DNA of 64,000 nucleotides from positions 8,980,998-9,044,997 of the forward strand of contig NC_092374.1 in NCBI RefSeq assembly GCF_030028105.1, written 5' to 3'. How positions within the stretch are numbered: position 1 is the stretch's first letter; every line of letters begins with the position of its first letter. The notes beneath the pieces were generated by a model that had not been told where the DNA came from, did no database searches, and worked only from the letters and a program-made list of their open reading frames with translations. The position numbers and the translations under genes were made by a program. The DNA comes from Mobula birostris (taxonomy: Eukaryota). Below, in pieces: positions 1 to 64,000 of the stretch.

Positions 1-214
1 TCCTCTGACTCCTTCCCCAAAAACCCCGTTCCCAGTCATATGATACAGCATTGTATCGGAAAACAAAATGACACATGACCACCCATTGGCTGATAGCACC
101 CTGCTATCTCTAATAACCCAAGCAAATGTCTAGTTAGAGACTGTCTCAGCATTCCCCAGTATAACATAACAAAATAAACCATTTTAAATTTAACAAAAAG
201 AAAGACCCCGTACA
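1..214 (-). repeat. Gypsy 3' LTR (partial)
   Basis: Matches 7495-7706. The terminus TGTACGGGG abuts a polypurine tract. Confidence 0.92.
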
Positions 215-226
215 CTCTCCCCCCAC
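215..226 (-). other. Polypurine tract (PPT)
   Basis: - strand reads gtggggggagag immediately before the LTR TG. Confidence 0.8.
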
Positions 227-235
227 CAATAAAAG

Positions 236-1960
236 TCATGCCCTCATGACGTTAACAGAGTTCACCAGTGCTCCTTGTAAAACACAAAACCCAACCCAGG
301 TGCACAAAGCAGTGACATAACCTCCCAGGGCAGTAGAGATCACACCCTGCTCTCCCGGCGCTGTATAAGTCAGTCTCTCCGGGGGATGTCTACGCCTCTG
401 AGGCCTCTGGACTTCCTCTGCTGACTCTCCCTGTTCAGACACCCCAGGTGACCTCCCGGGCCTATCTGTCGGACCCTCCCCCTCACCGGGACCCCTCAGC
501 CCCTGTGAGCCCTCTGCCTCAGGTTCTGGTTCCACCCTCTCCTCCCCCAATCCCGGCTGTAATACAAGCGGCTCTGCAACACCCTCCCTCGGTTCCCCTA
601 ACTCAGTGATGGAAGGGCCAGGAGTCTCTTCTCCCGGCACTGGGGAATCAACGAATGGAAACAGGTACCACACGTCTGAATCATCATCTTCCGATGACGT
701 ATCCCTTCTCGAGGTGGGGATCGGCCCCGTCTCCTTCACAGCGGGCTCTTCCCTCGCCCCGCGCCCTCGCAGAGTCCTCGTACTAGGCGTAAACTCCCAT
801 TCGAGCTCTGAGTCTACCTTCACCTCTCGACGCAGAGGCAACAGGTGGTTCCGATGGAGTACCTTGACAGGCCCCTCCCCATCCTCAGGTCTCACCCGGT
901 AAACAGGGAGATTCGGCATCTGACTCTCTACCACATAGGGGGTGGCTGCCCAACAGTCCGCCAACTTGTGCTTACCAGGTAGTCCTAAATTCCGGATAAG
1001 GACTCGGTCTCCCGTCAATAGCTGGACGAACTTTACTTTCTGATCATACCTCTTCTTATTCCGCTGGTTCTGCTTGGTGGCTGCCGCCTCAGCCAACTCG
1101 TACACCCTTTTCAACTCTCTCCTCGTATCGGACACGTACATCAGACATGGCTTCGAAGGTATTTCACCCGCTCCAGTCCCAAAACACAGATCAGTAGGCA
1201 ACCTCGCTTCCCGTCCGAACATCAGATAGTAGGGCGAGTACCCCGTAGCATCATTGCGAGTACAATTGTAACAATGAACCAAATGGGCAATGTGCTGACT
1301 CCACTTACTCTTCTGTCCAATCTCCAAGGTGTCGAGCATGTCCAGCAGGGTCCGGTTAAACCTCTCGGGCTGAGGATCACCCTGCGGGTGATAGGGGGTG
1401 GCTCTGGATTTCTCAACCCCAAGCATATCCAGTAATTCATGGATAAGCCTGCTCTCGAAGTCCCGTCCCTGATCACTGTGGATCCGCCGGGGAAGGCCAT
1501 AATGAACAAAGTACTTCTCCCACAACACCTTCGCCACTGTAGTCGCTTTCTGATCCTTAGTAGGAAAAGCCTGCGCATATCTAGTGTAGTGATTCGTGAG
1601 GACCAAAACATTCGCGGTATTGCTGGTGTCCGGCTCAATAGACAGGAAATCCATACATACCAGGTCCATGGGTCCTGCACTCTGCAAGTGGGACAGAGGA
1701 GCCACCTGCGGAGGCAAGGTCTTCCTCCTGATGCAACGACTACAGGTCTTACAGTATTCTTCCACCTCCCCCCTCATCTGGGGCCAGTAAACCCGGTCCT
1801 TGACTAATCCATAGGTCTTCTCTACCCCTAAGTGCCCAGAATCATCATGTAGAGCCTGGAGCACAGTCTTCTGATACTTCTCAGGCATGACCAGCTGCCA
1901 GTGCCGGGGGTGGTCCGGAGGCGACGTGACCTGGTACAGGACGTGGTTCTTCAGCTTCAA
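236..1960 (-). pseudogene. pol: Gypsy integrase region
   Basis: HHCC zinc finger (HDDSGH...CKTC), rve core (DLVCMDF, IHSDQG, ERFNRTL). Confidence 0.93.
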
Positions 1961-2250
1961 CCGAGGCCACTCCTTCAGTAGTAGGGGAACGGAGGCATGC
2001 TTCGCCTTCTACACCTGCCCCATATCACCCTGGCTAACGGCGTACCAGATAGCGCCAATGCTCGGGTCATCACGCTGAGCCGCCTCCACTTCCTGGGGAC
2101 TCAGCTCCGGCAGCCGCCTGTTCCTCAGAGCAGTCACATTACAGTAAACAGTGGGTAGCGCGTCACCGTCAGCCCCCAGTTGATCTACTGCCCGATCCGT
2201 TCCCATCTGTGCTCCTACTTCCCCGTCGCTTCCAACTTGACACATGGCCT

Positions 2251-3701
2251 TTACTCCCTGGGCAGGGACACTCTTCCACTCCTCGGCCGTGCCCGACGAG
2301 ACAGGGCATCTGCATCGATGTTCCGACTCCCCGGGCGGTACTTCAGGCTGAACTCATAGGCAGACAAGGCTGCTAACCACCGGTGCCCAGTAGCCTCCAG
2401 CTTCGCCGAGGTCAGGATATAAGTGAAGGGGTTGTTATCAGTTCTCACCTCAAACTGGGCCCCGTATAGGTAGTCACTCAACTTGTCCACCACCGCCCAC
2501 TTCAACACCAAGAACTCCAGCTTGTGAGTGGGATAGTTTCTCTCAGATGGCGACAAACTCCGACTGACAAACGCCACCGGCCTCAATCCATTGCCCTGTT
2601 CCTGGTACAGGACAGCCCCCAGACCCTCGTGACTGGCATCAGTGTGTAGAACATACGGCTTCCGGGGATCAGCAAATGCCAACACTGGGGCCTGTGTCAG
2701 CACCCTTTTCAGAGATTGGAACGCCTCCTCACATTGAGCATCCCACCTCAATCCAAAAGGCTCCCCCGGGTTCAAGTATCCTCCTACCTCCGGCCCTCGG
2801 TCTCCCTTCCTCTTTCTCCCCACTGGTGGATAGCCACACAACAGCTGGTTCAATGGATGACTCATTTTCGCATTTCCTTTCACGAATCGCCGGTAGTATC
2901 CACAAAACCCCCAAAACGAGCGTAAGGCGCTCACCTTCTGAGGTCTCGGCCAGGTGGTGACTGCGGCTATCTTACCCGGATCAGTGGCCACTCCATTGCA
3001 CGAGATTATGTACCCGACATAACTGACTGACGTCTTGCAGAACTGACATTTATCCAGGGAAAGTTTTAACCCTTCCTCCTTCAGCCGACTCAGCACCTTC
3101 AGCAGCCGCTCCTCATGTTCCTCCAACGTAGATCCAAACACTATCAGGTCGTCCAGGTACACCAATACCTCCAGCAGGTTCATGTCCCATACTGTCCGCT
3201 CCATGCGCTGCTGGAAGGTGGCTGGGGTCCCCGAGATGCCTTAGGGCATTCGTTCAAACTGGAAAAACCCCAGGGGGCTGATAAAGGCCGTTTTCTTTTT
3301 ATCGATCTCACTCATCGGAATCTGGTAATACCCACTCCGCAAATCCAATACGCTGAACCACGGCGCCCCACTCAGACAGGCCAAGGCATCTTCCACCCTC
3401 GGGACCGTATATTGGTCGGGAACAGTGCGCCGGTTCAGGGTCCTGTAGTCCATGCACATGCGTACCTTCCCATTTTTCTTCCTTGCCACCACTATGGGGG
3501 CGCATAGGGGCTTCGGGACTCCGCAATAATCCCTACGTCTTTCAGCTGCCGCACATCTTCCACATCTGCTGGGGCCAACCGCCGCGACCTCTCCCTAAAC
3601 GGGGTGTCATTTGTCACCCGAATAGTGTGCCGAGTGCTCTTGGAACACCCTACATCAAACTCGTCCTGAGAAAAGACATCCCTTAACTTCAGCATCTTCA
3701 C
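2251..3701 (-). pseudogene. pol: Gypsy reverse transcriptase/RNase H, split over frames
   Basis: RMCMDYRTLN, LDLRSGYYQ, YLDDLIV, HTDASHEGLGAVL, DNNP, DALSR; ORFs 3492-3701, 3241-3492 and 2251-3204. Confidence 0.93.
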
Positions 3702-3744
3702 CAGCCTGCTCTTATACGCCGGCGGTACAGGGGAGTCTTCAAAA

Positions 3745-4670
3745 TTAAAGGCCTTCTCGGTCAGCCGCCCCCTCGTTTCCCAATAGTTTTCCTCCAGTGG
3801 GCTTCACGGGGGCGCTGGACATCACCGTCACCGGGAACAAGTGCGCGAGGGGCATCCCGCGGTTAAAGGTGATCTCCCGCTCCGTAATGTTCCTTACAAT
3901 CGCCCCCATCCGCCGTGCCTGTACAGCTGAGGGCCTCTGCAATTCAGGTCTCACCAGCGCCCCAGCCGGGAACCGGGACTCCCCTTCCAAGTCGTCGGGG
4001 GCGTCTACTAGCAGGGCCTCGCCCGGCGGTAATCCGGGGAATCTGGGAGTCCCCATCACTAATGCCGCCTCCCCTGGCCGTATCACCTTAGGCCTCGCCT
4101 GAGTGCACCACACCGCCCTCGTTTGCACTCAGGATCCAGACCCTGGGGGTCACCCACTCCTTCGTACACCACTCGGAACACTGGGTGTACCGAGAGGGTC
4201 TCCAGAAAGTTCTCCCCCGCCTTCTCCTTACAAGCTCCCAAAAGCCGTCGCACCAGAGGGGAGTTAGTCCCCACTAGCAGGGCAGCGCCACCGGTTTCCA
4301 CCGGGTCCGGACAAACCAACACCAGCGTCTCAAAGGCTTCCGACACTCCCACATCTCCCTCCGAAAATTCCAATCTCACTGACAAGTATCCATCGTACGG
4401 GTAATCACCATCACTTATGCCCCAAATCTCCAATGCATTAAACGGAGTTACTGGCAAATGCTTCAGATATTTGTTGTAGAATGACCGGTACAGTAAGGTA
4501 ACCTGCGACCCGGTGTCAAGGATGGCTTTCGCAAAGATTCCCTCTATCCGTAGGGACACGCTGGAACGGGGTCCCACCAGTCCATCAGGAATTTGGGCTT
4601 GTTCTTTCTGGGGTTCCATAGCTGTTTTCTGGGAACGTGTTCCTCCCGAGACTCCAGTCCGTTCCCTCAC
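3745..4670 (-). pseudogene. pol: Gypsy aspartic protease plus downstream beta-rich, dUTPase-like linker
   Basis: AILDTGSQVT protease motif in 4083-4670. ORF 3745-4128 has VIRPGE...AIVRNITEREITFNRGMPLAHL, resembling a dUTPase-fold relic. Confidence 0.8.
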
Positions 4671-5984
4671 TGAGCCTCTCCTAAGTTTCCCGACACCTCT
4701 CCCTTCTTAGTGGCCCGGGAGCCCTCCCCCCTCGGAGCATCTCGTCTCTCACAATCCCTCCGCAAATGACCCGCTTCCCCACAGCGGTAGCACACCCCCG
4801 GCCACTCACATTCCCGCCGGAAATGCCCCTCTCTCCCACAGTTATAGCACCCGCTACCTGCCGCCTCTCTCCTCCTGATACGCCCCCCCCCCCGGGACCC
4901 CTTGGATTTCTCTGATCTCACCCCGGCTACCACCTCCTGAACCGCTGAAGCCCTGGCCCAGGGGTCCGAGCCCCCTGGTCGGCCCGAAGCACTCTCCTCT
5001 GCCCGTACCTCTCTAGTCAGCTGCCCGAATGATGGAGGGGGGCTCCGCTTAAATGACTGCCGGATACTCCAAGCCACCCTGTCATCCTCCCGGGAACCTC
5101 TACATATCTGGCTCATCCTCAACTTCGCCACTTCGTCCGCCCTCACTACCCCTCGGCACCGCAGCCCCGTAAGCTTCCCTTCCAGCCGGAAAACTTATTC
5201 TGAGAGCTTTTCCCCTCTTCTCTGCCCCATTTGTTGAAACCCCGCTAAATGTTTCCAGGGATCTCCCGACAGTCCAAACACTTCCTCCAAAGCGTCCAAG
5301 CACTCCGATAGGGAAGCCGAAGGGCGTTCCGCTCCCAAATCGCGGGGAAACACGGGCCGCCCCGCCCCTTAAGCTTTCCATCAATCGCTGTCTCCTTTCC
5401 TCATCCAAAACTGGCCACACCTCTAACAACTGGGATGTATCCTCAACCCAGGTCTCATATTCCTCCTCCCCTTCCGGGGTGGGCCTGGCTTCCGAGAAAA
5501 TTCTCAGCTTCGGGCGGGTCCCCTCAACCCTTCTCGCCAGGGAGGTAATGGCAGCCGCTAACTTGGCAGTCTCAGCACGTCCATGGGGACGGGGCCTGGC
5601 CAAACCTTCCCACTCCACACCTCCAACCCTGGCTACTGGCACCTCTCCTGGGGCGTCATCTAGCTCCTCCTCCGGCACCTCCTCACTTTCGTCCTCCGGG
5701 AGGGTGTGGAGATCCCACGGCCCTGCCTCCCGCTGGACGTAGACTGTCGCTGGTAGTTCCAACGTCATGACGTCGGCACTCGTCTGCACCAACTTCCAGC
5801 TGGACTCCAGTTCTTTCCCACACCTTCTAGCTACAAGCTCTACCTGCCCGATACCTTTAATCAGACTCAACCCTCGCACCAGTACATCTGCTGGAATGCG
5901 ATAATCGACCCCAGTTAACACGCACGCATGATTCACCGGTACCTCCTCCAATTCACACCAAGTTACAATCCTATCTCGATCCAT
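4667..5984 (-). pseudogene. gag: Gypsy gag, PNMA-type capsid with two CCHC zinc knuckles
   Basis: Likely start ATG at 5984 (MDRDRIVTW), downstream of the PBS. PKLRIFSE...EEEYETW...LMESLRG is PNMA-like. Knuckles CYNCGREGHFRREC and CYRCGEAGHLRRDC follow after a frameshift. Confidence 0.9.
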
Positions 5985-6033
5985 CTTCACACTACTTACC
6001 GCAACGACAAGTACAACTTTACCGAAAATCCAA

Positions 6034-6053
6034 ATCCAGGACGGTAGCCCCCA
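6034..6053 (-). other. Primer binding site, tRNA-Pro-like
   Basis: TGGGGGCTACCGTCCTGGAT lies 2 nt after the LTR end (...TTACA) and resembles the tRNA-Pro PBS TGGGGGCTCGTCCGGGAT. Confidence 0.7.
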
Positions 6054-6055
6054 CT

Positions 6056-7706
6056 TGTAACGTTCCGTTATATTGGCTCGTATATGTCTAGGGGAAATCC
6101 CGCCCAGCACCTGCCTCAACACTTCCCACAGTGTCGGTCGCCGCCCGAATCAATCCTAAACATCAGTCATCAGCCAGCACACCCAGTAAATTTTAACAAA
6201 TACACTTTATAGATATTACTAATTCTTTTTTTTTAATTTTATTTTTATTTGGATAAGGAATTCACAAATATCATGTACTTTTTTCACACATATAACCTTT
6301 TCCATTTTTTATATGTATAAAACAACAATTATTTATACATTCTTAAGTACACATTGAGATGATATAAAAGGAAAATAAACATTTAAATAGATAATTATGT
6401 ACTGTGGTAAATCTAACCTATTAGGCTAAGTAATGGAATTAGTTGTTAAGAAAAATGGTAATAATAGTTTCCATATAACCCTTCTGGACCATTTCCACTG
6501 ATCCAAAATGTTGTATATAAGCCTATGTATCAACCATTGTAGGTGTTTATATCCTAATTTGTTCATGCTTGCTCCTGCCCGCAGACATAATTATCCAATC
6601 CCTATGTACTTATTTACTTAATTTTTTCATCCCTTTCCCAAATCTTTCCCTTTACTTGTGTTAATTCTCTATTTTCCAAAAGAAAACAAAAAAAAAACAA
6701 ACATTTAGACTAGGGGTGCTTACGTTAGCAATATTACTGTGTTGATAAGAAGAACAGTTTAAATCATTAGGAGAGTCATCTAAAGTCTGCTCGCATTGGG
6801 GTTATATATTCAATCCATTTATTCCAGATTTGATATAATTTTTCTTTTTGAGATCTCAGGGAGTAAGTCAACTTTTCCATTTTAAATATTTCCAAGATAA
6901 TTTCGTACCAATCTTCTAATGTAGGTGGTATTGGATTTAGCCATTTTCTAGTGATTGATTTCTTACTTGCCGCTAAGAGGGCCTGCAGCAACTTTATATC
7001 TTCCTTCTGTTCAAGAAACAATACATGCCCCAAATAGAGCGTCTCAAAGTTCAGAGGTATCTGGGACCTAAGTACCTTAACTAATTTTCTATGAATACCT
7101 TCCCAAAATAGACTTAATTTAGGGCAATCCCAAAAAATATGAAAATAATTTGCCTCCTTGGAGCCGCACCTTCTCCAACACATCACATTTGTATCTTTAT
7201 GACATTAATTCTATGACATTAATATACACTTGATACAAAAAAATATAAAAAAGGCGCCAACACTTATCAAAGTCCAAGTTCTTCGCGCGCTGCTGTTGGA
7301 GCTCAATCCAATTCAGACGACCACCTGGATCCTGTCGACTCACGGATCAGGACCACCCGGAGTGATCGACCGGACCCTTTCGCACGTCCGCCGTCCTCCC
7401 CGTCTCTCCTCCGACTCCCCCCAAAACCCCCGCACGCCCGCCGTCCTCCTCGTCTCTCCACCGACTCCCCGTCTCTCCTCCGTCCTCCCAGTCTCTCCTC
7501 CGACTCCCCGCCAAAAACCCCGTCCCCAATCATATGATACAGCATTGTATCCGAAAACAAAACGATACATGACCACCCATTGGCTAATAGCACCCTGCTA
7601 TCTCTAATATCCCAAGCAAATGTCTAGCTAGAGACTTTCTAGCATTCCTCAGTATAACATAACAAGAGAAGCCATTTTAAATTTAACAAAAAGAAAGACC
7701 CGTACA
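6056..7706 (-). repeat. Gypsy 5' LTR, interrupted by an L1 fragment; contains short GC-rich tandem repeats (~7390-7520)
   Basis: TG...CA termini and homology to 1-214. About 660 bp remains after removing the L1 insert. Confidence 0.88.
6227..7205 (-). mobile_element. 5'-truncated L1-clade LINE inserted in the LTR
   Basis: ORF2 C-terminal CWRRC...HIFWDC zinc knuckle (6776-7186), T-rich tail at 6225-6250, candidate TSD taattct at 6220-6226 and 7206-7212. Confidence 0.88.
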
Positions 7707-8790
7707 TTGGTTTCCACCAGAGGGAAGGATGTGGAGGGTGGAGAGTTAGGGGAAGAGTACACTGAGCCTTTGGAACATGTCTCTAGAAGGAAGGAGGAGA
7801 TCTCACTTATATATCTTATTTAGCGATAAGGCTCAGAACAGGCCTTTCCTGCCCAAGGAGCCACACCATCCAGCAACACGCCTATTTAACACTAGCCTCA
7901 TCACAGGACAATTTACAGTGACCAACTAATGTACTGAGCAGTCTGTCTTTGGACTGTGGGAGGAAACAGGAGCCCTGAGGGAAACCCACGTGGTTAGTGG
8001 GAAGAATGTACACACCCCTTACCGATGGAGCTGGAATTGTGCTCTGAAATCTGGAAGACCCCGAGCTGTAATAGCATCATGCTAACTGCTAGACCTCCAT
8101 GGTGTTGGCACACATTAACGTGACCAAATCCCCAGGGCCTGATGGGATTTTCTCAGGATGCTATGAAAAGCAAGGGAGAAGACGGAGGCTCCACATTCGT
8201 TCTTGCATCTTCATGAGAAACACCTGAGGTCCCAAACGGCAGTTGAATAGATAATGCTCTTTCTTTAAACTACATGCCACTCAGCCTTACATCAGTAGTC
8301 TGGTAATGACAGGAAAAGGACCTAAGAGACAGAATATACATTCACCTGGAAGTGCATGGACTGGTAAAGAGAAATCAACATGCTTTAGTTCAGAGGGAAA
8401 GATTTGTCGCAAATCCAAGTATTTTTAGCTAAGAAAGTCGATGAAGGCTGGGCAGTAAACATGTTTTACATGGACTTAAGCAAAGCCTCAGAACAAGTTG
8501 CACATTCTGGTACTGAAAGTCAGGGCAGATGGCATCCAAGCTGTGTTTTTTAATATTTCTTCTTTAGTGATACAGCATGGTAACAGGCCCTTCTGGCTGA
8601 ACATGTCTGTTCCACTCTTTAACACCCACGTGGCCAATTAACCTGTTAACCTGTACGTCTGTGGGCGGTGACTGTGGGAGGAAACTGAGTACCCGGTGGA
8701 AATCCATGCAGTCATGGGGAGAACATACAAACTCCTCACAAGCAGCCGTGGAATTGAAGCCAGGTCACTGGTGCTAATAGCATTACTCTT
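7707..8790 (+). repeat. Segmental duplication of 56988-~58085 (intron between the two V exons)
   Basis: Direct, collinear match including unique sequence, two SINEs and an old CR1 relic. Confidence 0.92.
7830..8100 (-). mobile_element. tRNA-derived V-SINE (HE1-like); further copies ~8575-8790(-), 27270-27545(-), 53680-53950(+), 53980-54170(-), 57110-57380(-), 57860-58085(-), 60560-60830(+)
   Basis: V-domain core GGGTTTCC...GTTTCCTCCCACAGTCCAAAGAC with a tRNA-like head. Boundaries approximate. Confidence 0.75.
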
Positions 8791-8799
8791 ACTGCCATC

Positions 8800-9960
8800 A
8801 GGTTGGTATTGGGTCTCAAGAGAGTAGGTTTGTTGAATGCCTAAGAGGTGGCATTTTAGAGCAGTTTGTTGTTAAGTCTACTAGGGGATCAGCTATACTT
8901 ATCAGGCAGCTTAAGGTAAAAGAACCCTTAGGAGACAGTGATCAAAATATGATTGAATTGAACTTGAAATTTGATAGGGAGAAAGTAAAGTCTGACGTAT
9001 CAGTATTTTAGTGGAGTAAAGGAAATTACAGTTATATGAGAGAGGAGTTGGCCAAAGTAAATTGGAAGGAGTTACTGGCAGGAATGACAACAGAGCAGCA
9101 ATGGAATGAGTTTCTGAGAAAAATGAGGACTGTGCAGGATATACGTATTCCAAAAAGAAATAAATACTCAATGGCAAAATATTACATCTGTGGGTGACAA
9201 GCAAAGTCAAAGCTAATGTAAATGCAAAAGAGACGACATAAAACAAAGCAAAAATTAGTGGGAAGGTAGAGGATTGGGAAGCTTTTAAAACCTACAGAAA
9301 GCAACTGAAAGAATCATTAGGAGGGAAAAGATGAAATATGAAAGCAAGCTAGCAAAAAATATCAAAGTGGATAGTAAAAGCTTTTTCAAGTATGTAAAAA
9401 ATAAAACAAGAGAAGAGAGTGGATAATGGACCACTAGAAAATGAGGCCAGACAAAAAAAATAACTGGGGACAAGCAGATGGTAGATGAACTAAATGAGTA
9501 TATTGCATTTGTCTTCACTGTGGAGGACACCAGCAGTATGCCAGATGTTGAAGGGTGTGAGGGAAGAGAAGAGAGGCAGTTACTATTACAAGGGAGAAAG
9601 TGAAAGAAAAGCTGAAAGACCTAAGGGTACATAAGTCACCTGGACCAGAGGAACTGCATGCTATGATTCTGAAAGAGGTAGTGGTAGAAATTGTGGAGGC
9701 ATTAGTAATGACCTTTCAAAAATCAAAAGCCTGGTGCCAGAGGACTAAAAATTGCAAATGTCACCCCACTCTTTAAGAAAAGAGGAAGTCAGCAGAAAAG
9801 AAACAATCGACCAGTTAGCCTGGTTGGGAAGATGTTGGAGTCAATTGTCAAGGATGAGGTTATGGAGTACTTGGTGACACAGGACAAGATAAGACAAAGT
9901 CAGAATGGTTTCTTAAGGGAAAATCTTGCCTTACGAACCTGTTGGAAATCTTTGGTATTC
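8800..9960 (+). mobile_element. Degraded CR1 LINE (end of endonuclease to start of RT)
   Basis: Fragments equivalent to CR1 ORF2: KSPGPEELH, NVTPLFKK, RPVSL, SQNGFLKGKSCLTNL. Confidence 0.8.
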
Positions 9961-10089
9961 TGTCTCCCAATCTGCTCCTCGGTATCTCTGCTGCCACCAG
10001 GGGGCCTATAGAATACTCCCAATAGAGTAACTGCTCCCTTCCCAGAACAAGGATCGGTTCTGGGACCTCCACTTTTCATGATTTTTATT

Positions 10090-10910
10090 AACAACCTGGA
10101 CTTCCATCCATACTGACTCAAAAGGGGATCCTGTTACATTACCCACCCTTTCAGTAGCTGTAATAGTATCTCTGACCAGTAATGCCACCCCTCCTTCCCT
10201 TTTTCTGCCCTCTCTATCCCTTTTAAAGCACTGAAATCCAGGAATATTGAGAATCCATTCCTGCCCTGGTGCCAGCCAAGTCTCTGTAATGGCCACTACA
10301 TCATAATTCCATGTATGTATCCAAGCTCTCAGTTCATCACCGTTGTTCCTGATGCTTCTTGCATTGAAGTACACGCTCTTTAGCTCTTCTACCTTACTAC
10401 CTTTACACCATTTATTCTGCTTCTCTTTCCTCAAAGATTCTTTATATGTCAGATCTGGCTTTACTCCATGCACTTCTTCCCCTGCTCTATCGCTCCAGGT
10501 CCCATCCCACTTGCAAATTCGTTTAAACCCTCCCGAACCATGCTAGCAAACCTACCTGCAAGGATAGTTCTCCCCCTTGAGTTCAGGTGCAACCCATCCA
10601 ATCTGTACAGGTCCCACCTTCCCCAGAAGAGATCCCAGTGATCCAAAAATCTTAAACCCTGCCCCCTGCGTCAATTCCTCAGCCACGCATTCAACTGCCA
10701 TCTCCTCCAATTCTTACCATCACTGTCACGTAGCACTGGCAGCAATCCTGAGAACGTTACGCTTGAGGTCCTGTTCTTCAGCCTTCTGCCTAGTTCCCGA
10801 AACTCACATTTCAGGACCTCATCCCTCCTCCTGTCTATGTCATTGGTACCAACATGTATCATGACTTCTGGTTGCTTTCCCTCTCGTACCAGGATGTCAT
10901 GCACCCGGTC
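10090..10910 (-). mobile_element. CR1 5' fragment: ORF1 SGNH esterase and start of ORF2 APE
   Basis: HVGTNDI...SGLLPV (10671-10904); YFNARSI...VAITETWL (10006-10473). Confidence 0.85.
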
Positions 10911-10914
10911 AGAT

Positions 10915-12110
10915 AAATAGAGTGAGGAAAGTATAAGGCATGCTTGCCTTCATCAGTCAGGACATCGAGTATAAAAGTTAGGTTGGATCATATTTGGAGA
11001 ATTGTATGTAGTTCTGGTTGCCACATTACAGGAAGTATGTGGAGGCTTTGCACAGAGTGCAGAAGAGGTTCACCAGGATGCTGCCTGGATTAGAGAGTAA
11101 TATCTCTAAAGAGAGGCTGGACAAACTTTATTTATTGCTCTGGAGAATAAGAGGCCGAGACGTAACCTGATAGAAGAATATAGATTTATGACTGGCATAG
11201 ATGGGATAAGCTGTAAAGTTCTTTTTCCCAGGATTGGCATGAAACATGCGAGGGTGAGGTGAGAGATGGAAAGTTCAAAGAAGATTTAAAAGATAAACAC
11301 AAGAGATTGTGCAGATGCTAGAAGTCTTGAGGAACACACATAAAGTGCTGCAGAAACGAGCAGGAGAGGAATAAAGAATTGACGTTTGGGGCCGAGACCC
11401 TTCAGCGGGGGGTGCCTGAAATGCACTGCCCCAGTGATGTTTTAGAACCAGACAAGATATGGCATTTGGGATATTCAAGTGGGCGCCTGAAAAGGCAGGG
11501 AATGGAGAGAAGTAGACCATGTTCAGGTCGATGGGATTGATTTGCTTTGGCACCAGAGTTCATGGCTCAATGTTCTTCGTTCTTTTCTTGGAGATTTGCT
11601 TTGCACCTTGGAGAGGGTTCAGAGGAGGTTCACGAGAACGATCCTATGAATGAAACAATTAATGTATTAGGAGCATTTGTTGGTTCTGGGCCTGTACTCA
11701 CTGGAGCTTAGAAGAGTGATGGAAGTTCCCATTGAAACGTATTGAATGTTGAAAGTCGTAAGTAGAGTGGACATAGAAGGGATGTTTGCAGTAGTGGGAT
11801 AATCTAGGACAAGAGGGCAGAACAGAGCCTCAAAATACAAGAATGACCAATGAGGACAGAGTTGAAGAATAATTTATTTAACCAAAGGGTGGTTAATCTG
11901 TGGAATTCATCATCACAGATGGCTGTGGTGACTAAATGGTTGGGTATGGACAAAGCAGAGATTGACAGGGTCATGACTAGTTTGGGTGTCAAATGTTACT
12001 GGGGCAAATCAGAGAATGAGGGTTGAGATGGTTAATAAATTGGTCATAAAGGAACGGCAGAGAACACATGCTGGACTGAATGGCTCATTTCTGCCCCTAT
12101 GACTCATGGT
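10915..12110 (+). mobile_element. Degraded CR1 3' fragments with an intervening Penelope terminal fragment (~11295-11405)
   Basis: RRFTRMLPG and RVVNLWN-like remnants; Penelope terminal repeat motif. Confidence 0.7.
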
Positions 12111-12315
12111 CTTGTGTCCAAGTCTCTTCCCTCAGCTGTGTAACACTGACTTGTGTATAACAAAAGCAATATTTCCCATTCTTTGTCATGCTGTGATGAG
12201 ATCAAGGCCAACACATCCCCTTCCCATCCATGTCCTTCTAGTCATATCCTATTGTGGTTTCTGCCCTCAAATCTCAGTTCTTTTTCCCTCCTTTGCCTTG
12301 GAACAATTCCAAAAG

Positions 12316-12469
12316 ATGTTCTGAGCATGTGTACTCAACCTTGGGCCAGTTAGCAGATGATGTGAAAGTAAATGGGAACTTAATGATAACTAGCCCAGGA
12401 TTAAGTCAGAAAGCTCAGAACCTTGTTTTGAATGGTTCCCAAGCAAAGGAGGAACAATGGTCTCTGTGA
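12316..12469 (+). CDS. Candidate terminal cytoplasmic-tail exon with YxxL motif (CSEHVYSTLGQ...WSL*)
   Basis: Pyrimidine tract, then AG at 12314-12315; phase-2 entry; open for 50 codons; non-repetitive sequence. No upstream TM exon found on this strand. Confidence 0.3.
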
Positions 12470-12494
12470 AAATAAGTGGGAACATACTAATACT

Positions 12495-12775
12495 TAGGTG
12501 GCCGAGTAGGGATAAGTCTCTACCCAAGGAGGTGTAAGATGCTCCTTCCCTCCACTTGCTTGCAGGTCACCCTTGGGCAACAGCTGCTTAGCCCGTGATC
12601 AGGGTCACATGAAGCCATGGGAGGAAGTGCTGGATGGTTGAATGAGCAACTGGAGCATATCAGAATTCCTGGTTATGTGACCTCTGACACCAGGCAGACA
12701 ATCTCTGTAGAGTATCGATAATAGCTGGGGTCACCTGTCTTATATGGACACCGCCCAGAATCTTGGAAACTTTCA
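12495..12775 (+). repeat. Dispersed repeat (possibly an RTE-LINE 5' or SINE-like element); copies ~26990-27250(-) and ~60840-61100(+)
   Basis: Shared motif ggcagacaatctctg..gagtat.gataat...ggggtcacc.gtctt...gacac..cccagaa in three places. Family identity uncertain. Confidence 0.55.
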
Positions 12776-12779
12776 AAAA

Positions 12780-15505
12780 CGCGAGGAATTCTGCAGATGC
12801 TGGAATTTCAAGCAACACACATCAAAGTTGCTGGTGAACGCAGCAGGCCAGGCAGCATCTCAAGGAAGAGGTACAGTTGATGTTTCGGGCCGAGACCCTT
12901 CCTCAGGACTAACTGAAGGAAGAGCTAGTAAGAGATTTGAAAGTGGGAGGGGGAGGGGGAGATCCAAAATGATAGGAGAAGACAGGAGGGGGAGGGATGG
13001 AGCCAAGAGCTGGACAGGTGATTGGCAAAAGGGATATGAGAGGATCATGGGACAGGAGGCCCAGGGAGAAGGAAAAGGGGGACGGGGGGGAAACCCAGAG
13101 GATGGGCAAGGGGTATAATGAGAGGGATAGAGGGAGAAAAAGGAGAGAGAGAGAAAGAATGTGTGTATATAAATAAATAACAGATGGGGTACGAGGGGGA
13201 GGTGGGGCATTAGCTGAAGTTGGAGAAGTCAATGTTCATGCCATCAGGTTGGAGGCTACCCAGACGGAATATAAGGTGTTGTTCCTCCAACCTGAGTGTG
13301 GCTTCATCTTTACAGTAGAGGAGGCCGTGGATAGACATGTCAGAATGAGAATGGGATGTGGAATTAAAATGTGTGGCCACTGGGAGATCGTGCTTTCTCT
13401 GGCGGACGGAGCGTAGGTGTTCAGCAAAACGAGCTCCTAGTCTGCATTGGGTCTTGCCAATATATAGGAGGCCACATCGGGAGCACCGGATGCAGTATAT
13501 CACCCCAGCTGACTCACAGGTGAAGTGTCGCCTCACCTGGAAGGACTGTTTGGGGTCCTGAATGGTGGTAAGGGGGGAAGTGTAAGGGCATGTGTAGCAC
13601 TTGTTCCGCTTACAAGGATAAGTGCCAGGAGGGAGATCAGTGGGGAGGGATGGGGGGGACGAATGGACAAGGGAGTCGCGTAGGGAGCGATCCCCGCGGA
13701 AAGCGGGGTGGGGGCAGAGGGGGAAAGATGTGCTTAGTGGTGGGTTCCCGTTGGAGGTGGCGGAAGTTACGGAGAATAATATGTTGGACCCAGAGGCTAG
13801 TTGGGTGGTAGGTGAGAACCAGGGGAACCCTATTCCTAGTGGGGTGGTGGGAGGATGGAGTGAGAGCAGATGTGCGTGAAATGGGGGAGATGTGTTTGAG
13901 AGCAGAGTTGATGGTGGAGGAAGGGAAGCCCCTTTCTTTAAAAAAGGAGGACATCTCCCTCGTCCTGGAATGAAAAGCCTCATCCTGAGAGCAGACGCGG
14001 CGGAGACAGAGGAATTGCGAGAAGGGGATGGTATTTTTGCAAGAGACAGGGTGAGAAGAGGAATAGTCCAGGCAGTTGTGAGAGTCAGTAGGCTTATAGT
14101 AGACATCAGTAGATAAGCTGTCTCCAGAGACAGAGACAGAAAGATCTAGAAAGGGGAGGGAGGTGTCGGAAACGGGCTAATTCCGCGAGACGGGGCAGAG
14201 CGGTGGTAGAGGGGAACTGATTAGGTCTGGAATCCAAAAAGAAGCGGAGAGCTTTGAGACCTTCTTATTGGGGGATGGAAGTATATAGGGACTGGACATC
14301 CATGGCGAAAGTAAAGCGGTGGGCGCCAGGGAACTTAAAATCATCGAAAAGTTTAAGAGCGTGAGAAGTGTCACAAACATAGGTAGGAAGGGATTGAACA
14401 AAGGGGGATAAAACCGTGTCGAGGTATGCAGAAACGAGTCCGGTAGGGCAGGAGCAAGCTGAGACAATAGGTCTGCCAGGACAGGCAGGTTTGTGGATCT
14501 TGGGTAGGAGGTAGAAACGGGAAGTGCGAGGTGTGGGAACTATAAGGTTGGTAGCAGTGGATGGGAGATCCCCTGAACGGATAAAGTCGGTGATGGTGTG
14601 GGAGACAATGGCCTGGTGCTCCTTAGTGGGGTCACATTCGAGAGGTAAATAAGAGGAGGTATCCACGAGTTGTCCCTGTGCCTCGGCAAGGTAGAGGTCA
14701 GTACGCCAGACTACAACAGCACCCCCCTTATCGTCGGGTTTAATAGTAAGGTTAGGATTAGTGCGGAGGGAGTGGAGAGCAGAGCGTTCCGAAGGAGTAA
14801 GGTTGGAATGGGGACAAAGTGCGGTGAAGTCGAGACGGTTGATGTCCCGTCGGCAGTTAGCAATAAAGAGATCCAAGGCAGGCAGAATACCAGAGCGGGC
14901 TGTCCATGAAGAGGAGGAGGGTTGAAGACGGGAGAAGGGGTCATCGGTGGGGGTGGAAGAGTGTTTGCAGAAGAAGTAGGCTCGGAGACGGAGACGGTGG
15001 AAGAAAAGTTCCGCATCATGGCGAACACGGAACTCGCTGAGGTGTGGGCGAACAGGGACAAAGGTGAGGCCCTTACTGAGGACACAGCGTTCTGCCTCAA
15101 ACAGTTGAAGGTCGGAGGGGATGGTAAAGACCTGGCACGGATGAGAGCTGGGATCAGAGGAGGGAGGGGGAGGCTGGGGGTGTCAATGGAGAGGGGAGGG
15201 TTGGGGTGAGAGGAAGATGGAGCCTTTGAGTACCCAAGAGCTGACGGTGGGATCTGAGGGAGACGGGGTTGCAGAGTGGTGGTGGGGAAAGGGGAGACGG
15301 TAGTCACAATAGCAGCAGATAAAGACCCGGCCTGGAGTTCAAGGCTGGAGTCGCAGTTGGTGGTTGCGCAATCGCTTTGAAGGTGTCCATGGTCGTTGCT
15401 GGAGTCCGGGTTTTGAACATGCCCTGAAGTGCTGGAGCCGGCGAGATCAATGGCAGAAGCCGCAATCTGAAGTTCATGCCTGCTAGCGTCAGGGCCAGCG
15501 GGGGG
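12780..15505 (-). mobile_element. Penelope-like element with the RT core deleted
   Basis: RT N-terminus (IKPDDKGG, LPKIHK, GRPIVS, LYTSIP) and GIY-YIG endonuclease (VIYC...YIGKT...RFAEH). The sequence jumps from LAEL to SDTSL near 14175, removing the catalytic DD region. Confidence 0.92.
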
Positions 15506-15609
15506 TCTGCAGATATATAATCTTGCGATCTTTGCCTAACATGACAAAGTCAAAAAAACGGCGATTGCAGACATGGATCTTGGAAAATTTGTTGTCTTTC
15601 AGCAAAATG

Positions 15610-16105
15610 AAGTTCTGTTCTATTCTTAAAATCCCAAGGAACTCAGCAGGTCAGGTTGCATCTATTGCAAAAATAAATGGTCAACGTTTTACGCCAAGAT
15701 CCTTCATCAGGACTGGAAAGGAAGGAGGAAGAATCCAAAATAAGAAGGTGGGGGTAGAAAGGAGTACAATTTGGCAGGTGAGAGATGAGAACAGGTAGGA
15801 AGGGGAGGAGGATGAAGTGAGACTCTGGGAGGTGGTAGCTGGAAAAGGTAAGGGCTGAAGAAGGAAATTGGTAGGAGAGGAGACTGGGTCAAGGGAGAAA
15901 GTGAAGAATGAGGCGCAGAGTGCATTACTTCACACTTCTTAAGTTCTTCTGTCACTGTTCTGCCAAATTTGCCTCAGTATCACATGCTTGCTCTTGTATT
16001 CTAGCCCTCATGAAATGAATGCTAACATTGCATTTGCCTTCCTCACCACTGACTCAAACTGCAAGGTAACCTTTCGGGTGTTCTTCGGAGGGATTCCCAA
16101 ATCCC
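15610..16105 (-). mobile_element. Penelope terminal fragment (~15610-15945) plus short CR1 fragment (~15950-16105)
   Basis: Terminal-repeat/hammerhead relic at 15685-15715; CR1 VVRKANAMLAFI-like remnant. Confidence 0.6.
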
Positions 16106-16109
16106 TTTG

Positions 16110-18530
16110 CATCTCAGATACCCGTGATTTTAAGGAGGGGAATTACCAACAAAGTTTCGCTTTATGCTGATGACCTTTTGCTCTACATTTCTAATGTGGA
16201 GTCTTCTTTACCTTCTGTACTTTCTTTACTCTCCTGCTTTACTCAGTTTTCAGGATATAAACTAAACTTTCATAAGAGTGAATTTTTACCTTTGAATGCC
16301 AGGTAGACATATGCATTTTAATTTGCGTCATCTTTTCAATATTTTATATACACAACATGCAGAAGAGGCTGTAGTCATATCATTAGATGCGCAACATGTG
16401 TTTGACCAAGTGGAATGGCCATATATAATGTTTGCACTTAAGAAATTTGGATTTGGACCATCTTTCATTAAATGGATTGAGATAATTTATTCACACCCAT
16501 CTGCTTCTATTATCACGAATCAGAATATTTCCTCCCCTTTTGCAATTCATCGTGGGACTCGTCAAGGCTGCCCCCTTCTCCGTCTTTGGTTGCAGTTATC
16601 ATTGAGCCATTGGCTGTCAGCATCAGACAGGACCCTTTGATATCTCCCATTGATATGCATGGACATTAACATCACCTTTAGTTATATGCTGACGATGTCC
16701 TTTTATATATTTCAAGCCCACAAACATCAATACCCGCCCTTCTGTCAATAATTAATAATTTTGGTAGTTTCTCAGGTTTCTCTATTAATTGGGGTAAGAG
16801 TGAACTAATGCCAGTTACTGCAGAGGTTAATACAGTGTGTTTACAGTCCATTCCCTTTAAAATAACTTATGATAATTTTTCCTATCTTGGTGTGACTATT
16901 ACAAAAAACCCAGATGACCTTTTTCAAGTAAATTGACGAAACAAAGTTGAGCAGGTTAAGTGCAATATTGACTTTTGGAAAACCCTTCCAATTTCTTTGG
17001 TGGGGAGGGTTAACGCAATCAAGATGATTGTACCGCCACGATTTCTTCATCTTTTCAAGTCAATTCCACATTTTATTCTTCTGTCATATTTTAAGCCATT
17101 GGATTCAATTATTATACTCTTCATTTGGAATTATAAAGCCATTGGAATTACTAAAAAGCACTTATCAAAGCCCAAGGAAGCAGGTGGTTTTGCCCTACTG
17201 GACATTAAAATGTATTACTGGGCTGCCCACCTATCCATTCTTGCATGGTGGAAAAAAGGCCCACCCTCTACCTAAGACTCATGCCCAGCATGGTTACTCA
17301 TAGAGCGAGTGCTTTGTAAGAAGACTTCCTTACCAGCTCTCCTTAATAGCCCCACTGCAGTTAATAAGTCACATTTTAGTAACAGCTTCGTGGTTGGCAG
17401 CACTATAAGAATTTGGAAGCAGATTCAACTACACATTAAGGCTCCAAAAACTTATATTAATACTCTGATTTGTAACAATCATTCCTTTTTGCCTGGCCTG
17501 AATGATACTATTTTTTTCTACCTGGAAACAGAGAGGCATCTGGAGTGTAGGTGACCTATATATTAATGGAAAATTTGCCTCATTTGCGCAGTTACAAGCA
17601 GTTTACAATATCCCTACATCTAGTTTTTTTTTAGATATTTACAAACTCGAGATTGTTAGGAAATATATACCTTACTTCAAAATTTTAGACAAACATGAGT
17701 CCCTGGAGGCAATAAATAAATTTGATCCTGTTACTCATAGTGCGGTATCCTGTTTTTATCAGATCCTACACAATGGAGCTCGGGTGAATACTGCAGGTCT
17801 TAAACAGGCATGGGTGGATGAATTGGGTACAGAACTGACAGAGGAGGTCTGGGATGAGTGTTTAAAGAGTGTTCGTGATTGTTCGGTCAAAGCCAGACAC
17901 AGACTTATACAGTTTAAAACAATACATTACTCCAAAGCAAAGTTGCACAGTTTCTACCCTGATGTTTCACCAGTTTATAATAGATGTAAATCTGTGAACA
18001 GTAACTTGTCACATTCATTCTGGTCATCTTGTAAGCTTTATACATACTGGAAAAGTATTTTTCACAGTTTCTCTGAGGCTTTTGGCAAGCGGTGGGAACC
18101 AGGCCCACTTATAGTCATCCTTGGAGCAACAAGCTCCCTATCTTCAGGCAAAAAGTATGAAAAAAAGGCTGTATTCTTTGGCATGGTGATTGCTAAGAAG
18201 TTAATCCTGCAAATGTGGAAAATGGACTCTGTGCCTACGTACGATCTGTGGCTGAGAGAACTGGCAAATACTTTACATTTGGAGAGACTGAGACTATGTA
18301 ATGAGGACAGAGGAGACATCTTTGAAAGGATATGGGGCCCTGTATTGGACTTTCTCATGGGGTGAGGACTGAGGTTTTTTGGTGCGGTGCACCTCGGCTC
18401 TGTATGTTTATTTTTGCCTTTATGTTTTTCTCCCTTTTGCTGCTCAATATTTAATTAGATTTTGTTAAGGTCGGGCTTTTTGTAGATGTGCTTTTTTTGT
18501 TGTTTTTTTGTTTGTAATTAAAAAAGATTA
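16110..18530 (+). mobile_element. L1-clade LINE 3' portion (two RT fragments), degraded
   Basis: SLYADDLLL, GTRQGCPL, GRVNAIKM, C-terminal C..HSFWSC, T-rich 3' UTR. Confidence 0.88.
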
Positions 18531-18544
18531 AAAGAAATGAATAC

Positions 18545-21500
18545 AAAAATACCAGTGATATCATTAGATTCCTGGAAAGCAATAACTAAAGGTTCTAAGA
18601 ACAAATCAAAAAGCAAAGGACTCAAAGGACAACCTTGTCTAGTTCCACGTTGAAGTTTAAATGGTTTAGAATTCTGAGAGTTAATAAGAACCTGAGCGAA
18701 GGGAGATAAATAAAGTAATTTAATCCATTGATTAAAATCGGGCCCAAAGTTAAATTTTTCTAAGTTTTAAATAAATAATTCCATTCAAACCGATCAAAGG
18801 CTTTCTCAAAATCTATCATACATTCCAATATCTCTTTAGAAGGAGAATAAATAACATTCAATAAACGATGAATATTAAAGTGGGAGAATTGATTTTTGAT
18901 AGATCCAGTCTGATCAACAGAAATAATAGATGGCAAAATATTTTCAATCCTACGAACCAAAAGTTTAGATAAAATTTTAGCATCAAGAGTAAGTAAAGAA
19001 ATTGGTCTATAAGAAGAACATTCAGTTGAATCCTTATTCTTTTTAAGAATAAGCGAAATAGAGGCATCATAAAAAGATTGTGGCAACCTACCTAATGTAA
19101 AAGGTCCGAAAGGACTGAATATAAGTGAGGTATAAGCAAAGAGGAAAAGCCTTATAAAACTCTCCAGAAAATCTATCAGGACCCTGAGCCTTCTCCGAGT
19201 GCGAAGAGTGAACAACCTCAGCAATTTCCTCATAAGAAATGGGTTGATCCAGTAATTTTCGATTATCATCAGAAAGTGTAGGAATGTTTAATCGATCTAA
19301 GAAATTATTCATTACAGTATTATCCTTAGGAGGATAAGAACTATAAAGTTTAGAATAGAATTTTCTAAAAGTATCGCTTATTTCTAAATGATCAGGTGTT
19401 TTATCACCATTCGTCATCTGAACCCTTAGTGCCTAGGTGACACATGGGGCCTCTTAACACCATTAGCTTTACAAATTTCTTTAATTTGGCGTTTAACTAT
19501 AAAGGCCTTTCATTGATTAGCCAATAGTTTACCCGTTTTATCTCCATGAACATAAAACTGACTTTTATCTTTTAAAAGTTCAGTTTCCATTGGATAAGTT
19601 AAAAGCAGATCATATTTAGTTTTAATTTCAACATGTCTTTTATATAAAACAGAACCTGGAGCCAAAGCATATTTTTGGTCTAATTGTTTCAAATGATTGG
19701 CTAATTCAATTCTCTCCTTATGAGCTTTTTTTCTTACCGCTTGTGGTAAAAGAAATAATTTGTCCCCTAATATAAGCCTTAAAAGCATCCCATAAAATAA
19801 GACTCTTCTAGCGTATTCTCTCCAAAAAAAGAGGAATTTGTCTCTCCAAAATTTTTTAAAAATCCTTATCAGATTACAGAGTTGGATTAAAATGCCAGAA
19901 TCTGTTTATTTGGGAGACACCTGGAAGATTTAAAGATAAAAACACAGGAGCATGATCTGAAACAGCAGTTTCTTTATATTCACAGGATCGAACCAATGGA
20001 ATCAATTGACTATCAACAAAAAAATAATCAATTCTGGAATGCGCATGATGAACATGCAAAAAAAATGAGTACTCTTTATCTGTTGGATACAAAAAGCGCC
20101 AAACATCAACAATATCACATTTCATTAGAAAAGATTGGATAAAAGAGGCAGATCTACTAAAAGTGAATCGTTTGAAAGATGAGCGATCTAAAACAGGGTC
20201 TAAACAACAGTTGAAGTCTCCTCCTAAAACCAGAGAATATAGACTGGTAAAAGTGAAAAAAAAAGCGTTCAAAAAGGCCTGGAACATCTATATTCAGGGT
20301 ATACAAATTAGCAAAAACCATTAATTTAGTATTTAATTTCCCTGACACTATAACAAAATGCCCATTGGTATCAGACACAACATTATGTTGAACGTAAGAA
20401 ACTAAATTGTCAATAAAAATCGAAAATCCTCTGGCCTTAGCCTGAAAGGAGGAATGAAAAAAATAAGCCCTTCCAATGGCTGAAAAGACGTAAATTATCA
20501 CATTTACGAACATGTGTTTCTTGTAAAAAAAAATTGAGACATTCAATTTCTTAATATAATTAAATATCTTACTACATTTCACAGGATTGCTTAATCCTTT
20601 CACATTAAAACTAAGTAAATTAATAGTATGGTCCATTTAAAATATTGCTTAAAAGAGAGGTTAGAATAAAAATCGCTGGAATGTATATTAAATCCAAACA
20701 ATGAGCTTTAAGATAAAGTAACCAAGCAACAAATGAAGCTACGGGAACCAAACAGCTGATAGAAAATAAGAAACCCACCTCTCACCCCCCCCACCCAAAG
20801 AGAGAAAGTCGACCAGAGGGTAGTCAACAGCTAAGCCTACCAACATTACGCTCCCAAAACAATCTACTGGTTGAGCTCCAAAAAATTTCAAGGCTACCTG
20901 CATTCCAACAAGACAGAACAAAAAAAAACAGAGCAAAATTAAATTTATTAAAAAAACTCATGAAAAAATATAGTATAAAATATTTAAAAGAACTAAAAAT
21001 TCAGAACATATTAATCTGGGAAGTATTAACTCAATGAAAGCTTACTGATGTTAAATCCTTAATTTTCTAAGCAAAGAAATTAAAGCATAAAAAATTAGAT
21101 ATGAAGGTATACCAAAAGTTTAAAAAAATGTTCATAAAAGAAAGTAATGAAAAGTTAGACTGCTGATTCTGAAAAAAGAATCCATTAGGCAGACGGAATA
21201 TACATTTATGTAGGCAATTATTGAACAGTTAAACTTCTGATACTGATTCGGAAATTAAAAAATCCTGCACCTCTCGAGTCGAATGGAACCGTTTCTGAGA
21301 GCCATTTTTAGAAATGATTCTAAGACAACTAGGGTAACGAGGAGAGGATTTAAAAACTTTATTATACAATTCCGACATAACCTTTTTAAACTTGAAGTGT
21401 TCATTCAACACCTCGGGCGAAAAATCCTCCACAATTCTGATCTTCTGGCCTTCATAATCAATCATACCTTTCTGACGAGATTCACGAATTAAAAATTCCT

Positions 21501-22135
21501 TTGTTTAAAAGTCGTGAAGACAAATTACCACTGAACGGGGTCGTTCTCCTGGAGGAGAACGTTCTCTTGGTACTGAGCTCAGTTTATTTTAGGTGGAGAT
21601 TTTAAAATATTCGGAAATAAGTTAGCCGTAAGGTTTGCAAAAAATTCCAAAGGCTGATTGCCTTCCACTACCTCTTTAAAACCCAGAATTCATATGTTAT
21701 TTCTTCTGATTCTATTATCTAAGTCGATAATCTTCTGTCTTAATTTTTCGTTAACCTTTGACTGTTTATCACGGATCTTTTCCAGGTCATCAGTCTTCGC
21801 ATCCAACATCGTCAAAGTGTCTTCATTCTTTTTTATCCATTTCTCGTGTTCACAAAGTTTTTTGAATAGAATCCAATTTTACATCCATTCATTAAATTCA
21901 GCGCTGAGTTGCCAGAATTTCTGCTGGAACTTCTCCGAAAGTTCATTTTTATGTTTCCGAATTGTCTCCATAATAGATCCAAAGTTATAGGAGGGTACTC
22001 TTCTTTTTAGTAGCTTTGGCACCCCTCATAGTAAAACAATATTGCGTTTAAAAGTAAGTTTTCAAAACAAGTTGGAAACAGTAAATTAAGTAGAGTAGGA
22101 GCAACTATAAAAACGCTGCTACTCTATCGACAGCC
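18545..22135 (-). mobile_element. L1-clade LINE, 5' portion (ORF1, APE, start of RT), degraded
   Basis: ORF1 remnant IRIVEDFSPEV; APE SFNVKGL, GGDFN, SRIDYF, SDH; RT YRPISLL, DFEKAFDR. Confidence 0.9.
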
Positions 22136-22139
22136 TGTA

Positions 22140-25100
22140 AGTTTCCCAGAGGACTGTAAAGCGCTCAATTTCTTTCTGGACAGCAAACCCAACTAGTTCC
22201 GCTCCAGCACCACTCTTCTGCATCTGGCGGAACTGCTCCTCACCCTCAACAATTTCTCCTTCGGCTCCCCCACTTCTTTCAAACCCGAGGTGTAGCCATG
22301 AGCACTTGCATGGGTCCCAGCTATCTACTGGAAGATGTTATATTTTACAAACCCATTGACTCTCACAGCTGTCTTGACTATATCTCTTCACAACCAGTCA
22401 CTTGTAAAAATACTATTCCCCTTGCTCAGTTTCTCTGTATCCACTGCATTGCACGTTGAAGCTTTACCTTCCAGAAAAACTGAGATGTCCTACGTCAAAG
22501 AAAGGGGTGTCCCTTCCTCCACCTTAAACCCGCCTTCTCTTGCATCTCTTCCATTTCATGCACATCTGCCCTCACCTCATCCCACCGTCGCCACACCGGG
22601 GATAGGGTTCCTCTTGTCCTCAGCTATCACTTCAAAAGCCTTCACATCTAGCATATCATTCTCTGTAAGGTCCACCATCGCCAACGGATCACACCACTGA
22701 GCACATCTTTCCCTCCCACCCACTTGCCGCAGAGATCAGTCCCTACACAACTCCCTTGTCCACTCGTCCCTCCCGACTGATCTGCCTTCTGGCACCTCTC
22801 CTTGCATGTATAGCAAGTGGCACACTTGCCCCTACATCTCTTCTCTCACAATCCTGCCAGGTGAAGAAATACTTCATCTGTGAGTCAGTTGGGGTCATCT
22901 ACTATTCCTGGTGCTCCCGGTGTGGCTTCCTATAAATCGCTGAGACCCAACGTAGATTAGGAGACAACTTCGCCGAACTCCTACACTCTGCCCGCAGGAA
23001 ACGTCAGGATCTCCCGGGAGCCACCCATTTCAATTCTACTTCCCAATCCCATTCCAACATGTCAGTCCATGGCCTCCCATACTAGTACGCTGAGGGCACA
23101 CTCAGGTTGGAGGAGTAACACCCTATCTCCTGTCTGGCTTACCTCTAACCTGATGGCATGAACATCGACTTCTTGAACTTCCAGCAATTGCCCCCCCCCC
23201 ACTTTCCTTCACTATTCCCCATTTTTGATCCCCTCCTGCACCTCTTCTTCTTACCTGCCCGTCAGCTCCACGTGCCTCGTGAAGACCTGGCTGATGGAGG
23301 AGATACCGGACCACGCTATCGAGCCCTTGGATTTCTCCCCGTTTCAGGTGGACAGATCAAAAAATCACTCTGGGAAAAGTAAAGTAGGTGGAGCATGCAT
23401 GGCGGTCAACAATGCTTGTGCGACCCCCAGAATGCGCATGCCCTCAAATGATTTTGATCCCCAGACCTGGAATACCCTGGTGCTGCTGTGCAGACCGTAC
23501 TGGCTGGCTAGGGAGTTCACGGCTATTATCATCAGAGCGGTGTACATTCCGCCATAGGCTGATACTGACCTGGCTCTCAAGGAACTGTACGAGACAATCA
23601 ACATGCTGGAGTGTGCACACCCAGAGGTTGCCTTCATCGTCTCTGGTGACTTTAATCAAGTGTCGCTGACGAAATTCTCTCCGAAGTTTTGTCAGCACAT
23701 CCAGGTGAGCGCACGTGGAGATAGGACACTTGACCACCGCTACGCTCCCTTCAGCAACGCTTACAAAGCTCTCCTTCGCCCAGCTTTTGGAAAATCAGAT
23801 CACTCTTCGATCCTGCTTTTGCCGATCTACAAACAGAAGCTGAAACAAGAGGCGGCCATAGTTAAAACCGTCCACTGTTGGTCCGACCAGTCGGTCTCCA
23901 AGCTGCAGGACTGCTTCGATGATGTCGACTGGAATGTCTTCTATGTTGAGATGTCCCCCAGTTCATGGATGGAGTCACGTGCCTCATGCGGAAGTGGATC
24001 GATGACGTTGTCCCCCAGAAGTCGGTCGGGGTCTTCCCGAACCAGAAACCCTGGATCAATAGTTCTGTGTGAGCAGAACTGACCGCGCGACTTAGAGCTT
24101 ACACTGCCGGCAATCAGCAGGAGCTCAAGAAAAGCAGCTACGATCTGCGCAAAGCTATCAGGGCTGCGAAACAACAATACAGGGACAAGATTAAGTCAAG
24201 ATTCACAATGAATAGCACACGGGACTTGTGCCGGGGGTTTAACATGATCGCCGACTTCAAAGCCAAACGTAGTGGTGCCTCCAACATCGCGGCCTGTCTC
24301 CCAGCTGAGCTCAATCGCTTTTACGCTCGGTTCGATGACGCTAACTCTGAGCCTCCGAGGAAAGCCGCCGCTGCAACTTGCAACCTGGTCATCTCTGAGG
24401 CTGAGGTACGCAGCTGTTTCCAACGAGTGGACAGTCGCAAGGCTGCAGGACCGGACGGCATCCCAGGGCGAGTACTCGGGATGTGAGCAGCACAACTGGC
24501 AGGTGTGTTTACAGACATTTTTAATCTCTCCCTCTCCCAGTGTCGAGTGCCCTCCTGCTTCAAAACATCCACCATTGTCCCTATACCAAAAAGACTGAAA
24601 GACCGGCGTCTTGTCACTCTCACCTTAATAATAAGCAAATACTTTGAGAGGCTGGTCAAGGACTACATCTGCAGCTTGTTACCACCCAAAATGGACCCCC
24701 TACAATTTGCCTGTCGACACAACCGACCGACAGACGACTCACTAGCCACTGCTCTACATACCGTCCTTATACATCTGGAGAAGAAGGATGCTTACGTGAG
24801 AATGCTGTTCTTGGACTACAGTTCAGCATTCAACACCATAATTCCATCCAGGCGCGACAAGAAGCTCAGAGACCTCTGCCTTCACCCTGTCTTGTGCACC
24901 TGGATCCTGGACCTCCTGTCAGATCACCGGCTCCCTCACCTCCACCCCTCTTTCACCTCAGACGGTTGAGGAAGTTTGGTATGGGCTCCCCCAAAACCCA
25001 AGAACTTTCTACAGGGGCACAATTGAGAGCATCCTGACTGGCTGCATCACTGCCTGGTATGGGAACTGTACCTCCCTTAACCGCAGGGCTCTGCAGAGAG

Positions 25101-25790
25101 TGGTGTGGACAGCCCAGCGCATCTGTAGTTGTGAACTTCCCATGATTCAGGACATTTACAAAGACAGGTGTGTAAAAAGGGCCCGAAGAATCATTGGGGA
25201 CCTGAGTCACCCCAACCACGGTCTATTCCAGCTGCTACCATCTGGGAAACGGTACCGCAGCATAAAAGCCAGCAACAACAGTCTCCGGGACAGCCTCTTC
25301 CACCAGGCCATCAGACTTATTAACTCACGCTGATTTCAGTGTATTTCTATGTTACATTGACTGTTCTATTTACTATAAATTATACATTACTATGATTGCA
25401 CACTGCATATTTAAACAGAGACGTAATATAAAAATTTTTACTCCTTTTGTATGCAAAGGATGTTAAAAATAAAGTCAATTCTAATTCTACTTCTCCCCCT
25501 GCCGTTTCTTTCATGGTCTTCGACCCTCTCCTGTCAGATTCCCCTTCTGCAGCTCTTTATCTCGTTCACCAACCAACTTCCCAGCTCTTCACTTCACCCC
25601 ATCCCTTCCTCAGGTTTCACCTATCATCGGCCACCATGTACGACTTCCATAGCTCCCCGAACTTTCTTATTCAGACTTCTTGCCCCTTCTCTTTCCAGTC
25701 CTGAGGAAGGGTCTCACCCCGAAACATCGACTGTTTATTCCCATCTATAGATGCTGCCTGATCTGCTGAGCTCCTCCAGCACTTTGTGTG
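22140..25790 (+). mobile_element. Old Penelope-like element (22140-23255 and 25480-25790) split by a Rex1-like LINE
   Basis: Degenerate RT/GIY-YIG remnants and a terminal hammerhead-bearing repeat at 25696-25790. Confidence 0.8.
23260..25475 (+). mobile_element. Rex1/Babar-like LINE with internal RT deletion
   Basis: APE RPYWLAREFT...AVYIPP, GDFN, SDH; [13 protein letters not shown]; C-terminal LPSGKRYRS. Deletion near 24930. Confidence 0.8.
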
Positions 25791-25876
25791 TTGCTATGCA
25801 TGTATCAAACTTGTTTCCATATCGATAAAAACCCACGGGGAGTGTATAGCCAATTGGATGAAAGGGGGGCAGGAAG

Positions 25877-26012
25877 NNNNNNNNNNNNNNNNNNNNNNNN
25901 NNNNNNNNNNNNNNNNNNNNNNNNNNNNNNNNNNNNNNNNNNNNNNNNNNNNNNNNNNNNNNNNNNNNNNNNNNNNNNNNNNNNNNNNNNNNNNNNNNNN
26001 NNNNNNNNNNNN
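25877..26012. other. Assembly gap (136 N) in a GA-rich simple-repeat region
   Basis: N run; the matching interval of the paralog (~62090-62226) is of similar length. Confidence 0.98.
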
Positions 26013-26491
26013 GAGAGCGACGGAGAAAGAGAGAAAGAGAGACAGCGAGAATGAGAGAGAGATAGAACGTGCATGAGTGAGATTGCGCCTGGGAGAAAGA
26101 GCAAAAGAGAGAGACAGAGCGTGAAAGAGAGAACGTGAGATAGTTGCATTTGTGACATAGATTTCAGATCAAAGGGGAATGACTATGGACCAGATCCAGT
26201 CCATCCAGAGGTAGGGCAGGAAGCTCTTCCTCTCACTGAGGTAGGTGGATTCTAGTTTCCCTTCTGTTTCTTTTTTCTGTAGTTGGACTCTCTCCACACC
26301 TGATAGGAGAATTTATAAATTGTGATGAGTGGATGTTTCCATGAGCCGTTGCATTTGTGCTCAGAACCAAGGGGCTGACAGGACGTAAAATAGATATGGG
26401 CCATCAGTATGGTGGAACTGGGTTAATGGACTGAATGGCCTCTGAAATGTCCCAGACCCAGGAAGGATGGACCACTCACTGGATTTATCAC

Positions 26492-26851
26492 CTTTCTTCA
26501 AAGACCAGGCAACAAAAACAACCAAATTAACGACTGCTAAAGTGGACACTACAATGTAGCGAGCCAGCATCAAAGCACTTGTTCTCCTCTTGGCTAGGTG
26601 GATCTCGCGGGTGTCATTTCCGTGCTGATTCGCAGCCACACAGCGGTAGCTCCCTCTCGGCCTGGGCAGTACCAGCTTTCCCACACTCTCCAGATCTCCG
26701 GTGACTCTCATCTCGCTGCTGCTCATGGGCAGTGTGCTGTTCTCAAGGTCAATCCACGTGATGTTTGCAGGGGGGTTCCCTTCAGCCTTGCACACGAGGG
26801 TGGCTCCAGTATCATCAGTCACAAGAGTTAGACTCAGGATGGTGGCCGGGA
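26492..26851 (-). CDS. Ig C2-set plus transmembrane exon, paralog A (Siglec-15-like); no upstream V exon found
   Basis: Acceptor cccccaag, donor G/gtgata, 360 nt, phase 1-1. Reads LVCKAEGNPPANITW...GSYRCVAANQHG, then TM LMLARYIVVSTLAVVNLVVFVAWSLKK. Confidence 0.85.
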
Positions 26852-29394
26852 CTTGGGGGAGGAAAGAAAATCAAATTAAATTCATTGAAATTTTGACAAT
26901 TTTTATTTTAGAAAACGTCAACTTCATTATGTGACGTGTCGCAGGACCTGGGTGATCATGGTATCATGTTCATGATTGGTCTTCACAAAGTTTTCTGCCT
27001 AGGTGCCTTCTTCTGGGAAGTGTCTTTAAAAGATGGGTGACCCCAGACATTATCAATACTGTTCAGAGATTGTCTGCTTGGTGTCATTGTTTGAATAACC
27101 AGGGTTTGTGATCTGCACCAGCTGCTTGTACGACCATCCACCACCTGCTCCAGATTTGGAGGGGGGGCTGTTAGGGTGGCTAACCAGCTTCTACACCTTG
27201 CCCGAGGGTGATCTGCAGACGAGCAGAGGGCCGGAGCTCCTTACACCTCCTTTGTAGAGACGTAATTTTAGAGATACAGCGTGGAATAGGCCATACCACC
27301 CTTCCAGCCATACCGCCCAGCAAACCCTGACAACCCCAATTTACCACAAACATAATCACAGGGCAATTAACCTACTAATTGGTACATCTTGGCCTGTGGG
27401 AAGAAACTAGAGCACCCGGAGGAACCCGCTGCATTCCACAGGGAGGACGTACATACTCCTTACGGAGGACACTGGGACTGAACTCTGAACTCCGACACAC
27501 CGAGCTGTAATAGAATCACGCAAACCACTACACTACTGTGGTAAGCTAAACTGGAGTGAGATATTCCATCAGCAATCAGACTGGATCCTGATTGTAATAG
27601 TTCCCACGGTGACCGTTCATGCTGAAGGTGGATGAAGGGTACCCAGGTCGGCTGTGGACCTTGCAACACCGCGCCAGTAATCTCAGTGGCAGAATAGGGA
27701 ACTGAAACGCCGATTCAGCAGCAGGAAGTCTCTCCTTAAGCAGGGCGTGTACTCCATGGAGTTCAGAAGAATGAGGGGATGACCTCACTGAAACCTATCA
27801 AATATTGAAAGTTTAGAAAAGAAACCAGCACTGAAATTAAACAAATAGGTACGGAACTAGAAGATATTCAAGCAATTCTAACCGAACATGATAGGAAGAT
27901 AAAGGAAAATGAAGATGTTATTACTTTACTGGTCGGGAGAATGAATGGTATGTAAAAGCTATATGAAAAACAATTTAAGACCAATGAAATGATGAGACGG
28001 AAGATTATTGATTTGGAAAACAGAAGTAGGAGGAACAATTTACGAATCCTGGCATTTAAAGAACAAACGGAAGGAGATAATCCTGAAGAATTCTTTGCAA
28101 ATCTTTTGATGGAATTATTCTCTGATATTATAAAGTCTCTGCCTTTGATTTGTCATGCTCACAGGTCACCTATCTACCAATCGGCTTCAAAATCTAAACC
28201 AAGATCAGTCTTTATATGTTTCCATGAATTTCAAATAAAGGATCGGCTGATTCGTGCTGCCCGTGGAGAAGGTATGACTGACTATCAAGATCAAAGGATA
28301 CGTATTGTTCAAGATTTTTATTCAGAAGTTATGGTAGAACGTGCTAAGTTCAAAAAAGTTATGATGGAGTTATACAGTCAAAATTTTAAAGCCTCTCTTC
28401 GTTCTCCGGCTTGACTGAGGATTACACTGGAAGACGGATCATTTAAATGGTTTTATACGAAGGAACAGGCGCAAGAATCTTTAGCCTTTAAAAGAAGTGA
28501 ATGATTGTATATATATTGAATAGACTAAAAATCTTGCAAAAGCAGAAATACTACATATTAAAAAATTATTGTTTAATATTTTTAGTATGAATAATTGTTA
28601 TTTCTGTTTCATAAACCCGTCTAAGCTTGTTTCTCACTGTATTATTTAGTCTAGATTGGAAAGTAAATAACATTGAATTCTTGGAGTGGTTCCAACAGGC
28701 TTTCTAAGAGAATGTGTTTAGAGGAAGTAGATACCGGTTGCCCTATGACCGAGTTTCTTTCTTTTGGGGGGGGGGAGGGATGGAGAGTCTTTTTTTCTTC
28801 CAGCTGATTTGGGAATTTAGTCAATTCTGTTGCTTAGTTAATATATTTCAAGGTTTATTATTTGGGTTTGATATACATTTTTCTGATTGCTATTTTAATC
28901 TTTCTTATAAAGAGCCTTAAAATGGATTGAAGTATTAATTTACTTAGTTTAAAGTAAAAGGACTAAATCACTCTGTGAAAAGAAATAAGATTTTTGCCTA
29001 TATTAAAAAACTTAAGGTACCCATTGTTATTCTTCAAGAAACACTTGTACGTAATTGTGACAATTCATGCTTTTTTATCAATGGAGAGGATCTCATTTTC
29101 ATTCTTCATTTCAGGCCAAAGCAAGAGTGGTTTCGATCCTTATAGATAATAAAGTTCCCTTTGTTCAACATAAAGTAATTTCTGATACTAATGGGCATTT
29201 TTTTATAGTATCAGGGAAACTAAATAACAAATTAATGGTATTTGCCAATGTATATGCTCCGAATATAGATCACCCAGGTTTCTTTGAGCGTTTTTGAAAT
29301 TTTTTTTGCCAGATCTAAGTCCGTACTCCTTGCTGATGGGTGGAGACTTTAATTGTTTCCTAAATCCAGTTTTAGATCGTTCATTTTAGATCTC

Positions 29395-30896
29395 GTTAGA
29401 TTTGGGACTAGTTCCTGAGGATTGGAGGGTGGTTAATGTAACCCCACTTTTTAAAAAAGGAGGGAGAGAGAAACCGGGGAATTATAGACCGGTTAGCCTA
29501 ACGTCGGTGGTGGGGAAACTGCTGGAGTCAGTTATCAAGGATGTGATAACAGCACATTTGGAAAGCGGTGAAATCATCCGACAAAGTCAGCATGGATTTG
29601 TGAAAGGAAAATCATGTCTGACGAATCTCATAGAATTTTTTGAGGATGTAACTAGTAGAGTGGATAGGGGAGAACCAGTGGATGTGGTATATTTGGATTT
29701 TCAGAAGGCTTTTGACAAGGTCCCACACAGGAGATTAGTGTGCAAACTTAAAGCACATGGTATTGGGGGTAAGGTATTGGTGTGGGTGGAGAGTTGGTTA
29801 GCAGACAGGAAACAAAGAGTAAGAATAAACGGGACCTTTTCAGAATGGCAGGCAGTGACTAGTGGGGTACCGCAAGGCTCAGTGCTGGGACCCCAGTTGT
29901 TTACAATATATATTAATGACTTGGATGAGGGAATTAAATGCAGCATCTCCAAGTTTGCGGATGACACAAAGCTGGGCGGCAGTGTTAGCTGTGAGGAGGA
30001 TGCTAAGAGGATGCAGCGTGACTTGGATAGGTTAGGTGAGTGGGCAAATTCATGGCAGATGCAATTTAATGTGGATAAATGTGAAGTTATCCACTTTTGT
30101 GGCAAAAATAGGAAAACAGATTATTATCTGAATGGTGGCTGATTAGGAAAAGGGGAGGTGCAACGAGACCTGGGTGTCATTATACACCAGTCATTGAAAG
30201 TGAGCATGCAGGTACAGCAGGCGGTGAAAAAGGCAAATGGTATGCTGGCATTCATAGCAAGAGAATTCGAGTACAGGAGCAGGGAGGTACTACTGCAGTT
30301 ATACAAGGCCTTGGTGAGACCACACCTGGAGTATTGTGTGCAGTTTTGGTCCCCTAATCTGAGGAAAGACATCCTTGCCATAGAGGGAGTACAAAGAAGG
30401 TTCACCAGATTGACTCCTGGGATAGCAGGACTTTCATATGAAGAAAGACTGGATGAACTAGGCTTGTACTCGTTGGAATTTAGAAGATTGAGGGGGGATC
30501 TGATTGAAACGTATAAAATCCTAAAGGGATTGGACAGGCTAGATGCAGGAAGATTGTTCCCGATGTTGGGGGGGGGGTGTCCAGAACGAGGGGTCACGGT
30601 TTGAGGATAAAGGCAAAGCCTTTTAGGACTGAGAGTAGGAAAAACTTCTTCACACAGAGAGTGGTGAATCTGTGGAATTCTCTGCCACAGGCAACAGTTG
30701 AGGCCAGTTCATTGGCTATATTTAAGAGGGAGTTAGATATGGCCCTTGTGGCTAGGGGGATCAGAGGGTATGGAGGGAAGGCTGGTGCAGGGTTCTGAGT
30801 TGGATGATCAGCCATGATCATACTGAATGGCGGTGCAGGCTCGAAGGGCCGAATGGCCTACTCCTGCACCTATTTTCTATGTTTCTGTGTTTCTAT
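29395..30896 (+). mobile_element. Young 5'-truncated CR1 nested in L1 ORF2
   Basis: RT QHGFVKGKSCLTNL, PQGSVLGP, FADDTK; (ttctat/g)-type tail; closely similar to 47490-48985. Confidence 0.93.
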
Positions 30897-32861
30897 CTTT
30901 TAAACCAATGATACCAAATATATCAGCTGTGTTTATTAAATCTTTTTTTAATGAAATGTGGCATTGTTGGTGTCTGGCATTTTTTTCATCCAGTAGATAA
31001 GGAATATTGGCTTTTTTCCCCCATGTTCATCATACATATTCCCGGATTGATTTTTTTTTATTGATAGCCAACTGATTCCGTTAGTTCGATCCTGTGAATA
31101 TAAAAAGATTGCTGTTTCAGATCACGCTCCTGTGTTCCTATGTTTAAATCTTCCTGGTCTTCTTCAAACAAATAGATTTTGGCGATTTATTCTAACTTTG
31201 TTATCTGATAAAGATTTTTTAAAGTTTATGGAGAGACAAATTACATTTTTTTAAGAGAATACATTAGAGGAGACTTCTACTATTATCAGATGGGATGCCT
31301 TTAAGGCGTATATTAGAGGACAAATTATTTCTTCTACTGCAAGTATTAAGAAGAAAGCTAATAAAGAGAGAAGTGATATAGCTAATCCGCTGAAACAGTA
31401 TGCTTTGGCTCCAGAACCTGCTTTATATAAAAGACGTGTTGAAATTAAAACTAAATATGATCTTCTTTTAACGAATCCAATTGAAACCCAACTCCTAAAA
31501 GATAATAGTCAATTTTATATTCATGGAGATAAAACAGGTAAATTATTGGCTGATCAAATTAAAACCTTTGGAACCAAACAACAGATTAAAGAAATATGCA
31601 AAGCTAACGATGACAGGACAACTGATTATTTAGAAATAAATGATACTTTCATTGAATTTTATTTTAAACTTTAGAGTTCTGAATCTTCTAACACTTAGAA
31701 TGAACACTTTTTTAGATCAATTAAGTATTCCTACAGTTTCTGCCGACAACAGAAAATTGTTGGAACAACCTATTTCTTTTGAGGAAATTGTTGAAACTGT
31801 GCGCTCATTACATTTGAGGAAAGCTCCAGGTCCAGACGGATTTTCTGAAGAATTTTATAAGACCTTTTCCTCACTGCTAATACCTCATTTCTGTTCAATT
31901 TTTTCGGATTCGTTTAAGTCGGTCAGACTCCCTCAATCTTCTTATGAGGCTTCCATTTCGCTCATTCTTAAAAGGAATAAGGATCAAACTGAATGCTGTT
32001 CTTATAGACCAATTTCTTTACTTAATGTTGATGCTAAGATCTTATCTAAAGTTTTGGCCCATAAGATTGAAAATATTTTACCATCTGTCATTTCTGATAA
32101 CCAAACCGGATTTATCAGAAATTGATATTCTCACTTTAATATTCGCCGGTTATTAAATATTATTTATTCTCCTTCTAACCTGGTATCGGAATGTGTGGTA
32201 TCCCTAGAGGCTGAGAAAGCTTTCAACAGAGTTGAATGGAATTATTTATTTAGAACTTTAGAAAATTTAATTTTGGACCAGTTTTCATTCAATAGATTAA
32301 ATTACTTTATTTAGCCCCTTCTGCTAGGGTTATCACTAATTCTCATAATTGCAAACCATTTAAGCTTCAACGTGGCACCAGACAAGGCTGTCCGTTGAGC
32401 CCTTTGCTTTTTGATCTGACCTTAGAACCTTTAGCCATTGATTTTCGAGAATCTAATGATATCACCGGTATTTTATGGAAAGACACTATTCATAAAGTCT
32501 CGCTGTACGCTGATGATCTGCTGCTTTTTATTTCTAATGTTGAGACTTCATTACCCATGTGCTTTCTTTACTCTCCTGCTTTAGCCAGCTTTCAAGTTAT
32601 AAATTAAACTTACATAAAAGCGAACCTTCCCCTTTGAACAATTTGACACCAACAAATTCTAACCTTCCTTTTAAAATTGTAAGAAACCAATGTACTTATT
32701 TAGGTGTAACAATAACTAGAAATTGTAAGTGTCTACTTAAAGAAAATTTTCTTACTCTGTTGAATCATGTAAAAAGAATACTATTAAATTGGTCACCTCT
32801 TTCGTTATCATTAATTGGTCGAATTAACTCTATAAAAATGATTATATTACCTAAATATATA

Positions 32862-33400
32862 AACAAAGAAGGCATTCTTCTGGAGTGCATCACAACCTGC
32901 TTTGGAAGTTGTCCTGTCCAAGACCGGAAGAAGCTGCAGAAGATCGTGAACACGGCGCAGCACATCACACAAACCAATCTTCCGTCCTTGGACTCACTTT
33001 ACACCGCACGCTGTCGGAGCGGTGCTGCCAGGATAATCAAGGACACGACCCACCCAGCCAACACACTTTTCGTCCCTCTTCCCTCCGGCAGAAGGCTCAG
33101 GAGCTTGAAGACTCGGACGGCCAGATTTGGGAACAGCTTCGTTCCAACTGTGATAAAACTGCAGAACGGATCCTGACCCGGATCTGGGCCGTACCCTCCA
33201 AATATCCGGACCTGCCTCTCGGTTTTTTTTTACACTATCTTACTTTCCAGTTTTCTATTTTCTATTTATGATTTATAATTTAAATTTTTAATGTTTACTA
33301 TCGATTTGTAATCCAGGGAGCAGGAAGCGCAGAATCAAATATCGGTGTGATGATTGTATGTTCTAGTATCAATTGTTTGGCGACAATAAGGTATAAAGTA
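32862..33400 (+). mobile_element. Rex1-like LINE 3' fragment nested in L1
   Basis: CITTCFGSC...DRKKLQKIV...LPSGRRLRS. L1 sequence resumes at ~33404. Confidence 0.8.
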
Positions 33401-33617
33401 ACGTAATTTATATACCTTTTTCAGGCGCTGCCGGTTTTCATTCCTAAATCCTTTTTTGATTCTCTTGACTCTATTATATCTTCTTATATGTGGAAGAGTA
33501 AGCGTTCTAGATTAAATAAAATTCATCTTCAAAATGATAAGATGAATGGAGGATTAGCCTTAACAAATTTTAGATTTTATTTTTTTTATTTTATTTTATT
33601 CTTATCTTAGATTTTAT

Positions 33618-35477
33618 CCCCCCTTGTTCAATCCCTTCCGACCTATGTTCGTGACACTTCTCACGCTCTTAAACTTTTCGATGATTTTAAGTTCCCTGGC
33701 CCTCACCGCTTTATTTTCACCATGGATGTCCAGTCCCTATATACTTCCATCCCCCATCAGGAAGGTCTCAAAGCTCTCCGCTTCTTTTTGGATTCCAGAC
33801 CTAATCAGTTCCCCTCTACCACCACTCTGCTCCGTCTAGCGGAATTAGTCCTTACTCTTAATAATTTCTCCTTTAGCTCCTCCCACTTCCTCCAAACTAA
33901 AGGTGTAGCTATGGGCACCCGTATGGGTCCTAGCTATGCCTGCCTTTTTGTTGGCTTTGTGGAACAATCTATGTTCCGTGCCTATTCTGGTATCTGTCCC
34001 CCACTTTTCCTTCGCTGCATCGACGACTGCATTGGCGCTGCTTCCTGCACGCATGCAGAACTCATTGACTTTATTAACTTTGCCTCCAACTTTCACCCTG
34101 CCCTCAAGTTTACCTGGTCCATTTCCGACACCTCCCTCCCCTTTCTAGATCTTTCTGTCTCTGTCTCTGGAGACAGCTTATCCACTGATGTCTACTATAA
34201 GCCTACTGAGTCTCACAGCTATCTGGACTATTCCTCTTCTCACCCTGTCTCTTGCAAAAACGCCATCCCCTTCTCGCAATTCCTCCGTCTCCGCCGCATC
34301 TGCTCTCAGGATGAGGCTTTTCATTCCAGGACGAGGGAGATGTCTTCCTTTTTTAAAGAAAGGGGCTTCCCTTCTTCCACTATCAACTCTGCTCTTAAAC
34401 GCATCTCCCCCATTTCACGTACATCTGCTCTCACTCCATCCTCCCGCCACCCCACCAGGAATAGGGTTCCCCTGGTCCTCACCTACCACCCCACCAGCCT
34501 CCGGGTCCAACATATTATTCTCCGTAACTTCTACCACCTCCAACGGGATCCCACCACTAAGCATATCTTTCCCTTCCCCCCCCCCCTCTCTGCATTCCGC
34601 AGGAATCGCTCCCTACGCAACTCCCTTGTCCATTCGTCCCCCCCCCCCCCCATCCCTCCCCACTGATCTCCCTCCTGGCACTTATCCGTGTAAGCGGAAC
34701 AAGTGCTACACATGCCCTTACACTTCCTCCCTTACCACCATTCAGGGCCCCAAACAGTCCTTCCAGGTGAGGCAATACTTCACCTGTGAGTCGGCTGGGG
34801 TGACATACTGTGTCCAGTGCTCCCGATGTGGCCTTTTATATATTGGCAAGACCCGACGCAGACTGGGAGACCGCTTTGCTGAACATCTGCGCTCTGTCCG
34901 CCAGAGAAAGCAGGATCTCCCAGTGGCCACACATTTTAATTCCACATCCCATTCCCATTCTGACATGTCTATCCACGGTCTCCTCTACTGTAAAGATGAA
35001 GCCACACTCAGGTTGGAGGAACAACACCTTATATTCCGTCTGGGTAGCCTCCAACCTGATGGCATGAACATTGACTTCTCTAACTTCTGCTAATGCCCCA
35101 TCTCCTCCTCGTACCCCATCTGTTACTTATTTTTATACACTCTCACTCTCCTTTTTCTCCCTCTGTCCCTCTGAATATACCCCTTACCCATCCTCTGGGT
35201 CCCCCCGCCCCTCTTTGTCTTTCTTCCCGGACCTCCTGTCCCATGATCCTCTCGTATCCCTTTTGCCTGTCACCTGTCCAGCTCTTGGCTCCATCCCTCC
35301 CCCTCCTGTCTTCTCCTATCATTTTGGATCTCCCCTCCCCCTCCAACTTTCAAATCCCTTACTCACTCTTCCTTCAGTTAGTCCTGACGAAGGGTCTCGG
35401 CCTGAAACGTCGACTGCACCTCTTCCTAGAGATGCTGCCTGGCCTGCTGCGTTCACCAGCAACTTTTATGTGTGTTG
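33618..35477 (+). mobile_element. 5'-truncated Penelope-like element nested in L1
   Basis: RT GVAMGTRMGPSYA, LRCIDDC; GIY-YIG; hammerhead repeat; 12-bp TSD cttagattttat at 33606-33617 and 35478-35489. Confidence 0.93.
35380..35415 (+). ncRNA. Minimal type-I hammerhead ribozyme motif in the Penelope terminal repeat
   Basis: agtc-CTGACGA-agg[gtctcgg]cct-GAAAC-GTC-gact: stem I agtc/gact, stem II agg/cct, palindromic ACGT stem III. Confidence 0.7.
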
Positions 35478-35800
35478 CTTAGATTTTATTATTGGGCAGT
35501 TAATATAAGAAATCTTACATTTTGGTTATACTATATAAATCAAGAGGATTGCCCGATGCAGGTTTTCTTAGAAGCTAATTCTGTTAATAAATTCTCTATT
35601 ATTTCTCTTCTTGGATCCTCACTTCCTTTATCTTTGAGTAAGTTAACTGATAATCTGGTAGTTAAACACACTATGAGGATTTGGATACAATTCCGAAAAT
35701 ATTTTGGCTTATTGACATCTTCTCTTCCGAGTTCAATTTTTTCTAATTTTTTTTTTAAACTCTCTATGATTGATGTGGCTTTTAAAGAATGGGATAGATT

Positions 35801-36658
35801 GGAAGAATGGGCAGAGAAGTGGCAAATGAAGTACAATGTTGGAAAGTGTGTGGTTATGCACTTTGGCAGAAAAAATAAACGGGCAGACTATTATTTAATT
35901 GGGGAAAGAATTCAAAGTTCTGAGATGCAACAGGACTTGGGGGTCATCGTACAGGATACCCTTAAAGTTAACCTCCAGGTTGAGTCAGTAGTAATGAAGG
36001 CGAATGCAATGTTGGCATTCATTTCTAGAGGAATAGAGTATAGGAGCAGGGATGTGATGTTGAAGCTCTGTAAGGCGCTGGTGAGACCTCACTTGGAGTA
36101 CTGTGGGCAGTTTTGGTCTCCTTATTTAAGAAAGGATGTGCTGATGTTGGAGAGGGTACAGAGAAGATTCACTAGAATGATTCTGGGAATGAGAGGGTTA
36201 ACATATGAGGAACGATGGTCCGCTCTTGGACTGTATTCCCTGGAGTTTAGAAGAACGAGGGGAGACCTCATAGAAACATTTCAAATGTTAAAAGGCATGG
36301 ACAGAGCGGATGTGGCAAAGTTGTTTCCCATGATGGGGGAGTCTAGCACGAGAGGGCATGACTTAAGGATTGAAGGGCGCCCATTCAGAACAGAAATGCG
36401 AAGAATTTTTTTTACTCAGAGGGTAGTGAATCTATGGAGTTTGTTGCCATGGGCAGCAGTGGAGGCCAAGTCATTGGGTGTATTTAAGGCAGAGATTGAT
36501 AGGTATCTGAATAGCCAGGGCATCAAAGGTTATGGTGAGAAGGCGGGGGAGTGGGACTAAATAGGAGAATGGGTCAGCTCATGATAAAATGGCGGAGCAG
36601 ACTCGATGGGCCGAATGGCCTACTTCTGCTCCTTTGTCTTATGGTCTTATGGTCTTAT
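35801..36658 (+). mobile_element. CR1 3' fragment nested in L1
   Basis: LVRPHLEY...RVVNLW; (ggtcttat)n tail; candidate TSD ggatagatt at 35792-35800 and 36659-36667. Confidence 0.9.
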
Positions 36659-36678
36659 GGATAGATTAGGTATTACAC

Positions 36679-36738
36679 GAGGAAATCTGCAGATGCTGGA
36701 ATTTCAAGCAACACACATAAAAGTTGCTGGTGAACGCA
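36679..36738 (-). mobile_element. Short Penelope terminal fragment nested in L1
   Basis: Matches the Penelope end at ~12785-12843. L1 resumes at ~36739. Confidence 0.75.
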
Positions 36739-37207
36739 TAAATGCTTTCAGGACTTGCTTGTAGAGGGAACAAGCTTTTTTGTTTGAACAAACATTAACT
36801 AAATATAGTTTACCAAAAATTCATTTTTTTCGATATCTACAAATAAGAGATTTTTTTATGGTCTCAAATAAGTACATTTCCTAAAAGTCCTGATAAGAAT
36901 CTACGAGATGTAACTTTTAATCTGAAACCTTTTTATAATGGATCTCTATCTAATATTTATAATATGCTGTTGGGAATGAGAAGTGTTCCTTTAGATAAAA
37001 CTAAAAATCTTTGGGAACAGGATTTACAGACTTCAATTTCTGAGGAAACTTGGAATCAAATTTTTAAATTGGTCAACACTTCATCGTTATGTGCCCATCA
37101 CTCTCTCCTTCAATTTAAAGTGGTCCATAAGACCCATATGACTAAGGATAAGTTGTCTCGTTTTTATTTAGATATATCGCTGTATCGTGATAAATGTAAT
37201 AATGGAG

Positions 37208-38612
37208 AACATAAAACATAGAATAGTGCAGCACATTACAGGCCCTTCGGCCCACAATGTTGTGCAAACCCTCAAACCCTGCCTCCCATACAAACCCCAA
37301 CTTAAGTTCCTCCATATACCTGTCTAGTAGTCTCTTAAACTTCACGACTGTATCTGCCTCTGCCACTGACTCAGGCAGTGCATTCCACGCACCAAACACT
37401 TTCTGAGTAAAAAACGTTCCTCTAATATCCCCCTTGAACTTCCCACCCCTTACCTTAAAGCCACGTCCTCTTGTATTGAGCAGTGGTGCCCTGGGGAAGA
37501 GGCACTGGCTATCCACTCTATCCATTCCTCTTATTATCTTGTACATCTCTATCATGTCTCCTCTCATCCTCCTTCTCTCCAAAGAGTAAAGCCCTAGCTC
37601 CCTTAATCTCCAATCATAATGCATATTCTCTAAACCAGGCAGCATCCTGGTAAATCTCCTCTGTACCCTTTCCAATGCTTCCACATCCTTTCTATAGTGA
37701 GGCGACCAGAACTGGACACAGTACTCCAAGTGTGGCCGAACCAGAGTTTTATAGAGCTGCATCATTACATCGCAACTCTTAAACTCCATCCCTCGATTTA
37801 TGAAAGCTAACACCCCAGAAGCTTTCTTAACTACCCTAACTACCTGTGAGACAACTTTCAGGGATCTGTGGACATGTACCCCGAGATCCCTCTGCTCCTC
37901 CACACTACCAAGTATCCTGCCATTTACTTTGTATACTGCCTTGGAGTTTGTCCTTCCAAAGTGTACCACCTCACACTTCTCTGGGTTGAACTCTGTCTGC
38001 CACTTCTCAGCCTACTTCTGCATCCTATCAATGTCTCTCTACAATTTTCGACAATCCTCTACAGTATCCACAACACCACCAACCTCTGTGTCGTCTGCAA
38101 ACTTGCCAACCCACCCTTCTACCCCCACATCCAGGTCGTTAATAAAAATCACGAAAAGTAGAGGTCCCAGAACAGATCCTTATGGGACACCCCTAGTCAC
38201 AATCTTCCAATCTGAATGTACTTCCTCCACCACAACCCTTTGCCTTCTGCAGGCAAGCCAATTCTAAATCCACCTGGCCAAACTTCCCTGGATCCCATTC
38301 CTTCTGACTTTCTGAATAAGCCTACTGTATGGAACCTTGTCAAATGCTTTACTAAAATCCATATAGATCACATCCACTGCACTACCCTCATCTATATGCC
38401 TGGTCACCTCCTGAAAGAACTCTATCAGGCTTGTTAGACACGATCTGCCCTTCACAAAACCATGCTGACTGTCCCTGATCAGACCATGATTCTCTAACTG
38501 CCCATCAATCCTATCTCTAAGAATCTTTTCGAACAGCTTTCCACCGCAGACGTAAGGCTCACTGGTCTATAATTACCCGGACTATCCCTACTACCTTTTT
38601 TGAACAAGGGGC
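37208..38612 (-). mobile_element. CR1 3' fragment nested in L1
   Basis: KGRSCLTSL, DFSKAFDKVP, LVRPHLEYCVQFW. The host L1 resumes with HMFWTC at ~38620. Confidence 0.9.
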
Positions 38613-38689
38613 TTCACTCATTCATATGTTTTGGACATGTCCGATTCTTGGAAAATATTGGAAAGAAATATTTCAAACCTTTTCAATGT

Positions 38690-41600
38690 AAAAATAGTGT
38701 AAAAATAGCAATGAATAATACAAAGCAAAAAAAAACTGGAAAAAAATCATGAAGAAGAAAAAAAAATAGAAAAAAAAAACCCTATCCCCCCAAAAATTGA
38801 ACTAAACAGAATTAGTCAACTAAACTAAAAGACTTGGGCAATACTAACAACTTAAAAATAGGAAAGAAGAAAACCTTAGTGTCGACGACTCCATTCCTCT
38901 CAACCAACAGTACAGAGAGATTAAACAAGTTTGGAAATGATCAAATTACATCAAATGAAAATGCTGAATGAATGGCCTCCAAGTTTTTTCAAATTTAATG
39001 GAAGGGTCATAAACCGCACTTCTAACTTTTTCCAAATTCAAACACACCATAGTTTGTGAAAACCAATGAAATACAGTAGGAGGATTAATCTCTTTCCAAT
39101 TCAGCAGAATGGATCTTCTAGCCATTAAAGTAAGAAATGCAATCATCCTACATGATGAAGAGGTTAAATAATTTGAATCTATCATTGGTAATCCAAAGAT
39201 AGCAGTAATTGGATGAGGTTGTAAGTCTATATTCAAGACCATTGAAATAATGTCAAAAATATCTTTTCAATATTTTTCCAGCAAAGGACATGACCAAAAC
39301 ATGTGAGTTAAAGAAGCTATCTCGAAATGACATCTATCACATATTGGATTAATATAAGGATAATAACGAGATAGTTTATTTTTGGACATATGAGCCCTGT
39401 GCACTACTTTAAACTGTATCAATACATGTTTAGCACATACAGAGGATAAATTAACCAATTGAAGAATTTTTTCCCATTTTTCAATTGGTATAATAATCTT
39501 AAGTTCTCTTTCCCAGTCAGCTTTAATTTTATTAGAAGCATCAGGACATAAATTCATAATTATATTATATATAATTGCCACAACACTTTTCTGAGAAAGA
39601 TTTAAATCTAATTTTTTTTCCAAAGTGTCCATTGGATATGGGCATGGAAAATTAGGAGAAACAGTAATTAAAAAGTTTCTAATCTGTAGATATCTAAAAA
39701 AGTGAGATCTGGGTAAGTTATATTTATTAGAGAGTTGATCAAAAGACATGAAACAATTATCCAAAAATAAATCACGAAAAGATATTATACCTTTGGTTTT
39801 CCAATCAAAGTAAGCTTGATCCATAGTGCAAGGTTGAAAAAGGAAATTAGATATAATGGGACTTGCTAGAATAAATTGATTAAACCCAAAAAATCTCCGA
39901 AATTGAAACCATATACGTAAAGTATGCTTAACTATTGGGTTATTCATTTGTTTATACAATTTAGAAGAAGTAAAAGGAAGCGAAGTTCCTAAAACCGAAC
40001 CCAAGGAAAACCCTTGTAAAGAATCACATTCAAGATTTACCCAATGTGGGTTCAAATATACATCCAAATCTCATAACCAAAATTTTAAATATCGAATATT
40101 AATTGCCCAATAATAGAATCTAAAATTTGGGAGGGCAAGTCCCGCCTTTCCTTTTTAGATTTCTGTAAATACCTTTTACCTAACCTAGGATTTTTGTTCT
40201 GCCAAATATATGAGGAAATTTTTGAGTCTACATTATCAAAAAAAGATTTTGGGATAAAAATTGGAACTGATTGAAATATATATAAAAATTTGGGCAAAAT
40301 GATCATCTTAATAGCATTAATCCGACCAATCAAAGACAAGGAGATTGGTGACCATTTAGTAAACAAAAGTTTAATCTGATCAATTAAAGGTAAAAAATTA
40401 GCTTTAAATAAATCTTTATATTTTTTCGTAATTGTTATCCCTAAATATATAAATGAATCAGTAACCAATTTAAATGGTAAATGTCCATAAATAGGTACCT
40501 GCTTATTTAAAGAGAATAATTCACTCTTATTAAGATTCAATTTGTAACCAGAGAAGTTACTAAATTGAGCCAACAAACCTAGAGTAGCAGGAATTGACTT
40601 CTCCGGATTGGAGATGTATAACAACAAATCATCTGCATATAATGATAATTTATGTATTTCGTTTCCACGGGTAATACCAAAAATATTTGGCGAGTCACAG
40701 ATAGCAATTTCTAAAGGTTCAAGGGCGATATTGAAAAGTAAAGGACTAAGAGGACATCCTTGCCTAGTACCACGAAAAAGACGAAAAAAAGGAGATCTAT
40801 GATTATTAGTACAAACCGAGGCTGCCGGGGAGTAATATAACAATTTAATCCAAGATAGAAATGTCAAACTAAAATTAAATTTCTCAAGAACATTAAATAA
40901 ATAAGGCCATTCAACTCTGTCAAAGGCTTTCTCAGCATCTAATGAGATAATACATTCCGGGGTAGTAAGTGAGGGGGTATAAACAATATTCATTAACCTC
41001 CTAATATTAAAGGATGAATAATGATTTTTAATAACACCGTTTGATCCATAGGTATAATTTGAGGTAACACCTTCTCCAACCTAGTTGCTAGAATTTTTGA
41101 AAAAATTTTTGAGTCTACATTCAAAAGAGATATCAGTCTGTATGATGCACAATCAGTAGGATCTTTATTCTTTTTAAGAATTAGAGAAATAGAGGCTTCA
41201 TAAAACGATTGTGGTAATTTACCTAAACTGATTGCTTCCTTGAATATTCTAGACAACTTTGGAGAGAGAATGGAGGAAAAGAATTTAAAAAATTCCATTG
41301 TGATCCCGTCCAGACCGGGTGCTTTACCAGAATTCAATGATGAGATTGCAGTTATTATTTCTTCCTCTGTAATGGAAGTTTCTAAAGATAAGCAATCTTC
41401 GGGTGATAATTTCAGAAAATTCAACTTACTTAAAAAGTCATGCATGAAATTAGAATCATGAGGAGAATCAGAGTGATATAGAGAGGTATAAAATTCTTGA
41501 AAGGTTTTGTTTATCCTAGCATGATCAACTGTGAAAGTATCATCATGTTTACGAATCTTATTTCAATTGGTTAGCCAATAATTTACCCGATTTATCACTA

Positions 41601-44551
41601 TGAATATAAAAATCACTTCTAGTTCTCATTAATTGATTTTCAATCGAGGATGTTAATAATAAGCTATGTTCCAATTGAAGTTCAACTCTGTGTTTGTATA
41701 GCTCCTTACTGGGAGAAACAGCATATTTTTTATCGATTTCTTTAATTTTATCAACCAACAGAAGTATTTCATTGTTAACACGTCTTTTCAAACCAGCCAA
41801 ATAGGAAATAATCTGACCACAGATATAAGCTTTAAAAGCATCCCAAACAGTTCCATTGGAAATTTCTTCTGTAGTATTAGCTGAAAGGAAGAAATCAATC
41901 TGCTCCTTTATAAACTTGACAAAGTCCGAATCTTGAAGCAAAATAGGGTTAAATCGCCATTGTCTGTTAGTACAAGAGGTGTCCATTAACTTGATGGAAA
42001 GTTTCATTGGAGCATGATCTGAAATAGCAATAATGTCGTAATTACAATCAACTACAGATGGAATTAAATAAGAGTCAATAAAAAAAATAATCAATTCGGG
42101 AATAAGAACGATGAACATGTGGAAAAAAGAGAATTCTTTATCATTTGGATGTAGAAATTTCCAAATTTCTGAAATCCCAGAATCAAACATAAAAGAGCTA
42201 ATAAGAGTAGCCGACTTATTCGGTAAAGCTGGACTACCTATGGATCTGTCCAGCATGGGATTCAAACATAAATTAAAGTCACTGCCCATTATCAACATAT
42301 ACTCATTTAAGTTAGGAAAGGAAGTGAATAGGTGTTTAAAAAATTCAGGATAATCCACATTCAGAGCATAAACATTAACCATAGCAAAGTACCCCAGTGA
42401 TTAACAAAAATCTGCCATTAGGATCTGAGATAATGTCTTGATGAATAAATGTAATTGAGGGATCTATAGAAATTGAAACACCTTTAATTTTGGCTTGAGT
42501 GTTTGAATGGTATTGTTATTCTTTCCAAAACTTAAAGAAGCGTTGATTATCCTCTTTCCTTACATGAGTTTCTTGTACAAAAATAATATGAGCATTCAGT
42601 CTTTGGAACACTTTGAAAATGTTTTTCCGTTTTATTGCATGGCTTAAACCATTTGTATTCCAAGAGACAAAATTAATAGTATGAGCCATTATTTAAAATC
42701 AACCCTTTGGTAAGTAAAGGGTTAACCATAATGTAACCTCATGAAATCGGAAGGGGAATACATGATCAGAGAGGAATCGGAAATCTAGACACTGCGGACA
42801 TCTTTGTAGTTCTAAATCAGCCCAGTAGAAAACATTTAAAAAGACTACCCCACCCACCAACCCCAAGAACCCCGAACTAAGCTAGAGAAGGCTGAAGAAA
42901 GCACTAACTAAAACTAACTCTAACCCCATTTTTGCAGGAGGCAACTCCAAAAATATATGTTATATAGGTGACCCCACGGAGACTAATATATATAAAAACT
43001 AAACACTATAGTAAAATAGTCTACATAGTATAATTACTAAAGTATAGAAATAAAAAAATTAGTGTCAATACGTATAATTAAAAAAGAAGAAGGATTATGG
43101 GGAGAAGAAACATAAGAACACGGCGTCCCAAAAAGAACAAAGGAGGTTATGCAAAAAGAAAGACAAATCGCCATGTTAATTACACGGAAACCAAAAATAG
43201 GAAACATATAACTAAAAATGATTGTCAGATCAAATTGTTAATAATAATAACGAAAAACAAAAAGTTAAAGAAAAAATTAACTAAAAGAAAATGATGTTAT
43301 TCACAAGAAATAAGTATTCTATATAGGTTATAGAATAGTAACTATAGTAGTAAGCAGAGAACAAAAATCTTGAGCTTCTCAAAAACCTTCATCGTACGGT
43401 GGTAGAAGGTTTATTTTTAAAGAAAAACACCAGAGTAAAAAGCTGGTGCTGGAAGCACCGGACACAGATTAAGGGAGGATGTCTGTGTCAGATGGGTAAT
43501 TATCATCCAAAACGCTCCGAGCGGCAGTTGTAGAGTGGAAAACACGACGAGATCCATCGGGAAGAGAGATTCTGAGTCGTGCAGGATACAATAGTGCCGG
43601 TTTGAGATTTTTTTTGATAGCATTCCGACATTAGAGGTTTAAAAGTCAGTTGCTCCTTCATCACTTCGGGACTATAATCTTGAACTATCCTGAAGGAATG
43701 CTGGCGATACTTGACCATCCCTTGTCGACGAGCAGTCTGGAGAAGCTGTTCTTTAACATTAACATAATGGAAACGAAGAATAACTGGTCTGGTTTTGGAT
43801 ACAGCCGATGCTGACTTTATCCACAGTATACGATGGGCGCGGTCCTGTAATGGAGGATCGTTGGGAAAAACTGAACCGAACGAATCCTTTAAAAGTTGAG
43901 CAAAGAATATTGCAGGGTCTCCAATCTCAACATCCTCGGGTAAACCAATTAAACGTAAGTTTTGTCTTCTCGATCGATTTTCAAGATCGATAACTTTGGA
44001 TTTAAGGTGTTGGAGTTGTTTAGTAGTCGAAGCTAGATTCTTCTCTAAATTCTCAACTTTTGTATCCGTCTTCTGAGATTTAGTATCCAGTTCAGAAATT
44101 TTACCATCGTGTTTTTGAACTTCACAATCCAGGGATTTCAAAGATTCCGTGATTGATTTTAAATCTTCATTAAGGCTTTGGCGATGTTGTTCGAATTGAG
44201 CAGATAAACTTTAAGATAATTTTTGCCGTTGTTCCTCCAACTTTTCCTCCAGACACTTCATCATAACCTCGTAAGTTAATTCTGTTTGTTTGGAATCACC
44301 TTTCTTCTTTCCTCCGTTCCCGTCAGAGTCTTTCCCATCTTTGGCTTTGGATCTCGTACTCATTTCTTTAAGCTCGAGAGTTACAATTTACAAAAAAAAA
44401 ATCAATTATTTAGTGAATCAGTAAGATAAAATAAATCTTCTGGTGTAAATAAAGTTGATTAGATCAAGGAGATCATAGGTTAAAAAAGATAACGGGAATG
44501 GAGCGAAGCCAGAGACGACCTCACTCCATGAGCGCTCCCTGCAGAATCCGA
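38690..44551 (-). mobile_element. Near full-length L1-clade LINE, antisense, nested in the host L1; ORFs disrupted
   Basis: ORF1 43503-44141 (DLENRSRRQNLRL); ORF2 APE/RT/CCHC pieces 38946-42690; 5' UTR to ~44551. Confidence 0.92.
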
Positions 44552-44894
44552 TGTCATGTTTAAATTTAGAGAAGATTCGATGTTCAATCTTTGAATCTAA
44601 TCAAGACTTTCAAACATTGTGGGGACTTTTTCTGAATTATTTTAAAAACCTTTGATTTGCTGTTAAAGCACACGTGATGACTAACAATCTTTTTTCTTTT
44701 TTTCTACTAATCAGCTTCGGTCTTGGTGGGTTAGGTGTTTTATATAATAAAATTATTATTTTTCAGTGTTACGAACTAATTGACTTGTACGAATATAGGG
44801 TAAGGAGTCTTTATATGTGATTTAGCTTGATGTATTGACAAATATATTTTTTCCTCTACTTTGTATTCTTATATATAAATTAATAAAAAATATT

Positions 44895-46030
44895 GGAAAG
44901 GAAATGATGAGTAATGTCTTTAGCCAGAGAGTGGTGAATCTGTGGAATTCATTAGCACAGACTGCTGTGGAAGCCAAGTCATTGGGTACATTTAGACCAG
45001 ATGAACATAAGAGATTGGAGTAGAATGAGGCCATTCCACCCATTGAGTCTGTATTGCAAATTCATGATGGCTGATCCATTTTCCCGCTCAAATCCATTCT
45101 CTTTACTTCTCCCTGTAACCTTTCATGCCCTGTCTAATTAATAACCTATGAATTCCACTTAAGTACTCCAAATAACCTGGCTTCCACATCCACTCTGTTT
45201 CCTCAGCACTACCTGCCCCTCCGCCTATCTTCATCCTATCTACAAACTTGGCCACCAAGCTATCTATTCCATCATCCGAATCTTTGACACAGTCCCGAAA
45301 CCGACTCCTGTGGAACAACACTAGTCACTGGGAACCAATCTGAAAAGGCAAGAAGCATTTGCCAAGAACAATTATGGTCAAAGATCATGAAAATCATGCC
45401 AGGGTTAAATTCGGGAACATTTCAAGGAGCAGAATTGTAGGGATTTAGGAGTCCTGCTCCACACACCCTTCCGTAGCAGAATCACTCTGCCCAGTTTGAG
45501 TATGGAAAGAGGAATCATGCCCAGATGATAAACAGGAAAATACAAGTGTTACATAGTCCACCCGCCCAGTAGAAAAGACCTGTACAGGAAAGCTTTCTCA
45601 CCTTTGTGTCTTTGACAGGTTCCCATCAGCATGGATGCTGTTTTGATCCAGATAGCGAGTGGTGTGAAATGGCATGGGGTTTGGGGGGGGTGGAGGTGCG
45701 GATGGGATGGGGAGGGATCTGCTTTCACATTGAGGATATTCTTGATAAAGAAGAGCTGAACACAAATACGTAATTAATCACCATCTCTTCCAGTGTTACT
45801 CCCCAGAAGCCTCCCTCTGAAGTCAGCTGTGTTGTAAACAGTAGTGTGTGGGATCTACTCCGGACTGCATGCTGAGTGGTTGCATCAGAGTTTGGTACAA
45901 AGCCTTCAATGCACAGGATCGCAAGAGGCTGCAGAGGGTTCTAGAGTTTACAGGTTCCTTCCCTGCATCGAAGACATCATCTTTAAAATGTTATTTTGCA
46001 ATCAACGTTTATGTTGCAATCTTTAGTTTA
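44895..46030. mobile_element. CR1 remnants (44895-45010 +, 45010-45320 -) and a Rex1-like remnant (~45850-46030 +)
   Basis: RVVNLWNSL; IDSLVAKFVD; QDRKRLQRV. Confidence 0.65.
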
Positions 46031-46159
46031 CTTTGTATTTGATCATAAATAATGACTAACAACAATTTTGCTTGTTCCTTCCTTAAACTGCAAGGAGTCT
46101 TTTTTCCACCGAGCCTGCAAAGAGACCAGTGGTGCTTGAGAGCTTACCGAGAGAAGAGA

Positions 46160-46208
46160 ATGCTATTCTTTCTACTTAGCGCTATTGTCCTGGGTATCTC
46201 TGCAATGT
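46160..46208 (+). CDS. Signal-peptide (leader) exon of the Siglec-15-like gene B: MLFFLLSAIVLGISAM
   Basis: ATG at 46160, 16 mostly hydrophobic codons plus 1 nt, perfect phase-1 donor T/gtaagt. Joins the 56216 exon in frame (TCC=Ser). Confidence 0.7.
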
Positions 46209-46354
46209 GTAAGTATCTTGAAATAAAAAGCAGTGAATGGTTTTTCTGACTGTCTTATCTGTGAAAAGTGTAGGAGCTGGAATGAGTTCGGAGTGGCAAC
46301 TGAGCAGGTTCAATTATGGGTCTCATGGACACACACAGTCTTTCAGAATCTGTG

Positions 46355-46357
<3 letters not shown>

Positions 46358-46410
<53 letters not shown>
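46358..46410 (+). repeat. (TG)n microsatellite
   Basis: Perfect dinucleotide run 150 bp into the predicted intron 1. Confidence 0.97.
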
Positions 46411-46413
<3 letters not shown>

Positions 46414-46444
46414 AAGGAAAACTTGAAAAATCTAATTAGAATGT

Positions 46445-48985
46445 AATGGTTGGAGTCACCAAGGCTGAAGCCTGTTCTACAGCAGTTATAATGGGTGACT
46501 TCAATCTACATGTAGATTGGGTGAACCAAATTGGTAAGGGTGCTGAGGAAGAGGATTTCTTGGAATGTATGCAGGATGGTTTTTTGAACCAACATGTCGA
46601 GGAACCAACTAGAGAGCAGGCTATTCTAGACTGGGTATTGAGCAATGAGGAAGGGTTAATTAGCAAGCTTGTCGTGAGAGGCCCCTTGGGTAAGAGTGAC
46701 CATAATATGGTGGAATTCTTCATTAAGATGGAGAGTGACATATTTAGTTCAGAAACAAAGGTCCTGAACTTAAAGAAGGGTAACTTTCAAGGTATGAGAC
46801 ATGAATTAGCTAAGATAGACTGGTAAATGACACTTAAAGGATTGACGGTGGATATGCAATGGCAAACACTTAAAGATCGCATGGATGAACTACAACAATT
46901 GTTCATCCCAGTTTGGCAAAAGAATAAATCAGGGAAGGTAGTGCGCCTGTGGCTGACAAGGGAAATTAGGGATAGTATCAATTCCAAAGAAGAAGCATAC
47001 AAATTAGCCAGAAAAAGTAGCTCACCTGAGGACTGGGAGAAATTCAGAGTCCAGAAGAGGAGGGCAAAGGGCTTAATTAGAAAGGGGGACAAAAGATTGA
47101 GAGAAAGCTGGCAGGGAAATAAAAACTGACTGTAAAAGCTTTTATAGATATGTGAAAAGAAAAAGATTGGTTAAGACAAATGTAGATCCCGCACAGACAG
47201 GAACAGGTGAATTGATTATGGGGAGCAAGGACATGGCAGACCAGTTGAATAACTACTTTGGTTCTGTCTTCACTAAGGAGGACATAAATAATCTCTGGAA
47301 ATAGTAGGGAACAGAGGGTCCAGTGAGATGGAGGAACTGAGGGAAATACGTGTTAGTAGGGAAGTGGTGTTAGGTAAATTGAAGGGATTAAAGGCAGATA
47401 AATCCCCAGGGCCAGATGGTCTGCATCCCAGAGTGCTTGAGGAAGTAGCCCAAGAAATAGTGGATGCATTAGTGATAATTTTTCAAAACTCTTTAGATTC
47501 TGGCCTAGTTCCTGAGGATTGGAGGGTGGCTAATGTAACTCCACTTTTTAAAAAAGGAGAGAGAGAGAAACCAGGGAATTATAGACCGGTTAGCCTAACA
47601 TCGGTGGTGGGGAAACTGCTAGAGTCAGTTATCAAAGATGTGACAACAGCACATTTGGAAAGCGGTGAAATCATCGGACAAAGTCAGCATGGATTTGTGA
47701 AAGGAAAATCATGTCTGACGAATCTCATAGAATTTTTTGAGGATGTAACTAGTAGAATGGATGGGGAGAACCAGTGGATGTGGTATATTTGGATTTTCAA
47801 AAGGCTTTTGACAAGGTCTCACACAGGAGATTAGTGTGCAAACTTAAAGCACACGGTATTTGGGGTAAGGTATTGATGTGGATAGAGAATTGGTTGGCAG
47901 ACAGGAAGCAAAGAGTGGGAATAAACGGGACCTTTTCAGAATGGCAGGCAGTGACTAGTGGGGTACCGCAAGGCTCAGTGCTGGGACCCCAGCTGTTTAC
48001 AATATATATTAATGACTTAGATGAGGGAATTAAATGCAGCATCTCCAAGTTTGCGGATGACACAAAGCTGGGCGGCAGTGTTAGCTGCGAGGAGGATGCT
48101 AAGAGGATGCAGGGTGACTTGGATAGGTTAGGTGAGTGGGCAAATTCATGGCAGATGCAATTTAATGTGGATAAATGTGAAGTTATCCACTTTTGTGGCA
48201 AAAACAGGAAAACAGATTATTATCTGAATGGTGGCCGATTAGGAAAAGGGGAGGTGCAACGAGACCTGGGTGTCATTATACACCAGTCATTGAAAGTGGG
48301 CATGCAGGTACAGCAGGCGGTGAAAAAGGCGAATGGTACGCTGGCATTTATAGCGAGAGGATTTGAGTACAGGAGCAGGGAGGTACTACTGCAGTTGTAC
48401 AAGGCCTTGGTGAGACCACACCTGGAGTATTGTGTGCAGTTTTGGTCCCCTAATCTGAGGAAAGACATCCTTGCCATAGAGGGAGTACAAAGAAGGTTCA
48501 CCAGATTGATTCCTGGGACGGCAGGACTTTCATATGATGGAAAGCTGGATGAACTAGGCTTACACTCGTTGGAATTTAGAAGATTGAGGGGGGATCCAAT
48601 TGAAACGTATAAAATCCTAAAGGGATTGGACAGGCGAGATGCAGGAAGATTGTTCCCGATGTTGGGGAAGTCCAGAACGAGGGGTCACAGTTTGAGGATA
48701 AAGGGGAAGCCTTTTAGGACCGAGATTAGGAAAAACTTCTTCACACAGAGAGTGGTGAATCTGTGGAATTCTCTGCCACAGGAAATAGTTGAGGCCAGTT
48801 CATTGGCTATATTTAAGAGGGAGTTAGATATGGTCCTTGTGGCTAAAGGGATCAGGGGGTATGGAGGGAAGGCTGGTGCAGGGTTCTGAATTGGATGATC
48901 AGCCATGATCATACTGAATGGCGGTGCAGGCTCGAAGGGCCGAATGGCCTACTCCTGCACCTATTTTCTATGTTTCTATGTTTCT
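46445..48985 (+). mobile_element. 5'-truncated CR1 (APE end plus RT) in predicted intron 1
   Basis: MGDFN, LGKSDH, KSPGPDG, PQGSVLGP, FADDTK; (ttctatg)n tail. Confidence 0.93.
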
Positions 48986-49689
48986 GCGCCCTTCGTCTCT
49001 GGAGGGAGAGATTTTCTCCCGAGTGGAGTTGTAGGGCGGTGTGATCCTGGCACTGCGAGTGAGAGATTTTGAAGTTGGAACAGACTCTGGGTGATTCCTT
49101 CAGGAAAGGGGGTCGTGGCCGGGCGGATTACCAATAGTGTCTCTGATAGAAACGTTCAACACCGGAATTGGTGAGGGCTAAAGGAAGAGGAAATTTCAGT
49201 GTGAGGGTCACTGAAGCTGGAAGCACGGGTAGATAAGGTTAAGGAGGCAGACAGGAAACTGGCCTTCATTATCCAGTGCATAGAGTATGAAAGCAGAGAG
49301 GTTACGGTACAAATGTATCAACTATTGGGTTAGCCACTTGCTCTGTGTGCACGTCTGATCACAACTGACAGGGAGGACACAATTGTCCCGGAAACGCTGT
49401 AGAGGAGACTCAACACTCTGTCTCCTGAGATGGAGCATTGGGTGACATCGTTCAAGTTGAAGTTTGATTACAGTTTACCCATACATAAACACCTCCAAAC
49501 AGAACAGCATTACTCGGGGGCAAGGTGCGAAACACAGTACCAACACGCTCACACAGCACAAGGCACATATAAGATAGAAAGCACATATAAGATATCAGTA
49601 AAATATAGACACTCAAAAAATATATCGTCCAAGACCATGAATGTTGCAGCACTCTCCAGTTGAACACAGTTTAGCTTGTCTTCTGCAGA

Positions 49690-50080
49690 GCGAACACGAG
49701 GGGTTGCTGGTGGTGGGGGGACATTTCTGATTGCAGTTTGGGCGCCGCGCACACAGCCCTCGGCACTCCGGTGGGGCACACGGACTCAAACGCCTCTCTC
49801 CTGGGCAGCCGTAAATAGGCGACACCGGGTCTTGTCCTCGCGATGACTGTGGTCACCCAGCTCCCCCGAAAATAAATCACTGAATCGGACTTGCAGCATT
49901 CCACTTTAACAATGTCCAGCGGGGTCTTGCGATCACAAGTAAAGCGACAAAGACCGACACTCGCTGTTGGACTGCACACTTTCACGCAGCGACCCCTGCC
50001 ACCCGGCTCTAACAGCAGGCAGCAGCACGATCCCCATCAGCAGGGAAAACTGCTGAGACGGGGGTCACTGGAGAGACATT
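49690..50080 (-). pseudogene. Decayed Ig V-set domain, B7/butyrophilin-type, with a preceding hydrophobic leader-like stretch
   Basis: Composite of frames: LLMGIVLLPAVRAG...SVGLCRFTCDRKTPLDIVKVE(C for W)CKSDSVIYFRG...KTRCRLFTAAQERG.*VRVPHRSAEG..VCAA. Contains stops and frameshifts. Confidence 0.5.
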
Positions 50081-50639
50081 GCTGTTGTTAGTGAGGGGAC
50101 TCAGCGTTCAGTGATTCACTTTTATATCAAAGACAGTAGGAAGAGACGGAGTAAAACCTTTCTCAATATCTGGTGACCGATAGTGAGGTGGGAAAGTGAT
50201 CTGGGACCCGGCACAGCGAGTCTGCAAAGGGACCGAGAGAGAGGCAGGAGAAGAAGGTACAGATGGATACAGTATAATGAGGGAGAAAGCTGCTTGTTTG
50301 AAGAACAGAACAGAATGCAGTGATGCAGCGAGTAAATGCGGGTGTACGGACGGGTCTGGTCTGTTTTTTCCCGGCACAGAGAGGAAATAGAAAGCTGAAA
50401 ATGTTGGAAAGCCTCAGTCTACGGCATCAGATCGCGAGTGCGCATGTGCCCGATCGACAGCACTGTGGAGAGATTTGGCTGTCGGTTTGAGCTGATTGGG
50501 GACTTCAGAAAGGGCAAGACAGTTGAACATGAACCAATCGTCACAGAGGGATCAGAAGTGGAGAGCGAGTGAGCAATCTCAAGTTCTTGGGTGTCAAAAT
50601 CTGTTAGGATCTAACGCGGGTCCAAAATACCGAGCGATG

Positions 50640-52395
50640 CAGCAAGACAGTGGCTATATTTCATGAGGAGTTTGAGGAGATTTTGTCTGCCACCTAAGAC
50701 ACAGGAAAACTCCTACAGCTGTACCGCGGAGAGCATTGTGCCTGGCTGATCATTGTCTGGCATGGTGTGGACTGGGCACAGCGTCGAAAGAAGCTACAGA
50801 GACTTGTAAAATTAGTCAGCTCCATCTTGTGTATTGGCCTCTGTAGTATCCAAGACATCTTCAAGGAGCGGTGGGTGAGAAAGTTACGCCCATTATGAAG
50901 GACGCCCATCATCCAGGACCCGGCCTCTTCTCCATATGACCATATAACAATCACAGCACGGAAACAGGCCATCTCGCCCCTTCTAGTCCATACCGAACGC
51001 TTACTCTCATCTAGTTCCACCGACCTGCACTCAGCCCATAACACTCCATTCCTTTCCTGTCCATATAGCTATCCAATTTTACTTTAAATGACAATATCAC
51101 ACCTGCCTCAACCACTTCTGCTGGCAGCTCGTTCCACACAGCTACCACTCTCTGAGTAAAGAAGTTCCACTCATGTTACCCCTAAACTTTTGCCCCCTAT
51201 CTCTCAACTCATGTCCTCTTGTTTGAATCTCCCCTACTCTCAATGGAAAAAGCCTATCCACGTCAAATCTATCGATCCTCCTCATAATTTTAAATACTTC
51301 TATCAAGTCCCCCCTCAACCTTCTACGCTCCAAAGAATAAAGACCCAACTTGTTCAACCTTACTCTGTAACTTAGATGCTAAAATCCAGGTAACATCCCA
51401 GTAAATCTTCTCTATACTCTCTCGATTTTGTTGACATCTTTCCTATAATTCGGTGACCAGAACTGTACACAATACTCCAAATTTGGCCTTACCAATGCCT
51501 TGTACAATTTTAACATTACATCACAACTCCTATACTGAATGCTCTGATTTATAAAGGCCAGCATACCAAAAGCTTTCTTCACCACCCTATCCACATGAGT
51601 TTCCACCTTCAGGGAACTATGCACCATTATTCCTAGATCCCTCAGTTCTACTGCATTCTTCAATACCCTACCATTTACCATGTATGTCCTATTTTGATTA
51701 GTCCTACCGAAATGTAGCACCTCACATTTATCAGCATTAAACTCCATCTGCCATCTTTCAGCCCACTCTTCTAACTGGCCTAAATCTCTGTGCAAGCTTT
51801 GAAAACCTACTTCATTATCCACAACTCCACCTATCTTAGTATCATCTGCATACTTACTAATCCAATTTACCATCCTATCATCCAGATCATTAATGTATTT
51901 GACAAACAACATTGGACCCAGTACACCACAGGTCACCGGCCTCCAATCTGACAAACAGTTATCCACCACCACTCTCTGGCATCTCACATCCAGCCACTGC
52001 TGAATCCATTTTACTACTTCAATATTAATACCTAACGATTGAACCTTCCTAACTAACCTTCCATGTGGAACCTTGTCAAAGGCCTTACTGAAGTCCATAT
52101 AGACAACATCCACCACTTTACCCTCGTCAACGTTTCTAGTAACCTCTATAAAAATTCAACAAGATTTGTCAAACCTGACCTTTCACTCACAAATCTATGA
52201 TGACTGTTCCTAATCAGACCCTGTCTATCCAGATGATTATATATAACATCTCTAAGAATACTTTCCATCAATTTACCCACCACTGATGTCAAACTCAAAG
52301 GTCGATAATTGCTAGATTTATTCTTAGAACCCTTTTTAAACAATGGAACAACATAAGCAATACGCCAATCCTCCGGCACCATCCCCATTTCTCAT
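50640..52395. mobile_element. Rex1-like remnant (~50640-50935 +) and CR1 (~50940-52395 -)
   Basis: DFSKAFDKVPHGRL, YADDTK, LVRPNLEYC on the - strand. Confidence 0.85.
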
Positions 52396-52464
52396 TCTTT
52401 CTGTCAGGAAGGAGGTACAAAAGCCTGAAGGCACACACTCAGAAATTAAGGCACAGCTTTATAA

Positions 52465-55400
52465 ACCCAAATAATCTGATTTTATGAGAATCCAAATCTT
52501 TAGCCATTACAGAGAGTAGACATTGATGTTGAATTTACCTCCGAACCCGTACCCGAGAGTCATGGAGTCTTGTCTGTTATGGTACACAACTGACCATGCC
52601 AGTTTCTGGAGAGTAGACGCTCTGACTCTCCAGATTATGGCTAGCTTGCATGGCTCCTTTAAAGACTTAGGGCTGCCCTGCCAATTCGTGGCCAAGTATT
52701 GGCGCCAGGATTTTAATATTTAAAGAGAACCTGAACTGAGATTCAGTGCTCAATCATCATTTCAACTTTGGACTCTCATCTTGCATCTCGTTTCTAACCC
52801 TGTTCTTATCTCAGTCTCATATGATGTGTCGATTCTAGTCTCAGATATTCCAACACAAGGGTCCAAACCATCCTTGCCATGGTCTCTTGTCACAATCTCA
52901 CTGGGAAACTTACTCTTCACCCCATCAAGTTCATGCAAAAAAATGCACCCACTGACATTACATCTTCATTGATCTCAATTCATTTTCCTCACACTCCCCA
53001 CAATTCTCCCAGTTTCTATTTCTCACCTACACAAGGGCAGTTTAGAAAAGACAGTTAAATAACAACCCACTTCTTCTGGATTTGTGTGGAGGGTCTGAGT
53101 AGAGACACATCATTTCATCATGTTTATTCATTTCCATAGATGCTGCCTGACCTGCTGAGTTCCTCCAGCATTTTGTGAGTGTATGTCTACATCTGCTCCA
53201 CTGTGTGTAGCCATGTCTTACTGTCAGGTAATTCATTGGAGGGAGCTTCCAGGGAAGTGATGTAAATACGAGGTCTCTCTCTCACCTCAGCTTAGAGCTG
53301 TGAGAACCATGGCTCCAGTGAAGAGCTAGCATGGCACAGGCAAGGAGAACCTCCTTGGGTTCACAGCCTCCCTTGTTCTATTTCTCTGCACTTTTGATCT
53401 CTCGGAAAGTGACACTGCACAACACTGTCATAATTCAGCCCCCTTTCAACAGGGCAGAGACTCAGGGTGGGCACATAAATCACCCATGATGGAATGATGG
53501 AGCAGAGTCGATGGGCCAAATGGTCTAGTTCTGCTCCTGTGCCTTATAGTCTTAGCACAACACTGTCGAGGGGTATACTCCCTGCCACCCGACCACTCGT
53601 GTCGATTAATTTATTTGTTACATGTACATCAAAACATACAGTGAAATGTGTCATTTGCGCCAATGACTAACACAGTCGGAGGATGTGCTGGAAGCCGCTT
53701 GCACGTAAGGCGTCACTTTACAGTACCAGTGACACAGATTCAGTTCCCACTGCTGCCTGTAAGGAGTTTGTACTTTCTCCCTGTGACCACGTGGGTTTCC
53801 TCCCACAGTCCAAAGACCTGCTGGTTAGTGGGTTAGCTGGTCATTGTAAATTGCCCCATGATTAGGCTTGGATTAAATTGGCGGTTTGCTGGGTGCCATG
53901 GCTCGAAGGGCCTTTTTTCACGGTATCTCAACAAATAAATAAAAAGTAACGCCATGTCCCAGCGCCAACATGGCATGTTCATAACTCACTAACCCTAACT
54001 GGTATGGCTTTGGAGTGTGGAGGGAAACTGGAACACCCAGAGGAAACCCACAGTTTCAGGGTGTTTGAGAGACAGGGTGAATGTACAAGCTCCTGAGAGA
54101 AGGAGGCAGGAATTGAATTCTGAACACTCACACTGTGCAGCATTGTGCTAACCACTATGTCACCGTGCTGCCCTTTCAAATCTGCTCTGATGTCAGTCAG
54201 TTATACTGGGACGTGGTGAAGTGGCCAAACTGTATTGAGAGAGAAAGAGAGAACATTGGCAGGCCAGGTTCCTGTACAGATGGGAAGTGGAAAATGTTAT
54301 CTGCAGTCAGAATTCCAAAATCTTGTTGGTGTTGAAAAAAGCTTGTTCTGCTTGCAAGGATGAGAGCCAGATGGGAGATCAGTGGACAGGTGTGAAGGGA
54401 CAAGGGAGTCACGTGGGAAGTTCTCCATAACTTCCACCATCTCCAACAGGATCCAACCACCAAGCACAGCTTTCACTCCTTCCCACTTTCAGCCTTCCGC
54501 AGGATTGCTCCCTATGTGACTCCCTTGTCAATTCATCCCTCCCCACTGATCTCCCTCCTGGCACTTATCATTGCATTGAACTTGCATTGAACCCAGGGGT
54601 TCTCTCTTCACCACAGTGGCATCTTCCTCAATCAGTATTACTGTTCAGTCTGTTGTCCTTTTCTCCTTTCTGAACATCTTCCTTCCAGGAATATCGAGTG
54701 CCCAGCCCTACCATTACTGTGAAAGATGCTGGTAGTCATTGTTACATCTTGTTTTCACACAGCCATTTCTGCCTTTGACTCACCAGCCCCGCTCAAGAAC
54801 CTTCTGTCTACACTTGCTTCTCCAGTTACATCTGCCACTCCCAATTCTTTATTCATCTTCATTGTCTTTCTGTTGTCACCTGCCCAATTAGTTCAACCTT
54901 TCCCCCACCACATCAGTGACCCTCTCCCTGATACCCGCTCATCTTGCAAGGGTTTCTCCTGCCCCAAAACTGGTCCAACACCCTACAATTAGAGCAGTAA
55001 CATTTCAAGGAGCCCTCAAGTGTTCTAAAGATCTTTATGGTGGAGCAGATGAGACATAAACACAAATAATCTGATTTTATGAGAATGCAAATCTTTAAAC
55101 ATTCCAGAGAGTAGACACTGATGATAGATTTACCTCCGAACCCATACCCGAGAGTCATGGAGTCTTGTCTGTTATGGTACACAACTGACCATGCCAGTTT
55201 CTGGAGAGTAGACACTCTGACTCTCTGGATTATGGCTAGCTTGCATGGCCCCTTTAAAGACTCAGGGCTGCACTGCCAATTGGTGGCCATGTATTGACGC
55301 CAGGATTTTAATATTTAAAGAGAACCTGAACAGAGGGTCAGTGCTCAATCACTATTTCAACTTTGGATTCTCATCTTGCATCTCACTGAGAACCCTGTCC

Positions 55401-56150
55401 TTGTCTCAGCCTCATATCCTGTGTTGATTCTAGTCTCGGATACTCCAGCACAAGGGTCCAAACCATCCTTGGCATGGTCTCTCGTTACAATATTACTGGG
55501 AAACTTACTCTTCACCCCATCAAGTTCATGCGAAAAAATGCACCCACTGACATTACATCTTCATTGATCTCAATTCATTTTCCTCACATTCCCCACAATT
55601 CTCCCAGTTTCTATTTCTCACCAACACACGGGCGGTTTAGAAAAGTCAGTTAAATAACAACCCACTTCTTCTGGATTTTTGTGGAGGGTCTGAGTAGGAG
55701 AAGCATCATTTCATCATGTTTATTCATTTCCATAGATGCTGCCTGACCTGCTGAGTTCCTCCAGCATTTTATGAGTGTATGTCTACATCAGCTCCACTGT
55801 GTGTAGCCATGTCTTACTGTCAAGTAATTCATTGGAGGGAGCTTCCAGGGAAGTGATGTAAATACGAGGTCTCTCTCTCACCTCAGCTTAGAGCTGTGAG
55901 AACCATGGCTCCAGTGAAGAGCTAGCATGGCCCAGGCAAGGAGAACTTCCTTGGGTTCACAGCCTCCCTTGTTCTATTTCTCTGCGCTTTTGATCTGTTG
56001 CAGAGTGACACTGCACAACACTGTCATAATTCAGCCCCCTTTCAACAGGGCAGAGACTCAGGGTGGGCACATAAATCACCCATGATGGAATGATGGAGCA
56101 GAGTCGATGGGCCAAATGGTCTAGTTCTGCTCCTGTGCCTTATAGTCTTA
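52465..56150 (+). repeat. Local direct duplication: ~52465-53554 and ~55060-56150
   Basis: Collinear, roughly 90% identical ~1.1-kb units about 2.6 kb apart. Confidence 0.92.
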
Positions 56151-56215
56151 GGACATGGGTCCTCTAGTGTCTGTGGCCTCAGCTCAGCATTAATACCACA
56201 CCTCTGTCTTCACAG

Positions 56216-56596
56216 CCACTGATAATAATGGATGGACCATGGAAATTCCGGACAAGGTGACAGGGAGAGAAGGGAAGTCCTTGTTTCTGTTTTGCTTTTT
56301 CGCTCCCCCTTTCAATGAATACAAGGGGAACATCAGCATCATCTGGAAGAATGCGAAGGGAAACGTGACATTTTTACATTACACCAATTATCCATCAGCA
56401 CATGGGTTTGAAAATCACATTTGGAACAACAAAGACAGTCGCTACCAAATTCTGGGGAACCCACGGAAGAACGATGCTTCAATAGTCATCAAACAACTGA
56501 GGAGCAACGAGAATGGAAAGGGATTCTGTTGTCAAATTGATTTCACAGAAGAATCAACAGGAAAATGTGAAGAAGGTATTCGAACCAAAATAACAG
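56216..56596 (+). CDS. Ig V-set exon 1, Siglec-15-like
   Basis: Acceptor ctctgtcttcacag, donor G/gtgagg, 381 nt, phase 1-1. Reads GWTMEIPDKV...LFC...ISIIWK...YQILGNPRKNDASIVI...FCCQIDF. Confidence 0.88.
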
Positions 56597-59496
56597 GTGA
56601 GGAGCAGAATCATTGCATCTGAATTCTGTTGAAGTAAAGAGATCACTGACCTCCCCCATCACTCAGTGTATTCTCCACCACTCCTGAGATCTGGGTGTCA
56701 TGAGCAGGGCTGGCAGTTGTTGTCCATTCCTGTGTCTGCTCGGGTACATCAGAGGACAATAGCATGTTGGAATGCACTCACATCTGCAAAAGAGAATTTC
56801 AGAAAGAAATTGGGAGGGAGTAAAAATGGGATTTGAAATGTTGGCAGTCAGTATAAAGGACATTCCATAATGATTGACAGGTTTATTGGAAGTAAGAGAA
56901 TGGCTAAGAAATGAGAAGATTCCTTCAGGGACGTAAAGGGAAACCTGTCAGAGATGAGTTGGGTTCCATGTAAATGAAGACTTCTTATTGGTTTCCACCA
57001 GAGGGAATGACATGGAGGGTGGAGAGTTAGGGGAAGAGTACACTGAGCCTTTGGAACATGTCTCTATAAGGAAGGAGGAGATTTCACTTATATATTTTAT
57101 TTAGCGATAAGGCTCAGAACAGGCCTTTCCTGCCCAAGGAGCCACACCATCCAGCAACACACCTATTTAACACTAGCCTCATCACAGGACAATTTACAGT
57201 GACCAACTAGTGTATGAAGCAGTCTGTCTTTGGACTGTGGGAGGAAACAGGAGCCCTGAGGGAAACCCACGTGGTTCGCGGGGAGAATGTACACACCCCT
57301 TACCAATGGAGCTGGAATTGAGCTCTGAACTCTGGAACACCCCAAGCTGTAATAGCATCACGCTAACTGCTAGACCTCTATGGTGTTGGCACACATTAAC
57401 GTGAACAAATCCCCAGGGCCTGATGGGATTTTCTCAGGATGCTATGAAAAGCAAGGGAGAAGACTGAGGCTCCACATTCGTTCCTACATCTTCATGAGAA
57501 ACACCTGCAGTCCCAAACGGCAGTCGAATAGATAATGCTCTTTCTTTAAACTACACACCACTCAGCCTTACATCAGTAGTCTTGAACTGATGGGAAAAAG
57601 TTCTGAGAGACAGCATAAATGTTCACCTGGAAAGGCACGGACTGATAGACACAAGTCAACATGCTTTAGTTCAGTGGAAATGATTTGTTACAAATCCGAG
57701 TAATTTGAGCTAAGAAGGCCGATGATGGCAGGGCAGTAAACATGTTTTACATGGACTTGAGCAAAGGTCTAGAACAAGTTACAAACGCTAGTCTAGTACA
57801 GAAAGTTAGGGCAGATGGCTTCCAAAGTGTTTTTTTAAATATTTTCTCTTCAGTGATAAGCATGGTAACAGGTCCTTCTGGCTGAATAAGTCTGTTCCAC
57901 TCAGTTACACCCATGTGGCTAATTAACCTGCTAACCTGTACGTCTATGGACGGTGACTGTGGGAGGAAACTGATACCTTGGTGGAAACTCACACAGTCAT
58001 GGGGAAAACATACAAACTCCTCACAGATAGCAATGAAATTGAACCCTGGTCCCTGGCACTAATAGCATTACGCTCACCGCTACGCTCTTGTGTTTGGCAA
58101 ACTGGATCCAAACTTCACTTGTTCGGAGACAGAGTGTAGTGGCTGAGCAAAGTTTTTTGACTGCAAGTCTGTAACCAATGGTGTATCTCAGGGACCAGTG
58201 CCTGGACCACTGTTGTTTGTCATACATATTTTATATGTGATTAACTTGGATGAGAATGCAGAAGGATTGTTCAAGAAATTTACTGATCATACTAAACTAG
58301 AGGAGCAGTATGTTGTGAGGAATGTCTTGAAAGGGACATAGTTAAGTTGGAAAAATTGGCAGAGCAGTGATAGAAGAACTTAATAACTGTTAGGTAATGC
58401 ATTCTGCCCCTCGTTCTTCTCTGTCTTCCATGGTCCACTCTCCTCTCCTCGCAGATTCCTTCTTCAGCCCTTTACCTTTTCCACTTATCACCTCACTTCA
58501 TCCTCCTCCCCACTTCCACCTGGTCTCCTCTATCATCTGCTGACTTTACTCCTTCGCAGACCTGCCTTCTTATTCTGGATTCTACCCCCTTCCGTTCCAG
58601 TACTGCTGAAGGATCTTGTCCCAAAACATTGACCGTTTATCTTTTTCAATATGATGCAGCCTGACCTGCTAAGTTCCCTAGGATTTTGTGTGTGCTATTC
58701 CAGCATCGAATACAATAAAACTGTATTGTTGTTGCTCAAAGTCAACGAGATTGTGGTGCTGCTCCAGTCCGTGCAAAACACATATTTACAATGTATACAG
58801 TATGACTGATTTTTTCAAACATCCCGTACTAGTGATTTCCTTCGTCCACAATGCTCAAAGTCCATTGGCAAGTCAGGGTGAAGCATTTGTCACGTGAACA
58901 ATGGCCCTCTTCACTCACTCTCTCCCCTCCCTGGCAGAACAAGGAGTTTCTTTGCCTCTAATGCCCCTCCTCTTTCCCTTTGGAGCAAGGAGTGTATTTG
59001 CTCCCTATTTTTCCATCCTGGAGAGGATTGGATAAGACAGAGGGAATATGTCTGAAAGGGTGAGAAGGTTTTTGATGAGATCTCTGGTTGGTGAATGAAG
59101 GGAGAAAGCTGGAGGGAGAGCACAAAAAGTGGTAGATATTTGAGCTGCAAGATGCCAACCAGAGCTCCAGAGTTACCCAGTAGATCAGGCAGAGGCCGTG
59201 TAGAGTACAACTGAACCAATAGAGCAGGAGTGGCCCATCCTGATACAAACCGAGAGAACTAGTTTGCTGAGACAGTTGTATTCACGAACACTCCATCTTG
59301 TGCACACATGGCTGAGGTGCTGTTTCCCAAGATTATAATGGGCTTCGTTAGAACAGTGCACGAGCTCAGGGACAGATGAGTCAGAGTAGGAAGTAGATGA
59401 AGAATTAAACTCATTAGCAGGGATGAAATATTGTTCAATAAAATGTGGCGAATGCAATAAACTAATCCAGATTGTCCTTACATAAAGATGTCCAAG

Positions 59497-59850
59497 GTGC
59501 CAGATTATCACCAGTGACTGTAAAGGTGGGAGATTCTGCAACACTTCCCTGCAACTTCACACCTCCTGACAAGAAACCCAGTTCCATCGGTATCATCTGG
59601 ATGAAGGGGAATCTTCCAAATGTATCCATTGTCTTCAATCAGACTCGTTACCGCTCTGCCAACCGACCCTACGCCAACACTGTAAATGAGGGAGATCGAT
59701 ATGAGCTGGTGGGAAACCCAGAGCAGGGAAATGCCTCCATCAAGGTGACGGACCTCAGACTGAACGACAACAGCAAATATTTCTGTCATGTTTGGTTCAA
59801 GAATGCCAAAACAACAGTGATTCAGGATGAGACAAGCCTGCAGGTTGAGG
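59497..59850 (+). CDS. Ig V-set exon 2, Siglec-15-like; 5' boundary uncertain (59471, 59497 or 59515)
   Basis: VTVKVGDSATLPCNF...IIWMK...YELVGNPEQGNASIKVTDLRLNDNSKYFCHVWF; strong phase-1 donor G/gtgagt. Confidence 0.85.
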
Positions 59851-61248
59851 GTGAGTAAACATCTATCTCAGCATTCTGGGAACGATATAAACACATTGAA
59901 CTTTTGTCAGAAGAAATGAGCTTGCAGTGAGGAGCTGGGGCCGAGACTGGCTCAATCCCCTTGGGCTCCATTCCTAGTCCTGGGCTCCCCAACCCCCTCA
60001 CTCAGTACCGCCCCCAGTGGACAGAGACAGTGGATTCCAATCCAGGATAGGTGGAGCTTCCTGCCACAGGTTTAGAGGTTCAGACACTCATTTGGCTGCT
60101 GAATGACCAGACTGGCCTGAGCTATTTACATCTGTGTCTGGTATTAAAGACCCAGAAGCTTCTACAGACAATCACCAATCAGTTTCCACACTTAGAATTT
60201 GTCGTCATTCTCCTGATGGGTCTCTCCCATTCTTCACCTTTCCCAGAGCTGAGGGACTTTGTTCCCATGTACTCGAGAATAACGCTCCCCAAGTCACAGC
60301 CACAACCCTGGAGTTGTCCCTTGTAACTGATATTGTAATTGGAGGGATCTCCCTCTGCTCTGTCAAGGGTTTCCTGCTGTCCAATCGGCGTTTCAGTTCC
60401 CTATTCTGCCACTGAGATTACTGGCGCGGTGTTGCAAGGTCCACAGCCGACCTGGGTAACATTCATCCACCTTCAGCATGAACGGTCACCGTGGGAACCA
60501 TTACAATCAGGATCCAGTCTGCTTGCTGATGGAATATCTCACTCCAGTTTAGCTTACCACAGTAGTGTAGTGGTTTGCGTGATGCTATTACAGATTGGTG
60601 TGTCGGAGTTCAGAGTTCATGTCCAGTGTCCTCCGTAAGAGGTCTGTACGTCCTCCCTGTAGAATGCAAAGGTTTCCTCCAGGTGCCCTGGTTTTCTCCC
60701 TCGGGCCAAGATGTACTAATTAGTAGGTTAATTGTCCTGTGATTATGTTTGTGGTAAATTGGGGTTGTCAGGGTTTGCTGGGCGGTATGGCTGGAAGGGT
60801 GGAATGGCCTATTCCACACTGTATCTCTAAAATTACGTCTCTACCAAAGGGGGTGTAAGGAGCTCCGACCCTCTGCTCACCTGCAAATCACCCTCAGGCA
60901 AGGTGTAGAAGCCGGTTAGTCACCCTAACACCCCCACCCCCCAAATCTGGAGCAGGTGGTGGATGGTCGTACGAGCAGCTGGTGCAGATCACAAACCCTG
61001 GCTATTCAAACAATGACACCAAGCAGACAATCTCTGAAGAGTATTGATAATATCAGGGGTCACCCATCTTGTAAAGACACTTCCCAGAAGAAGGCACCTA
61101 GGCAGAAAACTTTGTGAAGACCAATCATGATCATGATACCATGATCACCCAGGTCCTGCGACACGTCACATAATGAAGTTGATGTTTTCTAAAATAAAAA
61201 TTGTCAAAATTTCAATGAATTTAATTTGATTTTCTTTCCTCCCCCAAG

Positions 61249-61608
61249 TCCCGGCCACCATCCTGAGTCTAACTCTTGTGACTGATGATACTGGAGCCAC
61301 TCTCGTGTGCAAGGCTGAAGGGAACCCCCCTGCAAACATCACGTGGATTGACCTTGAGAACAGCACACTGCCCATGAGCAGCAGCGAGATGAGAATCACC
61401 GGAGATCTGGAGAGTGTGGGAAAGCTGGTGCTGCCCAGGCCGAGAGGGAGCTACCGCTGTGTGGCTGCGAATCAGCACGGAAATGACACCCGCGAGATCC
61501 ACCTAGCCAAGAAGGGAACAAGTGCTTGGGTGCTGGCTCGCTACATTGTAGTGTCCACTTTGACACTCGTTCATCTGGTTGTTTTTGTTGTCTGGTTTTT
61601 GAAGAAAG
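61249..61608 (+). CDS. Ig C2-set plus transmembrane exon, paralog B
   Basis: Acceptor ttttctttcctcccccaag, donor G/gtgagc, 360 nt, phase 1-1. TM WVLARYIVVSTLTLVHLVVFVVWFLKK. Confidence 0.88.
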
Positions 61609-62219
61609 GTGAGCTGTCCAGTGATTGGTCCATTCTTCCAGGGTCTGGGACATTTCACAGAGGGGGATAGACACAGAGGCCATTCAGTCCCATAACCCAG
61701 TTCCACCATAATTGTATGATGGCCCATATCTACTTAACCTTCTGTCAGCCCCCTTTGTTCTGGGCACAAACGCATCGGCTCATTGAAATATACATTCATC
61801 GCAATTTATAAATTCTCCCATTAGATGTGGAGAAAGTCCATCTCCAAAGAAAAGAAACAAAATTTATAAGCATGTCCACTTACCTGACTGGGAGGAAGAG
61901 CTTCTTGCCCTACTTCTGGATGGACCGGGTCTGGTCTATACTAAGTCCCTTTTGATCTGAAATCTGTGTCACAAATTGAACTGTCACACTTTCTCTCTCT
62001 CAGAATTTCTCTCATTCATGCTCTGTCTCTTTTGCTCTCTCTCAGATACATTCTCTCTCTCATTTTCACTCACTCTCACTCTTCCTCGTGCTCTCACTTT
62101 CTTGCAGTCTCTCTCTCTCTTTCTCACACACTATCTCTCTGTCTCTTGCTCTCTCTCTCGGGAATGCTTTCTCATGCGTGTATTCTCTGCTACATGCACC
62201 ACATTCTCTCTCCCTTCAG

Positions 62220-62299
62220 CCCTTTACTTCCGCCGCCCTTTCGTCCAACTGGCTACGCGCTCCCCAAAGGTCCTTTTATCAATATTGAAACAAGTTTGA
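62220..62299 (+). CDS. Candidate short cytoplasmic-tail exon (ALYFRRPFVQLATRSPKVLLSILKQV*)
   Basis: Long CT-rich tract ending cttcag; phase-1 compatible. Paralog A has a homologous segment at 25805-25876 whose acceptor would lie in the gap and which differs by indels. Confidence 0.3.
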
Positions 62300-62309
62300 T
62301 GCATGCGAG

Positions 62310-63960
62310 GCAGCACACAATGCTCTGGAGGAAGTATGCAGGCCAGGCAGCATCTACAGACGGGAATAAACAGTCAATATTTCGGTCTGAGATCCTTCCT
62401 CAGGACTGCAAAGGAAAGGGAAAGGCGGTCCGAATAAGAAAGTTGGGGGAGCGGAGGAAGAAATCAGGTGATAGGTGAAACCAGGAGAGGGGGAAGGGAG
62501 CGGCATGGGGTGAAGCAAAGAGCTGGGAGAGGGTTAGAAAACCATGGAAGAAAGGAAAGGAGGAGGAGCAGCGGATGGAGATGATTGGCAAATAAGAAGA
62601 GAAGGTGTGGGAGGGAAAGAAAAATGGGGAATGGTGAACAAAAGGTGGGGAAAACAATTGCCGAAAGTTCGTGAAATTGATATTCATGTCATCAGGTTGG
62701 AGGCTATCCAGACAGAATATAATGTGTTTCTCCTCCAAACTGAGTGTGGCCTCATTGTAGTAGTAGAGGAGGCCATGGACTGACATGTTGAAATGTTAAT
62801 AGGAAGTAGAATTGAAATGGGTGGCTCCCGGGATATCCTCACTTTTCTGGCAGACAGAGTGTAGGAATTTGGCGAAATTGTCTCCTAATCTATATCGGGT
62901 CTCAGTAATATACAGGAGGCCACACCAGGAACAGTAGATGACACCAACTGACTCACGGATGAAGTGCTTCTTAACCTGGAAGATTGTGATTGAGGAGATC
63001 TAGGGGCAAACATGCCACTTGTTCTACTTCCAAGGAGAGGTGTCGGTGGGGAGATTGGTCAGGAGAGGTGAGTGGACAAGAGAGTTGTGTAGGGACCGAT
63101 CTCTGCGGCAAGTGTTTGCGAGAGAAAGATGTGCTTGGTGGTGTGATCCTGTTGGAGATAGTGGAGTTACAGAGAATTATATGCTGGATGCGAAGGCTTG
63201 TGGGGTGATAACTGAGGACAAGTGGAACACTATCCCTGGTGTGGCAATGGGAGGATGAGGTGAGGGCAGATGTGCACGAAATGCAAGAGATACAGGAGAG
63301 GGCAGCATTGAAGGTGGAGGAAGGGAAGCCCCGTTCTTTGAAGTAGGACATCTCAGTTCTTTCTAGAAGGTAAAGCTTCATCCTGCGATGCAGTGGATAC
63401 AGAGATCTGAGAAAAGGGAATGGCATTTTTACAAGAGATTGTTTGTGAAGAGGTATAGTCAAGACAGCTGTAAGAAACAATCAGTTTATAAAAGGTATCA
63501 GCAGATAGATTGTCTCCAGAGATAGAGAGATTGAGAAAGGGGAAAAAGGTGTCAGAAATAGACCAAGTGAGTTTGAGGGCAGGGTGGAAGTTGGAGCAAA
63601 ATTCATTAAATTGATGAGTTTAGCATCAGTGCAGGAGGCAGCTCCAATATTATCGTCAATGTAGTATTGGAAGAATTGGAGAGCAGTGCCGGTGTAGGCT
63701 TGGAAAATGAACTGTTCCACGTTGCCAATAAAAAGTCAGGTATAGCTGGGACCCATGCAAGTGCTGTGGTTATACCTTGGGTTTGAAAGAAGTGGAGGAG
63801 ATGAAGGAGAAATTGTTGAAGGCGAGGACCAGCACTGCCAGATGAAGGAGAGTGGCGGTGGAGAGGCACTAGTTGGGTCTGTTGTCCAGAAAGAAATGGA
63901 GAGCTTTAAAGTTTTCCTGATGGGAGATAGAAGTATATAGGGACTGGACATGCATACTGA
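62310..63960 (-). mobile_element. Old degraded Penelope-like element, probably the same insertion as 22140-25790
   Basis: RT/GIY-YIG remnants, hammerhead relic at 62371-62408, same junction position relative to the C2-TM exon as in paralog A. Confidence 0.82.
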
Positions 63961-64000
63961 ATAAATACATGTGTTCTTTTATAGATATGGAAACATTTGA

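Follow-up and report, generated by a model that had tools for sequence, protein, structure and literature searches.

Four exons on the forward strand of the window—the whole 64-kb stretch of DNA analysed here—make up a real gene of the giant manta ray (Mobula birostris), whose product is an immune-type surface receptor with three domains, akin to Siglec-15 (Table 1). With the acceptor of exon 3 at 59488, the joined exons form an open frame of 384 residues with canonical splice sites, laid out as signal peptide-V1-V2-C2-TM, and no non-Ig genes were found within the window. A preliminary description of this DNA had proposed that a leader exon and three Ig exons join in frame, and that C2 and the transmembrane (TM) segment share one exon; all four exons are present, and the last one encodes both C2 and the TM helix, which reads AWVLARYIVVSTLTLVHLVVFVVWF followed by LKK. 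The start of exon 3 had been placed at ~59497. The exon itself stands, but its start is corrected to 59488: both acceptors keep the frame, the choice of 59488 adding Asp-Val-Gln, and 59488 is the acceptor in the RefSeq model as well as in a spliced RNA contig of a paralog (56596->59488, GT..AG).

Exon 1 is the sole leader-like match within the window (tblastn E 3e-6; blastn), and 11 of 16 leader residues are as in the leaders of the relatives P0107 from Hemitrygon and P0108 from Pristis; this exon is missing from the RefSeq model, and no RNA contig supports it. Pfam assigns a V-set domain to exon 3 (59 bits) and an Ig_3/I-set domain to exon 4, while exon 2 scores 25 bits as a V-set, just below the cut-off of 26 bits. 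In the AlphaFold2 model, V1 has a pLDDT of 89 and the TM helix spans residues 333–359.

Table 1. Features of the window that belong to the receptor gene or to its partial duplicate.
Feature	Position	Strand	Description
Exon 1	46160..46208	+	49 nt; ATG, signal peptide MLFFLLSAIVLGISAM and split codon; donor GTAAGT; ends in phase 1
Exon 2 (V1)	56216..56596	+	381 nt; Siglec-15-type V-set; acceptor CACAG, donor GTGAGG
Exon 3 (V2)	59488..59850	+	Second V-set; acceptor AG at 59486-59487, donor GTGAGT
Exon 4 (C2/I-set, stalk and TM helix)	61249..61608	+	360 nt; acceptor CCAAG, donor GTGAGC; ends in phase 1
Candidate terminal exon	62220..62299	+	Good acceptor, open frame; would add ALYFRRPFVQLATRSPKVLLSILKQV and a stop; unsupported
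Orphan C2-stalk-TM exon	26493..26849	-	Inverted copy, intact, both splice sites kept; TM ALMLARYIVVSTLAVVNLVVFVAWS; 92% amino acid identity (tblastn)
Inverted segmental duplicate of 60371-63912	22153..27727	-	Found by self-blastn; carries the orphan exon; N gap at 25877-26012

The orphan exon lies within an inverted segmental duplicate whose identity to its source is 98.9% in the C2 coding part, 88.8% in the stalk/TM coding part, 82–87% downstream, and 94–96% in the upstream intron. No V or leader exons that could accompany this minus-strand exon were found anywhere in the window. At least three partial paralogs had been presumed around the window, of which only this partial one is found inside it, together with one complete copy (hereafter copy 2) just downstream of its end. 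The identity gradient against the inverted orphan exon resembles that against copy 2.

Residues 25–384 of the gene model are 100% identical to residues 1–360 of XP_072113536.1 from M. birostris, which argues that the model is not a product of chance. This 874-residue RefSeq "uncharacterized protein" continues into the next tandem paralog, copy 2, with residues 361–726 repeating the V1-V2-C2-TM layout at 90% identity, followed by a tail of 148 residues. The TM segment of copy 2 is uncharged, and its tail holds several tyrosines and four or five YxxV/I motifs (PIYSIV, PVYSIV, GLYSKV, AIYATV), none of which matches the strict ITIM consensus. The TM segment of the window copy, on the other hand, has an Arg close to the outer end of its helix and, further in, a His, and this LARYIV type is also found in the orphan exon and in a gene of the stingray Hemitrygon.

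The comparison between both neighbours, which follow each other directly in the RefSeq model, reveals near-identical ectodomains (96%; V1 95.8%, V2 95.8%, C2 96.6%) and a divergent stalk and TM segment (~62–66%). The closest full-length relative outside Mobula, the 'CD276 antigen-like' protein P0107 from Hemitrygon akajei (69% overall identity), exhibits a different distribution, with 53% in V1, 72% in V2, 84% in C2, and 74% in the stalk and TM segment. These figures indicate that the TM type is older than the similarity of the ectodomains. P0107 and its 237-residue fragment P0111 share with the window gene the Arg-bearing TM segment (ALMLARYIVF...), and P0107 also matches it in the leader and in a Gln at the position of the essential Siglec Arg. 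The stingray protein ends in a 37-residue tail without tyrosine (GSCQRGCCVDS...), and a search of the window revealed nothing comparable.

Ectodomains 96% identical on unlike TM segments suggest an activating/inhibitory pair whose likeness is maintained by gene conversion, a known pattern among paired Siglecs (PMC5701461, PMC4042635). We favour, with a probability of about 0.6, that the window gene is intact and encodes a type I membrane receptor from the Siglec-15-like family of Chondrichthyes, and that it is the activating-type partner of an inhibitory-type neighbour. The window copy would hold an ITAM adaptor through the Arg of its TM segment, both the pairing and the resulting activation being predicted, copy 2 would act as the inhibitory-type partner, and gene conversion between them would maintain the likeness of their ectodomains. 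Located only ~5 residues inside the helix, this Arg could also snorkel to the membrane surface rather than pair with an adaptor. A short tail is assumed for the window copy from its stingray relative, because 61609–64000 holds no recognizable cytoplasmic exon.

That region was searched with the tails of four relatives, which were run against the whole window and gave nothing significant; the sole near match (45618–45647, E 0.4) precedes the leader. The gene had been described as extending to 62299, but 61609–62299 contains only the candidate terminal exon listed in Table 1, which was rejected, as it shows no likeness to the tail of any relative, is not conserved as protein in the paralogous copy, and is covered by no RNA contig. 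A read-through tail (GELSSDWSILPGSGTFHRGG) was discarded as well, having no counterpart in any relative. Regarding transcripts, every RNA contig with diagnostic letters belongs to copy 2 (56506 A>G, 56563 A>C, 59653 and 59673 G>A, and a 6-nt deletion at 61527), which rules out these contigs as proof of expression of the window copy. Both copies can also be told apart at 56277, 56302, and 56323, and along the TM stretch 61491–61569, where the 6-nt indel lies. A lone short contig (56240–56357) is closer to the window copy than to copy 2, and may come from the former.

These results bear on another explanation, unlikely but by no means negligible, in which tandem duplication left a window copy that has lost its function or is decaying, and whose ectodomain exons have stayed open only through repeated gene conversion from the expressed copy 2. 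Such a fate would account for the origin of all diagnostic RNA contigs in copy 2 and for the missing terminal exon, and it agrees with RefSeq holding neither a separate model nor a leader for the window copy, with the conversion-like identity gradients against copy 2 and the orphan exon, and with the orphan C2-TM fragment itself, whose presence indicates that partial duplicates occur at this locus. However, none of the four exons or eight splice sites is disrupted, the leader is conserved, and the TM segment—situated outside the homogenised tract—is still open and 74% identical to its stingray counterpart of this type. The absence of reads from the window copy weighs little, because Logan contigs from small runs lose rare variants, and one contig does fit this copy better than its neighbour.

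The activating-type partner proposed here would be a protein of its own, contrary to the RefSeq model, according to which a single 57-kb gene encodes an 874-residue protein in which two V-V-C2-TM units follow each other ahead of one tail. XP_072113536.1 is annotated as one protein, a single gene of 57.35 kb appears in the locus table, and both units can be joined in frame because phase 1 is shared by the end of the TM exon of the first one and the start of the following V1 exon. Nevertheless, this protein begins at an internal Met within V1 and lacks a signal peptide, and its mid-protein TM helix would place the second ectodomain in the cytoplasm. One-unit relatives of ~400 residues are the rule, and comparable chained models exist among other RefSeq relatives (P0003 and P0004 from Amblyraja), all of which makes the single-gene model very improbable. 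Most likely, XP_072113536.1 is an annotation fusion of two tandem receptor genes, and for the annotation the window marks the start of the first unit and the end of its known part.

The assignment of the window gene to the Siglec-15-like family is based on its V domains. The best sequence match of V1 in the PDB is human Siglec-15 (7ZOZ; phmmer, E 4.6e-10), followed by CD33 and Siglec-8, and the same structure is the best fold match of its AlphaFold2 model (Foldseek, TM 0.77), with Siglec-7, CD33, Siglec-8, and sialoadhesin also in the top 50. The N-terminal domain is homologous to the V-set of Siglecs by both searches, and these matches, together with its position in the tree, bear out the earlier view of V1 as a Siglec-15-type domain. 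Likewise, the human motifs that had been cited for that view (WSMQVP, AIWR, LLGNPRRNDLSL, and YFCRVEF) all appear in the phmmer alignment to 7ZOZ_A. V1 has in common with human Siglec-15 (Q6ZMC9, 7ZOZ) the motifs GW(S/T)M..P, FTHPH-like, I(I/T)W(K/R), RY.L.GNPR.ND.S, and FC.(V/I)(E/D)(L/F), and with the bony-vertebrate proteins the canonical B-F disulphide cysteines. Siglec-15 is also the best single-domain PDB match of V2 (40 bits).

C2 is less informative. In human Siglec-15, this domain carries the motif CTAEGEPP and shares one exon with the TM segment. The corresponding CKAEGNPP of the window gene had been taken as a sign of Siglec-15, but this motif is generic: I-set domains of contactin, DSCAM, and titin outscore Siglec-15 as matches of C2, and the alignment with the C2, stalk, and TM segment of Siglec-15, though collinear, reaches 29% identity.

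The resemblance of V1 to Siglec-15 might merely reflect generic V-set similarity, with the domains coming from a non-Siglec family (CD300/MDIR, NITR, CD276/B7, JAML, or pIgR), and some results point in this direction. A few relatives are named 'CD276 antigen-like', 'JAML-like', or 'pIgR-like' in RefSeq, CD276 tops the summed PDB score of V2, the protein-language-model neighbours of V1 are generic V-set clusters, and a PDB fold search with the whole ectodomain returns generic three-Ig arrays (IgLON, titin, and JAML), which are non-diagnostic. However, Siglec-15 leads the PDB list of V1 by four orders of magnitude, and the motifs in common run along the whole length of the domain. Kinship with NITR or CD300/MDIR, considered already in the preliminary description, is not what the phmmer search of V1 against the PDB returns either, as the NITR10/11 chains appear at E 0.1–0.17 and no CD300 chain at E<1. 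The CD276 score of V2 adds up two weak domains (~22 and 18 bits), compared to the 40 bits of a single Siglec-15 V domain. Finally, an exhaustive HMMER search gave only 97 proteins at E<=1e-3, headed by the chondrichthyan Siglec-15-like family and by proteins named Siglec-15. A non-Siglec origin is hence highly unlikely.

Despite these similarities, the window gene and Siglec-15 exhibit clear differences. R143 is indispensable to human Siglec-15 (PMC10264397), and an Arg occupies this column in every bony-vertebrate Siglec-15 examined, whereas the window copy, copy 2, and the Hemitrygon protein hold a Gln (FCCQIDF in V1; V2 has a His, FCHVWF). Relatives that keep the Arg include P0108 from Pristis, P0007 from Narcine, and P0005 from Heptranchias. 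The columns of the second V disulphide (C95-C104 in the human protein; PMC10264397) are filled in most bony-vertebrate Siglec-15 examined, but contain no Cys in any chondrichthyan V1. Bony-vertebrate Siglec-15 carries a TM Lys that serves to pair with DAP12 (PMC6941304), K274 in the human protein, and a Lys is present in the chondrichthyan Lys-TM lineage as well; the window gene has no Lys there, but an Arg and a His at other positions. Furthermore, Siglec-15 has a single V domain (V-C2-TM), compared to the V-V-C2-TM of the window gene, which is multi-copy and belongs to another subclade than the Lys-TM lineage of Chondrichthyes. Lacking the essential Arg and the TM Lys, the window gene is most likely a paralogous relative rather than a Siglec-15. 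With a Gln at the site of the carboxylate-binding Arg, canonical sialic-acid binding by this receptor seems unlikely on sequence grounds, and its ligand is probably something other than sialic acid. It is very unlikely that the gene is the one-to-one Siglec-15 ortholog of the manta, a sialic-acid lectin signalling via DAP12, since the best match of V1 and the name 'Siglec-15' carried by many relatives in RefSeq are outweighed by the Gln, the missing Lys, the multiple copies, and the existence of a distinct, highly conserved short-tail Lys-TM lineage in sharks, rays, and chimaera, M. hypostoma (P0099) included, whose V1 belongs to a different subclade.

This Lys-TM lineage, exemplified by XP_062903800.1 from M. 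hypostoma and also present in Hypanus, Pristis, Leucoraja, Cetorhinus, Mustelus, and Callorhinchus, is collinear with the window gene (V1-V2-C2-TM; 41–54% identity). Unlike the window gene, it has a nearly invariant Lys-bearing TM segment (IIGMLCLIPLIKFLLLLITGIILF), a tail of 4–9 residues, and its own V1 subclade. The Arg is absent in most of its members as well, which hold a Leu instead. This lineage looks like the chondrichthyan counterpart of Siglec-15.

Relatives with collinear V1-V2-C2 domains are found in Callorhinchus, Heptranchias, Cetorhinus, Mustelus, Pristis, Hypanus, Hemitrygon, Leucoraja, Rhinoraja, Narcine, and M. hypostoma, for most members with E values of 1e-155 to 1e-56, 41–69% identity, and 88–100% query coverage. 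The V-V-C2-TM architecture, initially regarded as unusual, is the standard layout of this whole family, the Lys-TM lineage included. Its occurrence in chimaera, shark, and ray relatives implies that the V duplication is ancient. In the tree, V2 forms a separate clade outside that of V1 and the bony-vertebrate Siglec-15 V domains, and constraining V1 and V2 into one clade gives a p-AU of 0.046. Thus, of the lineage-specific, expanded family with a duplicated V domain that had been postulated, the expansion is confirmed by the multiple copies in sharks, rays, and chimaera, while the V duplication is old by the tree. The window gene is a fairly ordinary member of this large shark-and-ray family, already in RefSeq, where it has no name and is most likely joined in error to its neighbour. 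The shark relative P0005 carries the motifs ILYSSV and TLYSTV. A literature search on Siglec-15 in sharks, cartilaginous fish, and elephant shark found no paper on the V1-V2-C2 family.

In the branch of the window gene, the lectin Arg of the outer V domain has been lost since before the split of manta and stingray. More speculatively, and as a scenario that we consider doubtful, the two-V layout could be that of the ancestral gnathostome Siglec-15, with V2 lost in bony vertebrates, whereas chondrichthyans would have repeatedly lost the Arg and given rise to Lys-TM, Arg-TM, and long-tailed forms, including gene-converting activating/inhibitory pairs directed against non-glycan, perhaps pathogen-derived, ligands. 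If so, a paired-receptor system would have been built on the Siglec scaffold independently of the primate pairs. The accepted view of how such receptors work is left unchanged, and the candidate pair that the chondrichthyan Siglec-15-like family gains, with Arg-TM and long-tail partners and homogenised ectodomains, represents a lead for the study of Siglec and paired-receptor evolution.

The pair proposed for the manta recalls Siglec-5/14 and Siglec-11/16 from primates, where adjacent genes hold near-identical ectodomains, one with a charged TM segment and the other with a tyrosine-motif tail (PMC4042635, PMC5701461). In contrast to the primate pairs, the lectin Arg is absent in both manta partners, and the inhibitory-type motifs are not strict ITIMs. 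The primate paired Siglecs belong to a different branch of the Siglecs, and their origin is independent from that of the manta pair.

The Siglec-15-like receptor proposed for this window is a real gene with a real Siglec-15-like V domain. All four exons of the preliminary description lie at the claimed places with canonical splice sites, and joined they keep an open frame. Only the start of exon 3, given as about 59497, has to be moved: both RefSeq and a spliced RNA contig choose the acceptor AG at 59486-59487, which places the start at 59488 and adds three residues, either start keeping the frame. Pfam recognizes a V-set domain in exon 2 (25 bits, just below the cut-off of 26 bits) and in exon 3 (59 bits), and an Ig_3/I-set domain in exon 4. 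The leader exon, the only one of its kind within the window, shares 11 of 16 residues with the leaders of stingray and sawfish relatives, a homology that supports its assignment to the gene.

Exons of the window gene, orphan exon and differences carried by the RNA contigs
Feature	Position	Strand	Description
Exon 1	46160-46208	+	ATG, hydrophobic leader; phase 1 end, donor GTAAGT
Exon 2	56216-56596 (381 nt)	+	V1; Pfam V-set
Exon 3	59488-59850	+	V2; Pfam V-set
Exon 4	61249-61608 (360 nt)	+	Ig domain, short stalk, hydrophobic helix; phase 1 end, donor GTGAGC
Orphan C2-stalk-TM exon	26849-26493	-	Intact; 92% amino acid identity to exon 4
RNA difference	56506		A>G, N to D; copy 2 letter
RNA difference	56563		A>C, K to Q; copy 2 letter
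RNA differences	59653 and 59673		G>A, R to H and A to T; copy 2 letters
RNA contig over TM	61527 (6-nt deletion)		18 substitutions and the deletion, which removes exactly the two residues missing in copy 2

Since exon 4 ends in phase 1, further sequence must follow it. The tail sequences of the relatives find no match in 61609-64000, and neither a candidate terminal exon at 62220-62299 nor a read-through tail after exon 4 has a counterpart in them. Some 0.5 kb before the leader exon (45616-45650, + strand), a good acceptor, TTTGACAG, precedes the frame GSHQHGCCFD, which shares 7 of 10 residues with the start of the first cytoplasmic exon of the family (GSRQHRCCVD in the neighbouring copy, GSCQRGCCVD in stingray). 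With a tblastn E value of only 0.4, this stretch may be due to chance or may be the relic of a duplicated tail exon.

The gene is already present in RefSeq, as residues 25-384 of the spliced model are 100% identical to residues 1-360 of XP_072113536.1, an 874-aa "uncharacterized protein" of Mobula birostris. This entry is the top match of an exhaustive HMMER search with V1, in which no more than 97 of 1.8 billion proteins reach E<=1e-3. It begins at a Met within V1, without a leader; its TM exon leads directly to another V1-V2-C2-TM unit at residues 361-726 (identity 90% over 379 aligned residues), and a tail of 148 residues closes the protein. An internal TM helix is topologically implausible where a signal peptide is lacking, and single-unit proteins of about 400 aa are the rule among the relatives; thus, XP_072113536.1 most likely merges two tandem paralogs, the second of which (copy 2) lies past the window end. 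What the window adds is this RefSeq fusion, the leader absent from RefSeq, and a plausible pair of Arg-TM and long-tailed receptors with homogenised ectodomains.

The Siglec-15 type of V1 is upheld by sequence and fold. Its best match among PDB sequences is human Siglec-15 (7ZOZ, E 4.6e-10), followed by CD33 and TIM-3 (about 5e-6). A non-Siglec grouping is not what was found: NITR reaches E 0.1 at best, and CD300 chains are absent from the matches under E=1. An AlphaFold2 model of V1 (pLDDT 89), built without a template but from an alignment that contained Siglec-15 sequences, has its best fold match in 7ZOZ as well (TM 0.77). The best single-domain PDB match of V2 is also the V domain of Siglec-15, which CD276 outranks only by summing two weak domain matches. 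The C2 motif, in contrast, loses its value as a sign of Siglec-15: the I-set domains of contactin, DSCAM and titin score far above it, so the domain is not diagnostic, and identity to the C2 of lungfish and alligator Siglec-15 is 29%. The alignment with lungfish Siglec-15 is collinear from C2 through the stalk and TM.

Three defining features of Siglec-15 fail in the window copy. The strand-F arginine, essential in human Siglec-15 as R143 (PMC10264397), is replaced by Gln in V1 and His in V2, and both the second disulfide of the V domain and the DAP12-binding lysine of the TM (PMC6941304) are missing. The same Gln is found in stingray V1, so that V1 has been without the Arg since before the manta-stingray split. 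This old loss, together with V1 being the fastest-evolving domain, speaks more for a non-glycan ligand than for a decay of recent date.

The V-V-C2-TM architecture, previously considered unusual, is instead the standard of the family. Collinear proteins occur in the chimaera Callorhinchus, in the sharks Heptranchias, Cetorhinus and Mustelus, and in the rays Pristis, Hypanus, Hemitrygon, Leucoraja, Rhinoraja, Amblyraja, Narcine and Mobula hypostoma; two V domains are therefore normal in this lineage, and the layout dates back at least to the split between chimaeras and elasmobranchs. A tree built from 68 V domains over 133 columns separates a V2 clade (98/94) from a V1 clade (85/84), the latter falling with the bony-vertebrate Siglec-15 V domains (94/89) and lamprey domains into a larger, weakly supported group (93/70). 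When V1 and V2 are constrained to a single clade, the log-likelihood drops by 21 units, a result that is only borderline (p-AU 0.046). The V1 domains of rays split into two subclades. The first, which includes the M. hypostoma "Siglec-15" and also sharks, is marked by a Lys in an almost invariant TM and by tails of 4-9 residues, and appears to correspond to Siglec-15 in function. The second (100/96) comprises the window gene, its neighbour, the stingray protein P0107, and one sawfish and one electric-ray protein. Outside tetrapods and teleosts, the number of V domains commonly varies: lungfish Siglec-15 has two recently duplicated V domains, both keeping the Arg, a gar protein has four, and another lungfish protein of 1128 aa has seven; these relatives are P0002, P0125 and P0009. 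Their multiplied V domains are recent within-gene duplicates, with the lectin Arg kept at least in lungfish P0009.

In the window copy the TM is AWVLARYIVVSTLTLVHLVVFVVWF, and in stingray P0107 it is ALMLARYIVF..., followed by a 37-residue tail without tyrosine; the LARYIV motif recurs in the TM of the orphan exon, and the skate proteins P0119 and P0122 combine an Arg-bearing TM with short tails without tyrosine. The TM of copy 2 is uncharged and two residues shorter, and its tail carries the motifs PIYSIV, PVYSIV, GLYSKV and AIYATV. Identity between the window copy and copy 2 is 95.8% in V1, 95.8% in V2 and 96.6% in C2, but about 62-66% in the stalk and TM, whereas against P0107 it is 53%, 72%, 84% and 74%, respectively. 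Thus, the TM type predates the split of these ray lineages, and the ectodomains have been homogenised within Mobula. The same pattern is known for Siglec-5/14 and Siglec-11/16, with near-identical ectodomains and differing TM types (PMC4042635, PMC5701461). By this likeness, the window copy would be the activating-type partner and the adjoining copy 2 the inhibitory-type partner.

Small RNA runs from M. birostris cover exons 2-4, leave non-repetitive intron sequence uncovered, and include one contig that joins 56596 to 59488. The contigs carry the copy 2 letters at every diagnostic position, so the splicing pattern is demonstrated for the paralog rather than for the window copy; as contigs from small runs drop rare variants, this is no evidence that the window copy is silent. 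A 210-nt contig of run X1 aligns over 118 nt at 56240-56357 with one mismatch (at least three would be expected from copy 2), while its remaining 92 nt fit nothing in 55950-61940; it may be chimeric, or else come from a transcript of the window copy or of some third paralog. A contig of run X19, at depth 157 (2-6 in the others), covers the beginning of the C2 exon and has, at 61264-61268, a 1-nt insertion and a 1-nt deletion that offset each other; in that sample, a further member of the family whose C2 exon is almost identical seems to be more strongly expressed.

Self-comparison of the window reveals that 60371-63912 is duplicated, inverted, at 27727-22153, where the orphan exon lies; no V or leader exons for it occur anywhere in the window. 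The paralogs announced in the preliminary description ("at least three partial") give way to one partial copy within the window and one complete copy just outside. Between the gene and the inverted copy, identity is 98.9% in the C2 coding sequence and 88.8% in the stalk/TM; the upstream intron has 94-96% and the downstream sequence 82-87%. The gradient is sharp (61080-61608 against 26493-27020, - strand), with 99% over the C2 coding sequence and the final ~180 nt of intron before it, and is consistent with conversion or selection that has the C2 exon as its focus. An assembly gap (N run) at 25877-26012 in the inverted copy corresponds to a long CT-rich low-complexity stretch at 61990-62230 in the forward copy.

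Long open frames for an integrase, a reverse transcriptase, a protease and a zinc-knuckle Gag-like protein at 239-6149 (- strand) identify an LTR-retrotransposon copy, and much of the remaining window, at ~9-25 kb and 28-44 kb, is made up of LINE-type reverse-transcriptase/endonuclease fragments. Intron 1 holds the direct repeats 52461-53559 and 55056-56155 (94% identity), ending 60 nt before the V1 exon, and one copy of a reverse-transcriptase-bearing element that is directly repeated at 29392-30894 and 47489-48985 (95% identity).

Follow-up and report, generated by a model that had tools for sequence, protein, structure and literature searches.

Human and vertebrate Siglec-15 (PDB 7ZOZ; Angata et al. 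2007; PMC10264397) provides the reference system for the receptor described here. In Siglecs, an essential Arg on the F strand of the N-terminal V-set domain makes a salt bridge with the carboxylate of sialic acid. In Siglec-15 the residue is R143, which sialic acid binding requires (PMC10264397, PMC7799145), while Trp44, Tyr87, and Tyr154 supply further contacts with sialic acid (PMC10264397). The Arg is conserved from mammals to teleosts, as is the membrane Lys that mediates pairing with DAP12/DAP10 (PMC7226832). Sharks also possess a 323-residue Siglec-15 of V-C2-TM architecture that retains the Arg (P0149). In the literature searched, no earlier description of Siglec-15-like genes from sharks or rays was found.

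The window, a 64,000-nucleotide stretch of the Mobula birostris genome, holds a gene for an immune-type surface receptor, arranged in the order leader, V1, V2, and C2 plus transmembrane segment (TM), identical to residues 1–360 of XP_072113536.1 (Table 1). By tblastn, its leader exon pairs with those of Hemitrygon P0161 and Pristis P0162. The V1 and V2 exons are in open frame with good splice sites and are recognised by the Pfam V-set profile with E values of 2e-5 and 6e-16, respectively; the splice joining them is predicted from the RefSeq model and from some 15 further species that share the architecture. Reading through the donor of the C2/TM exon yields a 20-residue tail ending at 61670, and the true 3′ end of the gene is uncertain because the RefSeq model itself reads through into the next gene and fuses the two. 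As judged from its letters, the gene is intact. It is probably also expressed: in a small RNA-like run from Mobula birostris (X10), 60% of the sampled words of the V1 exon are present, and the contigs, repeats aside, map to the V1, V2, and C2/TM exons and avoid the unique intron stretches, one of them stopping precisely at the V1 donor, 56596. Elsewhere in the window, an inverted copy at 26–27.7 kb comprises the C2/TM exon and its flanks only. A search of the window for Arg-bearing paralogous exons, by tblastn and a motif scan in all six frames, turned up no V exon other than V1 and V2.

Table 1. Exons of the manta gene and the codons discussed in the text, in window coordinates.
Feature	Coordinates	Strand	Basis
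Leader (signal peptide) exon	46161..46209	+	ATG at 46161; GTAAGT donor after 46209; ends in phase 1
V1 exon, Siglec-15-type N-terminal V-set, phase 1-1	56216..56596	+	Residues 1-119 of RefSeq model P0001
TGT, extra Cys104 of V1, at Siglec-15 Phe141 position	56527..56529	+	Alignment A2; Mobula only
CAA, Gln106 of V1, at Siglec-15 Arg143 position	56533..56535	+	Direct reading, phmmer, alignment, structure
TGT, extra Cys117 of V1, at Siglec-15 Tyr154 position	56566..56568	+	phmmer register against 7ZOZ
V2 exon, second V-set domain, phase 1-1	59488..59850	+	P0001 residues 120-240
CAT, His100 of V2, at Siglec-15 Arg143 position	59787..59789	+	Direct reading, phmmer, family survey
C2-set plus transmembrane exon	61249..61609	+	Domain search; tblastn matches in the family

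V1 corresponds to the lectin domain of Siglec-15, which it resembles closely in both sequence and structure. Chain 7ZOZ is its best PDB match by sequence (phmmer E 4.6e-10) and the top Foldseek match of its structure model (TM 0.81, next best 0.67–0.70), which has a pLDDT of 88.5 overall and about 59 in the low-scoring FG loop. Superposition of model residues 4–126 on 7ZOZ residues 42–163 gives a VIA Z of 17.6 and an rmsd of 1.7 Å over 118 residues, the next match reaching Z 14.2. The V2 model (pLDDT 82) adopts a generic V-set fold. A Siglec-15 V domain is the closest solved protein for V1 and V2 alike. CD276/B7-H3, which has the top summed score for V2 and appears in some RefSeq names, was rejected as its family, because individual CD276 domains reach 18–22 bits and the one Siglec-15 domain 39 bits.

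V1 and Siglec-15 have in common the V-set fold, the canonical B–F disulfide, the N-terminal Trp (Trp44), and the motifs F-T-H-P-H-x-x-Y-x-G-N and R-Y/F-x-x-x-G-N-P-R-x-N-D, and the manta gene likewise places a C2-set domain downstream of the V domains and a positive charge in the membrane helix. Several features set the two apart. The manta receptor is organised as V-V-C2-TM, with the additional V2 inserted between V1 and C2, whereas Siglec-15 is V-C2-TM; the V-V-C2 architecture is found throughout the cartilaginous-fish family, in sharks, rays, and chimaeras. The membrane charge is an Arg (…L-A-R-Y…) together with one His, in contrast to the conserved Lys of Siglec-15, and the same ARY membrane motif with a short tail occurs in Hemitrygon P0161. 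The Lys (I-K-F) is retained in coelacanth, lungfish, and another batoid subfamily, and this Lys-keeping (…I-K-F…) subfamily looks like the closer counterpart of Siglec-15. The C95–C104 disulfide of the human C′–C″ loop (PMC10264397) is absent from V1, which has no Cys there; the corresponding Cys residues are present in lungfish, coelacanth, and the P0160 family.

Both V domains have a residue other than Arg at the sialic-acid-binding position. Direct reading of the two V-set exons confirms Gln in V1 (…AAG GGA TTC TGT TGT CAA ATT GAT TTC…) and His in V2 (…AAA TAT TTC TGT CAT GTT TGG TTC…) immediately after the F-strand Cys, and phmmer pairs FCCQIDF of V1 and YFCHVWF of V2 with YFCRVEF of human Siglec-15, so that Gln and His fall on R143 of 7ZOZ and the lack of the essential Siglec Arg reported in the initial annotation is borne out for both domains. 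The F strand of V1 carries a Cys doublet, and the identity of the canonical Cys therefore needed testing. Three alignments, namely phmmer against 7ZOZ, MAFFT with the Hemitrygon orthologue (F-N-C-Q), and the invariant column C105 of alignment A2, agree that the second Cys is canonical and that Gln occupies the Arg position; in alignment A2 the Cys104 column holds Asn in the Hemitrygon orthologue and various residues in other members. The superposition fits Q106 = R143 and W6 = W44, so for V1 the structure, too, sets Gln at the Arg position. The invariant Cys26 and Cys105 of the canonical disulfide are present in V1, and of the ligand-contacting aromatics Trp44 is kept as Trp6, while the Tyr154 counterpart is Cys117. 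V2 lacks counterparts of both Trp44 and Tyr154.

Comparison across the family, which the initial annotation had proposed as a search for Arg-bearing copies, shows that the V1 Arg was genuinely lost. Among 29 V1 domains surveyed, 18 combine Arg with an aromatic at the Tyr154 position, six have Leu and three Gln without the aromatic, and single domains have Cys or His with it. Thus all 18 Arg-bearing domains carry the aromatic, which is missing in 9 of the 11 domains without Arg. Arg is the commonest V1 state (18/29) and likely the ancestral one: sawfish, electric ray, and skates, which supply the nearest homologues outside the stingrays, have it, and so do members from sharks and chimaeras. In the tree, Hemitrygon with Gln is joined to the two Mobula copies, (Hemitrygon Gln, (Mobula a, Mobula b)), with support 100/99, and this Gln clade nests in a larger batoid clade, where Arg is found in all the rest (Pristis, Narcine, Rhinoraja, and Amblyraja). 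Since Mobula has its Gln in common with Hemitrygon and the nearest relatives of the clade keep Arg, the V1 change took place once and in the distant past; found in two stingray families, the loss is old rather than recent. The tree implies four replacements of the V1 Arg in the family, with P0021 as a fifth; the replacing residues are Leu, Gln, Cys, and His, and the old replacements are also those without the aromatic.

These observations suggest a sequence of events for the V1 pocket. In the stem lineage of the stingrays (Mobula plus Hemitrygon), the V1 Arg of this paralogue was replaced by Gln, with loss of the sugar-stacking aromatic as well. In Mobula, these neighbouring F- and G-strand positions turned into a Cys pair, Cys104 and Cys117, whose putative disulfide would, on strand geometry, staple the former pocket shut.

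The history of V2 is of a different kind. His occupies the Arg position in 25 of the 32 V2 domains surveyed, the remainder having Leu (three, in a more distant family), Tyr (two), Cys (one), and Arg (one). His spans the family from the chimaera Callorhinchus to rays and is encoded by CAT in Mobula, Pristis, and Amblyraja; the residue two positions further along the F strand is Trp, His, or Tyr in 29 of 32. The survey thus identifies His as the ancestral, conserved state of V2, with no loss in this lineage. V1 and V2 are 38% identical, and V2 is an old internal duplicate that has held His in the motif Y-F-C-H-V-W/H since before the split of chimaeras and elasmobranchs and that was at no time a canonical sialic acid site in the cartilaginous-fish family. 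The independent loss in both V domains put forward initially is accordingly retained for V1, where Gln is derived and the closest relatives have Arg, and set aside for V2, where His is family-wide; of the two claimed losses, the one in V1 alone is real.

Variation against a relative was examined on a DNA contig (X5) that covers 56324–56763. None of the differences listed falls at 56533–56535, and those listed in V1 comprise 13 nonsynonymous and 4 synonymous changes, a pattern that fits relaxed or diversifying selection alike. Contig X5 may represent the orthologue of the other paralogue. For the V2 codon, a contig of the relative reveals no change among 2 of 53 differences listed, which is weak evidence.

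The RefSeq model P0001 joins the window gene to a downstream paralogue, and its two halves are 93% identical over V1-V2-C2 (V1 95%, V2 93%). The two copies differ in their membrane and cytoplasmic regions: the window copy combines a charged TM with a short tail, whereas in the adjoining copy the membrane helix is uncharged and the tail is long and contains Y-x-x-V tyrosine motifs. Because of its membrane Arg and short tail, the window receptor resembles the activating half of a pair with the downstream paralogue, and a role in adaptor pairing and as one member of a paired-receptor system may be proposed for it.

Taken as a whole, the preferred reading is an intact gene for a V1-V2-C2-TM receptor whose cartilaginous-fish family descends from Siglec-15; the V1 Arg was lost in the stingray stem, the V2 His is ancient, and the ligand is most likely not canonically bound sialic acid. 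We assign this reading a probability of roughly 0.7. Because the V1 pocket appears lost and V2 appears never to have been a canonical site, the receptor most likely lacks canonical Arg-dependent sialic acid binding and recognises another ligand, and lectin activity would have been lost. The original proposal is that V1 and V2 were both sialic acid binders whose Arg disappeared separately in this lineage, in either case through one CpG transition (CGA>CAA and CGT>CAT). In its favour are the position of both codons one G>A from CGN, the CGN-type Arg codon of family V1 domains, which contains a CpG, and the descent of V2 as a distant duplicate of a V1-type domain, so that an R>H change by CGT>CAT may be very old. 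The one-step distance is literally correct, but it is no evidence of a former Arg, because any CAN codon, for Gln and His alike, stands at that distance from CGN. Moreover, both of the batoid V1 exons with Arg that were read, from Pristis (L001) and Amblyraja (L002), use CGT for it, and CAA is therefore two substitutions away. Judged from the codons, the CpG argument is without weight, and with His kept in V2 from chimaera to rays, as CAT in manta, sawfish, and skate, and no Trp44 or Tyr154 counterpart there, two independent losses are very improbable, the V2 half being contradicted by the survey. Equally improbable is neutral drift, with V1 decaying or functionless, or with the entire gene turning into a pseudogene, so that the missing Arg would be incidental. 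The near-neutral ratio of the listed V1 differences and an exon divergence not below that of the adjoining intron would suit such decay, but the two Mobula copies and Hemitrygon all have an undamaged frame and splice sites, the V-set core is kept (both canonical Cys, Trp43, Gly80, and the R-Y-x-x-x-G-N-P-R-x-N-D-A-S-I block), the V1 model is confident, RNA-like contigs cover the exon, and both paralogues carry a matched new Cys pair.

A somewhat less remote alternative, though still unlikely, is that sialic acid or another acidic glycan is bound in a non-canonical manner, through other V1 residues or the conserved, exposed His-x-Trp/His on the V2 F strand, perhaps in a pH-dependent way. Retention of Trp6 in V1 and the strong conservation of the V2 F-strand His and of the residue two positions on are compatible with such binding, as are the residual binding of R143A Siglec-15 to some cells (PMC7799145) and the non-canonical pocket reported for Siglec-6 (PMC10122656). 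On the other hand, the aromatic at the Tyr154 position has disappeared along with long-standing Arg loss in V1, as expected of an abandoned pocket, and replacement of the essential Arg by His in a Siglec is without precedent in the literature searched. Going beyond the preferred reading, it is conceivable, albeit doubtful, that the family has repeatedly given up the V1 pocket while keeping an exposed V2 His-x-Trp/His, and that the manta pair, activating here and inhibitory in the neighbouring copy, has its old pocket closed by the disulfide and uses a new surface to recognise something other than sialic acid. If so, the family would represent a natural series of conversions from lectin to protein receptor within the one Siglec lineage regarded as conserved throughout the vertebrates.

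The comparison shows that the Siglec-15 lineage of cartilaginous fishes grew into a multi-copy V-V-C2 family whose Arg was replaced several times, in contrast to the conserved picture drawn from other vertebrates (PMC7226832). Pairs that differ naturally in the Arg, which sawfish for example has and stingray lacks, offer a way to ask what ex-lectin receptors bind. Within V1 itself, Gln in place of Arg143 and Cys in place of Tyr154 are the substitutions that distinguish the manta domain from Siglec-15. The IgV domain of TIM-3 (PDB 2OYP/3KAA) resembles V1 in its F strand, where a polar or basic residue comes after Cys-Cys (Y-C-C-R-I-Q-F versus F-C-C-Q-I-D-F), and in TIM-3 extra disulfides reshape the GFC face; however, at 29 bits the sequence match is weak, the partner Cys has a different position, and evidence of shared descent extends no further than the V-set fold.

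Activating and inhibitory receptors with near-identical ectodomains are also exemplified by PILR alpha/beta. Among the Siglecs, Siglec-5/Siglec-14 and Siglec-11/16 are paired receptors of this kind (PMC6288428), and the putative manta pair resembles them in its TM and tail contrast. The nearest parallel for the Arg itself is provided by the Arg-mutated primate Siglecs, human Siglec-XII (R122C) and great-ape Siglec-5/14, which are still expressed after loss of the Arg (PMC6288428), as the manta receptor probably is too. Primate and manta cases both involve recurrent loss in a rapidly evolving multi-copy family with activating and inhibitory members (PMC6288428). The primate receptors, however, belong to the CD33-related subfamily in another vertebrate class, whereas the manta loss occurred in the Siglec-15 lineage, is much older than the primate ones, and is accompanied by remodelling of the pocket.

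The gene under study is built from four plus-strand exons between 46.1 and 61.7 kb of the window, with every junction in phase 1, and encodes two V-set domains (V1 and V2) followed by a C2-type Ig domain with a membrane helix. Direct reading of the codons at the F-strand Cys gives TGT TGT CAA in V1 and TGT CAT in V2, in agreement with the Gln and His of the initial annotation. In a phmmer search, human Siglec-15 (PDB 7ZOZ) outscores every other solved structure as a single-domain match to V1 and V2 alike, its Y-F-C-R-V-E-F segment aligning with F-C-C-Q-I-D-F of V1 and Y-F-C-H-V-W-F of V2; the Gln of V1 and the His of V2 thereby occupy the Siglec Arg position. Despite the Cys doublet, the V1 register is set by the phmmer alignment, the Hemitrygon orthologue (F-N-C-Q) and the invariant Cys column.

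Features of the window (window positions)
Feature	Position	Strand	Detail
Leader exon	46161-46209	+	
V1, V-set exon	56216-56596	+	Pfam V-set
V2, second V-set exon	59488-59850	+	Pfam V-set
C2-type Ig domain and membrane helix exon	61249-61609	+	Pfam Ig_3/I-set
CAA codon, V1	56533-56535	+	Gln
CAT codon, V2	59787-59789	+	His
Reverse-transcriptase-like ORF	51412-52116	-	234 residues
Direct repeat, intron 1	52461-53559 and 55056-56155		1.1 kb, 94% identical
Segment with inverted copy	60371-62120		
Inverted copy	26014-27727	-	89% identical
Second C2 and membrane exon	~26490-26855		in inverted copy
Run of N	25877-26012		136 N
Resumed inverted-copy homology	25579-25876 and 22343-23270		

The AlphaFold model of V1 (pLDDT 88.5) matches 7ZOZ clearly better than any other structure, with a Foldseek TM score of 0.81 (all others at or below 0.70) and a VIA-align Z of 17.6 at an rmsd of 1.7 Å over 118 residues (sialoadhesin, Z 14.2). 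Model residues 4-126 superpose on 42-163 of 7ZOZ, ranges that fit Trp6 with Trp44 and Gln106 with Arg143, and the critical Arg is not placed elsewhere in the domain. Mutation of Arg143 to Ala abolishes sialic acid binding by Siglec-15, and Trp44, Tyr87 and Tyr154 provide further sialic acid contacts (PMC10264397, PMC7799145). The V2 model (pLDDT 82) is a generic V-set domain for which Siglec-15 ranks top by Z (15.0), tied with CAR and nectin-1.

Both residues had been interpreted as independent losses of Arg, a reading that holds for V1 and fails for V2. Two HMMs were used to sort the V domains of homologues from sharks, rays, skates and one chimaera into V1-type and V2-type, and each set was aligned separately (alignments A2, 29 sequences, and A3, 32 sequences). 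As the initial annotation had proposed looking for, Arg-bearing V1 relatives exist, batoids included: Arg occupies the Arg143 position in 18 of 29 V1-type domains (sawfish, electric ray, skates, sharks, chimaera, lungfish, coelacanth and gar), and the Tyr154 position is aromatic in 18/18 of these. The latter is non-aromatic in the six domains with Leu (6/29), which belong to a subfamily with a Siglec-15-like membrane Lys, and in the three with Gln (3/29), namely both manta copies and Hemitrygon akajei; it is aromatic in one Callorhinchus paralogue with Cys (1/29) and one Heptranchias protein with His (1/29). Arg and the stacking aromatic therefore co-occur, and the aromatic is absent wherever the loss of Arg looks old.

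In the maximum-likelihood tree, Hemitrygon and the two manta copies form one clade (support 100/99) nested within a batoid clade whose remaining members all carry Arg. This nesting places a single Arg-to-Gln change before the Mobulidae/Dasyatidae split, a fixed difference and not a recent mutation. V1 thus genuinely lost its lectin pocket, and did so long ago. Additionally, both Mobula paralogues have Cys at the Phe141 and Tyr154 positions, where Hemitrygon has Asn and Asp. Since residues 141 and 143 share one face of strand F, and 154 sits in the sugar pocket on the adjoining strand G, a predicted Cys104-Cys117 disulfide spanning the old pocket is a reasonable inference, with the FG loop modelled at the lowest confidence.

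The V2-type domains present a different state: His in 25/32, both Callorhinchus paralogues among them, Leu in 3/32 (all from a more distantly related family), Tyr in 2/32, and Cys and Arg in 1/32 each. V2 also lacks counterparts of Trp44 and Tyr154 entirely. Together, the prevalence of His through to the chimaera and the missing contacts make His the ancestral residue of V2-type domains, with no loss in the manta lineage. The sole Arg-bearing V2 (Y-F-C-R-V-H-V), in whale shark (Rhincodon typus, P0020), looks like a His-to-Arg change.

The single-step CpG transition once taken as a trace of former Arg carries no information by itself, since any CAN codon (Gln/His) is one position-2 transition from CGN (Arg). 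For V1, the proposed CGA-to-CAA step lacks support: Pristis pectinata and Amblyraja radiata encode the Arg with CGT, and CGT to CAA requires two changes, via CAT or CGA, one of which may well have been a CpG transition. In V2, Mobula, Pristis and Amblyraja all share CAT for the His, which is simply inherited.

Two further observations concern the wider family. The membrane-Lys proteins (P0163, P0164, P0007, P0166, P0168 and P0165; I-K-F) seem to be the nearest equivalent of true Siglec-15, since that Lys is kept; all sampled batoids and the basking shark have Leu at the essential position, and a related Mustelus protein retains Arg. The Siglec-15 models of lungfish (P0019) and gar (P0057) each contain two V domains, both V1-type and Arg-bearing, which suggests that tandem V duplication arose independently outside cartilaginous fishes.

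In a library-wide phmmer search, residues 1-360 of the Mobula birostris RefSeq protein XP_072113536.1 (P0001, 'uncharacterized protein') match the three coding exons of the window gene at every position. At residues 360/361 the C2/membrane exon leads straight into V1 of the following gene downstream, and the leader is omitted; because it runs on into this second copy, P0001 is a read-through fusion of two neighbouring paralogues. Expression is suggested by X10, a small and putatively RNA-like run from this species: 60% of the sampled words of the V1 exon are present, its contigs, repeat stretches aside, lie on the V1, V2 and C2/membrane exons and not on unique intron stretches, and one stops exactly at the V1 donor. 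The long first intron holds a direct repeat, ending about 60 bases 5' of V1 and including a repeat of very high depth in every sequencing run mapped, and an ORF with reverse-transcriptase motifs (Y-M-D-F-S-K-A-F-D-K-V-P-H) that looks like a LINE fragment.

The membrane helix of the window gene carries Arg (and His) and precedes a possible 20-residue tail; the Hemitrygon orthologue likewise has an 'ARY' helix and short tail. The neighbouring copy, 93% identical overall (V1 95%, V2 93%), has no charge in its helix, and its long tail bears several Y-x-x-V motifs. Together the two may constitute an activating/inhibitory pair in which canonical recognition of sialic acid is lost and another ligand would be bound instead. 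The F strand of V2 exposes a strongly conserved His-x-Trp/His, a candidate functional surface that might bind ligand, mediate dimerisation or pack against V1. A contig of X5, a DNA run of a related species, shows 13 nonsynonymous and 4 synonymous changes among the differences listed against the V1 exon, which argues against strong purifying selection and fits relaxed or diversifying selection. Four differences (T1A, K20N, A29T, N97D) are states of the downstream manta paralogue, hinting at gene conversion or orthology to that copy, so the orthology of the contig is uncertain. Elsewhere, an inverted copy of the 3' region, broken by a run of N, holds a second C2 and membrane exon, also with an 'ARY' motif. 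Upstream of this copy no V exon was detected at any point in the window, which leaves either a partial duplication or a gene whose remaining exons were missed.

A literature search returned no description of a cartilaginous-fish Siglec-15-like family. Loss of the essential Arg is well known from otherwise intact, expressed primate Siglecs, such as Siglec-XII and great-ape Siglec-5/14 (PMC6288428). The manta receptor is a further variation on this theme, of moderate relevance to comparative immunology. For Siglec-15, both Arg143 and the Lys of the membrane helix are described as retained between mammals and teleosts (PMC7226832). The window gene belongs by descent to the Siglec-15 lineage, and its ectodomain is Siglec-15-derived without the canonical pocket; it lacks, however, the Arg by which a Siglec is functionally defined. 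Unlike Siglec-15, it has one V domain more, carries Arg instead of Lys as its membrane charge, and is missing the C95-C104 disulfide.

Follow-up and report, generated by a model that had tools for sequence, protein, structure and literature searches.

Probable repeated gene conversion among Siglec-15-like receptor exons in the giant manta ray

How do neighboring receptor exons come to share a nearly identical extracellular domain when the membrane anchors encoded in the very same exons have diverged? The question is raised by a stretch of 64,000 nt in the 4.0-Gb genome of Mobula birostris (NC_092374.1:8980998-9044997; hereafter, the window, in which all positions are given unless stated otherwise), which forms part of a giant manta ray gene cluster encoding Siglec-15-like V-V-C2-TM receptors. 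A preliminary description of this DNA had reported two head-to-head paralogs bearing the signature of gene conversion and had proposed either a paired-receptor-like system or a pseudogene donor feeding an active gene.

The two exons concerned, A (26492-26851, minus strand) and B (61249-61608, plus strand), are 360 nt long, are of phase 1-1, and encode a C2/I-set Ig domain followed by a short stalk and a transmembrane (TM) helix. Both have an open frame and intact splice sites (in B, AG at 61247-61248 and GT at 61609), and their products are 92% identical, with the TM arginine (in the motif LARY) kept in both; the TM of B contains a His along with the Arg. The B exon yields Pfam Ig_3 and I-set matches and corresponds to residues 242-360 of the RefSeq model XP_072113536.1. 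Self-BLAST of the window places the exons in an inverted repeat (26014-27727 and 62120-60371, 88.9% identity) in which A and B are oriented head to head; in the homogenized tract described below, corresponding A and B coordinates sum to 88100. A whole-genome search with the exon retrieved a plus-strand third copy, C, situated ~19 kb past the window (contig positions 9062032-9062385), with a neutral TM that carries LALS where A and B have LARY and a 6-nt deletion, along with two further, distant cluster members with 56% (L004) and 38% (L005) amino acid identity. The alignment of A, B, and C was made after adding 40 kb beyond the window. The facing orientation of A and B is as previously described, but the status of A as a gene does not hold: tblastn found no leader, V1, V2, or tail exon nearby on the minus strand, so that copy A is an orphan C2-stalk-TM exon rather than part of a paralogous gene.

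Along the A/B alignment, identity changes stepwise and is not uniform (segment differences were obtained by global alignment and sliding identity). The tract of highest similarity occupies positions 61072-61512 in B (plus strand) and 26588-27028 in A (minus strand), comprises the complete C2 coding part together with the 177 nt of intron immediately 5′ of the exon, and contains 5 A-B mismatches in 441 nt. Two of these fall in the intron (61072-61248; 2/177 nt, 1.1%, compared to 2.8% for B-C and 4.0% for A-C), and three in the C2 part (61249-61510; 3/262 nt, 1.1%, at 61301, 61395, and 61430, compared to 1.9% for B-C and 1.5% for A-C). Private bases in the tract (B coordinates) are T at 61301 and A at 61395 in B; A at 61131, C at 61183, and A at 61430 in A; and G at 61249, T at 61491, and T at 61493 in C. 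An 82-nt run identical in A and B ends at the first mismatch, 61513, in the last codons of the Ig domain. Beyond this step, the copies diverge: the stalk/TM segment (61511-61608, plus strand) differs between A and B at 11 of 98 nt (p-distance 0.112; B-C, 0.174; A-C, 0.185), with the 6-nt deletion and the missing Arg setting C further apart, and the downstream intron (61609-61963) differs at 55 of 331 nt (16.6%) plus indels, the corresponding values being 16.4% for B-C and 13.7% for A-C. Farther upstream (60371-60967), A and B differ at 41 of 595 nt (6.9%). These figures bear out the hand counts of the preliminary description for the C2 domain (3 of ~260 nt), the adjacent upstream intron (2 of ~170 nt), the downstream region (~15% plus indels), and the region farther upstream (~7%), and also its placement of the breakpoint at the C2/stalk boundary, given that the step at 61513 lies a few codons from the Ig domain end. 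For the stalk/TM part, the claimed divergence stands, but the count is 11, not ~13, of 98 nt.

Overall, A and B diverge at three levels: 16-17% downstream, 4-8% from a junction at 60370, discussed below, to 61071, and 1.1% in the tract. In B, the old stratum takes in the downstream intron plus a transposon copy common to both sides (61609-63912, plus strand), a stretch collinear with and 75-85% identical to A 26491-22153; the A side (22153-26491, minus strand) is broken by a 2.3-kb retroelement (23271-25578), with reverse-transcriptase-like ORFs at 23603-24969, and by an N run (25877-26012), the A-B homology as a whole spanning A 27727 down to ~22153. The stratum of intermediate age (60371-61071, plus strand) consists mostly of high-copy repeats, shows 4.1-8.4% A-B divergence by sub-segment, and is present in A throughout and in C only from 60968. 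A likelihood-ratio scan with shuffling delineated a low-divergence A-B block at 60386-61557 that was reached by 0 of 300 shuffles and remained significant with the exon removed (0/300); the tract 61072-61512, nested inside this block, was reached by 1 of 300. Restricted to the upstream intron, the nested-tract test was not significant (52/300 shuffles).

The tract is common to A, B, and C, with nearly the same 3′ limit in all pairs, and the homogenization is thus three-way. On the left, the homology of C to A and B begins only at 60968, and the 99% A-B tract starts ~100 nt inside this limit; a sensitive search found no homology between the C intron upstream of 80755 (extended coordinates) and A/B 60371-60967. 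On the right, site patterns in and beyond the stalk/TM segment unite A and B against C at 61526-61573, and B and C against A at 61572-61673. The downstream intron favors no pairing among the three copies (site-pattern counts 21, 20, and 29), and a runs test for mosaic site patterns 3′ of the exon is marginal (P = 0.06).

Could such a profile arise with no exchange at all, because the C2 domain or an overlapping noncoding element is under purifying selection, or because the region is a local mutational cold spot? The C2 part is indeed coding, with low pN/pS (0.16-0.32), and the right limit of the tract coincides with a protein-domain boundary. However, similarity is just as high at C2 synonymous sites (pS = 0.032 in each pair, compared to 0.14-0.17 for the downstream intron) and across 177-280 nt of repeat-derived intron as it is at the replacement sites, and neutral sites (intron 61072-61248 plus C2 synonymous sites) differ from the downstream intron in all three comparisons (Fisher P = 3.6e-10 for A-B, 5.7e-8 for B-C, and 3.9e-5 for A-C). 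Furthermore, 11-12 of the 87 C2 residues differ from the stingray ortholog, the identity of the domain to L004 and L005 is only 56% and 38%, respectively, and protein-level selection on an orphan exon such as A is unlikely. An origin of the profile with no exchange is therefore highly improbable. Conversely, a step profile that spans intron and synonymous sites alike is what exchange between paralogs predicts, in agreement with the gene conversion originally claimed. Selection on the protein, considered separately as the cause of the tract, was ruled out, intron and synonymous sites being equally alike. In the stalk/TM segment, A-B divergence (11%) is near the neutral baseline of 15-17%, and pN/pS is ~1.5, a value derived from only 11 changes.

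Alternatively, the tract could have been written by the assembly itself, through consensus polishing or repeat collapse, in which case the actual copies would be more different or fewer. The read evidence on this point consists of de Bruijn contigs only. In the run of the probable source animal, the tract is represented by one contig (61072-61490), a majority consensus of the three copies, which reads C at 61301 and G at 61395 and therefore lacks the two private bases of B. The depth of the tract, 13-16, is just 1.3-2x that of the B-only contigs (6.5-10.8), as opposed to ~2.2x expected for three copies, although these depths are noisy, and very high-copy repeats (60531-61226; contig depth 1e3-2e5) adjoin the tract. 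All these observations would fit an artefact. Nevertheless, contigs of the same run exactly reproduce the unique flanks of B and the junction at 60370, one contig from a same-species run covering 60303-60583, across the junction, without any difference. Moreover, at 90% likeness, the source-animal run yielded no more divergent version of the tract except one short partial contig with indels, whereas a real divergent copy would show; the assembly retains 3-5 differences per pair in the tract, which collapse would erase; and contigs from two small runs, probably of RNA, join the C-specific 6-nt deletion to the shared C2 sequence. Taken together, these data make an artefact improbable. The two small runs contain C-type V2 and C-type C2-TM contigs that end at predicted splice sites, and no B-specific bases were seen in them. 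In a relative diverged by ~3%, A-like and C-like contigs are present; its tract contig differs at 4 of 348 nt from all three manta copies, its C-like V2 contig is about equidistant from B and C, and its A-like contig begins exactly at 60371, with no B junction among the contigs.

The junction sheds light on the provenance of B. Gene B matches the 5′ block of C up to 60369, inside a second C2-like exon, and matches A from 60371. This second exon is dead: in B, it is a remnant (60294-60377, plus strand) truncated at the junction, and in the C unit (L006), it is complete but frameshifted, with one TGA and one TAA. The 6-nt sequence TCCTGC at 60372-60377 is common to both sources. As judged from these matches, B is a chimera in which a recent copy of the C 5′ block is joined at 60370 to A-like sequence via the 6-nt microhomology. 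The junction suggests that a pseudogene donor may have fed an active gene, as proposed in the preliminary description, in the direction from A to B. A-B divergence at the junction is 4.1%, close to the 3.6% that separates the 5′ blocks of B and C.

Might the whole pattern then reflect a single recent event, with A-like 60371-61512 pasted into B when the chimera formed and C copied by one further event, such that nothing is ongoing and no function is involved? The microhomology junction lies exactly where A homology begins, the 4.1% divergence beside the junction nearly equals the 3.6% found between the 5′ blocks of B and C, which suggests one event, and A is non-functional by anatomy. By contrast, A-B divergence falls into three distinct levels (16-17%, 4-8%, and 1.1%), the nested tract is significant (1/300), and the involvement of C requires at least two or three separate events. 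We consider this history unlikely. It should be pointed out that it would still be one of sequence exchange, differing from repeated conversion in the number of events and in the role of selection.

Which of the copies, if any, form a receptor pair? For A and B, a paired-receptor-like system does not hold, both having the TM Arg and A being an orphan; A/B as an activating/inhibitory pair was ruled out, given the TM Arg in both and the lack of other exons in A. The idea fares better for B and C, in which the whole ectodomain-coding part is homogenized. Gene B, on the plus strand, comprises a leader (from 46160), V1 (56239-56595), and V2 (59487-59849), all located by tblastn, the C2-stalk-TM exon, and, ~4.5 kb downstream of the latter, a tail exon (L007:2170-2217) that encodes 17 residues before a stop, which results from the loss of 1 nt as compared with C and with P0153 of the stingray. 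Its 5′ block (46160-60369, plus strand) is 90-99% identical to that of C over ~14 kb of B (by BLAST, 96.4% over 4385 nt and 98.95% over 2674 nt), with a left edge near 46145 where identity climbs from ~60-78% to 95-98%. The encoded domains of B and C differ at 5 of 119 residues in V1, 5 of 121 in V2, and 2 of 87 in C2. Gene C has the same ectodomain exons as B and a tail of 148 residues with four YxxV tyrosine motifs (PIYSIV, PVYSIV, GLYSKV, and AIYATV); none of the four is a strict ITIM/ITSM, with I/V/L/S/T at -2 in none. Thus, B and C stand in tandem and have near-identical ectodomains, and B combines a charged TM (Arg, and also His) with a short tail free of motifs. By this anatomy, the two are likely an activating/inhibitory pair, B being of the activating type and C of the inhibitory type. 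The RefSeq model XP_072113536.1 joins B and C into one protein of 874 residues and needs splitting into the two genes.

At the protein level, comparison with other species points in the direction of conversion. The closest protein outside the manta is P0153 of the stingray Hemitrygon akajei, with the V-V-C2 architecture, a LARY anchor, and a short tail. In the C2 domain, the manta copies share 85-86 of 87 residues (98-99%) among themselves as against 75-76 of 87 (87%) with the stingray. In the stalk/TM, identity to this one stingray protein, counted by hand over few residues, is 26/33 for A and 24/33 for B (the aligned P0153-B figure of 33/46 also takes in tail exon 1), and the manta copies, again over few residues, share 24/33 (A-B), 18/31 (A-C), and 27/44 (B-C); in this segment, A is at least as similar to the stingray as it is to B or C. 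Although few residues are involved, the protein comparison appears to follow the pattern expected of concerted evolution. Skates, sawfish, and sharks have both Arg-TM short-tail and neutral-TM ITIM-tail forms, so that the signaling modules are older than the manta lineage, and the shark and skate homologs contain strict motifs, e.g., VIYATV and ILYSSV. Hence, the signaling modules appear to be old and the manta ectodomains young. Searches of the annotated proteins of Mobula hypostoma yielded no ortholog of B or C, only a 50%-identical Lys-TM gene; in the ray family, the Lys-TM genes make up a conserved branch of their own. A search of representative proteins gave seven useful matches, the rest being dominated by giant multi-Ig proteins.

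Siglec-15 proper consists of one V-set and one C2-set domain and has a positively charged TM that recruits DAP12/DAP10. Among solved structures, the best match to the manta V2 plus C2 is human Siglec-15 (7zoz), aligned in one stretch with an E value of 1.2e-15. In this alignment, R143 of Siglec-15, the essential F-strand arginine that binds sialic acid (PMC10264397), corresponds to a His in the manta V2 (YFCHVWF). The likeness to human Siglec-15 (7zoz; PMC10264397) lies in the succession of a V-set and a C2-set domain and, for A and B, in the positively charged TM; unlike the human protein, the manta receptors have an extra N-terminal V domain (V-V-C2), and C is uncharged, with a long tail; the Arg of A and B is near the outer TM end, in contrast to the mid-membrane Lys of the Lys-TM branch in rays. 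With the extra V domain, and with Arg or no charge in the TM, the manta genes are best described as Siglec-15-like, not as Siglec-15 proper.

The best explanation of this locus, and one that we hold to be probable, is therefore that interlocus gene conversion has acted repeatedly in a cluster of paired receptors. Under this scenario, an old duplication would have produced copies that are now ~15% diverged in the flanking intron, and ~440-545 bp, encompassing the whole C2 and the adjoining 3′ end of the intron before it, would have been overwritten repeatedly by non-reciprocal exchange, such that all pairs are now 98-99% identical. The tract presumably coincides more or less with the one stretch in which homology runs uninterrupted through all three copies: to the left, C homology starts only at 60968, and to the right, the TM is 11-18% diverged, with the 6-nt indel in C. 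Heterology would therefore halt conversion where the domain ends, perhaps with the aid of selection against swaps of charged and neutral anchors. The B junction would have resulted from one copying event from A that began through homology in the C2 exon and terminated at the microhomology, and later exchange would also have drawn in C, although the order and direction of the events are inferred. The net effect would be that an activating-type and an inhibitory-type gene keep the same ectodomain while their signaling parts stay different.

A more specific version of these events can be put forward tentatively. B might be a young chimeric activating receptor, possibly manta-specific, that arose through templated repair starting by homology in the C2 exon of A and ending by microhomology in the dead C2 exon; A might serve as a germline donor cassette for the Arg-TM-linked C2 module, and the limits of the tract might be set purely by three-way homology. 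If true, the locus would provide a natural gauge of how much homology ectopic conversion requires in an elasmobranch.

Mammalian paired receptors with ectodomains kept alike by conversion, such as those of the SIGLEC and CEACAM families, are read as a trace of pathogen pressure. The closest precedent for the manta locus, considering repeated gene conversion as its probable cause, is the primate SIGLEC11/SIGLEC16 pair, paired receptors maintained by gene conversion, which lie head to head and share a highly similar ~3-kb region with the exons for the N-terminal V-set and C2-set domains; in that pair, conversion was repeated, the donor could be non-functional (SIGLEC16P to SIGLEC11), and the 3′ boundary shows no motif (PMC5701461). 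As in SIGLEC11/16, neighboring Ig-receptor genes of the manta are alike in extracellular exons and introns and different in the signaling part, one partner is of the inhibitory type with tyrosine motifs in the tail and the other of the adaptor-dependent type without tail motifs, and there is a head-to-head arrangement, in this case of A and B. Unlike SIGLEC11/16, the manta family is Siglec-15-like, lacks the sialic-acid arginine, and belongs to a cartilaginous fish; three copies exchange, B and C being in tandem and the head-to-head partner A being a single orphan exon; and the tract covers the membrane-proximal C2, the V domains being homogenized in a separate, larger block. In the primate pair, ligand binding and co-expression have been demonstrated. 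Near-identical ligand-binding regions and concerted evolution also characterize SIGLEC5/SIGLEC14 (PMC4042635) and the CEACAM pairs of mammals and Xenopus (PMC2832619, PMC5112662). The manta pair resembles these in that the activating partner has a charged TM residue; in contrast, it is the N-terminal ligand-binding domains that are converted in SIGLEC5/14 and CEACAM, and pathogen ligands are known for them; in the manta, the canonical lectin arginine is replaced by a histidine.

In the literature, we found CEACAM pairs described in Xenopus and no such case from either cartilaginous fish or the Siglec-15 branch. The manta locus extends a familiar type of event to a new lineage, and it is an unusually readable example: divergence falls into three strata, one participant in the exchange is an orphan exon, and the chimeric junction lies at a microhomology. 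It suggests that the same evolutionary device operates in a ray, in a lectin-derived family without the sugar-binding arginine.

The leader-V1-V2 halves of the tandem Siglec-15-like receptor genes B and C (window 46160-60369 in gene B; G000:C6:9048172-9057151 in gene C, where G000:C6 is contig NC_092374.1, on the sequence pieces L007-L008 beyond the window's right end) are 90-99% identical over ~14 kb of B, making up a second homogenised block, far larger than the converted tract at the C2 exon (window 61072-61512). This block sits inside an older tandem duplication, with sequences on both sides of it only ~60-80% identical. About 500 nt upstream of B's leader lies an orphan first-tail-exon copy with a degenerate frame (window 45617-45700), and B's own first tail exon (L007:2170-2217; G000:C6:9047167-9047214) is placed likewise upstream of C's leader, so that the limits of the tandem repeat unit do not coincide with those of the genes.

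The cluster also contains dead and unused exons. An intron of gene C holds a second C2-like exon (L008:2072-2362; G000:C6:9057069-9057359), which is 68% identical to the live C2 exon and carries a 1-nt deletion and stop codons; in gene B, this dead exon persists as a remnant (window 60294-60377), truncated at the chimeric junction (60370), where the C-like 5′ block meets A-like sequence. Lying 3′ of the dead exon in gene C is an unused third V exon (L008:6003-6344), the region of which shows 77% DNA identity to that of V2 across the surrounding ~650 nt.

The converted tract is itself partly repeat-derived. Contig depth at window 60531-61226 reaches 1e3 to 2e5 in every run examined, and thus, the intron that precedes the C2 exon consists of very high-copy repeats, namely a tRNA-headed SINE (~60540-60800) and another element (~60830-61140). 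Further into the tract (61227-61490), which has three copies (A, B and C), the summed contig depth in run X1, probably from the source animal, is only 1.3-2x that of B-only sequence. This low ratio may reflect noise at low coverage or, alternatively, different copy numbers on the sequenced animal's two haplotypes.

The orphan copy A (minus strand, 26492-26851) is flanked on both sides by retroelement pieces (23271-25578 and 27989-28414), with reverse-transcriptase-like ORFs within its downstream intron and a LINE ORF1-like ORF directly past the end of the A-B homology. Farther out lies an inverted pair of 92-94% identity (12810-14413/33612-35480), from a repeat family also found at 22343-23270 and 62576-63558. 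Further inverted matches (18546-20143/30932-32474 and 20176-20820/28741-29387) are placed roughly symmetrically around 24-25 kb. Together, these repeats may form a larger palindrome surrounding copy A or may be transposons alone.

In the RefSeq model XP_072113536.1 (874 residues, 'uncharacterized protein'), the TM exon of B runs directly into the V1 exon of C; the model is therefore a fusion of two genes, without the leader and the tail of B. A 1-nt deletion in the first tail exon of B, absent from both C and the stingray ortholog, brings in a stop after 17 cytoplasmic residues. This truncated tail could belong to a shortened yet working activating receptor or could mark the beginning of decay.
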